Shown here one piece after another: positions 1 to 64,000 of a stretch of 64,000 nt of DNA. Both the position numbers and the translations under genes were made by a program. The DNA lies in assembly GCA_965637545.1 (NCBI GenBank), contig OZ281499.1:1240001-1304000 (forward strand), given 5' to 3'. Source of the DNA: Phallusia mammillata (Eukaryota). How positions within the stretch are numbered: the first letter of the stretch is position 1; each line of letters begins with the position of its first letter. The notes below the pieces were generated by a model that saw nothing but the letters and a program-made list of their open reading frames with translations, ran no database searches and had not been told where the DNA came from.

Positions 1-190
1 AACATGATGTGTTCATCACATTCTAAACGTATGAGTGCGCGAGTTTCGTGAGTTTTCGTGAGCCTAACATGGTGTTTTTATTACATTCTTAACGTATGAG
101 TGCGTGAGAGTTTCGTGAGTTTTCGTGAGCCTAACATGATGTTTTCACGTGTGAGTGCATGAGTTTCGAGAGTTTTCCCTAGCCTTACAA
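1..190. repeat. Degenerate minisatellite, about 3 copies of a ~65-bp unit
   Basis: Unit AACATGATGT...GTATGAGTGCG..GAGTTTCGTGAGTTTTCGTGAGCCT recurs at about 1, 67 and 133. Confidence 0.8.
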
Positions 191-397
191 AACACAAAAA
201 CATAATAAGTATGCTTTTGTCTCGTACACCTGCATGGCTGTTTACAACAGGTCATTGCAACATTTATTGCACATTATTGCATTTGACATGAAATTATTGC
301 GCAAATATGGCAGATTGCAAATTTGGTTTTAAATCGTAGCCGACCTAAACTTTCAACCCGAACCCGTCTTACAGTTTCAACCCGATGATCTTTGCAG

Positions 398-3300
398 ATT
401 CGGGAGGTTGCTTATCTACAGATGTGGAGCGATTCTTTCACTTGTCAGCGGAGTGGCTATCGGTTTCGCCCCAAACATCTACGTTTTCGCTTTCCTAAGA
501 TGTATGGTGGCTATTTCGTCGTGCGCAGCGGCCAAAGTTGCAGTTGTTTACGGTGAGAAATGTGTGGTGGTAGCATGGTGCCACATAGTTGTAAACGGAC
601 CTGAGATTGAAGCCTGAACCCAAAAATACAAGCCCGAAACCCGGCCTGAACCCGAATCGTTTCAAAAAAGCCAGTTTAGACCCGAAAGTTTTATGGACAC
701 GCCTATACATTGAAGCCTCAGAAAGACCCATACAACAAACACAATAGACAAATGGTCTTGAACACGGCGTTTTGGGCTTTTTGACATTAGGTCAGGTCCA
801 GCAACCAGCTTCTTAGCTAGTTAAATTTATTCAAAAAATATAATCTGACACGGCATTCCAGTTTGTTGGAGGGTAACAGGCTGAAAGTCCATACCTCCAT
901 CATTGGTCGAAACAGTGTGCACGGTCTACAGTTTACTTATCATTTATTGGCTTAATGCTTTTATATTAAAACTATTTATAATCATGAATTACGTTAATTG
1001 CAATGAGCGCCAGAGTCGTTACCGCGGTCAATTATTGTGCCCAAACCCAAAGTTAATTGCTGCCCTAATTAGGGCGGAAATCCAAATTTCCCATTAAACC
1101 AGTGGAGCGTATAATTAACGACTGGTTGTTTAATGACCGGAATTCTATATTCTATGCAGAGCTTTGCCATATGCACAAGATGTGCTGCAAGCTATTCGGC
1201 ATATTTGCCACTGTTTATACCATTATGAAGCATAGACTTCGGTCAAATGTCAATTGTCCAGTTTGTCGCCCAATGCACTCAATGCAAACACACGTTACAA
1301 TCACTTTTGTAGAGCTCTTCTTACAATTGTATCTCACATAAAAATGAATACCCTGCAATTAAAATACAATTGTCAGATGAGTTCTATATAGTTGATATTA
1401 TGCCTGGCAGCAACAGCTTAAAGAAACGTCAAAATATTTCAATAAATTTGTTTTTTATTGATTTAGTATTGGAAAGTAATTGATCTACCACGGTTTACTG
1501 TCTATAACGCAAGCCTTCAAAAAACAACATTGATTTGTTCGGATTGTTTAGCCCAAACGGGTCTGGACTAACCGAGTTTATTGTATTTTGGTTTTTGTGC
1601 AAGGTCAGCACTTTATTCATGTGACTCGGTGCCAATTCGAGCCAAGCTGATCTAATTTGTTAAAACTTAAGCCCCAAAAACCTGGTCTAACTCACAATTG
1701 TTTCTTTGCACAGTTGTTGAAATTTGTAACGAGCGTTGGAGATCGTTCGCTGGACTTTCATACACGATCGGTTTCGGCTTGGGATGCATGCTACTCAGTG
1801 TCTTTGCATACTTCATACGAGATTGGAGAACTTTGGAAATTGCTATCTCATCAACTTTCGCTGTATGCGTCGTTGTCAGCTTTTGCGTCGATAAATCACC
1901 AAGGTAAGTTACTGAGCCGACACCATTCTGGTTCCCAAACAATTTCTTGGCGATTGTGAAGCCGCTCTTCTATGGTTTATGTTCAGTTGTGGCATCGAAC
2001 AGACTAGGTTAGGCATGGCATTTTAAACTGTTATTTCCAACAAACTAAAGTATCGTTAGATGGCGGCATTAGCTTTTAATCATAGAGTTTGTATCTGCAC
2101 AAACAAGCCTGACTTACAAGTTTGTTATTGATTAATTTAGGTTCCTTTTTTGCTTAATGTGAAAACATAGGGACACAATAACACTAAAATAATCACCAAG
2201 TGGGAAATAGCAGCGCATAACGTTAAAACGTAATCGAGCGCAAAAGTGGAGGGGCACAATTGATGGACCATGGCTGAACGCGCTGATGCAACTTTAACAC
2301 AGTTGTAGGCCTTACCCTACATGTAATGAAACGGAACATAACGCCATATGCTTGTATTGCAGATGGGTGTACGTACAAGGAGATAGCAGAGAAGCGGAAA
2401 CAATATGTCGTCACATCGCACGACGAAACGGGATAGTTGTTTCGGATGAGGTGTGGGATCAGTTTGAAGGCGTGAAAGAGGATGAGAGCAAGGAAAAGAA
2501 GGTTGTGAACAATTTGCGGGCATTAATAATAATAATATAACAATGACGTACAAAAAAGAGTTTGCTTTGCCTTTTGGTCATGTTTGCTCCTATAACGAAG
2601 ATTTTATTGCTTGCTACTGTTTAAACAAATAAATCACTTCATTCATACGATTTCAATGGTAAAGTCTCCTTTTACCATTTATCATTTATTTCAGGTTGAG
2701 AGCAAAAACACATTGAAGGAAATGTTGATTCGACCCTTTACACGGCTTATGTTGCTCAACAACATGTTCGTGTGGATGACAACCAGGTAACACCACATTT
2801 TGTTGGGCAATTACTACGTTAAAATAGTTATAATTGTAGCATATTCATTGTTTTGTAAATTATTGTTACATTGGTGAAACTTTAATACTTTAGCAAAACT
2901 ATTTGCTGTTTGCCTGATGTAGATCGAAGATTGATGTGTGAGTTGGTACAAAAGTGTAGCAAGTAAAAATATTTATTATTTTCCCAAAAGCATGCCCGTG
3001 TCATTTAACATAAAGTGATCGATCATGTATACCCTTGGGCACGGACTTTATTCTCTAAGAACTTATAAGTTATCCGATCATCAGCTTGTAGGTTAAGCAT
3101 CTGCACTCTATACTTGCGAGCTCATTATTCCTTGTTTCGATGTTTCGACATTTGTCTGTGTCATTTAAGGTAGTGGTCGGCAACCGCCGGTACGCGGCCC
3201 GGTACCGGTCAGCGAGGAGTTCGTTACCGGGCCGTATAATTTTTCAAGTTGAATGCTATAAAACATTTTGCCCATGTATCCCGGGGATAATAATCTAATT

Positions 3301-6300
3301 TAAGCGTTTTTATTGCTAAATATTTGTAGTTTTTTGAAGACCGGTCCGCGATAAAATTTTAGTTTCAAAACCGGTCCGCAGTGCAAAAAAGGTTGCCGAC
3401 CCCTGATTTAAGGTGAAGTGACACATCATGTATACCTTCTCCATAATCGGTTTACGGAGTTCATTCAGTTTCTAACAACTGATCAAATCATTTCACTATC
3501 AGCTTATAGATTAAGCCAGTGGTTTTCAACTGGTGTTCCGCGGAACACGAGTGCTCCGTGAAAGGTTGTCAGGTGTTCCGCAAGAAATTTAGTAGTTTAA
3601 CTGTTCACTAGTCCATGGAACACCTGTCGAAATTCATTGGTCGTACACAGATTTCCTAAGGAAGTAATTGTTTACTTTGACCAATTTGTATGTCCCATCG
3701 CGATTTGCTTCGTTGCGTAATAGTTAGACTTGTTGTGTAATAATAAGATTGTAGTTGCGTTGGTGTTCCACAAGATTGTTTGATGCATGAAGTGTTCCGC
3801 AGCTCAAAAAAGGTTGAAAAACACTGGATTAAGCAATGCGCTGTATATACTCACAAATTTATTATTTCTTGTTATTTCTCAGCTTGGTGTATTATGGTCT
3901 GACGCTCAACAGTGGAGCTCTAGCTGGTAACATCTTCATCAACAACGCAGCAGGAGGATTGATGGAGCTTATGGCTGCGTTGGTTAGCGGACCAGCCATC
4001 GCGAAGTTCGGATGCAGGAACTCTGTCATATTTTACGAGTTTCTTGCCAGCTTCTCTTGCTTAGTATCAACTATTGCCATCCAGTTTGCTAACTCAAACA
4101 AGGGTAAGTGGTTGAGTTGAGTTTATTTCGCTTGGTGAAAGACAGCATAGCGACACAATTGCACTGAAACAATCACCAAGCCGAAAATAGCTGCGCAACA
4201 TTGAAACGTTATGGGGCACAAAAACAACTGGTGGATAATTGCTGAACGCGCTGCTGCTCCACCTTATTATAAAACGTTATGTGATAGGAGCTTATGGGAG
4301 AGTGAGTTAGGCGCAATGTCAGCAAACTCCAAAAAAACTTGGTGGGATCAGTCCAGGGGCCCCATAAGTACTTTTTAGTGTGACCTGATGTTTAATTAAA
4401 AAACGCTCTTTCATATAATTTAAACTGACAGCCAGTCCGACTATACTAAGTTGTGAGCTGAGTTGCAATCCCGAATGTGCGCGGGTCCAAATCTCACCGC
4501 AGATTTTTTTGCTTTATGGAAAAGCACAGGGTAATGCTTTTGCGGCTAAACTTTTTCTGTCAAAACGGCCAATCTAATGCACATCTTGCATATACCGTTC
4601 ATAAGAATCTCTTTATAAAATCATACAGTAGGTCAGGCTTACGAAAGGCGTGATACCAAATCAAGCCGTGCTTCTAATAAATTGGATGCAAGACTATCTT
4701 GTTATAAGCGTTTTGCATGTTGTAAGCATCATATGTGTCGTACCGTTAGGAAGTATGAACGTTTTGAGCCTCTGTGATATTGATATCAACTCATTTACAC
4801 TGCAACTTATATACGCTCACCCAGTTCTAGTTTGGTCCACAATATATTCCCAATTCAAAAATCTATACATGTTGACAAACTATCACGGCACATTAGTTGT
4901 AAATTGTTTCAAAACATTAACAGATTTTTTTTGGTCAGTATGAACGTTTGAGCCTCTGTGTAATTCATACAAACTCATTTACACTCTTTGCAATTGACAT
5001 GCACTAACGGAGTTCTAGTAAGGTCCACAATATATTACAGAGTCTAAATCCTGTACATGTTGGCCAAATGTTACGGCACATCACTTGTAAAAAATAGTTT
5101 CAAAACAACAAAAGATTTTAAAATATGTTTTTCTTTTTGCAGCTGTCGAGACACTAGGTGTCGTACTTGCGATGATTGGACGATTTGGGATTAGTGCGGC
5201 GTGGGCGGTTATGTACCTTCACACTCCTGCTCTCTTTGCTACTCCTGGAAGGTGAGAACCATTGTATAGTGAACATGATGTGCAACTGTGTAGTATGGAT
5301 ATTGCAATATCACGAATTTAGAGAAACTCAGTATGAGCGGAGGGGACAACAGTCGCAACTTTTGTTGACTGTAAACTTTGATCAGTCTGAAATCATTGAC
5401 CGTTTTTACTATTATTAGGATAGATAGATTTTATCTGATTATTAGACACCTTCTATATCGGAAAATAACAAACAGTTATAAACACAAGGTCAAGCGTACA
5501 CCAGTGAAGTAAGAAGGCTGTAAATATGATGCTGAGCAGAGCAGCTCTAGCAAAGATAATGGTAACGAAACAGTTAGTTAAATGATGTGATCCCTAAAGT
5601 TTGGGCTATGAAGGATTTTCCATATTACCATGAACGGTGCGCCCTTAAATTTTTCTTCAGATAGTTGCACTCTGTAGTTAAAACAATTTGGGAAACACTG
5701 TGTTGAACAAATCCTACTGTGGCCAATCCAGAAAAATGTAAATATGACTTCTATCACCTGCCAGTTCTGGTCGATTGGTCATTGTAAGACCCTGATATAA
5801 CTCATGGTTCTTCAATTTCAGATCGTCAGCGCTTGGAGCGTCGTCAATGGCATCTCGGGTTGGAAGCATCATAACCCCATTCACCCTTCAACTCCAGTAT
5901 AACATACCTTGGTTGACTCAGGTACCTTACAATGTTACTTCTGCTATTTTGATCGCAATTAGAGGCAAATTAACATTTAATACAAATTAACTCGAAGCAT
6001 GTCGCCAGTCAAAATTATATTCCTATCAAAAGTTAAAAAGTGTCAAAGAGCATACTTTGTGACATTCATACAACAGACACTGATCTTATAACCCTTTATT
6101 TTGATCCAACCTCCAATACCAATCCTAACTGCCTGAATTGTGCAGAAATTGTATATTTTTTTGGGGGGAATTCTGAAATCTGGCCCTCAAAGCTAAAAAA
6201 ATTATGAATGTGCATTACTTTCTGACCAATCAGTTTAAAAGCCTTTAGGCCGTCTGTCAGACTTAACAACTTGGCACTAACGTGAAAGATTTTGAGCCTA

Positions 6301-6891
6301 AAACTGCGTCAAATGGTGGACACGCGACATTTATATGAAACAATAACTTGTGATGATTTCGTTTCCTTCAGACTGTGTTCGGGATTGGAGCTTTCATTGT
6401 AGCTTGCCTTTGCACTCTATACCCGGAAACTCACGGCAGACCAATGATGTCATCGTATGACGAAGCAGAAATGAGATTCAAACGCCACGTCACTCAAACT
6501 CGTCTGTATCGAATTGTGTGTTGCTTCAGAAGCAGGTAAAGTACAAAACTGTTAGGTCTGTGGTCAGTGGTTGGATTCATTTTTTTTGTCAGGCGGTTCT
6601 TTCACAAAAGTCATATTTTTCTGCCGGGTTTGTTACAAAAAGTCCATTGACAGTAACCAGTAATGCTAACCGGTTCGTTGGTCTCATAAAATTTCGTGAC
6701 ACGGTTCTATAGAACCGGTGCGAACCGGCTGAATCCCAACACTGTCTGTGGTTCAGTAAAAAGAAGAATCACAGAAATATACTATTGTGTGCTTGGCTGC
6801 TTTGTTTAAGCTAATGTGTTTTATGCGTTCTAGACCCATTGAAGAAGATTACAATGCCAGAGAATTTGAGACGATGGAAAAAGTTGCATAA
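398..6891 (+). CDS. SLC22A: SLC22-family (organic cation/anion, MFS) transporter, 3' nine coding exons; the 5' exons lie upstream of the window
   Basis: GT-AG exons 398-552, 1714-1903, 2363-2501, 2695-2786, 3883-4103, 5143-5251, 5822-5921, 6372-6535, 6834-6891 join in frame. They read RFGRLLIY...VEICNERWRS...DKSPRW...SLVYYGLTLNSGALAGNIFIN...LFATPGRSSALG..SRVGSIITP...YPETHG...EKVA*. These are SLC22 signature motifs with matching exon phases. The donor at 2501 (GTTGTG) is weak. Confidence 0.93.
3171..3405. mobile_element. hAT-type MITE (235 bp) in an SLC22 intron
   Basis: TIRs TAGTGGTCGGCAACC / GGTTGCCGACCCCTG; perfect 8-bp TSD ATTTAAGG at 3163-3170 and 3406-3413. Confidence 0.9.
3517..3826. 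mobile_element. hAT/Charlie-type MITE (310 bp)
   Basis: TIRs CAGTGGTTTTCAAC / GTTGAAAAACACTG; perfect 8-bp TSD GATTAAGC at 3509-3516 and 3827-3834. Confidence 0.9.
4753..5120. repeat. Diverged ~185-bp tandem duplication in an SLC22 intron
   Basis: GTATGAACGTTT(T)GAGCCTCTGTG...CTCATTTACACT...GGTCCACAATATATT...TTTCAAAACA occurs twice, from about 4753 and 4938. Confidence 0.8.
6565..6744. mobile_element. hAT MITE family with CAGTGGTGGGATTC termini (~180 bp), copy 1
   Basis: TIRs CAGTGGTTGGATTC / GAATCCCAACACTG; perfect TSD TCTGTGGT; related copies at 25052-25231, 42593-42775 and 58686-58808. Confidence 0.9.
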
Positions 6892-8288
6892 AATGATATA
6901 ACCGTTATTGCATTGCCTCAAGCTCCAAGAAGAATTACAAAGTTCATTACTTCAGATATCAATCACTTTAAATTCTTTACCTGACGTATAATTGCAGTTT
7001 GCGCCGAACTTCAGTGGTAATAAATGTTTTAACAAGAAAACGTAGTTGCCCAAACTTTTTATATTTGTGGTCCATCAACACGTGCCCCCACGGTTCACAG
7101 TACATTTTACAGACGAAAAAACACCAAAGTTGCTTTAGGGTCAGCCTTATAACCAAACATTCCGTTTTGGTCGGAACTTTTAAAGCGAGTTCGACGCATC
7201 ATTAGCCATACCTCCACTAAATGTTGGTGCAATGAGTTCTTGTGTTTTGCACTATAGACGTGTACAAGAGATTGTAAAAGCTGTACTCCATTGGAACGTT
7301 GATTTGAGTTAAATTTATTTTGCTTGGTCAAATTTTCTTGTAGAAAATCCATTACCAAGAAAGAAATAGCTGTGCAGCTGTATACGACGCACCTAAGTGT
7401 GTGGGCGCGCGTGTTTCCCGCAATGAATAACAAGCCTTGGACTGACTCTTTACTTGGCTGAGATTCCTGGGCTATGTTATTCTTTGCTTGGATTAAAATT
7501 GTTTTTTCTGTTTCTCATGGTTCGCATCGATCGTTTGCAGTTGCAAGTAAAGTCCATTGTCACGATTCTTAACGCTTGATTGCTGCATAGAGCCGACATG
7601 ATCCAAAAAAGAACGGTGCATTTATTGTATTTTATCCTGGATACGCAACGCATAAAATCTCCTCTATCTCAAGGGATAGAAAAGATAAAAAAAAATGAAC
7701 GATAAGTCGTTGACTTTTAAACCAATACTCTTTGTGCTTGCGGTCGTTGGAAAACATTGCTTTCTTTTACATCAATTATTAGTTTTTTTAAGTTTAAAGC
7801 TCACAAACTACGAAGCACAAAATTTCTGCACCGTTGTATGCACCAGGAAACCGGTAACATGTAACAGTGTGGGAACAATGACACTGAATATGTGCTTCCA
7901 ATAGATACTGAATCATGAGAACACATGGAATAGTAAAGTTACACCGCCCAATGTCATATGTTGCAAACAACACTTCATTGTTATGGGGACAAAAGTCATG
8001 CTAGCAAAGTTAAAATGCTCTTTTAGTTTATATTCAGCCAAACTAATGTGCCAAAACGGTGGTTTGAAAGCAGTTACGTAAAGATCAGTTGGTGGAAAAA
8101 AGTAAACGCACTAAAGTTACATCGTACAAATTAGTAAACTTTTGTACAACTGGTTTAGCGTATTAGCAAATTTTGTAACAGGTAGTGTTTGTAAATAGTT
8201 GTAGGGAAGTATCAACAAAATCAAACTGAATGTTTAAACTGTTTCATGAAAAAACAGGTACAAACCATAAATCCTTTGTTTAACTCAA

Positions 8289-8858
8289 CAGAAATATGTA
8301 TTTTTAACAAAAATGTCGTTCAACTGGTGTTAATGTTAAACAAAAATACTAGTTGTTTCTATCCATAACTTGTATTTTCGCTGACGTTTCGTCCACCAGA
8401 ACGGTAGGACTTCTTCAGAGCAATGAATGTAGAAGAGATTATAATGAAGCGAGTCTACCAGCGGTCAGAAGGCTCAATCGCTCCTAGGGGACAGCTCGAT
8501 GTACCAACGGTTTGAAAAGGAATCCACCCAAGACGCCCGACCAATCCATCAAATTTCGGACATTAATGCCGCTTCATCGTTTGGCAACGGACGCTACTCT
8601 TTTCGGATGGCCTTTGTTATAATATAATTATTTTTCATTGTATCACGCTGTTCTTGCGCCTTTCGCTTGTTGCTTGCATTCGTCATTCATTGCTCTGAAG
8701 AAGTCCTACCGTTCTGGTGGACGAAACGTCAGCGAAAATACAAGTTATGGATAGAAACAACTAGTATTTTTGTTTAACATTAACACCAGTTGAACGACAT
8801 TTTTGTTAAATATGCAACCTGGTGGACGAAAACGCCTGTACAGCAGAAATATGTATTT
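8289..8858. mobile_element. Penelope-like element remnant: perfect 127-bp inverted arms, each with a minimal type I hammerhead ribozyme
   Basis: Arms 8303-8429 and 8684-8810 are exact reverse complements. The 15-bp direct repeat CAGAAATATGTATTT flanks the insert (8289-8303, 8844-8858). The paralogous region near 19590 lacks the insert. Arms contain CTGAAGA-A-GTCC..GGAC-GAAAC-GTC. Confidence 0.75.
8690..8735 (+). ncRNA. Minimal type I hammerhead ribozyme (mirror copy on the minus strand at 8378-8423)
   Basis: Stem I TTGCT/AGCGA; core CTGAAGA 8695-8701; stem II GTCC.ACC..GGT.GGAC; GAAA 8723-8726; self-complementary ACGT helix III; GUC cleavage triplet 8728-8730. Confidence 0.75.
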
Positions 8859-9028
8859 CACCTTATATATCCAGGCATCATCAGTTTTTTAAAAAGCAAA
8901 CAAGTAGACGGTCAAAAAATGGTTTAAAGTTTCAGTTTTTTTTACATTCTATTGTCTGCGGGAGATTTCTTACACAGCTAAATTGTTTTAGCAAAATAAA
9001 AATGGGATCAAGATCTTCAACTCTTTGT

Positions 9029-11488
9029 TTAGTGTTCACATTTGATATAATACAACAAGCCTTGTTCGTTGCAGGGTGTTGGGTAACCTTGGCCGTTTTT
9101 AATGAGATTGGCCAATGCATGTTCTTTGGAGGTGCTGCTCGATGGCAAATATTTACACGTGTGTGTTTCTCGTGTGTTGATATCTGTGCAAGTTCCGTGA
9201 TAAACCCATTTGGATTTGAAACCTCTCCATCTCCATCTGCCTTTGCTAATGCATTCGATTTCATGTGATCCGTAATAAATCTGAAAACACAAAACAAAGT
9301 AGAATTGCCTGATTATATTTGTTATTGTTTTTGTTGTCATTTGTTTTAGTAGTTCATTCTATGTTCTTAACGTTAATTTAGTATTGTAACATATCTGGCT
9401 AGATGGCCCAATAAGTAACACAATGTTTCATGAAAGACAAAAACCTAGTTTTCTGTTCAAGAATAAGATTTCTAAACTGCTATGGTCAATTTTGTTTGCA
9501 AAATTTTACCTACTTTTTCTGACAAATCAGTGTAAGTGACGAGTTTGTTCCAGTCAATAGTTCGACATTCCGGTCCTGCAGTGCAAGGTGGACATTCACA
9601 AACCGGAAGTTTATCTGACCACTGCTTCGATGCCAGACACGTCACTTTGGCAGGTCCCTAAGAAAAAGTTGAATAAATTTACTGATGTGCAAGTGGTTCT
9701 TAAAACTTCAAATCTCCTAATACGGTCTAAATATTAAATATCGAAAATAGGCAATCTAAGTTTGTTCACACAAAAGTTTTGTTAAACCTGAACCGTTGCC
9801 AAGTGATAGAGCTATTGGTTATGTGTATACGTCTTGCTGCGCAAATTCGTAAGTCCAAAACTGAACTAATACATGTAGTGAAGTAAAGCACATACTTTAA
9901 AACAAATTGAACTAAAAATGTAAGACCCAAATGGATTTAAATGATAACCCACTCTAGGACAGTGACCTAGTGATTGGGCACTTTGCTGCAATGAGTGAAA
10001 AATGTTGAAAGTTGCTGTAGGCTACAGTCGGCGAATAAGGTTGTAGTACAGAATTGTAGTTTTGGCTTCACACTTCTAAAATACACTGACCTACTGACAT
10101 ATATAGCGTTTAAATTTCACTTTTACCTGCGTAAGTTTTCCTTTGAAACAAGAAAAAGTACAGTTGGATCCGATTTTATTTTGATTTGTGCAATAAACTT
10201 CTCTATTGGGAATTTGCTTTATGGAAGCACATTCTGCAAAACAAAATTGTTTTGGTGAAACGGGTTTTGGTAAATGTTAGGCTTTTTAAATGGTAAACGC
10301 TTACCACCGGTTTCATTTTGTTTCATCCTCGTCAAAACTACTGCGAGAATTATACCAATAATTGCGACCACCACCACTGCCACTGAGCCCACAATAATAC
10401 GGCACTTTCTTTTTGCTGCTTTGGGTGACTCTGAAACACATTATAACTTTGAGACAACACTATCCGACGTATTTAAACTAAAAATTAAAAATGGCAGAAA
10501 AATATTGCAATTTTACTTTTTTATTTAATTCAGCTATTTTTTCATCTTTGCATTTATCAAGAAATGTCGGCGAGACAACGCAACATCGAGTCCGTAACGT
10601 TAAAAGTTAGTTGGTAATTATTCAGTTAACATGACAAATAACCAAAATGTGGTTTACCATGCTGAATATTGACATCTCCACCAGCGGTGTTATATGACAT
10701 GTCATTAATAATTGGATCCTTATAATTTGAAACCCATGTGGTCGATTCGTTTGCACCTGTGGACAAATTAATATTTAATTATGCAGTGATGTTTTGTTTC
10801 GTCGTTGTTTCAATATTGCAGAAATATTTTGATTAAAAATATTCAACTGGTTTGCTGTTCACCTTTTTGGGTCATTTATCAAAGCATTTTGCTGATACAA
10901 CGCAATAACAAGTTAGATATCTAACGGTTATTTCTGATTGTACATCAAAATATGTCAGATCACCAAAACATATGTTTTTGTTTACCATAATTGTTGACAT
11001 CTCCACCATTGCCGTAAACTGACGTTCTGCCCTTAAATTTTGAATGGGTTAAATTCGAAACTGCTGATGCTTTAGGCACCAATGTGGTCGGCTCACTCGA
11101 GCCTGTGAAAAAAAACTCCAATCAGAAATGTTATATTTCGGCATTGTTATAATATCGGCCTTCGATCTCGTTTCCATTTTTCGCTATCTAACACCTTCTA
11201 CCTATTTGTACTATTACCTCATCATAAGCTTGTTTGCTGTATATTGACATGCGATGTAAAGAATATGTTCACTAAGAGCCTAAAAAGGGAGCTTTAAAGC
11301 CAATATTAAAACACCGACCCTATTTTCAAACCAAGCCCAGCCAAGCAGTAGTAGCTCAGACAGTCAAGGACGTAAAGTGTAAAATATATTTAGCAAAAGA
11401 TAGCTCTACAGTAATAAGTACGACGTTAACCCAATACCTACTCGTACAATTTGAAATACTTACTCGTATTTGAAGCACCATCAGCCAT
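9029..11488 (-). CDS. Array copy 1: type II membrane protein (tail motifs x2 - TM - Sushi - Cys-rich ALF-like domain), 289 aa, intact
   Basis: Exons (minus) 11488-11464, 11102-10986, 10756-10658, 10430-10305, 10233-10127, 9657-9514, 9280-9029; all GT-AG, phases compatible, total 870 nt. Protein: MADGASNT..VYGNGGDVNNY..YNTAGGDVNIQH..KRKCRIIVGSVAVVVVAIIGIILAVVL..ECASIKQIPNREVYC..GSNCTFSCFKG..GPAKVTC..QWSDKLPVCEC..CISKGRWRWRGFKSKWVYHGTC..IKCEH*. Confidence 0.9.
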
Positions 11489-11984
11489 GATTATCAACCT
11501 GAACTAACATTGAGTTCACACTTGCATGAAACTGACAGCCTAAATTTGCACAAAGCACAGAAAAAAAGCAAAATATTGGCTCTGTTATGGGTAGTAAAAA
11601 CTAAAAACGCACAGAAAACTACTAAGTTGCACATCTGCTATATAAGACTTTTTCTTTCTCGTTTACACTCTTTGATTTCGAAAATAAAATTTCTTGTCAA
11701 AGTTTTTAACACACTAAAATCACACATCTTTGAACATTTATTTCTACCTATATTTGCCCGTTAAAGCTGGACGTAAATAAGAATTTAAATAGCATTAGGG
11801 CAGTTGATGCAAATCCTACAAAGCGAATACACTTAATAGTAAAACGTCATTTTTCTATTTCTACGTCGACTACTTGATGCATTACGGACTGCACATCATT
11901 ATCATAATCATTAGTGCTGTGGTCATAATGATTCTTGTGATGTTCGTTTATTTTAATCGGAAATGATGACGCGTCAAACACGCT

Positions 11985-12847
11985 GGTAAACGCTGCAAGC
12001 ATTGTGTTATTCCAAAACAGGTGTTCTGGTTTCCAGAAAGTGCTTCATACAATGGCATCATGATTCGCGCTGCACCAGGAAGAAATCAGTGATAAAAATT
12101 TATCATGCCAGCAAATTCTTGTAGGCCTTTAATAGTGGTGGGTTTGGGAAAACTTTGAATTGTCTTGACTTTGTCAGGTAATGGTCTTGCATCTAATCTA
12201 TCCACAAAGTGTCCTAAATAATTCGATTCCATCTGTCCGAACTTACACTTGGCTAGTAATGACAAGGTGGTGCTGGACAGGGACTTGGCCGACGGTCCGG
12301 CGCGCCTGACCCGCACACAGACATAAAAAACCTGATCGAGATTCGTTCCCGGGTGCGTCCTGGTTCGAAACTCCTAAAAAATGAAAAGTTCGTGGTGAGC
12401 CAGTTGTTTGAAAAGCTGATGAAGATGTTTGCGATGTTCTTCAGATTATTTACTTGCAACGAATATGACATCAAGATAAACGAAGACGAATTTCAAAGGT
12501 TTACACACTGTATCCATGATTATTTGAAACGCTTACCCTGCATTTTTACGTCCAAACGGCATGCGAAACTCAAAAATCCCGAACGGCGTTACGACGACGG
12601 TTTTGGAATGATTGAGGTCGATTTTAGACAAAATCTTAGCCCCTGCCAGTCGTGCTGTAAAATCCTGGATATGTGGGATCGAGTAACGGTCTGGTTGTGT
12701 TGCTGCATTAAGGCGCCTGTAATCGCCACAGGGGCGCCATCCACCTGATGTTTTGGGAACCATATGAAGTGGAGACGACCATGGACTGGATGAACGGCGG
12801 ACTATTCCCAACTCCATCATTTTAGAAGTCGTCTTTCTGTTGGACAT
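11985..12847 (-). mobile_element. Decayed Ty3/gypsy reverse transcriptase fragment (frameshifts, stop, YLDD changed to YLDV), interrupted by a short retroposon
   Basis: Translations GIVRRSSSPWSSPLHMVPK..WRPCGDYRRLN..LSKIDL..MPFG..YLDV..KCKFG..YLGH..F.GMINFY are gypsy RT motifs spread over shifting frames. Confidence 0.92.
12267..12379 (+). mobile_element. Short SINE-like retroposon inserted into the gypsy RT; second copy at about 29300-29385
   Basis: Flanked by a near-perfect 9-bp duplication, AATGACAAG (12258-12266) / AATGAAAAG (12380-12388). Shares ACAGACATAA.AAACCTGATCG.GATTCGT.CCCGGG..GTCCTGG(G)TTCGAA plus an A-rich tail with the 29300 copy. Confidence 0.6.
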
Positions 12848-13874
12848 GACTTGATTGCATTTAGGCGAGTAGCCGCTTGGTCTCTCTTACGTATGGCCAT
12901 GCTAGGTAACGACTGAGAAATAAATATCAAGAGAATATTAAGCCGGTCTGAGATTTTGTCCCTTGTGGTTCATTCTTGTTTCAAAGTCGTATGGTGAAAA
13001 AACACTGGTTTTGTTTGGCCGAAACATTTTGATCAAATACCCAGTTTCGATGATGGTTTAGGTTCATATTTCCAAAATTCGACCGAAACCAAACTTTGTG
13101 TGGGTTTGAAATCAATGCTTCACAATTAACCTTTTAAAAATTCGTAAATTGCTGCTTTTTCCAAGAACAGTGTTTCCCAAAATTTTCATCTTTGCGCCTC
13201 ATCAACCAGTTAACTTTTAGTTTAGTACACAATACACATTACAGGCAAGAAAACACAAAATAGTCTTTAGGATTCATTCCTTAGTCAAATATTTAACTTT
13301 TAGGGCAGTTCGGTGCATCGATCACTATAGGACCATACCTCCAAATAAATATGCTGTTGCTGCCTGGCATAATGTATTAACAAATATGTAGCTCCAGGAG
13401 TTTTTATTGAATTTATAAAAACTACTGGAATAGCTACATTTTTGTTAATAACTTTAAATGTTATTGTAAAACGTACCTCTAAATGTGTTTTTTTGCGTGT
13501 TTTTTTTTTGCAAAATAGACGTTACAAGAGATTATAAGTACTTGCCTCCACGGGAACGTTGATTTAAGGTGAATTTATTTTGCTTCGTCTAATTTTCAAT
13601 GCAAACCAAAAGCAGAAAATCAATCACCAAACAAGGGATAGCCGCGCAGCTATATAGGCTACAAGGCAACTGAGCGCAAGGATAAGTTGATTTAAAAAGA
13701 TTAAATTCGCTAAAGCTACAGCTACAGCTAAGTCATGCACATTTTATATCAACAATAGCACACTTTTCAACATGTGCTTTAGCATTTTAGCAATGTTTGC
13801 AACAAAAAGTGTTTATAAACAGTTCAGGAAGTATAAACAACATCAATTTTGAAACACATTCTTCAACTGTTCGT

Positions 13875-16800
13875 TCAGTTATCACATTTGATATAATACA
13901 ACATGCCCTGTTCGTTGCAAGGCGTTGGATAACCTTGGCCATTTTGAATGAGATTGGCCAACGCGCGTTTTTTTGAAGTATTGCTTCCTAGCCAGTTTTT
14001 ACACGTGTGTGTTTCTCGTGTGTTGATATCTGTACAAGTTCCTTGATAAACCCATTTGGTATGAAAACCTCTCCACTTTATCCTGCCTTTGCTGATGCAC
14101 TCGATTTCGTGCGACCCGTAATAAATCTGAAAACACAAAAAAACGACGTTTAACCATACGGTAGTGAACAAAACAATGTAGAATTGGCTTGGTATACATG
14201 TTAATGTTTTGCTTCAAATTTTTCTGATTGTCTTTGTTGAACCTTTAAGTTCACGAACCTTTTCTGGGAAATCAGTGTAAGTGACGAGTTTGTTCCAGTC
14301 AATGGTTCGACATTCCGGTCCTGCAGTGCAAGGTGGACATTCACAAACCGGAAGTGCATCCGACCACTGCTTTGATGCCAGACACGTCACTTTGGCAGGT
14401 CCCTAAGAAAAAGTTTATTAAACCAACTGATATGCAAATGCTTGTGAAAATTTTGCGACGGTCCAAAAACTAAACTATGATGGGCAAACTAAGTTTGTTC
14501 CCACAAAGTTCTACAAAACCTGAACTCTTGCCAAGTCATGAAGCTATTGGTCAAGTCTTTACGTTTTGCTGCACAAATTTGTAAGCCCAAACTTTAAACA
14601 AATATGTGCAATGAAGTAAAGCACACAATTATCAATTAGTATTGTAAACTAAAAATAAACCTAAACGGAATTAAATGATGATCAACTTTTGGCAGCGACC
14701 CAGTGGTTGAGAAGTGTTTTGAATGAAACAACGACACAACAAGCCCACAGCTACAAGACACTTCGAATGTCGGTAAAGGTTAAACTCACGCTTTTATATG
14801 GGCATGCGACAAGGTCGTCACAAGGCGGGGCAATATACTTAATGCGTCACAAGGTGGCGCAACATACATTACAAGAAGCACTTTGCTAGAGTGGGTGAAA
14901 ATGTTTCACGGTTGCCATACAGAAAATGAATAGGTTGTAGTGCAGAATAGAAGTTTTAGATTCACATATCCGACGCACACTGTGTCTCGGCAATATGTGG
15001 AAGTTTCACTTTTACCTGAATAATATGTCCTTTGTTACAAGAAAAAGTGCAAACAGACCCGACAACATTTTTATTTGTGCAGTAATCTTCTCTATTAGCA
15101 AATTGCTGTATGGAAGCACACTCTGCAAAACAAAATTGTTTGGATGAAATGAGTTAAATATAAACATCACGGCTTTTATATAATAAACGGTTACCACTAG
15201 GGATGGCCCGATAGTACTGTATCGGCGCCGATACCCGATGCTTCGAGCAGTATCGGTACTCGTCCGATACTTTAGCGGTATCGGTACAAGTACCGATACT
15301 TTTTTTGAGACTTTATCATGTGTAAAATTGAAAATGAAAGGAGGCAAAAAACAACAACCATCGGCTGTGATAAAATATTTATGGGACTACAACTAAAAAA
15401 CGCGTTCGTTTTGGATTTAATGAAATATGATGACCTAAATCGCTACAGCGACTTAATGACGTAACACGTTTTTTAGGCCCGCGTTAATTGCGAGCGAGCG
15501 TCACAACGCACAAAGTTCATTGTAGACGTTTGTAAGCATAAGTTTCGAAACGGCAGGTGTTTAATTTGTATGGCCAAGTGTATTTAGACATTCCTAGTGT
15601 TATCAGTGACAAATTATTATATGCCGTTAGGTGAACTTTTAAATCCCAATTAAACTACCTGCGATTTTGCAATACAAAAGTTGGCGTTAAGAAATGACCC
15701 AAACGTCATATGTTTTTGGATTCCTTCACTGGGGATATTAACAGACAATCCCATTCTCTGCCTAAAGCCATGATCGTTAAATGTTTTTGTTGTCAAAGTC
15801 GTAAAACATTAACGCCGGTAAGACGTTACAAACAATAGACGCCGGTAAGACGTTGCAAAGCGCGTAGCATAAACGTAATCACGTGATCAGATGCGTAACA
15901 ACTAGTGCACCAATCGTTAGTTATGCCTCCAATGCACCACCGTCGTTAGGGCATCGTTAGCTCGCCAGCTGATTTGCCAAAGAGTCTTTACCAGACCTGG
16001 GCATTTTACGGCCTTAAGTGATTTATTAGACTGAGTGTGTTGTTAAATTAACTGTGATGGGAAAACACATTACAAATACATCAGTTTGAAAATGTTTTTG
16101 CTTGTTTGCAAAGTATCGGGTATCGGTATCGGATCGCAGTACTTTTGGGGTAAAATATCGGGTATCGGTATCGGTTCAAAATATTGGTATCGGGCCAACC
16201 CTAGTTACCACCGGTTTCAGTTTGTTTCTTGGTGGTCGAAATTACTGTGGGAGTAACAGTGGCGACCACTGAATTTGTTGTCTCAACGGTGTTAGTGATA
16301 GAAGTATATTCTGCAAAACAAATTGTTTGAAGAAATAAGTTTAGGTAAATATCGAACCACACAAATGGCTCTAACGCTTACCACCAGTTTCAGTTGGTTT
16401 TCTGAGGGCCGAAACTATTGCAAGAAGTATACCAGTAAAGACAAGCACTCCCAATACCACTGCCACAACGCCCACAAAAGTACGGCGCTTTTTGTCAGCT
16501 GGGTCTGAAACGTATTATACTGTTAAGACGACACAACCCGAAATATTTCATTAAAAATGAAAAAAAGACAGAAATATGTTGCTATTTTCTCTTTCTGTTT
16601 GGTCATTTATTAAGGAATGTTACCGAGAAAATGCAACTCATATCTGAGTCAGATATGTAACGTATAAAGTTATATCAACATTATTCACCAAGAAGTGCTT
16701 TGTTGCCGTCTTCACTATTGTTGCCATCTGACGCGTCCTTCAATTGTGACTCGTTGGAATTTGGAACTACTGTTGTTTCGGGCAACAATGCGGCCGAATC

Positions 16801-17540
16801 ACTCGAGCCTGTGAAAAAATCGATTAAATTAAGCAGAAATGTTTTTCGACCTCGTTTGCAATTTATCGCTATCTGATACCTGTTGGCCATTTGTACCTTT
16901 GCCCCATTATCATCTTGCTTACTATCTATTTACATGCGGTGTAAAGAATATGTTCACTCAGAGCATAATAAGTGAACTTTAAAGTCAATATTAAAACACC
17001 GTCCCTATTTCTAAACCAAGCCAGTACCTCAGAAAGCAAAAGACTTATAGTCTGACGTCAATCTCTAAAATACATATTGGTAAAATGTTTACTTAAGTAT
17101 TGAGGATTACCATACGATGTGTTATTAACGTCTCCCGCAGCTGACGAGTGACCAGACGTAGAATCATTCACTTGTGATATGGATTCCATTTGTATCCATT
17201 CATTTTGGTCTGTCGCAAAAATTATTTAACACAAATTGAAATTAACTTTGCTGTTTTTGAATATGCGGGCCGGGTCGGGTTCTGACCTAAGTTTGATTTA
17301 AACAGACCTAATTGTTCGGGCTTGCCCCAAACTCTGCCATATTTATCACGTAATTTTGCTCATAGTTACGAGCCTATTTGGGCTTATACTCTTGGATTTG
17401 AGCTTCAATTTCAAGCCCAACTAACCACTGGTTTAATTTACTTCAAACAGTAAAACAAATATAGATTTCTTACAAAAATATTACAGTCGCAATTGCTTAC
17501 ATGATGTACTTGAAGCATTAGGACCATCATAATTAGTCAT
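13875..17540 (-). CDS. Array copy 2: type II membrane protein with an extra Thr-rich stalk exon, 328 aa, intact
   Basis: Exons (minus) 17540-17501, 17209-17111, 16808-16689, 16504-16382 (TM: RRTFVGVVAVVLGVLVFTGILLAIVSAL), 16310-16209 (stalk), 15122-15016, 14402-14259, 14126-13875; in frame, 987 nt. Loop CISKGRIKWRGFHTKWVYQGTC. Inclusion of the 17209-17111 exon is inferred from its splice sites and homology. Confidence 0.85.
15198..16203. mobile_element. Non-autonomous hAT element (1006 bp) with TAGGG termini and TATCGG subterminal repeats
   Basis: TIRs TAGGGATGGCCCGATA / TATCGGGCCAACCCTA; perfect TSD GTTACCAC at 15190-15197 and 16204-16211; clustered GTATCGG repeats at both ends. Confidence 0.93.
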
Positions 17541-18026
17541 TAGAGCCAACTTGACCTACTGTTGATTCACACCTCAATGAAACTGATTTCTTGCATTTGC
17601 CCACACGGATATAACCCAGTGAAAATACGGGAAGTAAAAATAGCGCCGAACAAAAGATCGGTGTTATTCCAACTCATAATAATTGACAAAAGTAAACACC
17701 AGAAAGGGAATTTTGGTTTTCTTTGAATAGTTTCTCTCAGTCCTTAGTGGTGCAATATGACGCACAATATTGTATTTAAATAAGAAACTGAAGCAGCCAA
17801 AACCCTTCATGGAATATATTTTCTGTGCAAATATTTGGCATCTATTTTCTACTAATATTTGCCTGTTAAGGCTCGAAACAGTTAACAATTAAAAAATAAC
17901 ATTTGCTGTTGATACAAACCCTCGAAAGTGAGAAACTTAACAGCAACCGTGCTGTCTGTTGCAGGGTGTGATATTGTTTAGTATAATCACTCTTATTAGG
18001 AAACTGCTAATTTCATGCAGATATTT

Positions 18027-18100
18027 CTACAGTTTGGTGCATTACGGACTGACGCTGAACATCATCATCATTATCATCATCATCATCACCATTGTCATTA
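18027..18100 (+). pseudogene. Relic of an SLC22 exon (acceptor plus SLVHYGLTLN) running into an (ATC)n microsatellite
   Basis: TTTCTACAG|TTTGGTGCATTACGGACTGACGCTGAAC matches the acceptor and start of SLC22 exon 3883 (SLVYYGLTLN, 9/10 aa). A more decayed copy lies at about 11870-11900. Confidence 0.65.
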
Positions 18101-18599
18101 TCGTATTAATTTGTCTACAGTCGCATCTACAATTTGACGTGCAAATAGAATAGATTGGGCGAGCAAATGTCGGATGACGTTGAAAAAGATCATAAATACT
18201 TGACTACATGAGAACGTTAATTCGATTTGAATGGATTATAATTAGTCAAATTATTGATGCAAATCAATTAGAGTAACGTCTATAACTACACGCCCGCTTA
18301 GTTCATGTCTAGCCCATCTACAACCCTTACTTAGTCCTCTTCTTAGATCCGCTTAGGACTGAATGTCGCTTCAGTGGCTGCGCAGCTATATTTTTAAATA
18401 TACAAGGCAACTAAGCGTAAAGAACAAAGGGAGGAAATAATTAAACGCACTTAAAGCGACATCGTATAAATGTCACATCAGTAGATTTTTACCAGCGATT
18501 GGGCAAAGTTTGTTTACGATTGTTTAGGGAAAACAAAATCAAAGTGGGATTCACAATCTTCAACTCTTTGTTCAGTTTCCACAACTCTTTGCCAACGCG

Positions 18600-19700
18600 T
18601 GTTTTTTGGAGGTGCTGCTCAATGACAAAAAAGAAAGAAAAAGCTGCGCAACTATATACGACGCAACCAAGTGTGTGGACGCGCGTGGTTTCCGCAATGA
18701 ATAACAAAGCCTTGGACTGACTCTTACAATGGAAATGTTCTCCTGCGTCAGCTGAGCTTTTTTAGCTATGTTATTCTTTACTCAAAAGCTTTGTGTTAAT
18801 TTTACTGCTTCTCGTGGTTCGTTTCGGTCGTCTGCAGTAGCGAGTAAAGTCCATTGTCACGATTCTTAACGCTTGATTGCTGCATAGAGCCGACATGATC
18901 CAAAAAAGAACAGTGCATTTATAGTATTTTATTCTGGTTACGCAACGCATAAAATCTCCTATATCTCAAGGAATAGAAAAAAAAACAAGATCAACGATAA
19001 AACCTTGACTTTTAAACTGATGCACTTGCGGTCGTTGGAAAAGATTGCTTTCCGTTTACTCACATCAATTATTAGTTTTTTTTAAGTTTAAAGCTGGCAA
19101 ACTACCAAGCACAAAATATCTGCCCCAGTGTATGCATCAGGAAACCGGGAACACGTAACGTTGTGGGAACACGGACACTGAATATGGACTTCCAATAGAT
19201 ACTGAATCATGAGAACACATGGAATAGTAAAGTTACACCGCTTAATATCATATGTCGCAAAAACAACATACAATTTTCATGGGAACGAAAAGTTATGCTT
19301 GCAAAGTTAAAACTTTTATTTAGTATAGGTTCAGCCACACCAATGTGCCAAAATGAAGGTTTTACCGCTACGAGCGTAAGAGCAGTGGGTGAAAACAGGA
19401 GTAAACGCGCTGAAGTTACATCGTATAAATTGGTAAATCTTTGTACAACTGGTTTAGCATATTAGCATAGCTTGTAACAAAGAGTGTTTATGAATAGTTT
19501 TAAGGAAATATCAACAAAATCAAAGTAAACATTTAGACCGTTTCATAACAAACAGGTACACAGCAACAATATTTTCTTTAAATCAACAAGAATATATATT
19601 TAGTCTTATAAACAAGCATCATCAGTTTTTGGAAAAGCAAACATTTCTGAAAAAGCAAACAAAATAAATTGCTAAAATTTTCTTTTTACATTCTATTTTC
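18600..19700. repeat. Segmental duplication of 7250-8290 (3' flank shared by array copies 1 and 3; partly also at 13500-13860)
   Basis: Long near-identical blocks, e.g. GTAAAGTCCATTGTCACGATTCTTAACGCTTGATTGCTGCATAGAGCCGACATGATCCAAAAAAGAAC at about 7546 and 18843. Confidence 0.9.
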
Positions 19701-19761
19701 TGCGGGAGATTCCTTACATGACTAAATTGTTTCAGCAAAATGAAAACAGTAAACTCTTTGT

Positions 19762-21550
19762 TCAGTTTTCGCATTTGATATAATACAACAAGCCTTGTTC
19801 GTTGCAAGCTGTTGGGTAACCTTGGCCATTTTTGATGAGATTGGCCAACGCGTGTTTTTTGGAAGAACTGCTTGATGGTAAATATTTACACGTGTGTGTG
19901 TCTCGTGTGTTGATGTCAGTGCAAGTTCCATGGTAAACCCATTTGAAACCACGTACCCTTCCTTTGCTGGTGCAATCTATTTCGTGTGCTCCGTAATAAA
20001 TCTAAAAAATGAAAAACAATGTGTACGTTTGGTTTTGTTAGTGTTTATTTTGTCATGGAATGTAGGACCTGAAAATTATGATACCACTGTATTAAGGTGG
20101 CCTAATAAGTAATAAAACCAACATTTCTGAGTTGTTGTGGTTGATTTCGTTTAAATAATTTCCCCTACCGTTTCAGACCTATCAGTGTAAGTGACAAGTT
20201 TGTTCCAGTCAATGGTTCGACATTCCGGTCCCGCAGTGAAAGGTGGACATTCACAAACCGGAAGTACATCCAACCACTGCTTCGATGCAAGACACGTCAC
20301 TTTGACAGGTCCCTATGGAGTCAAACAAGTTTGTGAGACATTTGAAGTGACCAGAGCTGCGATTCTCAACCTTTTACGATCAAACCTGACGCATGCAAAT
20401 TCTGATGAGCCTCCAACGTGGAAGTTTAGTTTCAGTTGCACCTGCGCAAGATTTCCTTTGATGCAGGAAAAAGTGCAATTAGACCCGACGACATTTTTAT
20501 TTCTGCAATAAACTTCTCTGTCTGGCATCTCTTGTATGGAAGCACATTCTACAAATTATGAAAATAGTTTTGGGTACATATCAAAGCATTTTAGATGATA
20601 AACACTTACCACGGTTTCAGTTTGTTTTCTGGTAGTCAAAATGACTGTTGGAGTAACGATAACGACCACTACGATTAAGCCAAGAATAATGAAGAGCTTT
20701 TTGTGAGCTGGCTTGCATGTCCCGGGAACGTATAAAGTTCAATATTATATCAGACATATAACGATTTAAATTCCTTTGACAACCAAACACCACATTTTGC
20801 AAATGCATATGGACATCCGAATCTTTTTTGTTCAATATCATAACACACACATGATGCTTTAAACTCCTTTGATAACACCACATTTAACAACGCGTATATT
20901 GTCAATCCTAACCAGGGTAAGTGTTATTGACGTCTCCCGCTGCGTTGTAAACTGACGAGTTTTCAAACCTTGATTCACTGAAGCTTACTTGTACTCCACT
21001 TTTGGAAAAAATCATTCAATTAGATGATACAAATCAGTGTTCTAGCTGTTTTTACGATATTGTTCATCAATGACAATTGGATAAAGTGGCAATGCAAATA
21101 TAATTTTGACTTGATTTGACTTGACAAATAAAGCGAAAACACTTATGAGAACATGATATGCCATTATCCTGACGAAGGCGTTTCACATGGGGAATCGAAA
21201 CGTCGGTTGTTTATAACAAACAAAAATCTCCCGAAAGAGCAATGTTATACTTTACAAACAGCTTCTTTATTTAAAAACAACTTAAAACCAAGGATTTCAA
21301 CTTAGAGTTAGAATAAAACTGTCTTGATTCCTCAAGCTTGACTTCGTAATCGGGCATATTTGTGATGTAATTTCGCTCAGTTTCAAACCTGATTCGGCCT
21401 TATACTCTTTCGTGTTCGAGCTCCAATTTAAGTCCCCGCTAACAACTGGTTCAATCGACTTCGATGAGTAAATAAGAAATTAATTTGTCACAGAATTACT
21501 GCAGTTCCACTTCCTTACTTGTATATAGAAGCAATATGATCTTCTGTCAT
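19762..21550 (-). pseudogene. Array copy 3: all exons open except the TM exon (acceptor AG changed to CG, plus a 1-nt deletion); pseudogene or TM-skipped isoform
   Basis: Exons (minus) 21550-21519, 20998-20913, [20722-20610 broken TM exon, 113 nt vs 114 nt in copy 4], 20548-20442, 20312-20169, 20001-19762. Shortened loop CTSKGRVRGFKWVYHGTC; one Cys changed to Phe in CPPFTAGPEC. Confidence 0.8.
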
Positions 21551-22749
21551 GTTAATCGACTTGGACTAACTCACGCTTGCATAAGCTGATTTCTTGCAAT
21601 GGTTTACACAACAATATACCTGTAAAAACGAGGGAAGTGAAAATGGTGACAATATAAAAACTTGGACAAAGGGCAAATGTAATTTCAACTTGCAATAAAT
21701 GACAAGAGTAAATATCAGATTTAAATATCAGCGGTTTAGTTGAAAAGTTCCCCCTTGTTTAGTGACGTAACTTAACGCACAACGTTAACTTTGTGTTGGC
21801 TGAAACTTTTTATGTCACTAGAGGCGGCATTGAGGTCAAATATTAAAGAGGGCATTGCCTTAACCCACATAAACTTTTTATTTGTCCTAAATACAAACAT
21901 GTTGTGAAAGCTAATCCAATATTGAGTAAGAAAATTTGGAACAGTAATTAAGTTCACGGAATAAGGTTTCGTCCGTCTTGTGGTTCCGTTTTTTGATGGC
22001 TTCAATTCCCACGAGGGACTTGAGTTTCGGGTGAAAACCCTTATGATGTCATAATAGAGCACGACACGCTTCACGCATTCTTTGTCCACGTATTTTCGCG
22101 ATCGCGCACCTTTGGCTCCCCTTTTACTTTGCTCTTTTTTTAGATCTTTCTTTTTTGATCCTTTTCATCAACGTATTACCGTTTCTGCCCTTAAGGTTTC
22201 GTGAAACAGCGTAACCATCTAATGAACTCATAGGATTTGTTTAGTTGTAAGCATAGGTTTAAGGTTTTGCTTTTTTGCTTTAAGTGTATTCGCTTTGTAG
22301 GGTTTGTATCAATTGCAAATCTGTTTTTAAATTGTTAACTTTGTCGAGCTTTAACTAGCCAATACATGTAGACATGAATGTTTCAAAATTTAGTGCATTG
22401 GAAAATCGAAAAGAAATTGTATTCTTGTAATCTAAACCAAAGAAGGAAAGCGTAAACGAAATTTTAAGAACTTCTAACACAGCAGATGTATATCTCAGCT
22501 TGTTGTTGAACCATTGCGTTGCACCACCGCTCAGTAACTTGAGACGAAATCCTTTTGTGCGAAACCTGCTGACGGACATGATTCAACAAAATTTACCTTT
22601 CGAGTGTGCTCGGTGTGTTACGGACAACACCTACCCGTTTTACAAGCGTTTTTTTGCTTAAAACGGATCATATTTTTCAGCTTTTCTGCTTTGCTTTAGC
22701 TGACAGTTTAGTGCAGGTGTGGAATAAATGTTAGTTTAGGTTGATAATC

Positions 22750-25618
22750 ATGGCTGATGGTGTTCCAAATACAAGTAAGTAATTAAGCTCAGACATGTAA
22801 GCTACTGCTTGGTTGGGTATAGTTCAGTGGTTCTCAACCTTTTATGCACCGTTGCCCCCTAAAAAAAATTTCGGGCCTCGTGGCCCATGATCTATCTGGA
22901 CACTTTTATGCCAAAAATATACATTAAAATGGACAAATAGTGTGAAAAATATTCGGTTAAATAAGGAAATTGAATCATTTGTAACACACACTTAACATTG
23001 AGCAATATGAAAGAAAATGTTTCACTGACGTTTGGTGGATGTTTCTAGTGAGCCTACACCCTTGGCGCCCCAGAATACAGCTTATGCCCCACCCCACCCC
23101 CCTAGGGTGCCATGGGCTCTGGTTGGATACCACTGCTCTGGTTTGTAAATGTGGACGGCGTTTTAACATTGGCTTTAAAGCTCCCTCATTATAATGCTCT
23201 ATAGAGTCTGAGTAAACGTAGCCTTTACATCGCGTGTGAATACAGTACATAGTCGGCAAAGTAACAGTACTAATATACAGAAGGTGTTAGATAGTGACAA
23301 AGATAAAGATACAATGACGAAATAAAACTTAACTGCTTAATTTCATCAATTTTTTCACAGGCTCAAATGAGTCAACCAGATTGCTGCCAAAAACACCAGC
23401 CAATTCAAAATTTAAGGGCAGAACGTCAGTTTACGGCAATGGTGGAGATGTCAACATTCATGGTAAACAAAACATATGTTGTGGTGATCTGATATATTTT
23501 GATAAACAATTACAAAAAAACTTTAACTTTAAACCTACATGTCAGACTTGACATATATTGATGTTACTTTGACTCAGCGAAATGTTTTGATGAATGATTA
23601 AAAAATATCAACAATATGAAAAAATGAAAATTTTAAATTTAAACGTCTGTCTTATGTTTGTTTTTTTATCAAACATGTCGAATTGTATTGTCTCAACGTA
23701 AAAATGCAATATTTGTATCTTATTAAACTGACCCAAATTTCTTTTTTCCGCGACAGACCGGACCTCACTGCCACCAAATGTAGGATTAACTTTCAACGGT
23801 ACAAATAATGATGGCGCGTGGTTCAACGCCGCTGGAAGAGATCTCAATATTGGTAAATTTCAAACAAATGTTTTGATAAGTTGACAGTAAACAGGTTGAC
23901 AACAATATGATGTGTATTGGGTTATATATTACGTGTAAAATTATTGTATTCCTGTCAACATGTTAAACAAAATATGTCTCTACGTAACTTTATGTTTCAG
24001 AGACATGCAAGCCAGCTCACAAAAAGCTCTTAGTTATTCTTGGCTTAATCGTAGTGGTGGTTATTGTTACTCCAACAGTTATTTTGACCACCAGGAAACC
24101 AACTGAAACCGGTGGTAAGTGTTAACCAAATCTATTTTTTATCTAAATCTATTTTACCCAAATAATTTTGTTTTGCAGAATGTGCTTCTATAAAGCAGAT
24201 TCCAAATAGAGATGTTTACTGCACAAATAAAAACGTCGTCGGGTCCGTTTGCACTTTTTCTTGCATTAAAGGAAATCTTACTAAGGTGAAACTAAATATC
24301 TGTGCGTACAAAGTGTGTAATACTTTGTTGCGTAGAACTGAACACTCCAATGATCTTTATGGATCTGTCAGCCAGACTGGTGCATTTATAAATCTTAAAA
24401 CAGATTATTTATGTTAAAAAATATGGCATGCGATATGCAATGGCTCGTAAAATGCAAAGATTTGCTCAACAAAGTTTGTTTCGTTGTCTATGACAATTTT
24501 TTCTGTCCGATTTGGGGGTCCATGTCGATGGCAACCCTGATAATAACTCAAACAAGTTAGATGACCAACTGGTTGACATGTGCAAACTTCAAGGCAGGCA
24601 AAGGTGCTTGTGATTCGACTTTCGACGATCAGCCAGTGCATAGATTATGTGGTAGGAAGCGAGTCTCGGAAAAGTTTCTGTCATGGGTTCGAGTCCCACT
24701 GCAGACCAGATTTTTTTTACTTATATACCTTACTAAATGGGAATGCTTGGTTTCCAGATAAATCTTTTTTACGCCTTCATTGGGCCTGGTTTACTGTGGT
24801 TTAAACATGTTCGTTTCCAAAGGGACCTGCCAAAGTGACGTGTTTAGCATCGAAGCAGTGGTCGGATAAACTTCCGGTTTGTGAATGTCCACCGTGCACT
24901 GCAGGACCGGAATGTCGAACCATTGACTGGAACAAACTCGTTACTTACACTGATTTATCAGAAAAAGTGGGTAAAAAAAGCCAATGGTCAAAACATTTTT
25001 TTCGCCATACCGAACAATTGTTATAGGTATAGAATATGTTAGAGTTATAAGCAGTGGTGGGATTCAGCCGGTTCGCACCGGTGCTATAGAACCTTCTCAC
25101 GAAATTTTATGAGATCAGCGAACCGGTTAGCATTACTGGTTACTATCAACTGACTTTTTGTAACAGAACCGGCTGGCAAATACGACTTTTGTGATAGAAC
25201 CGGCTGACAAAAAATTTGAATTTCACCACTGGAGTTAAGTAAAAAAAATCTCTGAAAGATTCCGTTACTGCTGGGTTAATGTTACTGTTTTTTTTTGTGT
25301 TTTTGATGACAAAACAACACCAATAAAGTTATTTAGTCAGTTCTACATATTGTTTTCCGTTTCCAGATTTATTACGGATCACACGAAATCGAATGCATCA
25401 GCAATGGCAGGTGGAGATGGAGAGGTTTCAAATCAGAATGGGTTTACGATGGAACTTGTACAGACATTAATACACGAGAGACACAACTCTGCAAGGATTT
25501 GGAGTCTGGTGACGGTGCAAAGCAACACGCGTTGGCCAATCTCATTAAAAAGGGCAAAGGTTACCCAACACCCTGTGGCAAAGAAAACTGGCTAGGAAAT
25601 TTGAGTTGTGATCAATGA
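22750..25618 (+). CDS. Array copy 4: type II membrane protein, 279 aa, intact
   Basis: Exons 22750-22774, 23361-23462, 23757-23852, 24001-24114, 24179-24285, 24823-24966, 25367-25618; 840 nt in frame. Protein: MADGVPNTSSNESTRLL..VYGNGGDVNIH..WFNAAGRDLNI..KKLLVILGLIVVVVIVTPTVIL..Sushi..CISNGRWRWRGFKSEWVYDGTC..LSCDQ*. Confidence 0.92.
22825..23135. mobile_element. Old or composite hAT-type MITE in intron 1 of copy 4
   Basis: CAGTGGTTCTCAACC start and GGTTGGATACCACTG end; no clean TSD. Confidence 0.45.
24570..24730 (+). mobile_element. Degenerate copy of the tRNA-containing repeat (same family as 63016-63615)
   Basis: TGACATGTGCA...GTGATTCGACTTTCGACG...GGGTTCGAGTCCCACTGCAG..AGATTTTTTT matches the reverse complement of about 63440-63580; a more decayed copy lies at about 4430-4515. 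Confidence 0.75.
25052..25231. mobile_element. hAT MITE (CAGTGGTGGGATTC family), inverted relative to the 6565 copy
   Basis: TIRs CAGTGGTGGGATTC / GAATTTCACCACTG; body matches the 6565-6744 copy. Confidence 0.85.
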
Positions 25619-25687
25619 ACTAAGATTAGATGACTCCTTAACAGACTTGTCATAAAGTTTATAGAGCTCTTCTGGCAAATGTATTTT

Positions 25688-25725
25688 TATTCCGACGTTT
25701 CGACGTCCTGTCTTCATCAGGGTAA
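25688..25725 (-). ncRNA. Minimal hammerhead-ribozyme motif (Penelope-like fragment) just 3' of copy 4
   Basis: Minus strand reads CC-CTGATGA-A-GAC-AGGAC-GTC-GAAAC-GTC-GG; stem I is only about 2-3 bp. Confidence 0.55.
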
Positions 25726-26848
25726 ATAACACTGAATGGGACGAGTACAGTGCACGATAAACAAAGGAAAAAAGAATATAAACGTCACAACGCAACGGAA
25801 ACACCGCGCGATAACGAATGATTGGGCCTCTAGTCTTTGCGCAGGTGCCTGTTATAAGCTTGTGGGTTTCCTGTGAACAAAACGGGAACACTTAGAACAC
25901 CTTAATTTCTGCTCGATCAATGTATAAAAATCTGTGAGTAACATTGTCAGGGTTCCCCCCAAAAAATTGTGCTTCTATCTTCTATCATAAACGGTCTCAA
26001 AAACTCAATATATTTTTCAACTCTACAAGAGCAATTAGAAAAAAATGATTTAAAACAAACCGCTAAAGCGCAGCAAAGAGCTTTACTGACATGAAGGGTG
26101 GGTTATGTGCAATTTGTGTTGATTTCATTACTTTCAGTTTTTCTTGTTTGTGTTGTCGGTTCGATTCTGGAATAAACATACTTTTTAAATAAAATTAAAA
26201 AATCATTCTGGGAAATTCTGGCAAACGGAATATTTTAATTTAATTTCGATTATTTGGTCGTCCAATAGTTGCCACAAACGGCACCCGAGAGTCAAAATGA
26301 TCCTTCTTTTACGTGAAGTGGTTGAGTAAACTGAAGGCAAACAGTTGTGAGAGTTTTTCAATGAACAAAGTGTGAGAGATTTGCTTTTGCGTTTATTTAG
26401 TATGTGGAATAATACTTAGCACAAGAGTTACCAACCAATGTCCAAGTTGGTCATGGTTTAAGAGTTAAATAAAGTAAGGGTTAAATATGTTTCAAGTTAA
26501 AAATGGATTTGTGTGTCAAAAATACTTTAGATTAACAAGGCTAATTTCTTATCTTACAAATACATCCATTGAATTACGCGGGAGTTGCTAACCTCCGATT
26601 TAACAGATATAATATTCAGTTTAAAGTTATGTGAAATCCGTGTCGCTATTTCCTCTTCAGTAATATACTGGAAAAAGAATCTTTTCTAAGAAACCAACGC
26701 AACTCGGACAAGGATATTCGCTTTTAAGTTTCTTGTGTTATTTACAAGTGACACTTCTGTTTTGTTTATGTTTTTTTAGTTTCTTCCAACTTAACATGGT
26801 TTTCTGAGAAAATCTGTTGCATGAAGTGTTGAACTAAAGTTGGTTAGC

Positions 26849-28893
26849 ATGACTGATGGTGCAATTAATGCAGGTAGGCGCGTTAAGTTGTTTGAGTTAT
26901 TTAAACAAACAAAGTCAACTTTGCTAACAAGCCGAACTTTGTCCTTGTTCTCAATAACCTTGTTGAATCAACTGTGTACTCTCGAAGTTTTAAATTTGTT
27001 TCGCAAACATGCAAAAGACCAAAAAAATCTGAGTCTGTAGTTGTGTGTAAAACATACGTTTCGACAAGTGCTATTGTCATCATCAGGTCATTTTATCTCC
27101 GTTTAATTGCTTTTACCTTTTACTTCGTCTTGACCTTTTTTATCGTTGTGCGGCACCCAGTAGCATGCCTTCTGTTGACTTTAATTCTAAAAACCTGTTG
27201 ATGACAATAGCATTTGTCAAAACGCAGTATTGTTTTATACGCAAATACTGGCTTTAATTTTTTTGCTCAGATTATTTAAAAGTTTGAATAGTGTACCTTA
27301 TATTAGAAAATATACGAAAATCACAAGACAGTGGAAGATCAAAATAAAAATTTGCAGTAGCTAACATGATATAAAACAACTGTTTGTTTTGGTGGATGTT
27401 AAAGTATTTGTTTAGTGTTGAAATCGTGCATGCAAGTGTTTAAAGAGCCTCATGCAGCTAATGAAACACAAACTGACAACCGCTAAATTACATCAAGAGA
27501 GAGTATAGTTGGTATTGAATGATTGATTGACTAGGAGTTTTTTTTTGCGACAGAACCGGACGAGACGACTCCATTGCAAGCAAGTTTCAACAAATCGGAA
27601 ATTAAAGACAGTTTATTTCACTTTGCTGGAAGAGACATCAATATTGGTAAACCACACAGCATTTTGCTAAGTTGACATGTTTTGTTAAACAATTACAATG
27701 TATGCATTTCAAAGAATTTCTGTCACAATGCTTAAGTAAGCACTTAAGTAAGTACGTCGTGTTGCCTCAAATTAAGTAATTTTACGTCTTAGGACCATGC
27801 AAGCCAGTTCACCAAAAGCTCTTTATTACTCTGGGCATACTGGCAGTGGTCGCCATCGTTACTCCAACAGTAATTTTGACCACCAAGAAACAAACTCCCC
27901 CCGTTGGTAAGGCTTTGTCGTTACATGGTTTCATGTTAAACCCGTTATAACAATTTTGTTTCGCAGAATGTGCGTCCATAAAGCAGATTCCGAATAGAGA
28001 GGTTTATTGCACAAATAAAAATGTCGTCGGATCAATTTGCACTTTTTCTTGCAATACGGGAAATCTTACAAATGTAAGACATATGGCATATAAAAGTACA
28101 TTTCGACTTTGTGTTCTTTTTGGGGCCTGCCCAAATAACCCTGACTCAACCACATCAAATGTCTCACAAGCTTGTTTGATTTCCATAGGGACCTGCCAAA
28201 GTGACGTGTCTGGCATCGAAGCAGTGGTCGGATAAACTTCCGGTTTGTGAATGTCCACCTTGCACTGCAGGACCAGAATGTCGAACCATTGACTGGAAAA
28301 AACTCGTCACTTATACCGATAAATCCGAAACGGTTGGAGAAATTGTTTAATTAAGATGTATTGAGTCGTTCTACTGAGACACCTAGTTTAACGTTACTTG
28401 TGTATTTTAAAACCAAAGTAGTTCCATCAGAAAACATGGGTAGATGAAAAATACCTTGGACACGTCCAAGAAATATCAACATTACCTTGGAAGTAAAATA
28501 AATGGGCTTACATTTTTCTTGTTAGTATTTGGAACATTGAAACAAATTTTTACCGGCTTTGTGTTATGAGCCGTTTGCCTAAAGACAAATCAATCCCTCA
28601 TATTTTATTTTATAATTTAATAAACTATTTTGTCCTGTCAGATTTATTACGCTTCACACGAAATAGAATGCAACAGTGAACCCAGGGTAAAATGGAAAGG
28701 TGTCAAGACTGAATGGGTTTACGATGGAACTTGTACGGATGTGAACACACGAGAAACACAACTATGCAAAGGTTTGAATTCAAGTGGAGGTTCAAAAGAA
28801 CACGCGTTGGCCAATCTCATTAAAAAGGGAAAAGATTACCCAACGCCATGTAACGAACAAAACTGGAAGGAAGATTTGGATTGCGATGAATGA
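26849..28893 (+). CDS. Array copy 5: type II membrane protein, 244 aa, intact, one tail motif
   Basis: Exons 26849-26873, 27554-27646, 27793-27906, 27967-28073, 28189-28332, 28642-28893; 735 nt in frame. Protein: MTDGAINA..FHFAGRDINI..KLFITLGILAVVAIVTPTVIL..Sushi..CNSEPRVKWKGVKTEWVYDGTC..LDCDE*. Confidence 0.92.
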
Positions 28894-31800
28894 AATGCAA
28901 GTTAAAGTTGTACCTATATGGAACAGCCAAGTTTGATGAAACAGATTTTGAATAAGACTATTGGTGTTCCTCAGACTACATGAGAGATGCCTTCAATGTA
29001 CATTTTTTTTAGTTTTGTTACCTTCTAGTTTTTGCTTCTTTTTTGCTATCGGTCTGATTCTGATTGCCTGGTTCTTTTCTTGTTTCCTTATTTCAATGAA
29101 ATTTCCTTGTTTGCATATTAAACTGCTGTTGTTTTTTAACGTTGAAGTCAGTACTTAAAGTCACAATTATATTGTTTTGCATTTGTCAAAAATTCTTTTG
29201 TAAAGCAAATTCACCCCATCGGCAGAATAATTTTCAAAAATCTACAACCGCTAGAGTGCAGTCACAAGCAACAACAAAGCAGCTGACATGTGAAATATAC
29301 AGACATAAGAAACCTGATCGGGATTCGTCCCCGGGAGTGTCCTGGGTTCGAACCCCGAGAAAAAAAAGAAAAAAAGAAAAGAAATTAGGGACTACCAGAT
29401 TAACCGTTTCTGTTGTCTGGCCTGAAACCGGGACAAAAACTTCTAGAAACCATTTAAGAGTTATGTGTGTACTGTGTAAATGTATTAAAAACTGGTCCTT
29501 GAGATCAATACCAACAGAACTTGTCATTTATTTTTATTGTACATTTTGCAGATGGACAGATGCAAATAGAATTTTCTTGACCCAAATATGAAATAAGTTT
29601 CCCTACGATATTCATCATAAACTTTAAACAATCCCAGTTTTAAACTACGGCTCGATTTTTTATTGTTTAGAAATCTTTCGTAACAATTACTGCCCAATAC
29701 TGCCTATGTCCTGTCACCAACTGTACTGATGACATCTTGTAGGTCGAACCTTGTCCGCAGCTTATTGTATTAAAAACTTTCAAAACGAATGTGTATTGGA
29801 AATGTTCTTCATTGCTTCACTGCCATTTGAATCCGATTTAAAAAGAAAATTTGCAACCAAACGTTTGGTTTTTTAAAGTTTAGTGACAAAAATCAAACAT
29901 ATTATTCCCAAAAAAACTAATATTTGTTTTTGATAATTGCAAGTGATAAATGATTTTATAAATGTAAAAATTCGTACTGTCATTTTCTAGTCAATTTGAA
30001 AATATGTAATATTAAACAAAATTCCAACCCAAGACAGAATAATCACTTTTCAAGTTTAGTTAAATTGACACAAATTGTCTCAAGCACAAGATGTCGCCGC
30101 AAGCCCTTTTGTCATGGTTGACTCGGCGCCAATCATGCTTGACGGCACCGACGTAAGAAAAAAGAAGCGCGGATTCCAGAATTTATTTGGTGTCTCGCTT
30201 TGTTTCGTCACAAGGACCAGCGCAAAGTAGAAAAGCAGGCAGCACGCATTGTTGGTTGTTGTGCTGCAAAGGTGGATAGCGCACAGATGAATATAATATG
30301 AAGCGACACACAAGAAGAAAATATTGGATTGTTTTGTTTTATTTCACCACGATTTGTTTAAAAGAATCTTATGCAGCAGGTAAGCAAGAAATGTTCTTTT
30401 AGTTTTGTTGCATTGTTCTTTGTTTTGTGACGACATAAGCTTGGACAATGCCTAATTGATTTGAATTGAATGGGTAAATTTGATTTCATTTGTTGCTGAC
30501 ATTTATATTTGATGTTTGCGACATTAAATTTTATTCGCAAACCAAGTAAGCTAGGTATAGTAGCTGGAATGACAGTGGATTATAGTGTTCCTTACTGCTG
30601 AAGATTTGTCAGATATATAACTTTGCAACATTCTAAAGCCTTACCAGTTACCATTAAAGCAAATGAAATTTTTGTGTGTGAACTTATCATTGACAATTTA
30701 ATAGTTACCAGTATTTGGCAATAGTATACAAAACTTGTGTTATGGGTCCAAGCTTGGTGTAGACTTAGATAACATCTTTTGGCAAAGTTGTAGTTAGTTT
30801 TGCTGGTAGATTTTTCTTGTGCTGTAATTTACCCGCCTTAGTTTGTCACGCTCCATCTATAACGCATTCTTGTCGCCGTCGCCTCTTGGCAAATCGGCTA
30901 GTTTAGTCCGATTCCGTATAAAGGAGTGCCCGTGTACGCGAAATTATGGGCTTACCGGATTATAGTAGTTGCTGAGAGCAGTGCATTTTGCTTAAAGCTA
31001 TTTGATTGCTTCTGTAGTATTTTGACTGTTGTTGTGTCTCCACACATTGTAGTCCTAACTCGCAAAGTTACACAGGCAAATTAAGCAAATTTAGCCATTT
31101 AATTCATATGCAAACTAGCTGTGTAAGCGTGAACATACAGCACAAGCTGGAAAATCTTTTGTAATGTTTATTAATAAGAACATGTGTTCGTAGTATTGAG
31201 GTAAAAATTTGTGCAAAATATTTTTGGTCAAAATGTTGTTGGTAGTTGCTTGGGTTTTGTTGCGTCACAGAGAGCCAGCGACATGCTCGACTGAACAAAT
31301 TAACAGTCCCCCCGTCTCTTTGTCTCGTCTTGGTTTTTAGCTAATTGAATGTTCAGCAGATTTCACAGTTCTATGCACAGAGTCCTGGGCCCTTGTGTTT
31401 CCCGTAAACAAGCCGCTCGCTATCTTAAGTTCCTAAATGCTTGCCTATGGACCGTAGCGGCTTAAAATCACGCGTACCGGTGCGCAAATCACCTAAAACA
31501 TGCCTCAACAATGCCGTGAACCGTTGTGAGGCTCGCTAAGCCCCTCCGAATCTTTTCTATTTCTTTCAACGCCTGGTGCCTGGTGTTTCTGCGTCAGGGC
31601 AGACTAACTTCTGGTTGTTTTGCCCCGCTCCACTTAGGTCATCTTCTAAAAGCGTTTTCGCTCTTCATCCAGTTAATTTTCATCAATCTTCGTTACATCT
31701 CAGCGCTTTCCTATTCCTAGCTCCTCGATGCCAACTCAGTGTGTAAAAAACGCCGTCTGTTTCCCAATGAGTTGTTTGGCGCTATTGGTTTTGTAAACAT

Positions 31801-34793
31801 AGTTCATATTTCGCGCTAATTGCAATCAAAGTTTTTCTATTGTCTGTGCTTATTTCTAGCACATCGCAGAATTGAATTATTACTTTAAATGTGACAAAAC
31901 GGCTAGACTTCAATAAATGAACATCAAATAAAAGTAAACCTTTAAAAAATATATTTCGATCAAACTTAAAGGTTTAAAATTCTTGAAAAAATGTCCCGAA
32001 ATTAACCACGTTTAAGAATTCAAACGATTGCCTCGCAAAGCTAAACGGGCAAATGCATTTCTTATGTCCCCATTTTGCCAAATGTCGATATATGCACAGA
32101 TGCGGGATTTGCGTTCCAGCCTGGAGCTTTATAATGTTGAAATATTCTTTGTATGTCACTTTTCCCGTGCCATATGCCGATGTTCCGCTGAAGGTGTTTC
32201 CGTGCTCTTTGCCTCTGCACTTTTTATCGGCTTTAATAATTAATGGCGATCCGGACATTTGACAGAAAAGCTCTGGCAGTTCGCGGGTTTGGTGTTCTGC
32301 CACATGACATGGCATCTGGCGTTGACTTCGACAGGTGAAAGGCTTGCCGATATGCACTTTGAAATGCCCTAATTAGAATGTGTTTATACCTGAAGAGATT
32401 AAAGAGATCAACACAGTTTACGTTCTATGTCAAGCACGTGTCTCATGGAGCTTAACACTTGTCAGGAAAATTGTTGGGGTTTTGTGATTGTTAACTATTT
32501 CCCCATGAAGTTAAAAAAATACTAGCACTTGAACCGAAATCAAGTAAACTAAACAAAATTGATTTTTTTTGGTCATTGCAACTTACCCATGAGACAATAG
32601 AATGGACGTTCAAACTTTGATTATAGACTGGGTTGAAGCATTAAAGTTGTCAAAATAATATTTTTTTTGTTGGTTAAGTATATGACTTTGCGTGAAATTG
32701 GAAAGGTCGGCAATATACAAAGCACGTTACTTTGTTATCACCAACCAAGAGACATGTTGATACCGAGCAAAACCTCCAAAGTGCAGCAGTTCATTATTTT
32801 ACCTCACACCTCCTTACGAGCAAACGCCGCTTACCCAAGCAATTTATATTCAACCCGATGTGTTATCATACTTGGGCACAGGAATTAAGGAGGCGCCCAT
32901 TCATATGCAACAAGCCGCACCGACTTAATGAATAGAGCTGCGGTTAGGCTCAGAAACTAACAGCCCTGAACCGCTAACACATCGGTGTCAAACTTATTTC
33001 CGCTTCATTATAGCGTGAGAGACTAAATTCCACGTGTGATTTCTATGGTCAAACGTTTGATGCTATGATGTCATAGGGATTTCGGCTTCGTTTACGCGTT
33101 CGGTTGTTTGTTTATTTGGAAGCGGGCTTTGAACTTAGAGGATTATGACTTCCTAGAAAGTCTTTGTTGCGCTTCTGTGTTGTATTTGCGCAGACGTGTG
33201 AGATTGTTTGCTGAACGCTAACTGAGACACAACGAGTGTTTTGTTTTTGCCGCTTAAGCTTCCCATAAACCGCTTTGACTCGTTAAAGAGGAATTTATTT
33301 GAAACAATTGTATGAGAACTTATTAAATAAAACATAACTTTATCCCTCATTAAAATTGGTTGCTGAAACCACAGGCGTCACTCGATTAAGTTTTTCAACC
33401 GTTCTTGTCCAAAATTTAAATCTGGAATAATAGACAATAACATAACTCGTGGATTGGTCACTTTGTTGCCTAAGATAAGAGGGCGCATATTGCATATTCC
33501 ATTGAGTTCATCTCCCCCTCAACCTGTTTCGCCACTGGAAATTCCAACAATACAACTAAAACGATGTTAAACAACACGGCGCCATCGCAATTACATTCCT
33601 ATTTCAAACCCCTCGCGTCCACTGCTACAAAGTTCAAGCTGGTAATGCTCAAGGTCTTGCGAACATTTGTCAGGAATTACCAGCTTGTTGTTGCCTTGTT
33701 GCAATGCTCAGTGGGACTTATATCGCTCGGGCTACGTTAGATCTTAAGGCTTGAGGTTGAACACGTCACCTCTGCACGCTAAGCTTGTCCGGGTCGCATC
33801 CTGAGGGAAATATCAATTCACTTTAACCAATGCTTGACTTAATTAAGGCCCATTGGCAAAGTGGTAGAGATTTTTGTGATAATTTAATGCTTTGATACGA
33901 AAATCCGTTTCCCAGGACGTTTGAGTAAAAAATCAGTTGCTCTATTCACAAGTGTACAAAATCTTCCTTTACTTTACACCGTATCAACGATATGTAGGAA
34001 TGAGTGCGTTTTACTCTCTTTACTAAACACGAAAGCGTTGAAGAAACGTTGGAAATAAATTTTGCTTTATATAAGTGTATTTCTATTTCATAAAAATGCA
34101 AGGAAGTTATTGAAAATGCAAAGTTTTTTTTAGCTTGGGCAACGAAGTCTTTTAAAAATGCCTCAAACTCTTTGTATTCAATCGCCAGATTTCGTTTTGC
34201 TGACTCAACCAGTCTCATTGATTGTTACTAATCGAACTTTTAAGGGTAGAAATCGTTACGGCAGATTGTCTCAGGTGTTTTGCCCACCGCTGGGTCGATA
34301 GGCGCGGATCAATGATATAATGGCAATCTTCAATGCATGGGTTGTTCCTACCTGCGACGTTTGGACCCGTTTTACGCCTGATGGCCCAAATTAATCCCAA
34401 GCGGTACAGCGTGGCACCTGAAATTCAATTTAAAACTAAACGACGCATCAAAGGCAGGCAACGTAAATTGTTATTCGGCATATTTGCCACACTGGGAACA
34501 TTTTCGCATTTGTGCTGGTAAATTTACGTTGAAAAGTTTTTGCGATTTTTTTGGCCAAGTTTATCAAAACTACGTTTTTAACATTAAAATACTCCTGTCG
34601 ATTACGTCATATTTCCCATGGGTTTCAAATCACTTTGATTTTCAATCACCTGAGTAGTCAAACCTAGAGTCGCTTTCAGTGTTCAGCGTCAAATGTTGAC
34701 AACTTATCTGGGATTGCACTTTGTCTCTGCTCCCAGCATTGCTCTTATTATCGAACCCAAACCCTAATCTGCTTTATGTTTCCATTTCGGGTT

Positions 34794-34976
34794 TCAATCT
34801 GTATTAGCCGACCCGGAGTCAAGGGGTAAAACCATTTGACGAATTAAAACGTCTCGCAGATTGAAATGCTTCTCTGATTGGTGGGATTTGCTGCCGCAAA
34901 GGCCACAGTGTAATGGATTTTTTCGTTCCTGTAATACATCTTTTGTCTTACTTAAAACGCTGGGAAACCCGACCAA
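34794..34976 (-). mobile_element. Possible decayed LTR-retrotransposon gag zinc knuckle / protease fragment
   Basis: The translation contains CGLCGSKSHQSEKH (CX2CX4HX4H) followed by LPLDSGS (D-S-G protease-like). It is short, and no flanking pol or LTR was found. Confidence 0.3.
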
Positions 34977-37900
34977 TCAATGCACGTTGTCTGGCCTTGT
35001 AGTAACCTTTCTGCCAATTAAAGCCATGAATTCAAATGTAGTAACCTTTCTGCCCCAAAACAAAACATGAATTCAAACATAGATAACGAAATAGCTTCAC
35101 ATATTTTCTTAACTTTTCATTCATGAGTTAGATTAGTTTCTGGGTCTGGCAAATTCTTTTTTTGTAAAATACAATAATTTAGGTGGAAGTACTTCTTTAA
35201 CTTATTGCAACAACTTTAAACTTCTAATTTGGAAGCTGTGTAAATTAGTTTTTCTATGATTATGCCGTACACGAACATACACGGATTAAGTTGTACCAAG
35301 TTTAGGTTGTTTGAAATTCGGTTAAGTTATTGTGTGGCCTTCCGGTAGAAACGGATAGAACGGATACGAGATTCGCTTGATACGCATTACGCCTCGATGT
35401 CAATCTATCTCTGCGTTGTGGGATCTTGCCCTTGTGCAAATACCAGGATAGAAATAGGAATAGGGGAAGCCTGAGTGTGGAGCTGCCGTTGTTGATACTA
35501 GCACTGTAAAACACGCGATTCCCTAGTCGTCCATTAATTTGTTATCAGTAGCGCACGTATTTGCCTCTGTCGTGTATATTTTGAAAGGACCAGGAGCTAA
35601 TGGGCGCAGTTGAGCCCAGCTTGGTCTGTGTGTCGACTAATACCATGATCCGTGGTGTAAAGTTACCTACCTAGCTCTCTCCGTCCGTCTCGCATGAATC
35701 ACCGCAAAATTTACAGTCTCTCTCTATTCGCGACCAAAGCTTCGGTTTCCGTGCTAAGCGGGCTTGGAGCTGGACACAGTTAGCTGATAAATTTCTTGAA
35801 TCCAATCAGAGTTCCACACTGGTTAAATCACTTTAGTGGGTTTTGGTTACTGAATAGTATTTCGTTGTTTTTGAAAATACAGGAGGCTGCGTATGTTTAA
35901 CCGAATTATATAGATTTGCCTTGTATTGTATATTGGATGGTTTTTATCTAATTGTATCGTTCTATTAAACAAACCAAAGTCGCAAATTTCACAATGAATT
36001 AAAGTAGGCGTTAAAAAAGCGTTGTTTTCAAGCTGTCAGTTTTAATGGAACGCAGTGTGTCGTCATAATTGCGCGAATAATTGTTCGCAAACAAACCGGT
36101 GTCGCGGCGATTTTACAGCTGGCAGCAGTTTTGTCGCCCTTATGTCGTAGACAATCACCTTCCATTGCCGCTGCTGTTACATCACAAAGAATAGCGCGCG
36201 TCGTGCCATCCCCTTGCTAGACACCGGCTCTCTAATTTAATTAAACTGCGGCCGATCCCAGGGGCCTCGCAATCTGGCGTCGCTGCTTGGACGAAATCCC
36301 TAAACATTTCTGTATTAGCGGCCGCGTTCGGGTTTTTGGGAGGAAACGCTCTCTCTGCTTGTAATCCGATTGACGAATCGCGCTGCGAACAATTGCCCTG
36401 ATGCCTTTAATCGATGGCCATTTGCAAGTTTGAAAAGCTTCGTGCAATTTCGCAGTCTGTCTCGTCTGTCGCTGCTTTGATTGAGGGTTTGACCTCAACA
36501 TGTTTTCAGGATGTCCTAATAAACCTAATGCATTTCTTATAGGAGTATTCGATCGGTTTCTGAAGAAGCATTTGATTCTTTATTATCACTTACTGAAACA
36601 GTTTGACTCAGTGATCGTGGTCAATAACATGGCTACTGTTGAATAGGACAGACCATGGGAAAAGCATTTGTATTTACTCGATTTTTATGACAAAAATCTA
36701 TTGATAGTGTTTACACTTACAAACCGAAACGTTTTACCGAAATAAAGCACGTTGTTTGCTAGGATAATCTCAAAGTGTGTTAGCCAATAGTTGTTAGTTT
36801 TTATTTACCAAATTAAGTTCGCTAAATTAGAGATAGCAAATTGAACCAAAGATGATAATTCCCAATTTTGAACATTTTTGTCTGATATGATTTTGTGTGG
36901 TAGCTGGGTCCCTTGCGACGTAGAGCGAAACCCAACAGAGTGCCTTCAATTTATGGGCCGTAATCCTAACTACGTCATGCGTATTGAGGCGTGAAAAATG
37001 CGGCCAAGCTGAGGGCTTGGTGAGGTGCTGATGTCTGCAAACCAATGGGCTGTGTTAACTGGCTCTGCTGAATCAAGTTAACTGTTTGTCTTCTAGGGTG
37101 ATAATACAAAATTCAATTAGAAATGAGCACTTTAAATTTGGTTTGTTCTAATAGATTCTAGTTAAAGTCTGTTTGTATTTTTGGGGAACGGTTCAAAGTT
37201 CAATTAAAACACAATACATTTTGATTGGTATTGATAATATAGGTGGCAGCCAAACAATATTTTGCATTCTTTCTGTTTTTGAGATATGCTTAAGTAGTTT
37301 TCGACCATTCATTAAATCCAGCAAAACAAATGGAGATTATTATTGCGTAAAACACTTAGTTAGAATGTGATCAAAAAACGTACAAGTGCATTGATCTTGG
37401 TGCCTAATATGTCACACACTTCTTTAACGTCTCTGGTATTGTAACAAACACAAATGAAATAGCTGGGAAAATGTTTTAAGCATGACAAGAGTTTGTGGTT
37501 AGATGCGTGGCATATAAAGGCCATGAAATGAAATCACATTTAAAAGATTACGAAGCAGTACAAAACCACATCAAACTTTTAAGGTGGCGCTCTTTAAGCT
37601 CACGCCATGTTTTTACGCTCCAGTGTAAGCGTTTTGCATAGCCCTGGGCGACGCGCATCTCGATAAGGTGCAACGGCTTAGCTGCTGAGAAGAGCTGTCA
37701 GTGGAATCGAAAACCCACTTGATTCCACCAGCGTAACCCGGCAATTATTTCAGCTTCTCAATCACACACACATCGCGTTGCTAAAACTTTTCCTTTATTT
37801 TACGACGGCCAATAAAAACTTCCGCGATTATTTGATCACAAACGCGAATTGATATTCCGCTCCAATAACTACGTCACAATGACGATTTACGGCGATAACG

Positions 37901-40900
37901 TCACAAACAACTTCTCGCGTCGCGCAATCGGGGAGTGAAAGCGGTAATAGTGCAATAATTGCCGAACAATGCGACGAAGAGATTTAATAATTACCCAGTT
38001 GCGAGTTGGTTGTGTGAGAAGAGCTCGCCTTGGGCGGTCAATTTGTAGCAAGTTTCTGGGATGGGCGGCGATTCAATTTGTCCCGCACATTTTAACTATT
38101 TCGATTCCCTTTATTCCCATTGGGGCCGCTTTTATGGCGTTACAAAGTTCTGAGAATGGAAAATAAACTTTACAAGTGTATGAATTTAGAAAGCACAAAT
38201 CAATAACACTTAGTCCAAAAGTTTTCTTAACTAGTTGTGTGAACAATACAAAGGGAAAGTGATTTTAGATGTCTGTTCAGATACTTTAATGTACCATGTT
38301 ATTGCTTGACACAAAAAGTTAATTTGTATGTGACATATTGCACAAATTTTTGCATTGTTAAACAGCACAAACCAAATACTTTTTTATGGGTTTGCCCCAA
38401 AAGTTTGCAAATGTGCATTATGTGTTCTTGACACGAGGTATGACATTTATGTTATTAAATCTATGTCATGTTGTACAGTTTTTTGGCGAAACAACCGAAA
38501 TGTCAGTTTTGTTATCTTGGCATAAAAAAGCCACGCTCAGGTTTCGCGACTTGCTGACCTATTGATTAACTTGTCCTTCACAATGCCTGGAATCATGTTA
38601 CACAGCCACCCCATCTACCCCTGAAGTGGCCTTCCAACGTAAGGGACGTTTCTCCTTAAATCCAGGCTTTTGTTGATGTTTTAATTAAAGTTTACAGTGA
38701 AACGCTCGAATAAAGTTGGTAACCAATCCTTCTGATCCTTTTTGTGCGTTTCAACAACTCTTGCATTCTCAAGTACGACCGTTTGTGTTTTTACTTAAAA
38801 GTGGGTATTGTCGATTGTTTGAACTTCAAACCCCATTGTTTTAATCGAATCCTTCGATTGTACGGTGTGCTTGTTGCTGATAGGCCGTAAAATTGCTCCA
38901 ACGGTTGGTGGAAATATTTACGGACTAAGGGTTGTTTAGTTACGGTGTGAAAATGAAATTTTGTTGGCTGGTTGGCAGTTTTAGTGGTAGCTTGTAGATT
39001 GTCTGATTCATTTAGTCTGGAGGAGCTTTTTCCTGCCCCCTAACTAGCTGGTATTTGGTTTCTGTTTGGGGCCAAAACTACTAGTGAATCATCTGACTTA
39101 GTTGTTACCCATTAAAACCGTTTTGAAATCTGTTTTAATAAAATCTGACTGGACCAGGGTGTTTTATAAAGTGTAACTCGAAAATTGTCATTTCTGGACA
39201 ATTAAGATGAACACAAATTCATAACGGGGATCAGCCCTGAAGTGCCTGTGCCTGTGCAGACCAGCGATCACGGCACACTCGTGACAATAAGAGTTTGCAG
39301 GTTCCAAAAAATGTGCAAAAACCCTGTTAAAGTGAACTATAATATGCGGTAACCTGTGATTCAGTTTGTAAGATAGGAACGTCAACCAGTTTGAGACTGT
39401 TTATCACTTAGATGTTGAAAGTGCCAGCAAATCTAAATGATTCCATACCAATTTATTTTGTGTTGTTTGGCGTTTTTCTAGTTGTTAAGATGTATGATTA
39501 AACTAACGCCTCAGCAATTACACCCAGATTTAGCTTTAGAACTCAAACTGTGTTTTTCTCTACCAGCAATGATTCATTCAAATCTCAGTTTAAATTAATT
39601 TCATCGAATTAAAACTAATCCGCCCTAGTTTCCTTTGTAAAAATCCGTCCTGCTTTTTGTCTCCTAATCAAACGCGGTAAATTGACACCACCGATACAGG
39701 AACCATCCCTTGTCCACGTGTCTACATCTATTGTGCCTGTGTTATAACATATGCCGGCCCGTGTAGCCTTTTGTCTGAAACCACCACCAGCCCTTACAAG
39801 TTGTAACACCATGTCGAGTGACTTGTTATCTTTGCAACCGCGTGTAATTCATGACCCTTCACCCCGGGTTTGAAACACTATTGACTTCGCAAATGTGGCA
39901 CGACTGAGGCGATATTGTGTTCAAACAACCCAACTTTGGACTTCATGTTAATTTTCCTTACGGTCTGCAGCATTAGACAAGTTTTTAAGGTCGCATTCCT
40001 CAACCTTCAACAAAATTACTTGCTGAATTAAAATCCTATTTAGAAAAAACAAAATAGTTGAAAATGTTTTTCGAAAACCGTTTACACACTTCTGTGCATT
40101 CGGGGTTGTGAAACACTGTATTAAGGAATCATAATGGCCAAGAAAACTAAAAAATGATGTTTTTTTTTTATTTCTTTTCTCCATTCTCTGTTAACGAGCG
40201 CTTGGAGTTTATCAGTTTTTCGAATCTAAAAGCGTCACTAAATTATTGGTTCTGTGCAGAAGCCTGCTCCTAAACTTTCGGGTGATTGTCGTTTTTCGAT
40301 TCATTCCTTGATTGAAACCATTCTACTTGGGAACAAACTTCACTCGGTCTTATCGCGTTTCCATTGTGACGTCACAACGCCTTTTGCGCTAACCCGATAT
40401 CGGTCGGATAGACGATAATTTGTGTTTTGCTCCTGGGTCGCATCTGTACCACTTGTGTCCAGGAAGTTGAAATTTAAAGCTTTAATCGGATGCGAAACTC
40501 TTGTGTGGCTTGTCTGAGTTTTTTGTGGAATTTTTCTAAAACCTGAGAGGAACTTTTACGTATGCTACACTTTTGCATAGAGTATGGATGACTTGTTTTG
40601 AACGCACGTGCCCAGAAGAGACCAAGTAGGTGATTTCCATCGAGAAATAGAAAAGTGTTTTGTAAACATAAAACGCAACAACATCAAACAAGGTTCAACC
40701 TACATGATTACGTCCGAATAAAATAGATTTCAAACGAAATTCGGCCACGTGGCTTTGGATGACAAATGTTTTTGACTTAGAAGGGCCGTTTTACTAATTC
40801 ACAGCGTTTCAATTGAATCCAGCCTTGAACGAAATTTTACCAGAACCCAAACGACCAATTTATTCAATAATCTCGTCGATACACGTGGACACCAATAGCG

Positions 40901-41470
40901 CTTTAAACCCAACCCTGGGAGGAGCATAGCTGCCGGTGTTAGGAAGAGGTTGTCAAGTATTGTTTATTTAGCCCGTAGTGCTTAAACCTGAAGAGGTCAC
41001 AATCAATACCCCTCACCCCGGCTAAATCCGCCCCATTTAGCTGGGTTTGAGTGGGATACGGGGACTCATAACGCTTTGTGTTTTCCTTGCATCGAGTGGC
41101 CTGAAAGAGACGAGCATTGTGCTGACTCGATCATGTTTATATTATCGACATCACCGCTTACATTCTTCCAAGGGAGAAGGACACTTGAAATATGGTCACG
41201 TGGTTTGCATGTAACCTACACAATATGCGGTCGGTTTTTACAAGTAGTTGCAACTTTTTAAACTTGGACACTTTATGTTAACGTTGTGTCGATTTGTTTA
41301 TGCCACAAAGACCGTTGTGGTTTAGTTACTGTGGTTGTTCAGTCATCTCATCATGAGCATGGTCTTCTCCTTTTTTTGGTATCGTTTCCATTATTGTTTG
41401 AGCCCCTCTATATTAAATGAAAGAACGGCAATTTCTTTCATTCCCCTCGTTCCAGTCATAAATTGAAAAT

Positions 41471-41579
41471 AAATAGCAACAGAAACATAAAATCTATGTA
41501 ATTATTGCTCTGTTTAAAAAATATAAATTAATAGCATCAGAAACATAAAATCTATGTAATTATTGCTCTGTTTAAAAAA
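41471..41579. repeat. Recent ~59-bp tandem duplication
   Basis: AATAGCA.CAGAAACATAAAATCTATGTAATTATTGCTCTGTTTAAAAAA occurs twice, almost identical. Confidence 0.9.
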
Positions 41580-42592
41580 ATTTCTTAGTTATTCCAATTC
41601 TTTTGTCTCCAATTTAGGTATTTTATCTATGACTTTAAATCAACATTCACCTGTTACTTACGACTTAGCGGGACCGCTTTCTTGCTGTGTGGCTTGTTTT
41701 CCTGCAAACTGTGACCTTTACCCCAAATAGCCTTGCAGTTCCAGCAGGTTTGCCATGCTTGAACCCCCTGCAAAGTTTGCGACTGTCACTGACATTAGAA
41801 TCTTGTTAAAATTCTTTCGAATTGTGCAAGTGTATTTGCTTTTGCATGTTGCGGAACGCCTGCAGTGTGGCCGTGTAATTTGTCGGCTAAGTTCTTCTGT
41901 CAGCCTACTTTGTGTTGGCAATGTTGCGATTTGCTTCGTTTCAAATAGTTTACATTCTAGTGAAATATATTGACACCAAATTAACAGCCCAGCTTACCAA
42001 TCGGAATTTTGTGGAGATTTTTTCTAACACATCTTGTTGGTTGTTCGGACTTTTTCATCTAAACATAAATATGCCGGTTTTAGTTGTTTTCATATAAACC
42101 CAAAATTACGTTTAGTCTATGTTCGTTTTCGAACAGATACAAGTTGTAAATTCACCACAAATGTTTTAATTTGACGGTTCTTATTTATTGCATTAAAACA
42201 AAACACTTATCACAAAATATGGAATTGAGTTGATATTTATAATGAACCAACCTTCCAACTACAGTTTAAACCTTCCACCATTTTTCGCCATCAAGCCGAA
42301 AAAAATCATCAAAATTCGAGAAGCACACACGGGCGAACTGCCACCGTCACGCCTCAATGACATAGCGCCTGATCGATTCTCGACGGTGCGCGACCAGATT
42401 ATGACGTCACAATGTCGCCTAGCGTGACCAGTCGCGATGGTCGCTTGTTGTTGTACAGACAGTAGAAGGGTCAGCCATTGTTATGCAACTGGCCAAATAT
42501 TTACTGTACGAGTTTTTTTTGTAGTTAACTTCAAGACCTGGTGTAGCTCACGGTCTTGTATTGTCCACAGTTTCGGCGCAGTGGTCTACAAG

Positions 42593-42775
42593 CAGTGGTG
42601 GGATTCAAATTTTTGTCAGCCGGTCGTATCACAAAAGTCAAATTTTTCAGTCGGTTTTGTTACAAAAAGTCCATTGACAGTAACCAGTAATGCTAACCGG
42701 TTCGCTGATCTCTTCTCTTAAATTTTGTGAGACGGTTCTATAGAACCGGTGCAAACCGGCTGAATCCCACCACTG
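42593..42775. mobile_element. hAT MITE (CAGTGGTGGGATTC family)
   Basis: TIRs CAGTGGTGGGATTC / GAATCCCACCACTG; body nearly identical to the 6565 copy. Confidence 0.9.
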
Positions 42776-43004
42776 CCTAAGAGTATTCTTGGCGGTGACT
42801 GGCTGCTTGCGAGGAATTTCACGCCTTGGTGCGAAAGCTGAATATTAGTTGATTCATCGTAATTATTGCACATACCAAAAGTGCATCTGGGTTTGCTGGT
42901 GTCAAAGTCCGAAGAAGGAGTCGTTACTGTCATAGTTTACATCAAAAAACTTAACTAAAGTTTTGCAACCATGTTTTAATAGCTACAGCTTCAATGGTTT
43001 GAAC

Positions 43005-43249
43005 GAGTGGTTTCAAACCTTTTTTGACTAATTCCTTCCTTAACAATTTAAAACATTTCCATTCCTCCCTAATATTAGTATATTACATAGTAGATGCTAA
43101 ACCGCACAAAGATCATTTAAAATTGGGTCTTTTATCAACATCACAGGTTATATTCTCAGCGCTAAAGTCTCTGTTTACAAACCACATGTAAAAATAGATT
43201 AAATCCCTTCCCTCAAGTTCCAAAATTCGTCCCCGGTTGGGAATCACTG
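43005..43249. mobile_element. Old hAT-type MITE
   Basis: Degenerate TIRs GAGTGGTTTCAAACC / GGTTGGGAATCACTG; flanks GTTTGAAC / ATTTAAAC look like a decayed 8-bp TSD. Confidence 0.55.
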
Positions 43250-43310
43250 ATTTAAACAGATTAAATGACATTTGTTTTTAAAATAATAAGTTCGATTGTT
43301 TTATTTGCAG

Positions 43311-46300
43311 TATCTTCATGCAACGCAGTACTGGAGGCCTCATCGGGTACTTTTACGTCGCCAAATTATCCCGAACCGCCACCGACTCCTTCAAAGTCCC
43401 GAATAAACTCTTCTACTTTTCCCGACAACGGAGGGTACATCACGTGCAAATGGGAGCTCCGTGTTCCGGCGGGAAAAGCGATTCAACTTAAGTTCGCAGA
43501 TTTCAATATGGACGCAAATTTAGACGAATGCGATAAAGGAGAAGTTGAAGTTTTCTCGGGGATGGGAAAATTCAAACAGAGCATCGGTAAGTTGTGGTAA
43601 TTTGTGAATTTGTGTGGATTCAGGGTTGGCCTAAAAGTTGCTGAAATCTTGTTTTATTACAAAGTACGAAAAGTAGAGTGTATTATCGGAAAATCATTGA
43701 AAAATCTTTTGAACCCATGTCGTGTCTAAAAGGATTGAGAATTTGACAAATTTTCCCCTAGATTTGACAAATTTGTGTCTTATATATTTAATTAAAGAGT
43801 AAAGCCATTAAACGCTCCAGATGCTTTGCTATGTGGCGGGAAAAAGGTAAAGCACTACAAGTTTGTGAAAACTGCAATGAACAAAAATCGACAAACATAA
43901 TATTTGACCACAGTTAGAATGATCAATGTTCCGTCTTCATGTGAACTTTGAGCTTACAAAAATATCGTTTGTGGCTTATAAGAAGTTTTAAACATTTGAA
44001 CCAAAAGGAAATGTTTTACTGTATTGTCGAGGATTGTAGTAGGATTTAATTTTATCCTTAGCGCCAGCGTGACTAGTTTTGTGTTTGTTTTGATTAGAAT
44101 TAGCTTCGATCATCTCATGGTTGCGTTTATTTGTGTTCTGACGAATAATTGGCGCCTTTTTCGTGTTTTCAAGCAAATCTTGGGCTTGCGTAACTTCCAA
44201 GGAAACTAATACCGCCGTAGATTCGTTTTCATGTGGTGTGTTCCTATCTTGTGGTTTGAAGTAGATTGGTAAATTGCTAATATGCTAGAAGTATTATACG
44301 TTAGGTAAAGTTCGGTACCACATATGCAATGTTTCTTTGTTTAGTAAATGCAAAGGCTCATTTTTTACAACGCAATTTGGTACAACCGTTTTTAACACTA
44401 AGACTTTTCGAGTCTAAATTTTTGAAACACCAATTACTACTTCCTATAACATACTGAAATCGTTCTATTTCAACTATGTTTCATTCTGATGTCACTATTT
44501 TCAATTACTACGCGACAAACGGCCATTATTCCATCTCTCACTTGTGGAACATCTTTGACAAATCCATTTGCATCGCATCTTAGGGCTCGCATGTTTTATT
44601 TATTACTCCCAGCGGACTTGCGGTCTCCATGCGGGCAGATGCAATTACACGCGACATCAATCAATAACAATTAATGCTTTCTTCTGAAACAATTCAATCG
44701 ACAGGAGACCGTTAATGTTCCCGACATTCCAAATGGGAATACTTCGTTTGAAAAAAAAGTTACGAATCATTTTGTTATTCTAATCAATCGAGTTCTTAGT
44801 TAACTTTCAAATAGATGCACTGTAAGTCTGTAACATACTCTATTCGATTACTAGAATAGGTCTGTTTGGAGTTTGTTGTAATAAATGTTCTGGGTATAAT
44901 GAAAAATCATTATTTAAGCAGTAAATGAGCAAAGTTATTATTTTGGCCTGTTACTTAAAACAAAAGTTAGTTGACATTCCCATTAGATTTGAAACAAAAA
45001 CCGAAGAACTGGCAACTTAGCGAGTACTTCTGTTTTTGTTGTTGTAGTTTTCCCTCTTAATACCTGTGGCTGTAATTTTAATGATCGACTAAAATACTAC
45101 AATCTTATAGTAACAGAGACTTAAAAATAAGGAAAAGGGTCTTAGGTTGTGCATTGAATTTTCTGTGACCGAGAATGCTTTCCATAAAACACTCAAAATT
45201 TCAATCGAAGTTAAACTTTTCGACTGAAGTGTAGAAGCACCCCTTCGCGTGTTATTTACCCTGGTGGGCGTTAAGAGTAAGCGTGGGCGTTTTGATTGAC
45301 AGCTCGCTCAGGTGCGTATCATGAGTCACGTGATTCGCCGTTTTTTGTGTTTGTCACGTAAAGTGTTAAGTCAAAATTGTGTAATATATGCCTTTATAGC
45401 TGTTGTGTTTTTGTTGGAAACTGCCTTAAACCAAATTCAAATTCAAGTAAAAATCATTTGGTTAAAAATTTGAAATTGTAACGTTGTAGGATTTGTACGT
45501 AATTGTTTGTGTTACTGGGTCGGTCGTATGATTTTCACGTCTCCAAAACTTACAAGTGTTGAATGAAATAGCAATAGCATGTAAATTATTTGGCATGAAA
45601 ATTTACAATTTGAAGTAATATCTCAGTGGAGAATTGTCTGCCAGAAATTACTTTATATTCATTGCGTTTGATTGGATTAACATTTAACATGTTAAAATAA
45701 GTCGGAAAATCCCCGCAAGAACACCTGCAAAAAACGTAATGTGTCAAGTTTTAGAATTGATTCACATCATGCACAGTACAAAGCACTTAACGACACGCAA
45801 ATTCCTTGCATCAAAAGACTCACATCGTAAGTAATCGCGCATGACAATTTGTCAGTCCGGTTAATTCTACTCCGAAATACGATTAAGTTCTTAATTCTCG
45901 ACTTAGATCATTTGCTCTCACACCAAACCGAACCACAATTCAAGTACTTCAACTCTCACTGAGGTTGCTTGATTATAGGTTGTCATTTGTTGCGTTCCAT
46001 CATTCCAGTGTGGCCGAATATTTGAACTATGTAGTTCTAACACGTAATGAATTTATACTTTCTACAACAACTCGAACAATTTTGTTTTGCGGTGTTATTA
46101 TTAAAGGTAACTAAAGTCCTGTTAAAATTCCAAACAAAAAACGCCAACATATTCACCCGGTAAACTTTTTAACTAAATAATAAAAAAAACATTGGTCGGT
46201 GATTTTCTTAAACCTTAATAAAAGGGGTTTTTTAGGTTAATTTTTTTCAGCTAAAGCAACATTATCACTGGAACATTTGATTGAAATTAATTAGTTAAGT

Positions 46301-49300
46301 CTTTATTTTTGACAAAAACTAAATTGAAAAAAAGTATCATACAAGATAAAAGCCCTGCAATAAAATCGGAAAAATTAAATGGAAATAATTTTGTTTTCAC
46401 CAAAATTGACTTCTTTATCCTTGTGTATCTATTATTAATAACTCCAGGTAAAGCTTATACAACCCAGGCCTCTCAAATTTCACGCCTGTTTAAATTCTGC
46501 GCTCCTCGAAAGGAGAATTATGAGATTATACGCTTTGAAGCAAGGGGGTGAAGGTTTATTTATTCTTTGCCCGCGTTTACTGATACCCGAGCATTCGTTT
46601 CTAAATGAACTATTTAAGGTCGGTTTATCTGCCATGAAACATTGAACAGACGCAACAGACTGCCTACGGCAATTTTTCCTGTCAGTCAATATTACATCGC
46701 GAAATGAAATTGTTTGACTGCATTTTTAATTAGATTTAGCCTAAAAGGTGATTGGAATGTAACCTTGACCATATGCCACCACTCCCGTTTTTAACCTTTA
46801 TGACCTTGTAATTAAATTTGAAAATGAAAATTTGAATTGACAAAAACAAAACCATGTCGATTGGAAAAAAATAAGTTTCAAAATTTTTGAAAATTAGCAA
46901 AATAAAGTTCTTTTTTGCATTGAAAGTATTTCGAATTTAAATAAGTTTTGAGTAACATCGTTAGGTTGACTGCATAAAACTACATAAAGCTTGTTATATA
47001 ACCCGATTTAAATCTTTAAAGTAAAACCATCTATAGCGCATTATTGTTTTTACATGATAAGAAAAATTTAGCCACCCAAGTTTCTTATATAACCCGATTT
47101 AATACAGAATGGTAAAATCTTGTATGGCGCATTATTGTTTCTGCATGATAAAAACTAACAGCCACCTACTTATTAAACCACCACTACAAAGCATTATATA
47201 CAAACCACATGCCACTACAAAGCATTACCAAGTCGAACAGGTGCACCTTATACATGTTTCATGCCGACCCACGCCGAACTAAAGTCTTCTTTATCTCCAA
47301 TAACATCTTAATTCATTTCTCGTGTTTTCGCCATATCTCGCTCCACGACCCGGTTTCATTCGTCTCATGTCGAAATATGAAGAAAGTTTATCTACCAGGC
47401 TTATGTCAGTCAGGTGGAGAAATCAATGCAGACTGTTCTGCCAAATAAACTTGAAACGAACTTTTACGTTTTGTGGAGTGTACTTCAAATTTTTATGATT
47501 TAAATGATTTTGCATTTAATTGGGAAAAAGTCGTTTATGGACGTTCTTATGACAAACAGTGTTCAATTTTTCATAAAAGCACACAAAAATTGAATACAAG
47601 TTGATTGCTTTAGTGTCAAAAACAGAAGCAGGAAGCCTTTTTGATCAGTGATTTGTTGTTTTGAAACCATTTTGTTTTTAGCCCGAAACTACATCGGATA
47701 TCGAAGTTTCCCAAATTGTTGTTTGTTTTCTGATTAACAAAGTATTTACGGCTCCTCTCAGTCTGCAGTGTGGTTAGCTGAGATGCAAGGAACGCGTGTT
47801 TCCTTGTAATTGCCAGACCGAATCGAAAATCATAATATATGAACCGGGGAGAAATGAATAACGTCATTCCTGAAAACAAAATTCCTCGTTTGCGGCCTGA
47901 AAAGAATTTGTAATGTGGTTTTCCAAGTCCACAAAATTCTACTTTTTTTACAAGTTTCCCCGGCCCCTTTACACATAATTCCCCTTAATAAATCCTATGG
48001 CAATGTGAAAAAAGTCATATCACGCAAAATTAAAACCAGATTTACTCCCCTGTCAAGTTTAATATACCCATTATTTGTTTTGTAAACCTGCGAAATTAAT
48101 AACAACTGGTATTAAGTTATTTTTTCAACAAATCCAATTTCTTAGCGTGTTGACTTTTCCTTCTGTCACTTTTCATAAAATCGCGTTTTCGCGTTCTATT
48201 TTCATTGTTCCCACACGCCGCGTGCGATCGACAAGAAAAAGCCTTAATACGGCGCCAGGGATAAAAGGCCGCGTTATCTCTTAATATCGGCGTTTCACTT
48301 TGATCTGGCATTTTCCCGTAAACATGTGTCAGGGCGGCTTTGCAGGATTACAAGACTTAACTTGAACCAGAAATAATCGCATCTGGTTCTGAACTGTGCC
48401 GAAGTTTGCATGGAAACTTTCCCACATTGTCTAAGAAAACTGCTTCTTACCAAAATCAACCAGTTCTTATTTTTGCATTTTAGAACGCTAACCTGCTCTG
48501 AAAATTAGATTGTTTAAAATAAAAATTGCGCGAGCGCAGTGAAAAGGCATGTTTTTTGCACTGTAACAAAAATTTGCTATTAAAATGTTTGTTGAAAACA
48601 AGTTAAAATGTTTACTAGACAAAGTTTGTTTTTCATCCAGCACTATTGGCAATATCAAGTCAAAGTTTGCAGAAGCTTTTTCTTGCTACAAGAGAGTTCT
48701 TGTAAATGATACTGAGTTGCACATTTGATTCCGAAACATTTTTTTAATGTTTTTGTTCGCTTTCGTTTAAAAAAATTAATTTTCTATCGCATGTTCTTAC
48801 ATTTCCCACCAGAAGTATTTAGTTGCTAAATTTACCTACAAACCTACGTGCGTGGCAGAAGATGACTAATCCAACCCCCTGAGCTATTGGGGCCTCTTCA
48901 GTGACCCCTAAACGTAAGAAGAAACCCCGGTGGTTTGGAAAACGGCTTTGGATTTTATGATTTCTGGTTCCCGAGACATTTGTCGACCTTTATGTGGGAT
49001 TAGAACGACCTAAAGTCGGGATTATTTCCTTCATTAGGTTTCGGGAAATCTAAGTTCATCCGAGCCTTAACATCAAAATGGCAAATCCCGTTTGAGATAG
49101 AGTTGCCAGCGCGCGCAGATTCTAGTTTCATAAACTGCCGTGCAATTTTGTAAGCTAACACGCGTGGAGTGAGGCTAGTGTGGCGTTTAAAAAGAAAGCG
49201 CAGCCCTTGTTGTTTTGATGGAATATAATTGGGCGGAAATAAGGTCCAATGAAAAATATAAAATACTAGAAAAGAAATTAAACTCTGAATAAACAAGTTT

Positions 49301-52300
49301 TATTGTCTTCAAGCAAGTTGACAGTTGATAAAAGTTGGCTATTTTATTGGTAATTGCGGTTTAAGTCAGTGTAACTAGCAATAACATTTATAACACTGAA
49401 CAACATGCCAATGAAGACGTTTTCCTGTGACTTACAATTAAAAGGATTTCATGATGATACATTGGAATTAAATAAGAGTGACCACGTTATGTAACACAAC
49501 CAAAATCCCATGAGCGCGTCGTATCCCTCCCTAATGCCCCCATTAATCTTATTCCTTCATCCCCTTATCACTGGCAAAGCGCTGGGCAAGCAACTGGGGG
49601 GGACTCGCCGCCTTTATGTTCGTATTGTGACGTCACAGACCGGCGCGATTGGCCCACCCTGATCGCGTTTTTCTTGGCAACTCGGCGGGTTTGGGTGTGC
49701 AATGATCTGCTGATCGGGGTTGACAAATGTTTTGAAACCGAGTTTGTGTTTTCGACCGCCTCGGTGAAAATCTTCACAGGGAGTTGCATTGCAGCTGGAT
49801 TGATGGTGTGGATTTGTTTGTTTGGACTTTACGCGGTTTCGGAGGGAAGGTTTAATTGGCTTGATTCAATGTCGGTTGTTGAAGGATAAAGTATCACAAA
49901 AATTTATTCTTCAGTGCATCTATAAGACAGAAGTTTTGCAAAAACTTAGCTTCTTGAGTGCGAGTATAAGCCTGATTGTTGAACAAAATAAAGTGAAGTA
50001 TCGCGAAAAATTGATCCTTAATGCCTCTACAAGTCACATTGTTTAACCAATCATCATCAGCATATCTGTTTCTAGTTGCGTAGGTTATACGGTTGAAAGA
50101 TTACATGCAAATGAAAAACACTGGGAAAGCAGCTGGCGAATGGCGAAGGACGTTAAGTTTAATCAAATGAACGTTTAAATCCGGATCGGTACCAATTTGT
50201 TCAAAATATGCTTTGTTTCAATGCTTGTAACATTTTAATTTGTCGAAAACATTCTCGTTGTCTGAACTTCAACATTTCGGTTGACGACAACTTCTCACCA
50301 ATGTTTCTTCGAACTGTTCTTAAAAGTGTTATTTCCACTTAACCTTTCAGCATTCAATCTATCTCGTGTTCTGCTTCATGGGTTTGTAAATCATCGAGTA
50401 ACTTCATCCGTCAGCCCCAAGCCCCCTGGAGCGCATGAATGACCCCGCTTTGCCCTATGGGTTAAACAAACAACCCCACCACATACCTTCCTGGAGCCCC
50501 AGTCCCCACTTCCCCCAAACCCCTTTCAAATCCTTGCTAATCTTATTATAGTGCGTCCGTGTGCAAGCGATTAAACGTCGAAATATTTTTAGCCGGTCAT
50601 TAACAGTGTTCACATTCTTTCAAGACTTCCCCATCGACGGTGCTTGTCAAATTATTGTCTCATTGACGGATTAAGCGAAATCTTGTCAATGTGAATTATT
50701 GGTGTCATTATAGATTTACATTTAAAGGACATGATCATATTGCAACAAATGATTGTTATTTGTTGTTAGTCAGGTAGTAAATCTTTTTCTTATTTATGAA
50801 ATCTCCTCGCAAGTAAAGCAAAAGAATGCGACGATTCAGGGTCATTAAATTTATGTTTTCAGACACTGATGTACTTATAAAAGCGAAATGCATTTGTTTT
50901 AGTAAAACAAATAAAATACAGCGACCAATTTTGTGATTTTCTCGCTGAAATTTTCTGTTGTTACATAAATGTTACTTTATATTACGTGACTTGATGCTGA
51001 AATCAGTTCATTTTTGCTATAAAATTGAACTTTTATTGTTGGCAAAACAACTAACTTTTCATCTTAGACAGATTTTCTCAGACATGAATTTCTTAAATTT
51101 CTCACACATTTAAACCTCGCCCACAATACACGTAAAGAGAGAGAGAGTTCTTCTGTCAGATTTAACCGGTCGTTGACTTCTCTTAACCAGCCACATTTAT
51201 TGGGGAAAGTTTAGGTATGAGTCCACTCCACTACCGTCGGCCCCAATAACAACGCCGCGATGCTTCGAGTGGCCATAATCGTACTTGTTACGTCACAGAC
51301 GAACGCGCGCGTCGAATGCTTGTTTTGTTAGATGGCACCAGTGCGTTTGTATTGTTAAAACTTTATTTAAAATGCGAACGCAAGCTACTTCTGTTAAAAG
51401 TAGGATAACGATTTTTTTAAACATTAAATGGTTGGCGGTGAATCGGTGATACAACCTTTTATGCGATAGGATATGAACAAATCTTCATCATGTTTCTGAA
51501 AATTAGCATCAAGCTTTCCCCTAAAAGCGGATTTTGTTTTGTAAAATGTTTTATTCCAGGCAAAATTCACCTCCAAGGATGTAATAAATTTACCCCGCGT
51601 CAAGACATATTAAATATCCAGTGCCTGTTTTCTAAATTAATTGTACCAGCGAAACGAAAAGCGGAAACACCATATACGGATCTGTTCATAAGTATAATGG
51701 TTTATTTAATGGTTTTTATCATTCCATCATGCGACTCAAGTGTACATAAACGGGTGTAACTGATGTGGCCTTCATATCACTGATGATGGCATGAGCATTT
51801 GCCGAAAAACAATAAAGCATTTCGCTTTTTACGTCCATTTGGGCCGTTATGTTCACCATTAAAAAGCGGAAAGTTGTGCAGTTCAGATTTAACTGACCGC
51901 AAATCCGACTAAAATGCATAGTACCACTTCCCTACAATATAATGGTTAACATGTCAAAACCGGAATTACTGCCAACAAATACAAGCAAATGTCCATCCCC
52001 AATATTGTGTGTGTTTGTCGAAGGAGAAATGTTGGTCCTCGAGATTTTAGCATCAGCACGTGACTGTGTTGACTTAACGCATGACTAAACACACCTCCGC
52101 AGTTGTTGATGGAATTCAACCAATCTACGTGAGACTTCAAGTGTTTTGTGACGTTAAAATAACTTGACAATGATTTGAGAATCGGGGTTTATGTCACTGA
52201 TGTTGTGGTGAATAGGTTTGAATTAAATGGCAATTTCTTTCATGACGAAAGGAATCAGTTTTGTACTTGGCTGTTTTTAGTTGTTTGAAATTCTTGATAG

Positions 52301-55300
52301 ACGATATATTTCCAAAATAATTGGCAACGTTTGTTAGAACAAATATACAAACCGTTTTTTTTAATTAAGCATGTCTTGCGTTTTAATAACCTTTTCTTGC
52401 TATTTTTCGATAGAAAAAATGTCCTTAGAATATAAGAAATACAAGAGATGGAAAAATATAATCAAGAAACAAACTTTTTAGTTGTTTTCACGAGTTGCAT
52501 AAGATACGCTTTAATATCAGGGGGTCACAAATCCTTCAGTGACAAGTTGTTGATCTGATCTGTTGGTAGCCAGGGGCGTTATTATATTGCCCGATGTTTG
52601 ATTGATTGTTGACATCTCCTAGTTTGTAGCCGATTTGCTTCTTCGAACGTTTTCATTGTTCTGTGAAGATGTAAATCTATTGTTTATTTGTCTTTATGAC
52701 GTGTCACTACATGATTGTTACAAAATAGAAACTACTATAGTTCCACGTCCTAAATGTCGCTTTCCGTTTGGTTAGTTAGAACATTCGCTTGCGACACGAA
52801 GGGAATGTTTTTGTTGCAGATGATTATCCTTATCTTGTTGTCGCACGTTCTCTACATTTCTTGATATTTTTCTATGTACGCAAATTTGTTACACTGGATT
52901 TGTCGAGATCAGTGGTTCTCAACCTTTTTTTCTTTCGTGGCCCACTTTCATTGCAAAAAAATTCCCTGGCCCAGTAAATTTTTAAGATAGAAAGAAAACA
53001 ACTATAAAATAGGTTCAGAACAAAGAACAAAACAAAAACATTCCTTCTCAATTCCTCCCCAAGCAAAATTGAGTGTAGTGACACAAAGGAAAGTATTTTT
53101 TTTAAAAGCTTTCTATTTGGTTGGTCTGTGGCCCAATCAAAATGCTTCCATGGCCCACTGGTTGAGAACCACTGGTCGAGATAGACCAATTGTAACTTGT
53201 TTAAATTTACTCACTTGATAAAAAGCGTTCCTAAGTTTGCGATTTCTTCAGTGTAATTTCCAGATTGTATTAGTTGTGCAACTGCTGGAAACCGATATGA
53301 TCGAAGTGAATGCTTGGTTCATGCTTATTGTATGGGGTCATAACCTGGGTTAGCTTTCAGTGTGAGGGCAGAAGCCTTGACCCCTTTTTTTCGCCCCCGA
53401 ACCCCTCCAGCCATCGTGTAAATAATCCTGAGCCCCAGATAACCCGTCTATTCATAGAGCGGAACAGACCACCCACTAGGATGGTACGGATGGCAAACTT
53501 TTTGGCGTTTGGGTTGAAATACCGAAGATTTTAAATCCGCTAATCCAACAAGCTCATTCTTTTACGAAAGATTCCTGGCTCGTGTAACACCTGCGAAGTT
53601 GAGGTTTTCTCACGTTTCACGCCGTATACTTATCACTTCCAACCGACAATTAAGTTTGCTTCACCGGATCAGCGCACGGTAATTATCAGGCAAAATCGAA
53701 GCGAAGTAATTATGTTTTTGAGCAAAGTTCGCAGTGGGACGGTTCCTGTTTTATTTTCTTGCACCTGATTATCACACGACTTTATCCGGATGTAGAAAAC
53801 TTATTTTTGACTTTTTTGCGTTCGCTCTGGTGCAAAGTTTTGAATGATTGCTTGTCTGTCTTTTTTATTTTGGAAGTAGATGATTTTCTTACAACTTTTG
53901 CCACTTGATGGTTTATACCTCTGATATTTTAAATCACTCTCATGTCCCTAAACCTCGCCAAATATGGAAGTTAATAGTGAGGTAGAAAAAATAAAATTTA
54001 AAGTAATGGAAATTTTTGAATTTCAACAGGATATAAAGGCTCAAACATGTACACATTCTTTTATATGACAGTCTTGCATTTAAAATTGATTAAAAAGTAT
54101 TTTGATCTCTTCAATCCTCTATTGGTAAACCATCTGTATTTGAAAATGAATTCAAATTTCAACACAGCATCAAATATGCTGCAAACTGAACGGGCGATAA
54201 AAGGTGTAAAATCTGCAATAAGTTTGGCTAATAGGGCGTTTTGCGCTCCGAAACTTCTGTTACTTAACAACAGACGTTTGAAGTTTAAGAAGAATTTGCT
54301 TCCAAAACCAGGTCTTATCGGATTTCGGGTTTTACTCTTCACTAATTCACCTGCTTATCTGGAAACATGGCGGAATGCGAAGCCTAAAACAAACAGTCTA
54401 AGTGCTTAACTACTGTGGAGTAAAGTTTAAAGTTACCCAAAGCTTATGATGGGTCCTAGCCCCCGTGCTATCCCCTTTCATACCCGGCTCTTAATGATTC
54501 ACCCTTCAACCTTTGCTATTCTCATCTTTCTCGTCGCTGATTGGTCGAGCCTTGGCTTGTGTAGTGACGTGTAGCGTGTTGCGTGCCAACTTAGACGTGT
54601 ACAGAATATGTGGGTGAAACTGACAACACTACTGAACTTTAAGCTCGATGACAATTTTAGATCTGGGGTTCTTAACCTTTTTATAACGGCCGAACCCCTA
54701 CGACATTCATCAGCCTTTGGCCGAACCCCAACAAGTTACGTTACAGGTTTTTAACCCATTTTGTTTTGTGGTCATAATTAGCTTTTGTCCAAACATATTG
54801 CCAACAGTTACTGTATGTCATTTTGTTGACTAAGAATAGAATTTGGTGAAAACTTGAGATGCTGACTGGAAAAAAAATCAGTGTCTGCTTTTCAGCATAG
54901 CTTTGCGTTTCCGATAGTTTGTCAAAGTCAAAGTACGTAAGGGAATGTCAGTTGAAAAGTATGTGATGGATTTACTTACTCCAGCCTACTTTCAAATGGT
55001 TCAATATTTTACACATTTTAATGCAAATGATTGAAACACTACAAACACTACACAAGTTTGGTGTCTTGTTTGACAATTTAGTGATGATGATTTTTTTCGG
55101 TTGGTCGACCCACCCACGCAAAACATTTAGCTGTGGGAGTTTATCCCAAAAACTCCATCAACGACTGAAACTTCACACTTATTTAGACGACCATGATCTC
55201 TGTAATGCCGATGATTTTGACGACCCATGACAAAACATATCGAATTCCCAACACAGTGGTATTCGTGATTCACCCACCCCTGGAACCCCGACACAGAGGC

Positions 55301-58300
55301 CCAGTTACCCCATAAGACAATATGCCCCATATTAGTTGGGGTAGATGGGTGTTTGCGACAGTCATTGTGATATTAGACACCTGCGCTTATCATGTGATTC
55401 GTAATCGGATGTTTTGTGGGAAAACAGATAAATCATGACGATGGAATGCGACATCTTGTGATGGTCAGCGCTCTTGGTTTGATTCAAGATTATTTTATGG
55501 GACATGATAATGTCATGCCGTACCAAGATTATATTATGTGCCATCCATTCTGCAACGTTGCCTTTCACTTCTCATGCTCTTATTGAGTTTCGCTAAGTTC
55601 TCTTACCTTTTGTTGCCTTCATATCTTGGATTTTATTGACACCTTGCTAGATTACGGTTCTTATTATTTTAATCAAAAAAACAGCAACTAATGCAACTTA
55701 CTCCTAAACGTAAATACGGGAAGCTGAGTAAGACACTAGGGGCAGCAGTAAGGTGAAATATCAGGATGTGTTTTGAAATATATAGGTGACCACATCAAGA
55801 GTTCTTTTTTTGTTGCCAACAATTTTAATGCCTTAGCATTGAGATAGGAATTAAAGAGTGTATAGGCCATAAGGGGATATCTATATTGCCGACTGAACCC
55901 CACCAAACCTCTTTCACGCTCGAACGAACCGACGGTCGAAAAACAAAAACCCAGTTCTTACAAGATTGACGACGATTATCTGTTGTATTTGCGCACACGA
56001 AATGATGCGTTCCCTCCTCCTCAGTATAACTGGGCTGGGTTAGACATGGGCCGACGTCTGCAGGTGCTGCTAACCGCTATCACGTCAACGGGAGTACGCA
56101 ATGTGTGATGGAAACTTCAGTTTTGACACGCCATGATCGCTTCAAACCCACATATTACGGTTTAAGACAAGGGGTTAGGGTTGGCAAAATATGAACTATG
56201 TGCTCTGTTGGAACGGCTTAGGGTGGATTTCTGGATATTGTTACCCTCAAAAACTTTTAAAAAGCTCCGAAAAATGTCAACTCTTTCCTTTTGTTTTATT
56301 TTTACACAAACACCAGTCGAAATATTATTTCTGACAACTCAATGTATTTTGCATCGCAGAAACGCAGAGAAAAGGTTCTTAACCTTTACATTTCTCTTGT
56401 TACTTTTTAATGGAAGTTTGCGCAAAGTTTTCTTGATGTTCAAACACAACTGACAAGTAACTTTTCCACCGGTATCGAACAAATAACATGGAGTTTCAGG
56501 CCATATACGTGTGACATTGATTGTTACTAATTCTATCCAGTGTTTCAGCCTAATAAACAGATTTGTGTACTTGAGTTTCTGGTTTTAAATTCCTCGCACC
56601 TAGCCTCAGTGTTTGTGGCATCAACTCCAACTTCCTGCCGCTTAATAATTACGCGCCCAAACCCATTGTCACGTGACCGAGCGTGTCAAAATATGGCGGG
56701 ATAATCACGTTCTGCTACAAAGTGCACGTGGTGGGGAAGTTGGCGAGCAACAAACAAGCAAATTAAATTCGGAAGCCAACTTGAATGCTAAGTTTACCTT
56801 AATATGTGACCTAAACTTGGTGATAGTAACACTCCATAACACAGGTGTTGGTTGAAATCTTTGATCGCCCACAAGCAGAGCTAGAGAGTGATAATTTTAC
56901 TTTTAAATTATATTAAGTGGCGTTAAAACCTATTCCTAATGGGTATACAAACGTTGATAGATTATTAATGACGCCACCATATATTGGCAGAATTGTTTAT
57001 TCGCTGCAGCGTGTTATAGAAACGATTTTATTTGAATAAGTTTTCGAAGTGGTAAAACGTTGAAGATTTTTGCTTGCATTTTTATTTTGATTTCTTTTCA
57101 AAGTATCTTTGACTTTGGAAGGGCAAATATATGACTTAAAAACTAATTGGTATGTCACTGTTTGTACAGTTATGATTTGTTGTATGCTTATGACTTTAAT
57201 GTGACTAAACGTTGCTTCTATTTTCTTTACAGATAAATATTGTCCTGGCAACAATCCCGACACAGTTATTCTTCCCAACAACACTGGAACTGTTTTATTC
57301 CGGCGTCCCTCATCTTTTACGGGAAACGGATTCCTTATTTCTTTCATTGCGATCACACCAGGGCTACCTATTCATGGTAAGTCTTAAGCTAACTTGGTTT
57401 TTCTGCAAAAAAATTCGTAGAAAATAGGGATTTACTTCGTTTAACCAACGAAAAAAAGGAAAGAATTCAAGTAATAGGGGTAAAAACAGCTGGTAAAGCG
57501 TCAGCAAAATTCATTTTATGTACGAACACACTCATTTAGGCCTTCAGCTAAACTGGTAACTTATACGAAATTCCAATCTTATTGTCCCACCTTGTTGCGT
57601 CATAAACAACCCCCATTGTTTGGGACATTCTGTTTTGGGACTTGTTTGTTACATAACAACGATAACAGAAGGCCTGGGATTCGTGTAGAACACATGTTAA
57701 AGGATTTTTTAAATCAGATTGAATTCTTTTACGGTTCAAATCTGCCCAACGGTTGAAAACTGAAGCAATTCTTAACGTCCAGAATTATTTAATTCCTCTT
57801 TTAGTTGAGCACATTGTCCGTAAAATTTATGTAATTTAGTATTTATTTTGTTGTAGTCATATTACTGAACTTGGCGAAATGAAAGTTTTGATGAAAACAA
57901 CTTAGAAAAAACGACAAAGAGCTTTTGCATTGCGAATTCATTTTAATGCAACATTAAAGGGTCGCTTTAATTACTTGCAAAGAAAAAAACATTTGTTAAA
58001 ACAAAAAAATGTTAAAATTTAAACTAAATTTTTTTTTTTGTTCGTCAGTCGGTTTCATATTATGCATTCAGCTTTAGCACAAGAGTTGCACATAAGAAAC
58101 CGTTTAACACCTTGTACTTAACACAATACAACCTGCTAACTCATGTTCGTCACAAAGTTCAAAGGTCATTTGCAGCAGGCCGCAATTCTTCCTTATAAGG
58201 AATTAAGTAGTTCCCTGCTGAACAACTTTGCAAGCAAAACCGATAATTCTTCCTGATATCTGATCTAAATTCCTACCCAGCTTTTCCGAACGCCACTGCT

Positions 58301-61300
58301 AAGCGCAAACCCAGGGGTGGGTCTACAATGGGTCTTGCTGGGAGGGGGGTAACTTAATCATGCGTGGAAAAGCCGAGCTGGGTACCTACGTCATTCCTGT
58401 AGGCTGTGAATGCTTTGCAAAGTTTAAGCCGTGGTTTGTCACGGTGAGTGTTGCACACGGCAAATGTCATGGTTGTGTTGTTGCCATGAAACAAGCTATT
58501 GCTGCCAGGCATAATGTATCAACGAGTATTCCACCGTTTTTTTGCAATGATTTAAAACACATGGCAAATGTCAGGGTTGTGTTGTTTTCAATGCAACTTT
58601 GATCATTTGACACAAGCCCCAAAATACTAAAAATAAATACTCTTTTGCTGCCATGCATATATGCAAGTATCGTATAAACAATTTTCAACCGGTTCTGTTA
58701 CAAAAAGTCTATTGACAGTAACCAGTAATGCTAACCGGTTAGCTGATCTCATAAATTTCGTGAGACGGTTCTATAGAACCGATGCGAACCGGCTGAATCC
58801 CACCACTGGTTGAACCGTAACAAATAACCCCTAATCTCCTTTGGAGAAAAGCACTTTTCCGGTCTGCATTACCACATTGACGATAATCCTCACATCCTTT
58901 CAAACGCGCCTAAAATATCGCAAAAAAACATGATCTTCAACCGGTGTCAACGTAAAACGTTATCTCTACTTTAAGGATTTGGCGGGAAATGTATGTCAAG
59001 GGATTGGCTTGCTCTGACGTAAACAGGGGTGGCGTGATCCCCCTAAAGATCTGGGGTCGTTTCAAGGTCAAAACGAGTCTCTCCTGTCAATGTTATTAAT
59101 CTACAAAATAGTTTTAATATTGTGTGGAATGAAATTGCACGCGATCGCCACCTAGCGTCGAGGACATTCTTGCCATTTCCACTCAAATGTTAACTAGATT
59201 ATTTCGTGTTGAAAAAACAAACACCTTGACGCAGAAGCGCAAGATATTTGCTGCAACTCACATTTTTGTTAACCACCACCTGATGTTAATCTGCATTAGT
59301 GGTTTATATTAATTTTAGCCGCTTTCTACTAAGAACTCGAGATTTCCCGATAATCCGGATCATATCGTGCCTGGCGTTTATTGTTTCTATGTTTACACCA
59401 AAATTGGCCACGCAAATTTATCTTCTGCACGAATTACGACCAGCTAATAACTTAATACTTTGTTGTTTGTTTTGATCACGCGGTTTCAGGCAAAATTCTA
59501 AAGATTTCCTTGGTAACAAAAGGTTAAATTGTTTTTTGAATTCTACTCTTGCAACATATTAAGACGTCTTTGCCCTTTACTTTAAAAAAATCTTTAAAAG
59601 ATGTGGCTTTTTCTGCAGTTAACACCATCACGTTTTATATAATTATGGCCAGCTAATAACTTAATGCCCTGTTGTTTGTTTGGTTGAAGCGATTACAGGC
59701 AAAATTCTTTGATAACAAAATGCTTTTGAGTTTTTTTTTCAAATTCGGCAATTGTAATGTATTAGTGCGCGTTTGTTATTTTTTGTTTACCGTCTTTGAA
59801 AACAAATGGCTTGTTTCGCAGTTAAATGTGTTAAGTTTCATAAACTTGAATTTACATCGGTTTAAAACAGAAACGAACAGTAAGGTTACAAAAGGATAGA
59901 ACGTTTTTTTCAAATCCGACTCCTTCAATATATTACAACGTGCTTACTTTTTTAGTTGGAAACCCTTCAAAAGAAGTGGATTTTTCTGCAGTTAGATGCA
60001 CCACGTTTTAGAAACTTGAATTTACAACGGTTAGAACAAGCGCGAACAAAATAAGATCAAAAATCGACAGACAAACTTAGCTGGAATTGAGACAAACGGC
60101 AAAATATGAGTAAACAATTGTAACTGTGTGATCGAGCCTGTGAGCACGTGACTTTGTGGACGAAGTTGAGTGACGTGAAATTAAGTGACGTTTGTCGGAT
60201 TATAGATTTACAGAGATTAGTTCACGGTGCTAAGTGACTGATTGAGACCGTCTAAAGTGCGCGTTCGAAGGAAACCGTTTTGGAAATCGCGGCTTCGTGT
60301 GAAACTTGTTGGAAATCACCAGTGTTATGTCATAATGCTGATAAGGTCTCAGCGCAAGAAAGTTTGACATAAACTTGATTGCAAAATTGACAAAAAATTT
60401 TGCTAGAGGGGGAAAATTTTGACACATACATATTTACAATGATGGCTAACGATACCAAATAATTATAGACATGTAGCCATATATTGTACACTGTATAATT
60501 AAAACCTATATCACTCTACGATGTAAAATAATTGTTTTCTGCCACTTAAATCCATCACCTGACTAGTATTTGTCTAACGATCAACCCAACTTACGCTTCG
60601 ACCTTAGTTTGACCTTCAGTTTTGTCCAACCCTCTGTATTTGCGAAACCAACCCCAATAACTCTAACCCGAAAACTAATCGGTTTTAAACATTCCTCACT
60701 TTCCCAACCTTTACCATGGTGGGTGGTCGTCCTGGCAACCATAAAGTCACCTGATTTGTTCCTCTTTCAAAATCCTGTTTTCGTGGTTTGGTTGTTTTGA
60801 AGCAATCCTTGCCACGTCGTTTCGGGGTGAGGGTCACCCTTAAAATAAGTTCTATGTCAGTTGCTCCTAGGAGTTTTTACATAGAAAAAAAAACTTAAGT
60901 CGTCAACTATTGCAAAGTTTTAAAAGAATTTAATTTTGGACAAAATAGGCAAAGCCCAGTCCACCATTAAAGCAAGTTATATGTCAGAACTACTTAAGTT
61001 ACTCACAGTTAAGGTTACGCTTTTGTTTTTGAACAAATAAGACAAAGTTTAATAAAGAGAAAAAAATGTTACTGTTTAACTCCGTCACAAAACAACTTTT
61101 TCATGACACGTGTTTCTTGATATTCGTTTTGGCGAAGTCGGCTGACCTTGAAATGACATTCTTAACATCAAGTAACTTTATGTCGACAACCACACGTGCC
61201 ACTGCCGCCTACACATGGGCAAATATTGAAACTTTACTCTAAGCGAAATCCCACAAATCCCAACTTATCAGCGATGTCGAAAATCTTAAGTCTAAGTCCA

Positions 61301-63778
61301 CATAGAAGTTTTGGAGGTCAACTCAAGGTCACATGAGAGTTTTTACCACAATGACATCAGTAGGAATATTGTCTCACGATTTATATTATTTGATTCACAC
61401 TGTTTCCATGCTTACAAATCCATGTGGGAAGGTATTTTATTTAACCGACTTTTTAATATTTTTGATGCTCCCTAACCCCGTTTGTTCAAGTATAAACTGT
61501 TTAACACAAATATGTACCAAGTTAACACCAAGTTTCCTGCTTACAAATCCATATATAAAAGTGTTCCATTTACTGAATGTTTAATTTTTTTATGCCTAAC
61601 TGCGTTTTTTAAGTACAAACTCTCTTTAACGCAAATGTATACAAGGTTAACGCCCTTTTATTCTTTTAACAGGATTCACACTTGTGCTTGGCGGCTGTAC
61701 ATGCCGGAGTTATATCAGATTCATTTGGTGGTCGAGTGCAGGTGAAGAAAGGATCACACAAAGTTCTTTTCCACATGATGATTGCAAACAATGTCACCGC
61801 TTCTATGTAAGTCGAATTGTGGGTTGAAAACAATCGAGCTACTACATAAATTGATGAACCGAAGTATTTACCGTCTACCTATCTTTTTATTGCATTATTA
61901 AATGCGGTAATCAATCTTATAGCTTAATCTTTTGGCTAGCGTATAATTTAAGCTGATGATCAATATAATAGCATTTATTTTATTATTGTCGCTATTCTAA
62001 CAAGTACATGAAGAAACTTCAACGGTTTTAGTATTTCATTAGTGTGGTACGTTATTTCTAAAAACACACTATTTGTTTCGTCTCTAATTTGTTGTGACTC
62101 AATAGCTTCAAGTCAACGTATATATTGTAGCCTGATGAAGACATTCACTATGTGAGACTTTAAACTGTGTTGTTTTACTTTGTTTGTTAAAAGCTCCAAA
62201 AATAAGTATTACGTCTGTCAACAACAATATATTTTTATTTGGGTGATTAAGGTTTTCAGGCTGATCAAAATTGTACGTTTCTATTTATCCGCTTTAAACT
62301 AATCCAATATGTTTCCCTCTAGTGGAGGATACTGGGACGTGACTTTCTACTTCCCCGTTGCAAAGGATTGCGCCAAAGAGATTGAATACGACCCACGTAG
62401 AGTGACAGCTTCCTCGTATTGGAACGAAACAAGGACGAAAACGTAAGAAACCTTATTTCATGAGTATAAACTGCATTCTGTAATAATGGAATTGTGTTCA
62501 ATTTATTTATAACTTACTTCTGAAGGCTAAAAAGCCTCCTTTAAAGGACCATGTACTCAATGCCTAAAGCTTATTCCGCAAAACACAAATTTTAGAATTA
62601 CGACAATAAAAACAATTTAAAACATATATAAGCATTTGGACTGCTATCAAACTCCGTATGTCCATTTTAAATGATAAACCTATTCCAACTGTAACACTTG
62701 CACAAGCAGAAAAAAGGTCAAAATAAAGGTCTAGACGTAGATGAAATTGGTGACTCGAAACTAGGTTCAACGTTGGTCAGTTAAAAGGGCAAGTTTTTAA
62801 AAATCTGCTGCTGTTTACAGTTTGTGGTCACCAAATAAGGCCGTATTCCGTAGTCAAGGAGGGTGGTCACCTAGTAACCCGATGACGAATGAATGGCTGC
62901 AAGTGGATCTGGAGAAGAATTGGAACATTACAGGTTCGTTGAAGTGACGACAAAAATGGAAAAGTTCGGAAAAGAGTAAACAAAATCTAGAATTGCCTGA
63001 CAAATCATAGAACACCAGGCCCATTAAAGGCGTCATACCGGATCAGCCGGTCAACAAGCATTCCTTACCATATGGCAAGGCTTAGGCCGAAGAAATCTAG
63101 CCTGCGGTTGGATTTAAGCCCACGACAGAAGTCTTTCCAGGTCTACCAACTGAGCTACACAGGCTCAGTGGCGAATCCGTCGAAAGTCGAGTCACATGCA
63201 CTGTGCCTGCCTCGTATGCTGCACATGTCAGCTTCGTAGTAGGGGATCGCCAGATTGACCAGTATCAGTTAAGATGAACATAAATTCATAACTGGGATCA
63301 GCCCCGAAGCGTCTATGTAGACCAGCGATCACGGCACACTCATGTATAAATCACAGTACGCCAGGGCCATTGAAGGCGCTATACCGAATCAGCCGGTCAC
63401 CAAGCATTCACCACCATATGGCAAGGCGTAGGCTAGAAAAATCTAGCCTGCGGTGGGATTCGAACCCACGACAGGAGTCTTTCCGGGACTCGCGCTCTAC
63501 CAACTGAGCTACACAGGCTCAGTGGCGAATCCGTCGAAAGTCGAATCACATGCACTGTGTCTGCCTAGTATGCTGCACATGTCAGCTTCGTAGTAGGGGA
63601 TCGCCAGATTGACTGCATCAACTTTTATGTATATTAAAACCGACCTGTTGTTTCCACAGCAATCGCAACTAAAGGTTCATCGTTGCCTCACAAATGGGCA
63701 ACCGCATATCGCATCAAATACAGTTACAACGGAATCACATTCTCCTACTACAAGGAGGAAGGACAGACGACTCCTAAG
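43311..63778 (+). CDS. DCBLD: CUB-LCCL-F5/8 type C (discoidin) protein of DCBLD/ESDN type; partial (first exon uncertain, 3' end beyond the window)
   Basis: Exons 43311-43586 (CNAVLEASSGTFTSPNYP..CKWELRVPAGKAIQLKFADF), 57233-57376 (KYCPG..GFLISF), 61673-61806 (DSHLCLAAVHAGVIS..GGRVQV = LCCL), 62323-62442 (C..VTASSYW), 62821-62933 (GGWSP..EWLQVDL..ITG), 63660-63778 (IATKG..AYRIKYS). The CUB-LCCL-FA58C order is diagnostic. The exon(s) for the N-half of LCCL were not securely found. Confidence 0.88.
52910..53174. mobile_element. hAT/Charlie-type MITE (265 bp) in the large DCBLD intron
   Basis: Perfect TIRs CAGTGGTTCTCAACC / GGTTGAGAACCACTG; perfect TSD GTCGAGAT at 52902-52909 and 53175-53182. 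Confidence 0.93.
58686..58808. mobile_element. 5'-truncated hAT MITE (CAGTGGTGGGATTC family)
   Basis: Matches the 3' two-thirds of the 42593 copy and ends in GAATCCCACCACTG. Confidence 0.85.
63016..63615 (-). repeat. Tandem pair of a ~350-bp composite repeat with an internal tRNA-like module
   Basis: 63016-63260 is repeated at 63362-63615; the spacer 63285-63345 matches 39219-39290. Confidence 0.85.
63445..63518 (-). ncRNA. tRNA-like cloverleaf (74 nt, apparent GGA anticodon) within the repeat; probably SINE-type, not a canonical tRNA-Ser
   Basis: GCCTGTG/CGCAGGC acceptor stem, GCTC/GAGC D-stem, GAGTC-CCGGAAA-GACTC anticodon arm, GTGGG-TTCGAAT-CCCAC T-arm, intact A and B boxes, T5 run 3 nt downstream. 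Against a real tRNA-Ser: C33, an extra base before the anticodon stem, a short variable loop and a U discriminator. Confidence 0.65.
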
Positions 63779-64000
63779 GTATAATTTGCGAAACTTTTTT
63801 ACTCTATTTGAAGTGACTGCTTTTTCTAGCTCAACCATTCTTTAAGTTTTAGATAAAAGCTTTGACATAAAAATAAGGTAAAATTTGCGAATCTTTTTAT
63901 TCTGTTTGAATTACAATGCATGGGGCGCTTAAACCCAATTTTATCAGCCAAACTACATAAGTTTACAAAACAACACAATAAATTATGGAAAATACCGTGA

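Follow-up and report, generated by a model that had tools for sequence, protein, structure and literature searches.

The window analysed here is a 64,000-nt stretch of the Phallusia mammillata genome, and between positions 9029 and 28893 it holds five paralogous genes, three on the minus strand (g1, g2 and g3) and two on the plus strand (g4 and g5; Table 1). Together they form a tandem array, inverted in part, in which four genes are intact and one, g3, is a pseudogene. A tblastn search of the whole window with the terminal exon of g1 recovered exactly five copies (E 1e-69 to 1e-35) and nothing further at E<3, and self-blastn found the Sushi, TM and tail exon blocks in the same order in every copy. 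Gene models were built by hand from the sequence; in those of the four intact genes all intron junctions are canonical GT-AG and intron phases are conserved. The shared plan runs, 5' to 3', from a 25-40 nt micro-exon with the ATG, whose end is in phase 1, through tail exons (phase 1-1), a TM exon (1-1), Sushi exon A (1-0) and Sushi exon B (0-0), to a terminal exon whose 84 codons include the stop. The sequence-only reading of this locus had described five paralogues on one exon plan, four of them fully open, and tblastn, self-blastn and the spliced models agree with it; the ATG exon of g5, which that reading implied, is now placed.

Table 1. Features of the array, in window positions; exons are listed 5' to 3'.
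Feature	Position	Strand	Description
g1	9029..11488	-	intact, 289 aa; AG/GT junctions, open frame
g1 exons 1-4	11488-11464, 11102-10986, 10756-10658, 10430-10305	-	MADGASNT; tail a; tail b; TM
g1 exons 5-7	10233-10127, 9657-9514, 9280-9029	-	Sushi A; Sushi B + CPPC linker; ALF-like terminal
g1 C-x20-C hairpin	9188..9253	-	C-ISKGRWRWRGFKSKWVYHGT-C; 6 K/R, 0 D/E, 5 aromatics
g2	13875..17540	-	intact, 328 aa
g2 exons 1-4	17540-17501, 17209-17111, 16808-16689, 16504-16382	-	MTNYDGPNASSTS; tail, AAGDVNNTSYG; tail, degenerate motif; TM
g2 exons 5-8	16310-16209, 15122-15016, 14402-14259, 14126-13875	-	first is the extra Thr/Val-rich stalk
g3	19765..21550	-	pseudogene
g3 exons	21550-21519, ~20990-20916, from ~20721, from 20548, from 20312, 20001-19765	-	ATG-like; tail; TM; Sushi A; Sushi B; terminal
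g4	22750..25618	+	intact, 270 aa
g4 exons	22750-22774, 23361-23462, 23784-23852, 24001-24114, 24179-24285, 24823-24966, 25367-25618	+	second is tail a; third is tail b, ...AAGRDLNI-G; fourth is TM
g5	26849..28893	+	intact, 244 aa
g5 exons	26849-26873, 27554-27646, 27793-27906, 27967-28073, 28189-28332, 28642-28893	+	first is MTDGAINA; second is tail, ...FAGRDINI-G; third is TM
Terminal-exon copies (tblastn)	9032-9340, 13878-14213, 19765-20019	-
Terminal-exon copies (tblastn)	25343-25615, 28585-28890	+
g5 tail motif	27614..27646	+	F-H-F-A-G-R-D-I-N-I-(G), end of phase 1-1 exon
Sister tail motifs	23820-23852, 23427-23462, 10986-11021, 10658-10694, 17111-17146		g4b; g4a; g1a; g1b; g2a
Upstream block of g1	11671-11844	-	resembles the two blocks below
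Upstream block of g4	22273-22435
Upstream block of g2	17848-17946

Each intact gene has an ATG-to-stop open frame that encodes, in order, a low-complexity, N/S/G-rich cytoplasmic tail of 48-94 aa, one TM segment, a six-Cys Sushi-like module, a CxxC linker and the terminal domain, and 14 of 14 ectodomain Cys are kept across all four copies. The TM segment has basic residues on its N-terminal flank, no signal peptide or hydrophobic N-terminus was found upstream of it in the translated models, and there is neither a Met in the TM exon nor an upstream start besides the ATG exon. The intact copies are, as predicted from these features, single-pass type II membrane proteins, the topology already proposed from the sequence. 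Variation between copies in tail-motif number, stalk length and loop charge, also reported before, was recovered throughout: the tails carry two motifs in g1 and g4, one in g5 and one (plus a degenerate one) in g2; g2 alone has the additional stalk exon, of 34 aa; and the net charge of the terminal-domain loop is +6, +5, +2 and +1 in g1, g2, g4 and g5. In the pseudogene the TM exon has lost its acceptor AG and, ahead of the donor, 1 nt at its 3' end; the ATG-like exon, at 32 nt, is out of phase, the linker CPPC has become CPPF, and two 2-codon deletions have shortened the hairpin from C-x20-C to C-x16-C.

Two Sushi exons had been noted, and both are present, but their signatures indicate one Sushi-like module per protein, divided over the two exons, and not two Sushi domains. 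A Sushi/CCP domain is expected to span about 60 aa, to have four consensus Cys and a conserved Trp, and to match the family profile. Exon A alone aligns to positions 1-32 of the Pfam Sushi profile (PF00084; E=0.022, 15.6 bits against a cutoff of 20.7), and the sole PDB matches to an exon-A profile are complement-control proteins (E 0.1-0.2). Exon B bears TC..S.QW....P.C, which is the C..W....P.C signature, and the module has six Cys, two beyond the Sushi/CCP consensus.

There is real support, from sequence profiles and predicted structure, for reading the terminal domain as a divergent anti-LPS-factor (ALF)/scygonadin domain (PF11630), homologous to that family or sharing its fold, an assignment newly made here. 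Searched alone, the terminal exons of g1, g4 and g5 match no Pfam family at E<=1, so PF11630 is not reached directly and the link is a transitive one; the array domain differs from arthropod ALFs in this and in its extra Cys (eight in linker plus domain). A terminal-exon profile matches P0003, P0007 and P0008 at E 1e-5 to 8e-4 (against 1.84e9 proteins), two of which, P0003 and P0008, exceed the PF11630 gathering score (30.7 and 43.8 bits vs 25), and hhalign of the terminal-exon profile with ALF-like repeats of PF11630-positive proteins gave 96.3% and 96.2%. The helix after the sheet carries ...EHA[LV]xxLI..., which is common to PF11630-positive proteins. Most of the protist ALF-like bridge proteins fall below PF11630 themselves, a word-indexed search with the ALF-like profile returned unnamed metagenome proteins only (0 of 19 reach PF11630 alone), and PDB sequence searches with the terminal-exon and ALF-like repeat profiles returned no ALF.

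An AF2 model restricted to the terminal exon (the N-terminal ALF helix sits in the preceding exon) has a pLDDT of 87.8 and the topology b-b-b-b-a-a, with the four-stranded sheet packed on helices that defines the ALF fold. Its best shape match in the ESM Atlas is an all-arthropod cluster, 41% of whose members carry PF11630 (TM 0.65, rmsd 2.1 A over 63 residues), and in a VIA search 70 residues align to the shrimp ALF 2JOB with a Z of 5.8. That structure comes 17th in the VIA ranking, in the company of dsRBD/S5-type folds with similar Z; a dsRBD/ribosomal S5-like reading (Z up to 6.4 in VIA) was discarded, as the domain is predicted to be extracellular and is disulfide-rich, and the sequence links point to ALF. 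Foldseek gave no significant match in the PDB and Swiss-Prot (AFDB) and, among AFDB clusters, only the small unnamed proteins A0A8B6H3J5, A0A1X7V7N4 and A0A814J5V7; an ESM-Atlas feature search with the domain was uninformative (scores of 0.6). Structural support from the model is accordingly good and not unanimous. Many small proteins without a name, as well as multi-repeat membrane proteins of protists, also show an ALF-like fold.

In ALFs the LPS-binding domain takes the form of a 22-residue loop, which two conserved Cys close off and which is amphipathic, with hydrophobic and basic residues (PMC6499195). The array hairpin has the same spacing, with C-x20-C in four of four intact copies and an equivalent loop in all five, and in the AF2 model its two Cys face each other within the strand pair E7-20/E23-34. 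Arg, Lys and Trp abound in the hairpins of g1 and g2; those of g4 and g5 are near neutral, and the terminal domains of these two copies are acidic (pI 6.1 and 5.2). Arthropod ALFs (PF11630; ALF-Pm3, 2JOB) and the array domain share, then, a predicted four-stranded sheet followed by helices, a 22-residue basic/aromatic disulfide hairpin and the EHA[LV]xxLI helix, but ALFs are secreted proteins of ~100 aa with a signal peptide, whereas the array domain is the C-terminal ectodomain, behind Sushi, of type II proteins of 244-328 aa. As full-length proteins the array members belong to no named family, since no hit below 1e-10 came out of an exhaustive HMMER search over 1.84 billion representatives; the earlier view of an architecture built from different parts, outside any named family, stands at full length and gives way at the C-terminal part, which appears to be a very divergent member of the named ALF/scygonadin family. 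The guess that the ectodomain is of a microbial-ligand type is supported insofar as profiles, hhalign, AF2 and 2JOB point to an arthropod ALF homolog or fold.

Each phase 1-1 tail exon bears a conserved motif at its 3' end, with the consensus ...[YF]-x-x-[AG]-G-[DR]-[VD]-[NLI]-N-I/N-(x)-G and the variants ...AGRD[LI]NIG and ...GGDVNI/N..G. A six-frame translation of the window has just two instances of its strict form, G-x(1,2)-[IVL]-[NQ]-[IVL]-G, and each lies in an array tail. The motif is preserved across exon duplication while its flanks diverge; the g1a and g4a motif regions share 51 identical nt, and because there are no synonymous differences among them, this identity may reflect gene conversion instead of selection on the protein. 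The RHIM/cRHIM core has been described as (I/V/L)-x-(I/V)-G (PMC13506858; PMC10268257). INIG in g5 and LNIG in g4b fit this tetrad, a four-residue pattern being weak evidence, and the g1, g2 and g4a tails have VNI or VNN with the Gly shifted by 1-2 residues. Pfam returned no match, RHIM included, for the seven tail exons at E<=10, and PDB searches returned no RHIM chain. What had been called a cRHIM-like motif is reduced by these searches to a resemblance by pattern only.

We hypothesize that the array encodes type II surface sensors for LPS-like ligands with a Sushi plus ALF ectodomain, a reading to which we give about even weight, its ligand binding and signalling steps being conjectural. 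The ALF hairpin at the cell surface would bind lipid A/LPS or some other anionic polymer of microbial surfaces, and paralogues with differing loop charge and stalk length could serve different ligands. The allorecognition role that had also been suggested found no support in these results. Ligand-driven clustering would then gather the tails, whose motif would recruit a cytosolic adaptor. That recruitment might proceed through RHIM/cRHIM-like templated (amyloid) assembly, a tentative and somewhat doubtful addition; if so, the array would follow the logic of Drosophila PGRP-LC and shrimp SRB2.

Several known systems bear comparison. Horseshoe-crab Factor C, an LPS-recognising protein, resembles the array in its Sushi/CCP modules, and differs in being a secreted or granule serine-protease zymogen with neither an ALF domain nor a comparable TM anchor. 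PGRP-LC, of the IMD pathway, has a cRHIM-type tail motif and an ectodomain that binds a bacterial wall component (PMC4262963; PMC13506858). Like the array proteins it is a single-pass type II receptor with an N-terminal cytoplasmic tail motif (cRHIM-like by pattern only in the array) and a C-terminal ectodomain, and several alternative ectodomains are available in both, the fly making them by splicing and the array having them as paralogues; however, no PGRP (amidase_2) domain was found in the array exons and there is no sequence relation, so that the likeness is one of logic only. Shrimp SRB2 is a membrane receptor reported to sense LPS, whose cRHIM tetrad ARNG forms amyloid with IMD (PMC10268257), but it is a two-pass CD36-family protein with a C-terminal tail motif and an ectodomain unrelated to that of the array. 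Amphioxus and other invertebrate RHIM proteins have one to three RHIM-like motifs and disordered linkers replacing death-fold domains, and tunicates seemed to lack RHIMs (Kajava et al. 2014, PMC4262963). With its short motifs of RHIM-like pattern the array recalls these immune-type architectures, but none of those described combines Sushi with an ALF ectodomain, and the array motif misses the RHIM profile.

It is tempting to go further and see here a non-arthropod animal's own endotoxin receptor, an ALF domain on a type II stalk with exon-modular RHIM-like motifs, working within an amyloid-based innate network in a lineage thought RHIM-less and so reinventing the logic of PGRP-LC and SRB2-IMD; we regard this as unlikely. 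ALFs are textbook arthropod antimicrobial peptides, and an ALF domain serving as the ectodomain of a membrane family in an apparently different animal lineage would, if true, widen the known range of the fold and be a case of an effector domain turned sensor. Should the tail motif be of cRHIM type, the array would join PGRP-LC and SRB2 as a third independent case of a bacterial sensor at the cell surface that is coupled to amyloid-type signalling, and its four paralogues, each carrying one motif exon or two, would offer a compact test case for motif evolution by exon duplication.

The array proteins could instead be membrane-tethered effectors, either pro-forms or displayed ALF-like antimicrobial or opsonic domains, acting at the surface or shed at the stalk, with the tail for sorting only. 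Characterised ALFs are all effectors and none is a receptor (PMC6499195), the g1 and g2 hairpins resemble bactericidal peptides in being strongly cationic and Trp-rich, and in every copy a basic pair (RK, KK or MK) comes after the TM segment; yet no furin-type site was seen, a shed effector would need no conserved, exon-duplicated cytoplasmic motif, and the near-neutral loops and acidic domains of g4 and g5 fit direct killing poorly, so that we think this rather unlikely. Distinctly improbable, in our estimation, is a non-immune surface family (for adhesion, gamete or self/non-self recognition, or as a developmental ligand receptor) that reuses the ALF-like fold as a protein-binding module. 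Sushi modules are common among adhesion and recognition proteins, loop charge and stalk length vary among copies, and the wider occurrence of the fold noted above would suit such reuse. However, it is specifically through the amphipathic, cationic C-x20-C hairpin that ALFs bind lipid A (PMC6499195), and between copies the three ectodomain exons have dN/dS values of 0.00-0.54 (dS 0.13-1.0), below 1 throughout, and the terminal exon gives no hint of diversifying selection; values this low indicate purifying selection on these exons.

Transcripts bear on the remaining alternative. In four same-species RNA runs (source tissues not given) the word share for positions 9000-17600 is 0.09-0.10, but the check for transcription proposed earlier gave no transcript over g1 or the 3' part of g2: the contigs leave g1, and likewise the Sushi B and terminal exons of g2, without coverage, data of this kind showing presence and never absence, and a run search found no run with g4 or g5. 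The word share must then fall in 14800-17600; short repeat-like RNA matches start at 14714. That the array is silent or decaying, its frames open and its genes unexpressed or pseudogenising like g3, would agree with this lack of coverage and with one of five copies being dead already, but it is very improbable given such presence-only data and four copies that keep splice sites, all 14 Cys and an open frame despite dS up to 1.0 at low dN/dS. Were the genes silent, or the ectodomain without a microbial ligand, the array would be a lineage-specific Sushi-ALF-fold family with no role assigned.

The sensor reading aside, the exon organisation has counterparts elsewhere: Sushi A, Sushi B with a CPxC linker, and terminal exons with identical boundaries occur on L001 and L002, unrelated metagenome contigs of eukaryote-like character, and L002 also has a TM-like exon. 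Within the window, a block upstream of g1 resembles blocks upstream of g4 and g2 at 72-78% identity, and this conserved sequence could be a promoter or a non-coding first exon.

A tblastn search with the 84-codon terminal exon of g1 found five matches in the window and nothing else notable, and in a self-blastn comparison of 8000-30000 conserved blocks precede each copy in one and the same order. Gene models were read in three frames around each conserved block and then assembled by script; every junction is AG...GT, and phases are identical in all copies. The plan comprises an ATG micro-exon ending in phase 1 (MADGASNT, MTNYDGPNASSTS, MADGVPNT, MTDGAINA), one or two tail exons (phase 1-1), a TM exon (1-1), Sushi exon A (1-0), Sushi exon B (0-0) and a terminal exon of 83 codons plus stop, while g2 has one additional exon, also phase 1-1, for a Thr/Val-rich stalk of 34 residues. 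The spliced models and both searches confirm the five paralogues with a shared exon plan, four of them open, described in the sequence-only reading. The pseudogene g3 has lost its TM-exon acceptor and one base ahead of the TM donor, carries an ATG-like exon of 32 nt that is consequently out of phase, reads CPPF in place of CPPC, and has two 2-codon deletions in the hairpin.

Features of the array and its surroundings, in window coordinates, with tail motifs
Feature	Position	Strand	State	Tail motif
g1	9029-11488	minus	open, 289 residues	g1a SVYGNGGDVNNY-G; g1b SYNTAGGDVNIQH-E
g2	13875-17540	minus	open, 328 residues	g2a SSAAGDVNNTSY-G
g3	19765-21550	minus	pseudogene	
g4	22750-25618	plus	open, 270 residues	g4a SVYGNGGDVNIH-G; g4b WFNAAGRDLNI-E
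g5	26849-28893	plus	open, 244 residues	FHFAGRDINI-G
Duplicated g1 3' flank	7357-8303; 18631-19601			
Inverted repeat	8297-8429; 8684-8816			
Dispersed repeat	25034-25231; 6565-6744; 42593-42779; 58686-58825			
Second repeat	24574-24809; 63002-63584			
Reverse-transcriptase fragment	12086-12847	minus		
CUB exon	43265-43597	plus		
Tail-like open stretch	52545-52660	minus	38 codons	

About 950 bp of the g1 3' flank recurs downstream of g3 at 81% identity, so this flank was part of the unit duplicated to make g3. Just downstream of g1 lies a 133-bp inverted repeat, its arms 98.5% identical and 254 bp apart, that resembles a MITE or hairpin element. Another repeat is dispersed, measures about 190 bp (87-89% identity) and is probably SINE-like, with one of its copies inside the last g4 intron; the second repeat in the table is found twice. 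Between g1 and g2 lies a fragment of a reverse transcriptase (Pfam RVT_1, E 6e-4) from a decayed retroelement. Downstream of the array, one exon encodes a signal peptide and, after it, a CUB domain (Pfam CUB, E 1.3e-12); it belongs to an unrelated secreted-protein gene.

The N-terminus of the proteins is hydrophilic, the TM exon lacks Met, and basic residues (KAAKRKCR, DKKRR, KPAHKK, KPVHQK) stand ahead of the hydrophobic segment, with the disulfide-rich part after it. A single TM segment, no signal peptide and a Cys-rich part outside leave type II (N-in/C-out) as the sole possible arrangement, and this is the topology predicted for the proteins.

A1, a profile built from the five terminal exons, was compared with 1.84 billion cluster representatives and matched only eight proteins at E ≤ 0.001 and none at 1e-10; this library therefore contains no annotated full-length relative, which bears out the earlier failure to recognise the architecture as a named family. 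Of the eight, P0005 is the terminal exon of a gene on L002 and P0006 that of a gene on L001, both eukaryote-like metagenome contigs. Another three (P0001, P0002 and P0004) are long and contain multiple repeats; among them are a mollusc C163B-like protein and one built mostly of fibronectin type III repeats. The remaining three (P0003, P0007 and P0008) repeat the form ...GR.IH.K..GY.KG.KWRYKATATD.ATGI......KSG.GAVEHAV..LI..LIEKGIIP, and P0003 (30.7 bits) and P0008 (43.8 bits) both pass the gathering score of 25 for PF11630 (anti-LPS factor/scygonadin, ALF). In profile-profile comparison A1 matched repeats of this type at 96.3% (E 1.9e-9) and a wider set of 19 relatives at 96.2%, the multiple alignment spanning the whole domain from IYYG.HEI to G.YP. 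P0008 itself, a 600-aa protein from a JGI metagenome, combines a signal-anchor at its N-terminus with five ALF-like repeats in tandem, so proteins of the ALF fold that are anchored in membranes occur outside animals too. Together with its relatives P0011-P0031 it forms an unnamed ALF-like domain family, apparently of microbial eukaryotes, most single-domain members of which fall below the PF11630 cutoff.

AlphaFold2 with the multiple alignment modelled the terminal exon at pLDDT 87.8 and pTM 0.76, in the order strand, long hairpin, strand, helix, helix. In this model Cys11 is opposite Cys32 in the hairpin, as follows from the strand limits (E7-20 and E23-34). The LPS-binding domain of ALFs is defined as a 22-residue loop with two Cys closing it, and nothing but these Cys and the hydrophobic/hydrophilic pattern is conserved there (PMC6499195); the loop of the terminal domain has exactly this length (in g1, C-ISKGRWRWRGFKSKWVYHGT-C). 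Loop charges across the paralogues are +6, +5, +2 and +1, and domain pI ranges from 8.8 to 5.2. Structure searches with the model had a mixed outcome. Foldseek returned nothing significant from the PDB and Swiss-Prot models. A Foldseek-independent VIA search aligned the shrimp ALF structure 2JOB over 70 residues (Z 5.8), at rank 17 among dsRBD/S5-type folds with Z up to 6.4, the alignment being among the longest listed. The top ESM-Atlas shape match (TM 0.65 by query, 2.1 A over 63 residues) is an all-arthropod cluster, 41% of whose members carry PF11630, and matches among AFDB clusters are small unnamed proteins at 21-28% identity. Profile-profile comparison, VIA and ESM-Atlas point to ALF, but the terminal exons do not themselves match the PF11630 profile. 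On balance we consider it likely that this is a divergent ALF-type domain.

Two Sushi exons are present, as had been read, but they encode one Sushi-like module split across both. Exon A alone matches the first half of the Pfam Sushi model (E=0.022), a profile of six exon-A sequences matched only complement-control proteins in the PDB, and weakly, and exon B contributes the C...W....P.C end. The ectodomain module has six Cys rather than four and is probably Sushi-like.

The tail exons end in a motif at the 3' splice site, lost from one g2 exon, that is kept while the flanks diverge with indels. Between g1a and g4a, 51 nt are identical with zero synonymous changes, which resembles gene conversion more than it measures selection. 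The RHIM/cRHIM core is (I/V/L)-x-(I/V)-G, as in IQIG, VQVG, VxxG, VHIG and LHFG (PMC13506858; PMC10268257), and invertebrate RHIM proteins have 1-3 motifs separated by disordered linkers (PMC4262963), an arrangement that the tails resemble. INIG and LNIG fit this core, a four-residue pattern being weak evidence, but no Pfam family (RHIM included) and no PDB RHIM chain matched any tail. Translated in six frames, the whole window contains the strict pattern G-x(1,2)-[IVL]-[NQ]-[IVL]-G only twice, each time in the tail exons. An amyloid reading of the motif seems to us possible but rather doubtful. Elsewhere, an open stretch reading ...IGYKLGDVNNQSNIGQYNNAPGYQQ... has GDVNN (expected count in the window ~0.05), 15 nt identical to a g1 tail exon, and the RHIM-like NIG.YNN; it lacks usable splice sites, and neither Sushi nor TM exons adjoin it, so that this stretch may be a tail-exon relic or a chance match.

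The architecture of tail, TM, Sushi-like module and ALF-type domain is shown at the level of the gene models. Each part is known, but not this combination; in the literature, searches pairing ALF with transmembrane, Sushi or membrane-bound receptors brought up nothing similar. The array proteins would be a variant of those bacterial sensors that sit at the cell surface and carry a short assembly motif in the cytoplasm. Drosophila PGRP-LC (type II, N-terminal cRHIM, C-terminal ligand domain) and the shrimp LPS sensor SRB2, which has a cRHIM, follow the same logic. The parallel with PGRP-LC drawn previously stands for the architecture (type II, N-terminal tail motif, C-terminal ectodomain), but the array ectodomain is unrelated to that of PGRP-LC, or of SRB2. 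We hypothesize that at the cell surface the ALF hairpin would bind lipid A/LPS or a comparable anionic polymer of microbial origin, paralogues differing in loop charge and domain pI covering different ligands, and that receptor clustering would concentrate the tail motifs, which could then recruit a cytosolic partner. Alternatively, the products may be tethered or shed antimicrobial effectors, or constitute a non-immune recognition family.

The array might also be silent. No RNA run contained at least 1/20 of the words of 22200-28900, and four runs contained 9-10% of those of 9000-17600. On 8800-14799 the contigs of these four runs match only short repeat-like pieces (8800-8845 and 14714-14799), leaving g1 and the two 3' exons of g2 with zero coverage, in a kind of data where contigs show presence rather than absence. 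Their 9-10% share for 9000-17600 must lie in 14800-17600. From 14714-14799 rightwards, RNA contigs match the short repeat-like piece in a g2 intron and then continue into unlike sequence. In the terminal and both Sushi exons, pairwise dN/dS (NG86) is 0.00-0.54 at dS 0.13-1.0, and 14 ectodomain cysteines are kept in all four intact copies. Homologous exons with identical boundaries occur on the two metagenome contigs, which come from other sources: L001 carries Sushi A, Sushi B with CPxC, and the terminal exon, and L002 a TM-like exon, a CPPC exon and the terminal exon. Low dN/dS, kept cysteines and these homologous exons speak for functional genes.

Follow-up and report, generated by a model that had tools for sequence, protein, structure and literature searches.

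Organization of the locus

The window, i.e., the whole 64,000-nucleotide stretch of Phallusia mammillata DNA analyzed here, contains an array of five neighboring genes in both orientations (Table 1). Gene 1, which was modeled from the nucleotide sequence only, comprises seven exons, has GT-AG introns throughout, and encodes 289 amino acids (aa) in frame. Its product consists of a 91-residue cytoplasmic tail, a transmembrane helix (residues 92 to 110), one Sushi domain, and a Cys-rich domain that makes up the C-terminal 110 aa, in this order. The position of KAAKRKCR N-terminal to the hydrophobic helix indicates a signal-anchor (type II) orientation. The spliced Sushi segment (57 aa) matched PF00084 over profile positions 1 to 56 of 56 with a score of 36.2 bits (cutoff, 20.7 bits; E value, 7.9e-9) and has the four framework cysteines and the conserved Trp of the family, and eight cysteines are located C-terminal to the last Sushi cysteine. 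An initial annotation of this DNA had described a membrane-tethered protein with a Sushi domain followed by eight cysteines, and the gene 1 model agrees with it in all of these respects.

The last exon of gene 1 is open from position 9280 to position 9032 on the minus strand and is directly preceded by an AG acceptor. It is joined in phase 0 to the exon at 9657 to 9514, the intron between them being 9281 to 9513. Its translation, IYYGSHEIEC ISKGRWRWRGFKSKWVYHGT C TDINTR...SKEHALANLIKNG...C...C EH, covers strands b1 to b4, which include the C-x20-C hairpin, then the helix SKEHALANLIK, and lastly a C-terminal tail that contains two cysteines.

Table 1. Predicted exons of the five-gene array (positions in the window)
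Feature	Position	Strand	Remarks
Gene 1, last coding exon	9029..9280	-	Includes the TAA stop (9029-9031); encodes the ALF-like core
Gene 1, Sushi second half + CPPCTAGPEC + DWNKLVTYTDLSEK	9514..9657	-	N-terminal part of the domain, corresponding to ALF helix 1
Gene 1, Sushi first half	10127..10233	-	PF00084 match of the spliced Sushi
Gene 1, transmembrane exon	10305..10430	-	Helix IIVGSVAVVVVAIIGIILA, mean hydropathy 3.15; KAAKRKCR just before
Gene 1, cytoplasmic-tail exon	10658..10756	-	Motif AGGDVNIQH
Gene 1, cytoplasmic-tail exon	10986..11102	-	Motif NGGDVNNYG
Gene 1, putative first coding exon (MADGASNT)	11464..11488	-	GTAAGT donor at its end
Copy 2, last exon	13878..14126	-	C-x20-C; loop charge +5
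Copy 2, Sushi second half + CPPC segment	14259..14402	-	
Copy 3, last exon	19765..20001	-	C-x16-C; hairpin 2+2 residues shorter; gapless alignment to family B
Copy 3, Sushi second half + CPPF	20172..20312	-	Phe replaces one Cys of the CPPC pair
Copy 4, Sushi second half + CPPC segment	24823..24966	+	
Copy 4, last exon	25367..25615	+	C-x20-C; net loop charge +2
Copy 5, Sushi second half + CPPC segment	28189..28329	+	
Copy 5, last exon	28642..28890	+	C-x20-C; net loop charge +1; whole exon net -4

The four further copies of the last exon are 64 to 89% identical to copy 1. The five genes are tandem paralogues with a common layout of tail, transmembrane helix, Sushi domain, and ALF-like domain. 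Among them, the last exon has an overall dN/dS ratio of 0.28 (hairpin, 0.31; core, 0.16), which shows protein-level constraint and purifying selection. The core is conserved, and the variable parts are the hairpin, a loop at residues 44 to 50, and the C-terminal tail. A pseudogene array was rejected on the basis of the intact reading frames and the dN/dS of 0.28, with copy 3 lacking one cysteine (CPPF). No run recorded as RNA was found to contain this stretch, and no contig from four candidate RNA runs of the species, taken from four studies, extended over the exons of the locus, which does not prove silence; the expression of the array is putative, and its splicing is that predicted by the gene models.

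Link to anti-LPS factors through intermediate sequences

Anti-LPS factors (ALFs) are bacteria-binding defense peptides that count among the most thoroughly studied LPS binders of invertebrates and serve as templates for anti-endotoxin peptides. To our knowledge, reports of them come from horseshoe crabs and crustaceans only, where they are small secreted peptides. The initial annotation had read the C-terminal domain as ALF-like, with convergence as a possibility in view of the low sequence identity. No direct match was obtained when the exons of copies 1, 2, 4, and 5 were scanned against Pfam (E value of ≤10; the PF11630 gathering score of 25 bits was not reached) or when the window exons were used in a sequence profile search of the PDB. 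Comparison of the window clade with ALFs by hhalign gave a probability of 0.3 to 0.5%, an ALF-only HMM did not single out the five copies among all window ORFs, and single family B repeats (see below) found no ALF among the PDB sequences. Since all direct tests of the window against ALFs were negative, the ALF assignment rests on intermediate sequences.

These intermediates came from an exhaustive search of 1.84 billion representatives with a HMMER profile of the five window exons, which retrieved P0003 (E value, 1e-5), P0005 (6e-5), P0006 (3.6e-4), and P0007 (7.3e-4). Three other candidates from this search, P0001, P0002, and P0004, were rejected as repeat-protein artifacts (Big_2, SRCR, and fn3). 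The unnamed proteins P0003 and P0006 to P0013, which originate from metagenome and transcriptome assemblies, are here designated family B. The window clade and family B were aligned by hhalign with a probability of 95.4 to 95.5% (E value, 1.4e-8 to 2e-8). In the reverse search, with an HMM built from family B only, the five copies took the first five places among 758 window ORFs (E values, 5e-5 to 0.02), the next ORF following at an E value of 0.86.

Family B in turn leads to PF11630 (Anti-LPS factor/Scygonadin), which was practically the sole family matched: 5 of the 13 family B repeats hit it individually (best E value, 2.6e-6), and P0003 and P0007 scored 30.7 and 43.8 bits, respectively, i.e., above the curated cutoff. 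With 48 decapod ALFs, hhalign aligned family B over 67 to 69 columns with a probability of 74 to 78% (E value, about 2e-5). The score of this alignment was 33, compared with no more than 18.5 for the controls (reversed and 40 column-shuffled ALF alignments), and the probability for shuffled ALFs did not exceed 3.5%. An alignment in which N-terminal fragments were entered as separate rows was misaligned and was discarded, and feature searches in a protein atlas returned unnamed clusters only, all below 0.9.

Could the domain be a lineage-specific, disulfide-rich invention unrelated to ALFs, in which a dsRBD-like alpha/beta two-layer architecture with a basic hairpin arose by convergence and the family B chain is a series of weak similarities? 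Such an origin would account for the missing direct signal between the window and ALFs and for the limited probability of the alignment between family B and ALFs. It would also fit the coverage of the chain, since the window matches family B mainly in the latter half of the domain (residues 23 to 69) and one alignment of family B to ALFs covers the first half only. However, P0003 matches PF11630 over profile positions 21 to 90, i.e., the whole core (E value, 3.6e-7), five separate repeats match this family individually, and the alignment with 48 ALFs is far above its shuffled controls. In addition, the alignment of copy 3 with family B is gapless from strand 1 through the helix. Together with the shared motif spacing and the order of secondary structure elements described below, this makes a convergent origin improbable. 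A significant profile link to PF11630 members thus exists via intermediates, and a connection of the C-terminal domain to the ALF/scygonadin family is largely supported by these sequence comparisons as remote homology, not as family membership. The ALF reading in the initial annotation is partly supported: the remote link runs through family B, and the direct comparisons (Pfam, PDB sequences, ALF-only HMM, and hhalign) gave no match.

Predicted fold

A first AlphaFold run with the last exon only and five sequences was unusable beyond a hint of a hairpin (pLDDT, 47). With a 20-sequence alignment that contained no ALF, AlphaFold2 produced a model with a pLDDT of 72.2 and a pTM of 0.65, the block means being 82 to 89 over residues 31 to 90. 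Helices were predicted at residues 16 to 19, 76 to 90, and 100 to 106, and strands were predicted at residues 27 to 31, 34 to 47, 50 to 61, and 66 to 73. The confidence is low for helix 1 and for the CPPC segment (pLDDT, 41 to 60). For the helix-like segment that had been proposed to precede the loop, the model shows a helix of only four residues, likewise of low confidence.

ALFs fold into a sheet of four strands together with three helices (PMC6213531). The predicted domain likewise comprises a four-stranded sheet and helices, and the modeled elements follow one another exactly as in ALFs (2JOB, ALFPm3), with a helix, four antiparallel strands, and two helices. Cys38 and Cys59 occupy directly opposite positions on the beta-hairpin of the model, from which we infer that they form a disulfide. 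Accepting this pairing, the model shows the Cys-closed hairpin in a sheet/helix sandwich whose absence had been named in advance as evidence against an ALF-like domain.

Folds of the dsRBD type (dsRNA-binding domains and the ribosomal uS5 N-domain) align with the model over 57 to 75 residues, compared with 80 for 2JOB, and have neither a fourth strand nor a third helix. Homology to dsRBDs was rejected, as no sequence similarity to them was found and as these are intracellular RNA binders without disulfides, whereas the window domain is extracellular and disulfide rich.

Cysteine register and shared helix motif

In three alignments, the two ALF cysteines fall on I8 and D33 of the window exon, that is, two residues outside the window cysteines. 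In all copies but copy 3, the hairpin of the window proteins exceeds that of ALFs by 2+2 residues, i.e., by four in total, and the putative disulfide would be shifted inward by two residues on each strand. When the loops were instead aligned cysteine on cysteine, only 1 of 20 residues was identical and the spacing to the EHA motif was broken, and this alignment was rejected. Because of the shifted register, the longer hairpin, and the C-x16-C spacing in copy 3 and in a metagenome relative, the exact agreement of C-x20-C with ALFs is probably a coincidence. The argument that the 20-residue spacing is that of ALFs, which was part of the initial annotation, is not supported.

A different spacing is shared. 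The distance from the end of the hairpin to the EHA motif is 20 residues, whether counted from the second ALF cysteine, from an Asp in family B, or from D33 in the window, and this identity argues against convergence, as does the order of elements in the model. Group A ALFs carry SGAVEHATRDFV at this site (Table S1 in PMC6213531), the counterparts of which are GKGAVEHAVEAL in family B and SKEHALANLIK in the window. The start of helix 2 is thus kept (SGAVEHA in group A ALFs and SKEHA in the window).

Comparison with authentic ALFs

Besides the helix motif, the window proteins share with ALFs a long central hairpin that is rich in Lys/Arg and aromatic residues and closed by a disulfide (putative in the window), and an intron between the helix 1 segment and the sheet, which is the site of the first intron in ALF genes. 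ALF genes have three exons, for the leader and helix 1, for the four strands, and for the two C-terminal helices, whereas the second intron is absent from the window gene, in which a single exon encodes the strands together with both C-terminal helices. An ALF precursor consists of a leader sequence and a secreted mature peptide of ~98 to 105 aa, and relatives with three or four cysteines have been excluded from the authentic ALFs (PMC6213531). Gene 1, in contrast, encodes no N-terminal signal peptide, and its ALF-like part forms the C terminus of a type II membrane protein of 289 residues that also has a Sushi domain. The ALF-like domain contains eight cysteines instead of two, and its hairpin spacing is 16 in copy 3 and 20 in each of the other copies. 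With eight cysteines, no leader peptide, and a membrane anchor, the window proteins are not ALFs sensu stricto.

The cationic hairpin and the possible role of the proteins

The copy 1 loop, CISKGRWRWRGFKSKWVYHGTC, has 20 residues between the cysteines, of which six are Lys or Arg, five are aromatic, and none is Asp or Glu. This minus-strand translation confirms the composition originally noted for it. Arg and Trp alternate, and the net charge is +6. These features vary among the copies: the hairpins of copies 1 to 3 are still strongly cationic and aromatic rich, the net loop charge decreases to +1 in copy 5, and those of copies 4 and 5 are near neutral. The near-neutral hairpins of two paralogues weaken the case for a general polyanion-binding role.

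The explanation of the whole that we favor, and consider rather probable, is that the domain is a remote Cys-rich relative of the ALF/scygonadin family (PF11630) that forms the extracellular tip of a type II protein and presents a polyanion-binding hairpin. The last exon would provide the core and, with the CPPC segment and the helix of the preceding exon, form the C-terminal extracellular domain, in which a four-stranded sheet backed by helices would display a long, disulfide-stapled hairpin whose strands alternate Arg/Lys with Trp/Tyr. The Sushi domain would act as the stalk. By analogy with ALFs, we infer that the hairpin may bind anionic microbial amphiphiles (LPS/lipid A or lipoteichoic acid) or other cell-surface polyanions and that the motif-bearing cytoplasmic tail could pass on a signal. 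Paralogues whose hairpins differ in length and in charge (+6 to +1) could then prefer different ligands.

The same fold might instead have been redeployed as the tip of a polymorphic recognition receptor (for self/non-self, cell-cell, or gamete recognition) whose variable hairpin contacts a protein or a glycan. This is conceivable, although we regard it as unlikely. The concentration of variability in the hairpin, the 44-to-50 loop, and the C-terminal tail around a conserved core would be in line with such a receptor, as would the scarcity of positive loop charge in copies 4 and 5 and the arrangement of five genes in both orientations. The long cytoplasmic tail with its repeated motifs and the Sushi domain also resemble a receptor and not a secreted antimicrobial peptide. 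However, copies 1 to 3 keep a hairpin of the ALF type, and the dN/dS of the hairpin does not show the diversifying selection expected at recognition loci.

If the remote ALF relative is real, its occurrence in a tunicate, membrane anchored, mounted on a Sushi domain, and expanded to five genes, would extend the range of the family to chordates and would show the ALF fold in use as a receptor ectodomain, beyond its use as a soluble effector. For structure-activity studies, the five copies provide natural hairpin variants with different lengths, charges, and disulfide registers. A still broader idea is that the ALF fold is an old eukaryotic module and not an arthropod invention, serving here as the ectodomain of type II signaling receptors that sense LPS or microbial polyanions at the cell surface by a route unrelated to TLR4/MD-2/CD14; we consider this doubtful.

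Relatives outside the window

Family B is closest in sequence to the window clade, and the two share WxY..T.TD, a third strand, and the helix GA.EHA..L. Its proteins differ in consisting of tandem repeats joined by GIIPPPP linkers (five repeats in P0007 and at least two in P0003, the N terminus of which is apparently cut) and in lacking the Sushi domain and the CPPC segment. They contain few or no cysteines, and the hairpin pair, where present, is C-x12-C. P0007 begins with basic residues, after which comes a hydrophobic helix, and, judged by this arrangement, it looks like a type II membrane protein with extracellular ALF-like units. These unnamed proteins suggest a much larger, unexplored superfamily.

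A metagenome scan for relatives retrieved just two sister contigs. The gene on JGI24022J15233_10002927 (L002/L003; also L004) encodes the same domain in two exons, one with QCPPCTTGENC and a helix and then a last exon that shares the Cys framework of the window exon and is 38 to 40% identical to it, and a transmembrane exon is located upstream. It differs from the window genes in the C-x16-C spacing of the hairpin, in two extra cysteines, and in that no Sushi exon was recognized.

A five-gene array in the window

The window DNA is AT-rich (~37% GC), eukaryotic, and intron-bearing. Gene 1, modeled from sequence alone, has seven exons separated exclusively by GT-AG introns, and its spliced product of 289 residues has an unbroken frame. 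The last exon, preceded by a ttttcag acceptor, translates as IYYGSHEIEC-ISKGRWRWRGFKSKWVYHGT-CTDINTRETHTCKYLPSSSTSKEHALANLIKNGQGYPTPCNEQGLLYYIKCEH and contains exactly the loop quoted in the initial annotation, whose cysteines are separated by 20 residues; these include six K/R and five aromatic residues but no D/E. The penultimate exon encodes the end of the Sushi domain followed by CPPCTAGPEC and DWNKLVTYTDLSEK and is spliced to the last exon in phase 0 from a GTAGGT donor. The protein has a 91-residue N-terminal tail that carries two GGDVN-type motifs, followed by a hydrophobic helix (residues 92 to 110; mean hydropathy, 3.15), a single Sushi domain (PF00084; 36.2 bits versus a cutoff of 20.7), and a 110-residue Cys-rich C-terminal domain. 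The helix is preceded by KAAKRKCR, as in a signal anchor of type II orientation. The helix and the Sushi match agree with the earlier proposal of a membrane-tethered, Sushi-bearing protein, and the eight cysteines of the domain agree with that of extra cysteines. The exons were not covered by contigs from four RNA runs chosen for the species by guesswork, and no RNA-recorded run contains the locus; these negatives do not prove absence.

The last exon was found five times in the window by tblastn, with Sushi exons upstream in all five copies. The array comprises five genes for type II membrane proteins, each with a Sushi and a C-terminal domain. Copies 2 to 5 are 64 to 89% identical to copy 1 in this exon. 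Its dN/dS ratio, summed over all pairs, is 0.28 overall, with values of 0.31 for the hairpin and 0.16 for the core, and the exon is therefore constrained at the protein level. In copy 3, each strand of the loop is two residues shorter (C-x16-C), and ECPPFTAGPEC replaces the ECPPCTAGPEC of the other four copies, leaving an odd cysteine count in its domain in addition to the shortened hairpin.

What looks like a decayed remnant of a sixth last-exon copy lies between copies 2 and 3, where blastn gave two short matches to the last exon of gene 1 (84 to 86% identity) and tblastn gave a TSKKHALA match. Open segments with reverse-transcriptase-like motifs (SSPWSSPLHMVPK...GGWRPCGDYRRLN...) between genes 1 and 2 are probably an LTR retrotransposon fragment.

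Coordinates of features in the window and in metagenome relatives
Feature	Sequence	Position	Strand
Gene 1 exon 1	window	11488-11464	-
Gene 1 exon 2 (tail)	window	11102-10986	-
Gene 1 exon 3 (tail)	window	10756-10658	-
Gene 1 exon 4	window	10430-10305	-
Gene 1 exon 5	window	10233-10127	-
Gene 1 exon 6 (CPPC-helix)	window	9657-9514	-
Gene 1 exon 7 (last, with stop)	window	9280-9029	-
Gene 1 TAA stop	window	9031-9029	-
Last exon, copy 1 (gene 1)	window	9032-9280	-
Last exon, copy 2	window	13878-14126	-
Last exon, copy 3	window	19765-20001	-
Last exon, copy 4	window	25367-25615	+
Last exon, copy 5	window	28642-28890	+
Copy 3, CPPF segment	window	20172-20252	-
Copy 4 tail exon	window	23357-23464	+
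Candidate sixth-copy remnant	window	18534-18629	
Putative LTR retrotransposon fragment	window	11951-12886	-
P0005 gene, TM exon	L002	5572-5718	+
P0005 gene, CPPC-helix exon	L002	7141-7224	+
P0005 gene, last exon	L002	7962-8195	+
P0006	L001	5932-6213	+
P0007	L005	45-1847	

Relationship of the C-terminal domain to anti-lipopolysaccharide factors

Direct comparisons with anti-lipopolysaccharide factors (ALFs) were negative. The last exon had no Pfam match at an E value of ≤10, a profile of the five copies had no match among PDB sequences, hhalign comparison of the window clade with sets of 21 or 48 decapod ALFs gave 0.3 to 0.5%, and an ALF-only HMM did not single out the five copies among 758 window ORFs. 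With a mixed profile (A2), shrimp ALFPm3 (2job_A) was the top PDB match, but it was nonsignificant (E value, 0.83).

An exhaustive HMMER search of 1.84 billion representatives with the five-copy profile returned seven proteins and no close relative from any annotated proteome, so the family is very sparsely sampled in public protein data. Three matches (Big_2, SRCR, and fn3 repeat proteins) were discarded as accumulation artifacts. The remaining four, P0003 (E value, 1e-5), P0005 (6e-5), P0006 (3.6e-4), and P0007 (7.3e-4), share WxY..T.TD...GA.EHA..L with the window exon. P0005 corresponds to the final exon of a gene on JGI metagenome contig JGI24022J15233_10002927 (L002); this gene has the same CPPC exon, a TM exon upstream, and a C-x16-C hairpin. 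No Sushi exon was recognizable among its TM, CPPC-helix, and last exons, so the Sushi domain may have been gained only in the window lineage. P0003 and P0007, with further relatives P0008 to P0013, define family B, whose repeat unit has the form GRxIHYKA..WRYKATATD..GAVEHAV..GIIPPP. Hhalign of the window clade against family B gave 95.4 to 95.5% (E value, 1.4e-8 to 2e-8), and a family-B-only HMM placed the five copies first to fifth among all 758 window ORFs (E value, 5e-5 to 0.02; next ORF, 0.86), with copy 3 aligning gap free from strand 1 through the helix.

Among family-B-like sequences, P0006 is closest to the window exon (49% identity in the matched region) and lacks cysteines. It forms the terminal ORF segment of a eukaryote-like contig (562 kb; 45% GC) from an ENA metagenome assembly, and no upstream exons were recognized for it. 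P0007 (JGI sample 3300013056; 600 amino acids) opens with a basic stretch and then a hydrophobic helix (VLFAGIGAIVVIAALSSALAY); five ALF-like repeats follow, and the protein would represent a second, independent instance in which a type II anchor carries an ALF-like ectodomain.

Family B in turn matched PF11630 (Anti-LPS factor/Scygonadin) above the curated cutoff of 25, with 30.7 bits for P0003 (profile positions 21 to 90 of 100) and 43.8 bits for P0007. Five of 13 single repeats matched PF11630 on their own (best E value, 2.6e-6), and almost no other family was matched. Against 48 decapod ALFs, retrieved with ALFPm3 (sequence in Table S1 of PMC6213531), hhalign gave 74 to 78% for family B (E value, about 2e-5; 67 to 68 columns) and 71.5% for the merged window-plus-B profile (3.6e-5; 69 columns). 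Control ALF alignments, either reversed or column shuffled (40 of the latter), scored ≤18.5 versus 33 for the real one, with probabilities of ≤3.5%. Group A ALFs bear SGAVEHATRDFV (PMC6213531, Table S1), a motif also present in family B and, as SKEHALANL, in the window. At the level of sequence profiles, the C-terminal domain is thus remotely linked to the ALF/scygonadin superfamily. The ALF-like reading of the initial annotation is largely supported, as remote homology, by the chain via family B to PF11630 and not by the direct Pfam, PDB, hhalign, or ALF-only HMM comparisons.

The cysteine register was taken from three independent alignments (family B with ALF, the merged set with ALF, and family B with window copy 3). 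In all three, the counterparts of ALF Cys1 are the Ile of family-B GRxI and window I8, and those of ALF Cys2 are the invariant family-B Asp and window D33, a position exactly 20 residues before the Glu of (V)EHA in all three groups. This places window cysteines C10 and C31 two residues deeper into each strand. In four of the five copies, 2+2 extra residues near the turn bring the count back to 20; copy 3 and the metagenome relative, both of ancestral hairpin length, have C-x16-C, and C-x12-C occurs in Cys-bearing family-B members. The hairpin looks homologous across the window clade, family B, and ALF and appears to be stapled in each at different rungs, so the numerical match of 20 is not itself evidence, and the ALF-identical C-x20-C spacing argued earlier is probably a coincidence.

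Predicted structure

AlphaFold performed poorly with the last exon and five sequences (pLDDT, 47). With the spliced 111-residue domain and a 20-sequence alignment (A7) that included no ALF, pLDDT was 72.2 and pTM was 0.65, with block means of 82 to 89 over residues 31 to 90 and the elements H16-19, E27-31, E34-47, E50-61, E66-73, H76-90, and H100-106. Loop cysteines Cys38 and Cys59 occupy facing positions on the E34-47/E50-61 hairpin, which turns at G48-F49; a disulfide requires such an arrangement, and the model suggests a Cys38-Cys59 bond. Foldseek against the PDB gave no match at an E value of ≤1e-3; 2JOB (ALFPm3) ranked 20th by E value and had the best TM-score among the 50 matches listed (0.46/0.49 over 97 columns). 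The domain is accordingly predicted to be ALF-like, its modeled fold being compatible with ALF over almost the whole ALF chain and, by score alone, indistinguishable from a generic dsRBD-like two-layer arrangement.

Classification and possible function

Authentic ALFs have a leader peptide, are small secreted products with two cysteines, and are encoded by three-exon genes, whereas the gene 1 protein has no leader and is not a small secreted product, its domain has eight cysteines, and its gene is not so organized; the window domain also had no PF11630 match at the gathering score. On these counts, it does not qualify as an authentic ALF. The intron that separates the helix-1 segment from the sheet in ALF genes is present at the same position in gene 1. 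The domain fits best in a wider PF11630-like superfamily, as a new variant that is membrane anchored and fused to a Sushi domain. ALFs are apparently exclusive to marine chelicerates and crustaceans (PMC6213531), and one rotifer gene has an automatic PF11630 annotation (PMC12220480); a literature search pairing ALF with tunicates yielded general reviews only.

With R-W-R-W-R along one of its strands, the amphipathic, cationic, disulfide-stapled hairpin would be the ligand-binding surface and would bind anionic microbial amphiphiles, as in ALF, with specificity tuned by hairpin length and charge differences among the paralogues. The net charge of the loop is +6, +5, +4, +2, and +1 in copies 1 to 5, respectively. 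Because copies 4 and 5 have near-neutral hairpins and the architecture resembles that of a receptor, the array proteins may alternatively have a non-LPS recognition role. The cytoplasmic tail may signal. Two tail exons of gene 1 and one of copy 4, all in phase 1, each terminate in a GGDVN-type motif (variants NGGDVNNYG, AGGDVNIQH, and NGGDVNIHG), and the tail looks modular, with one exon per unit.
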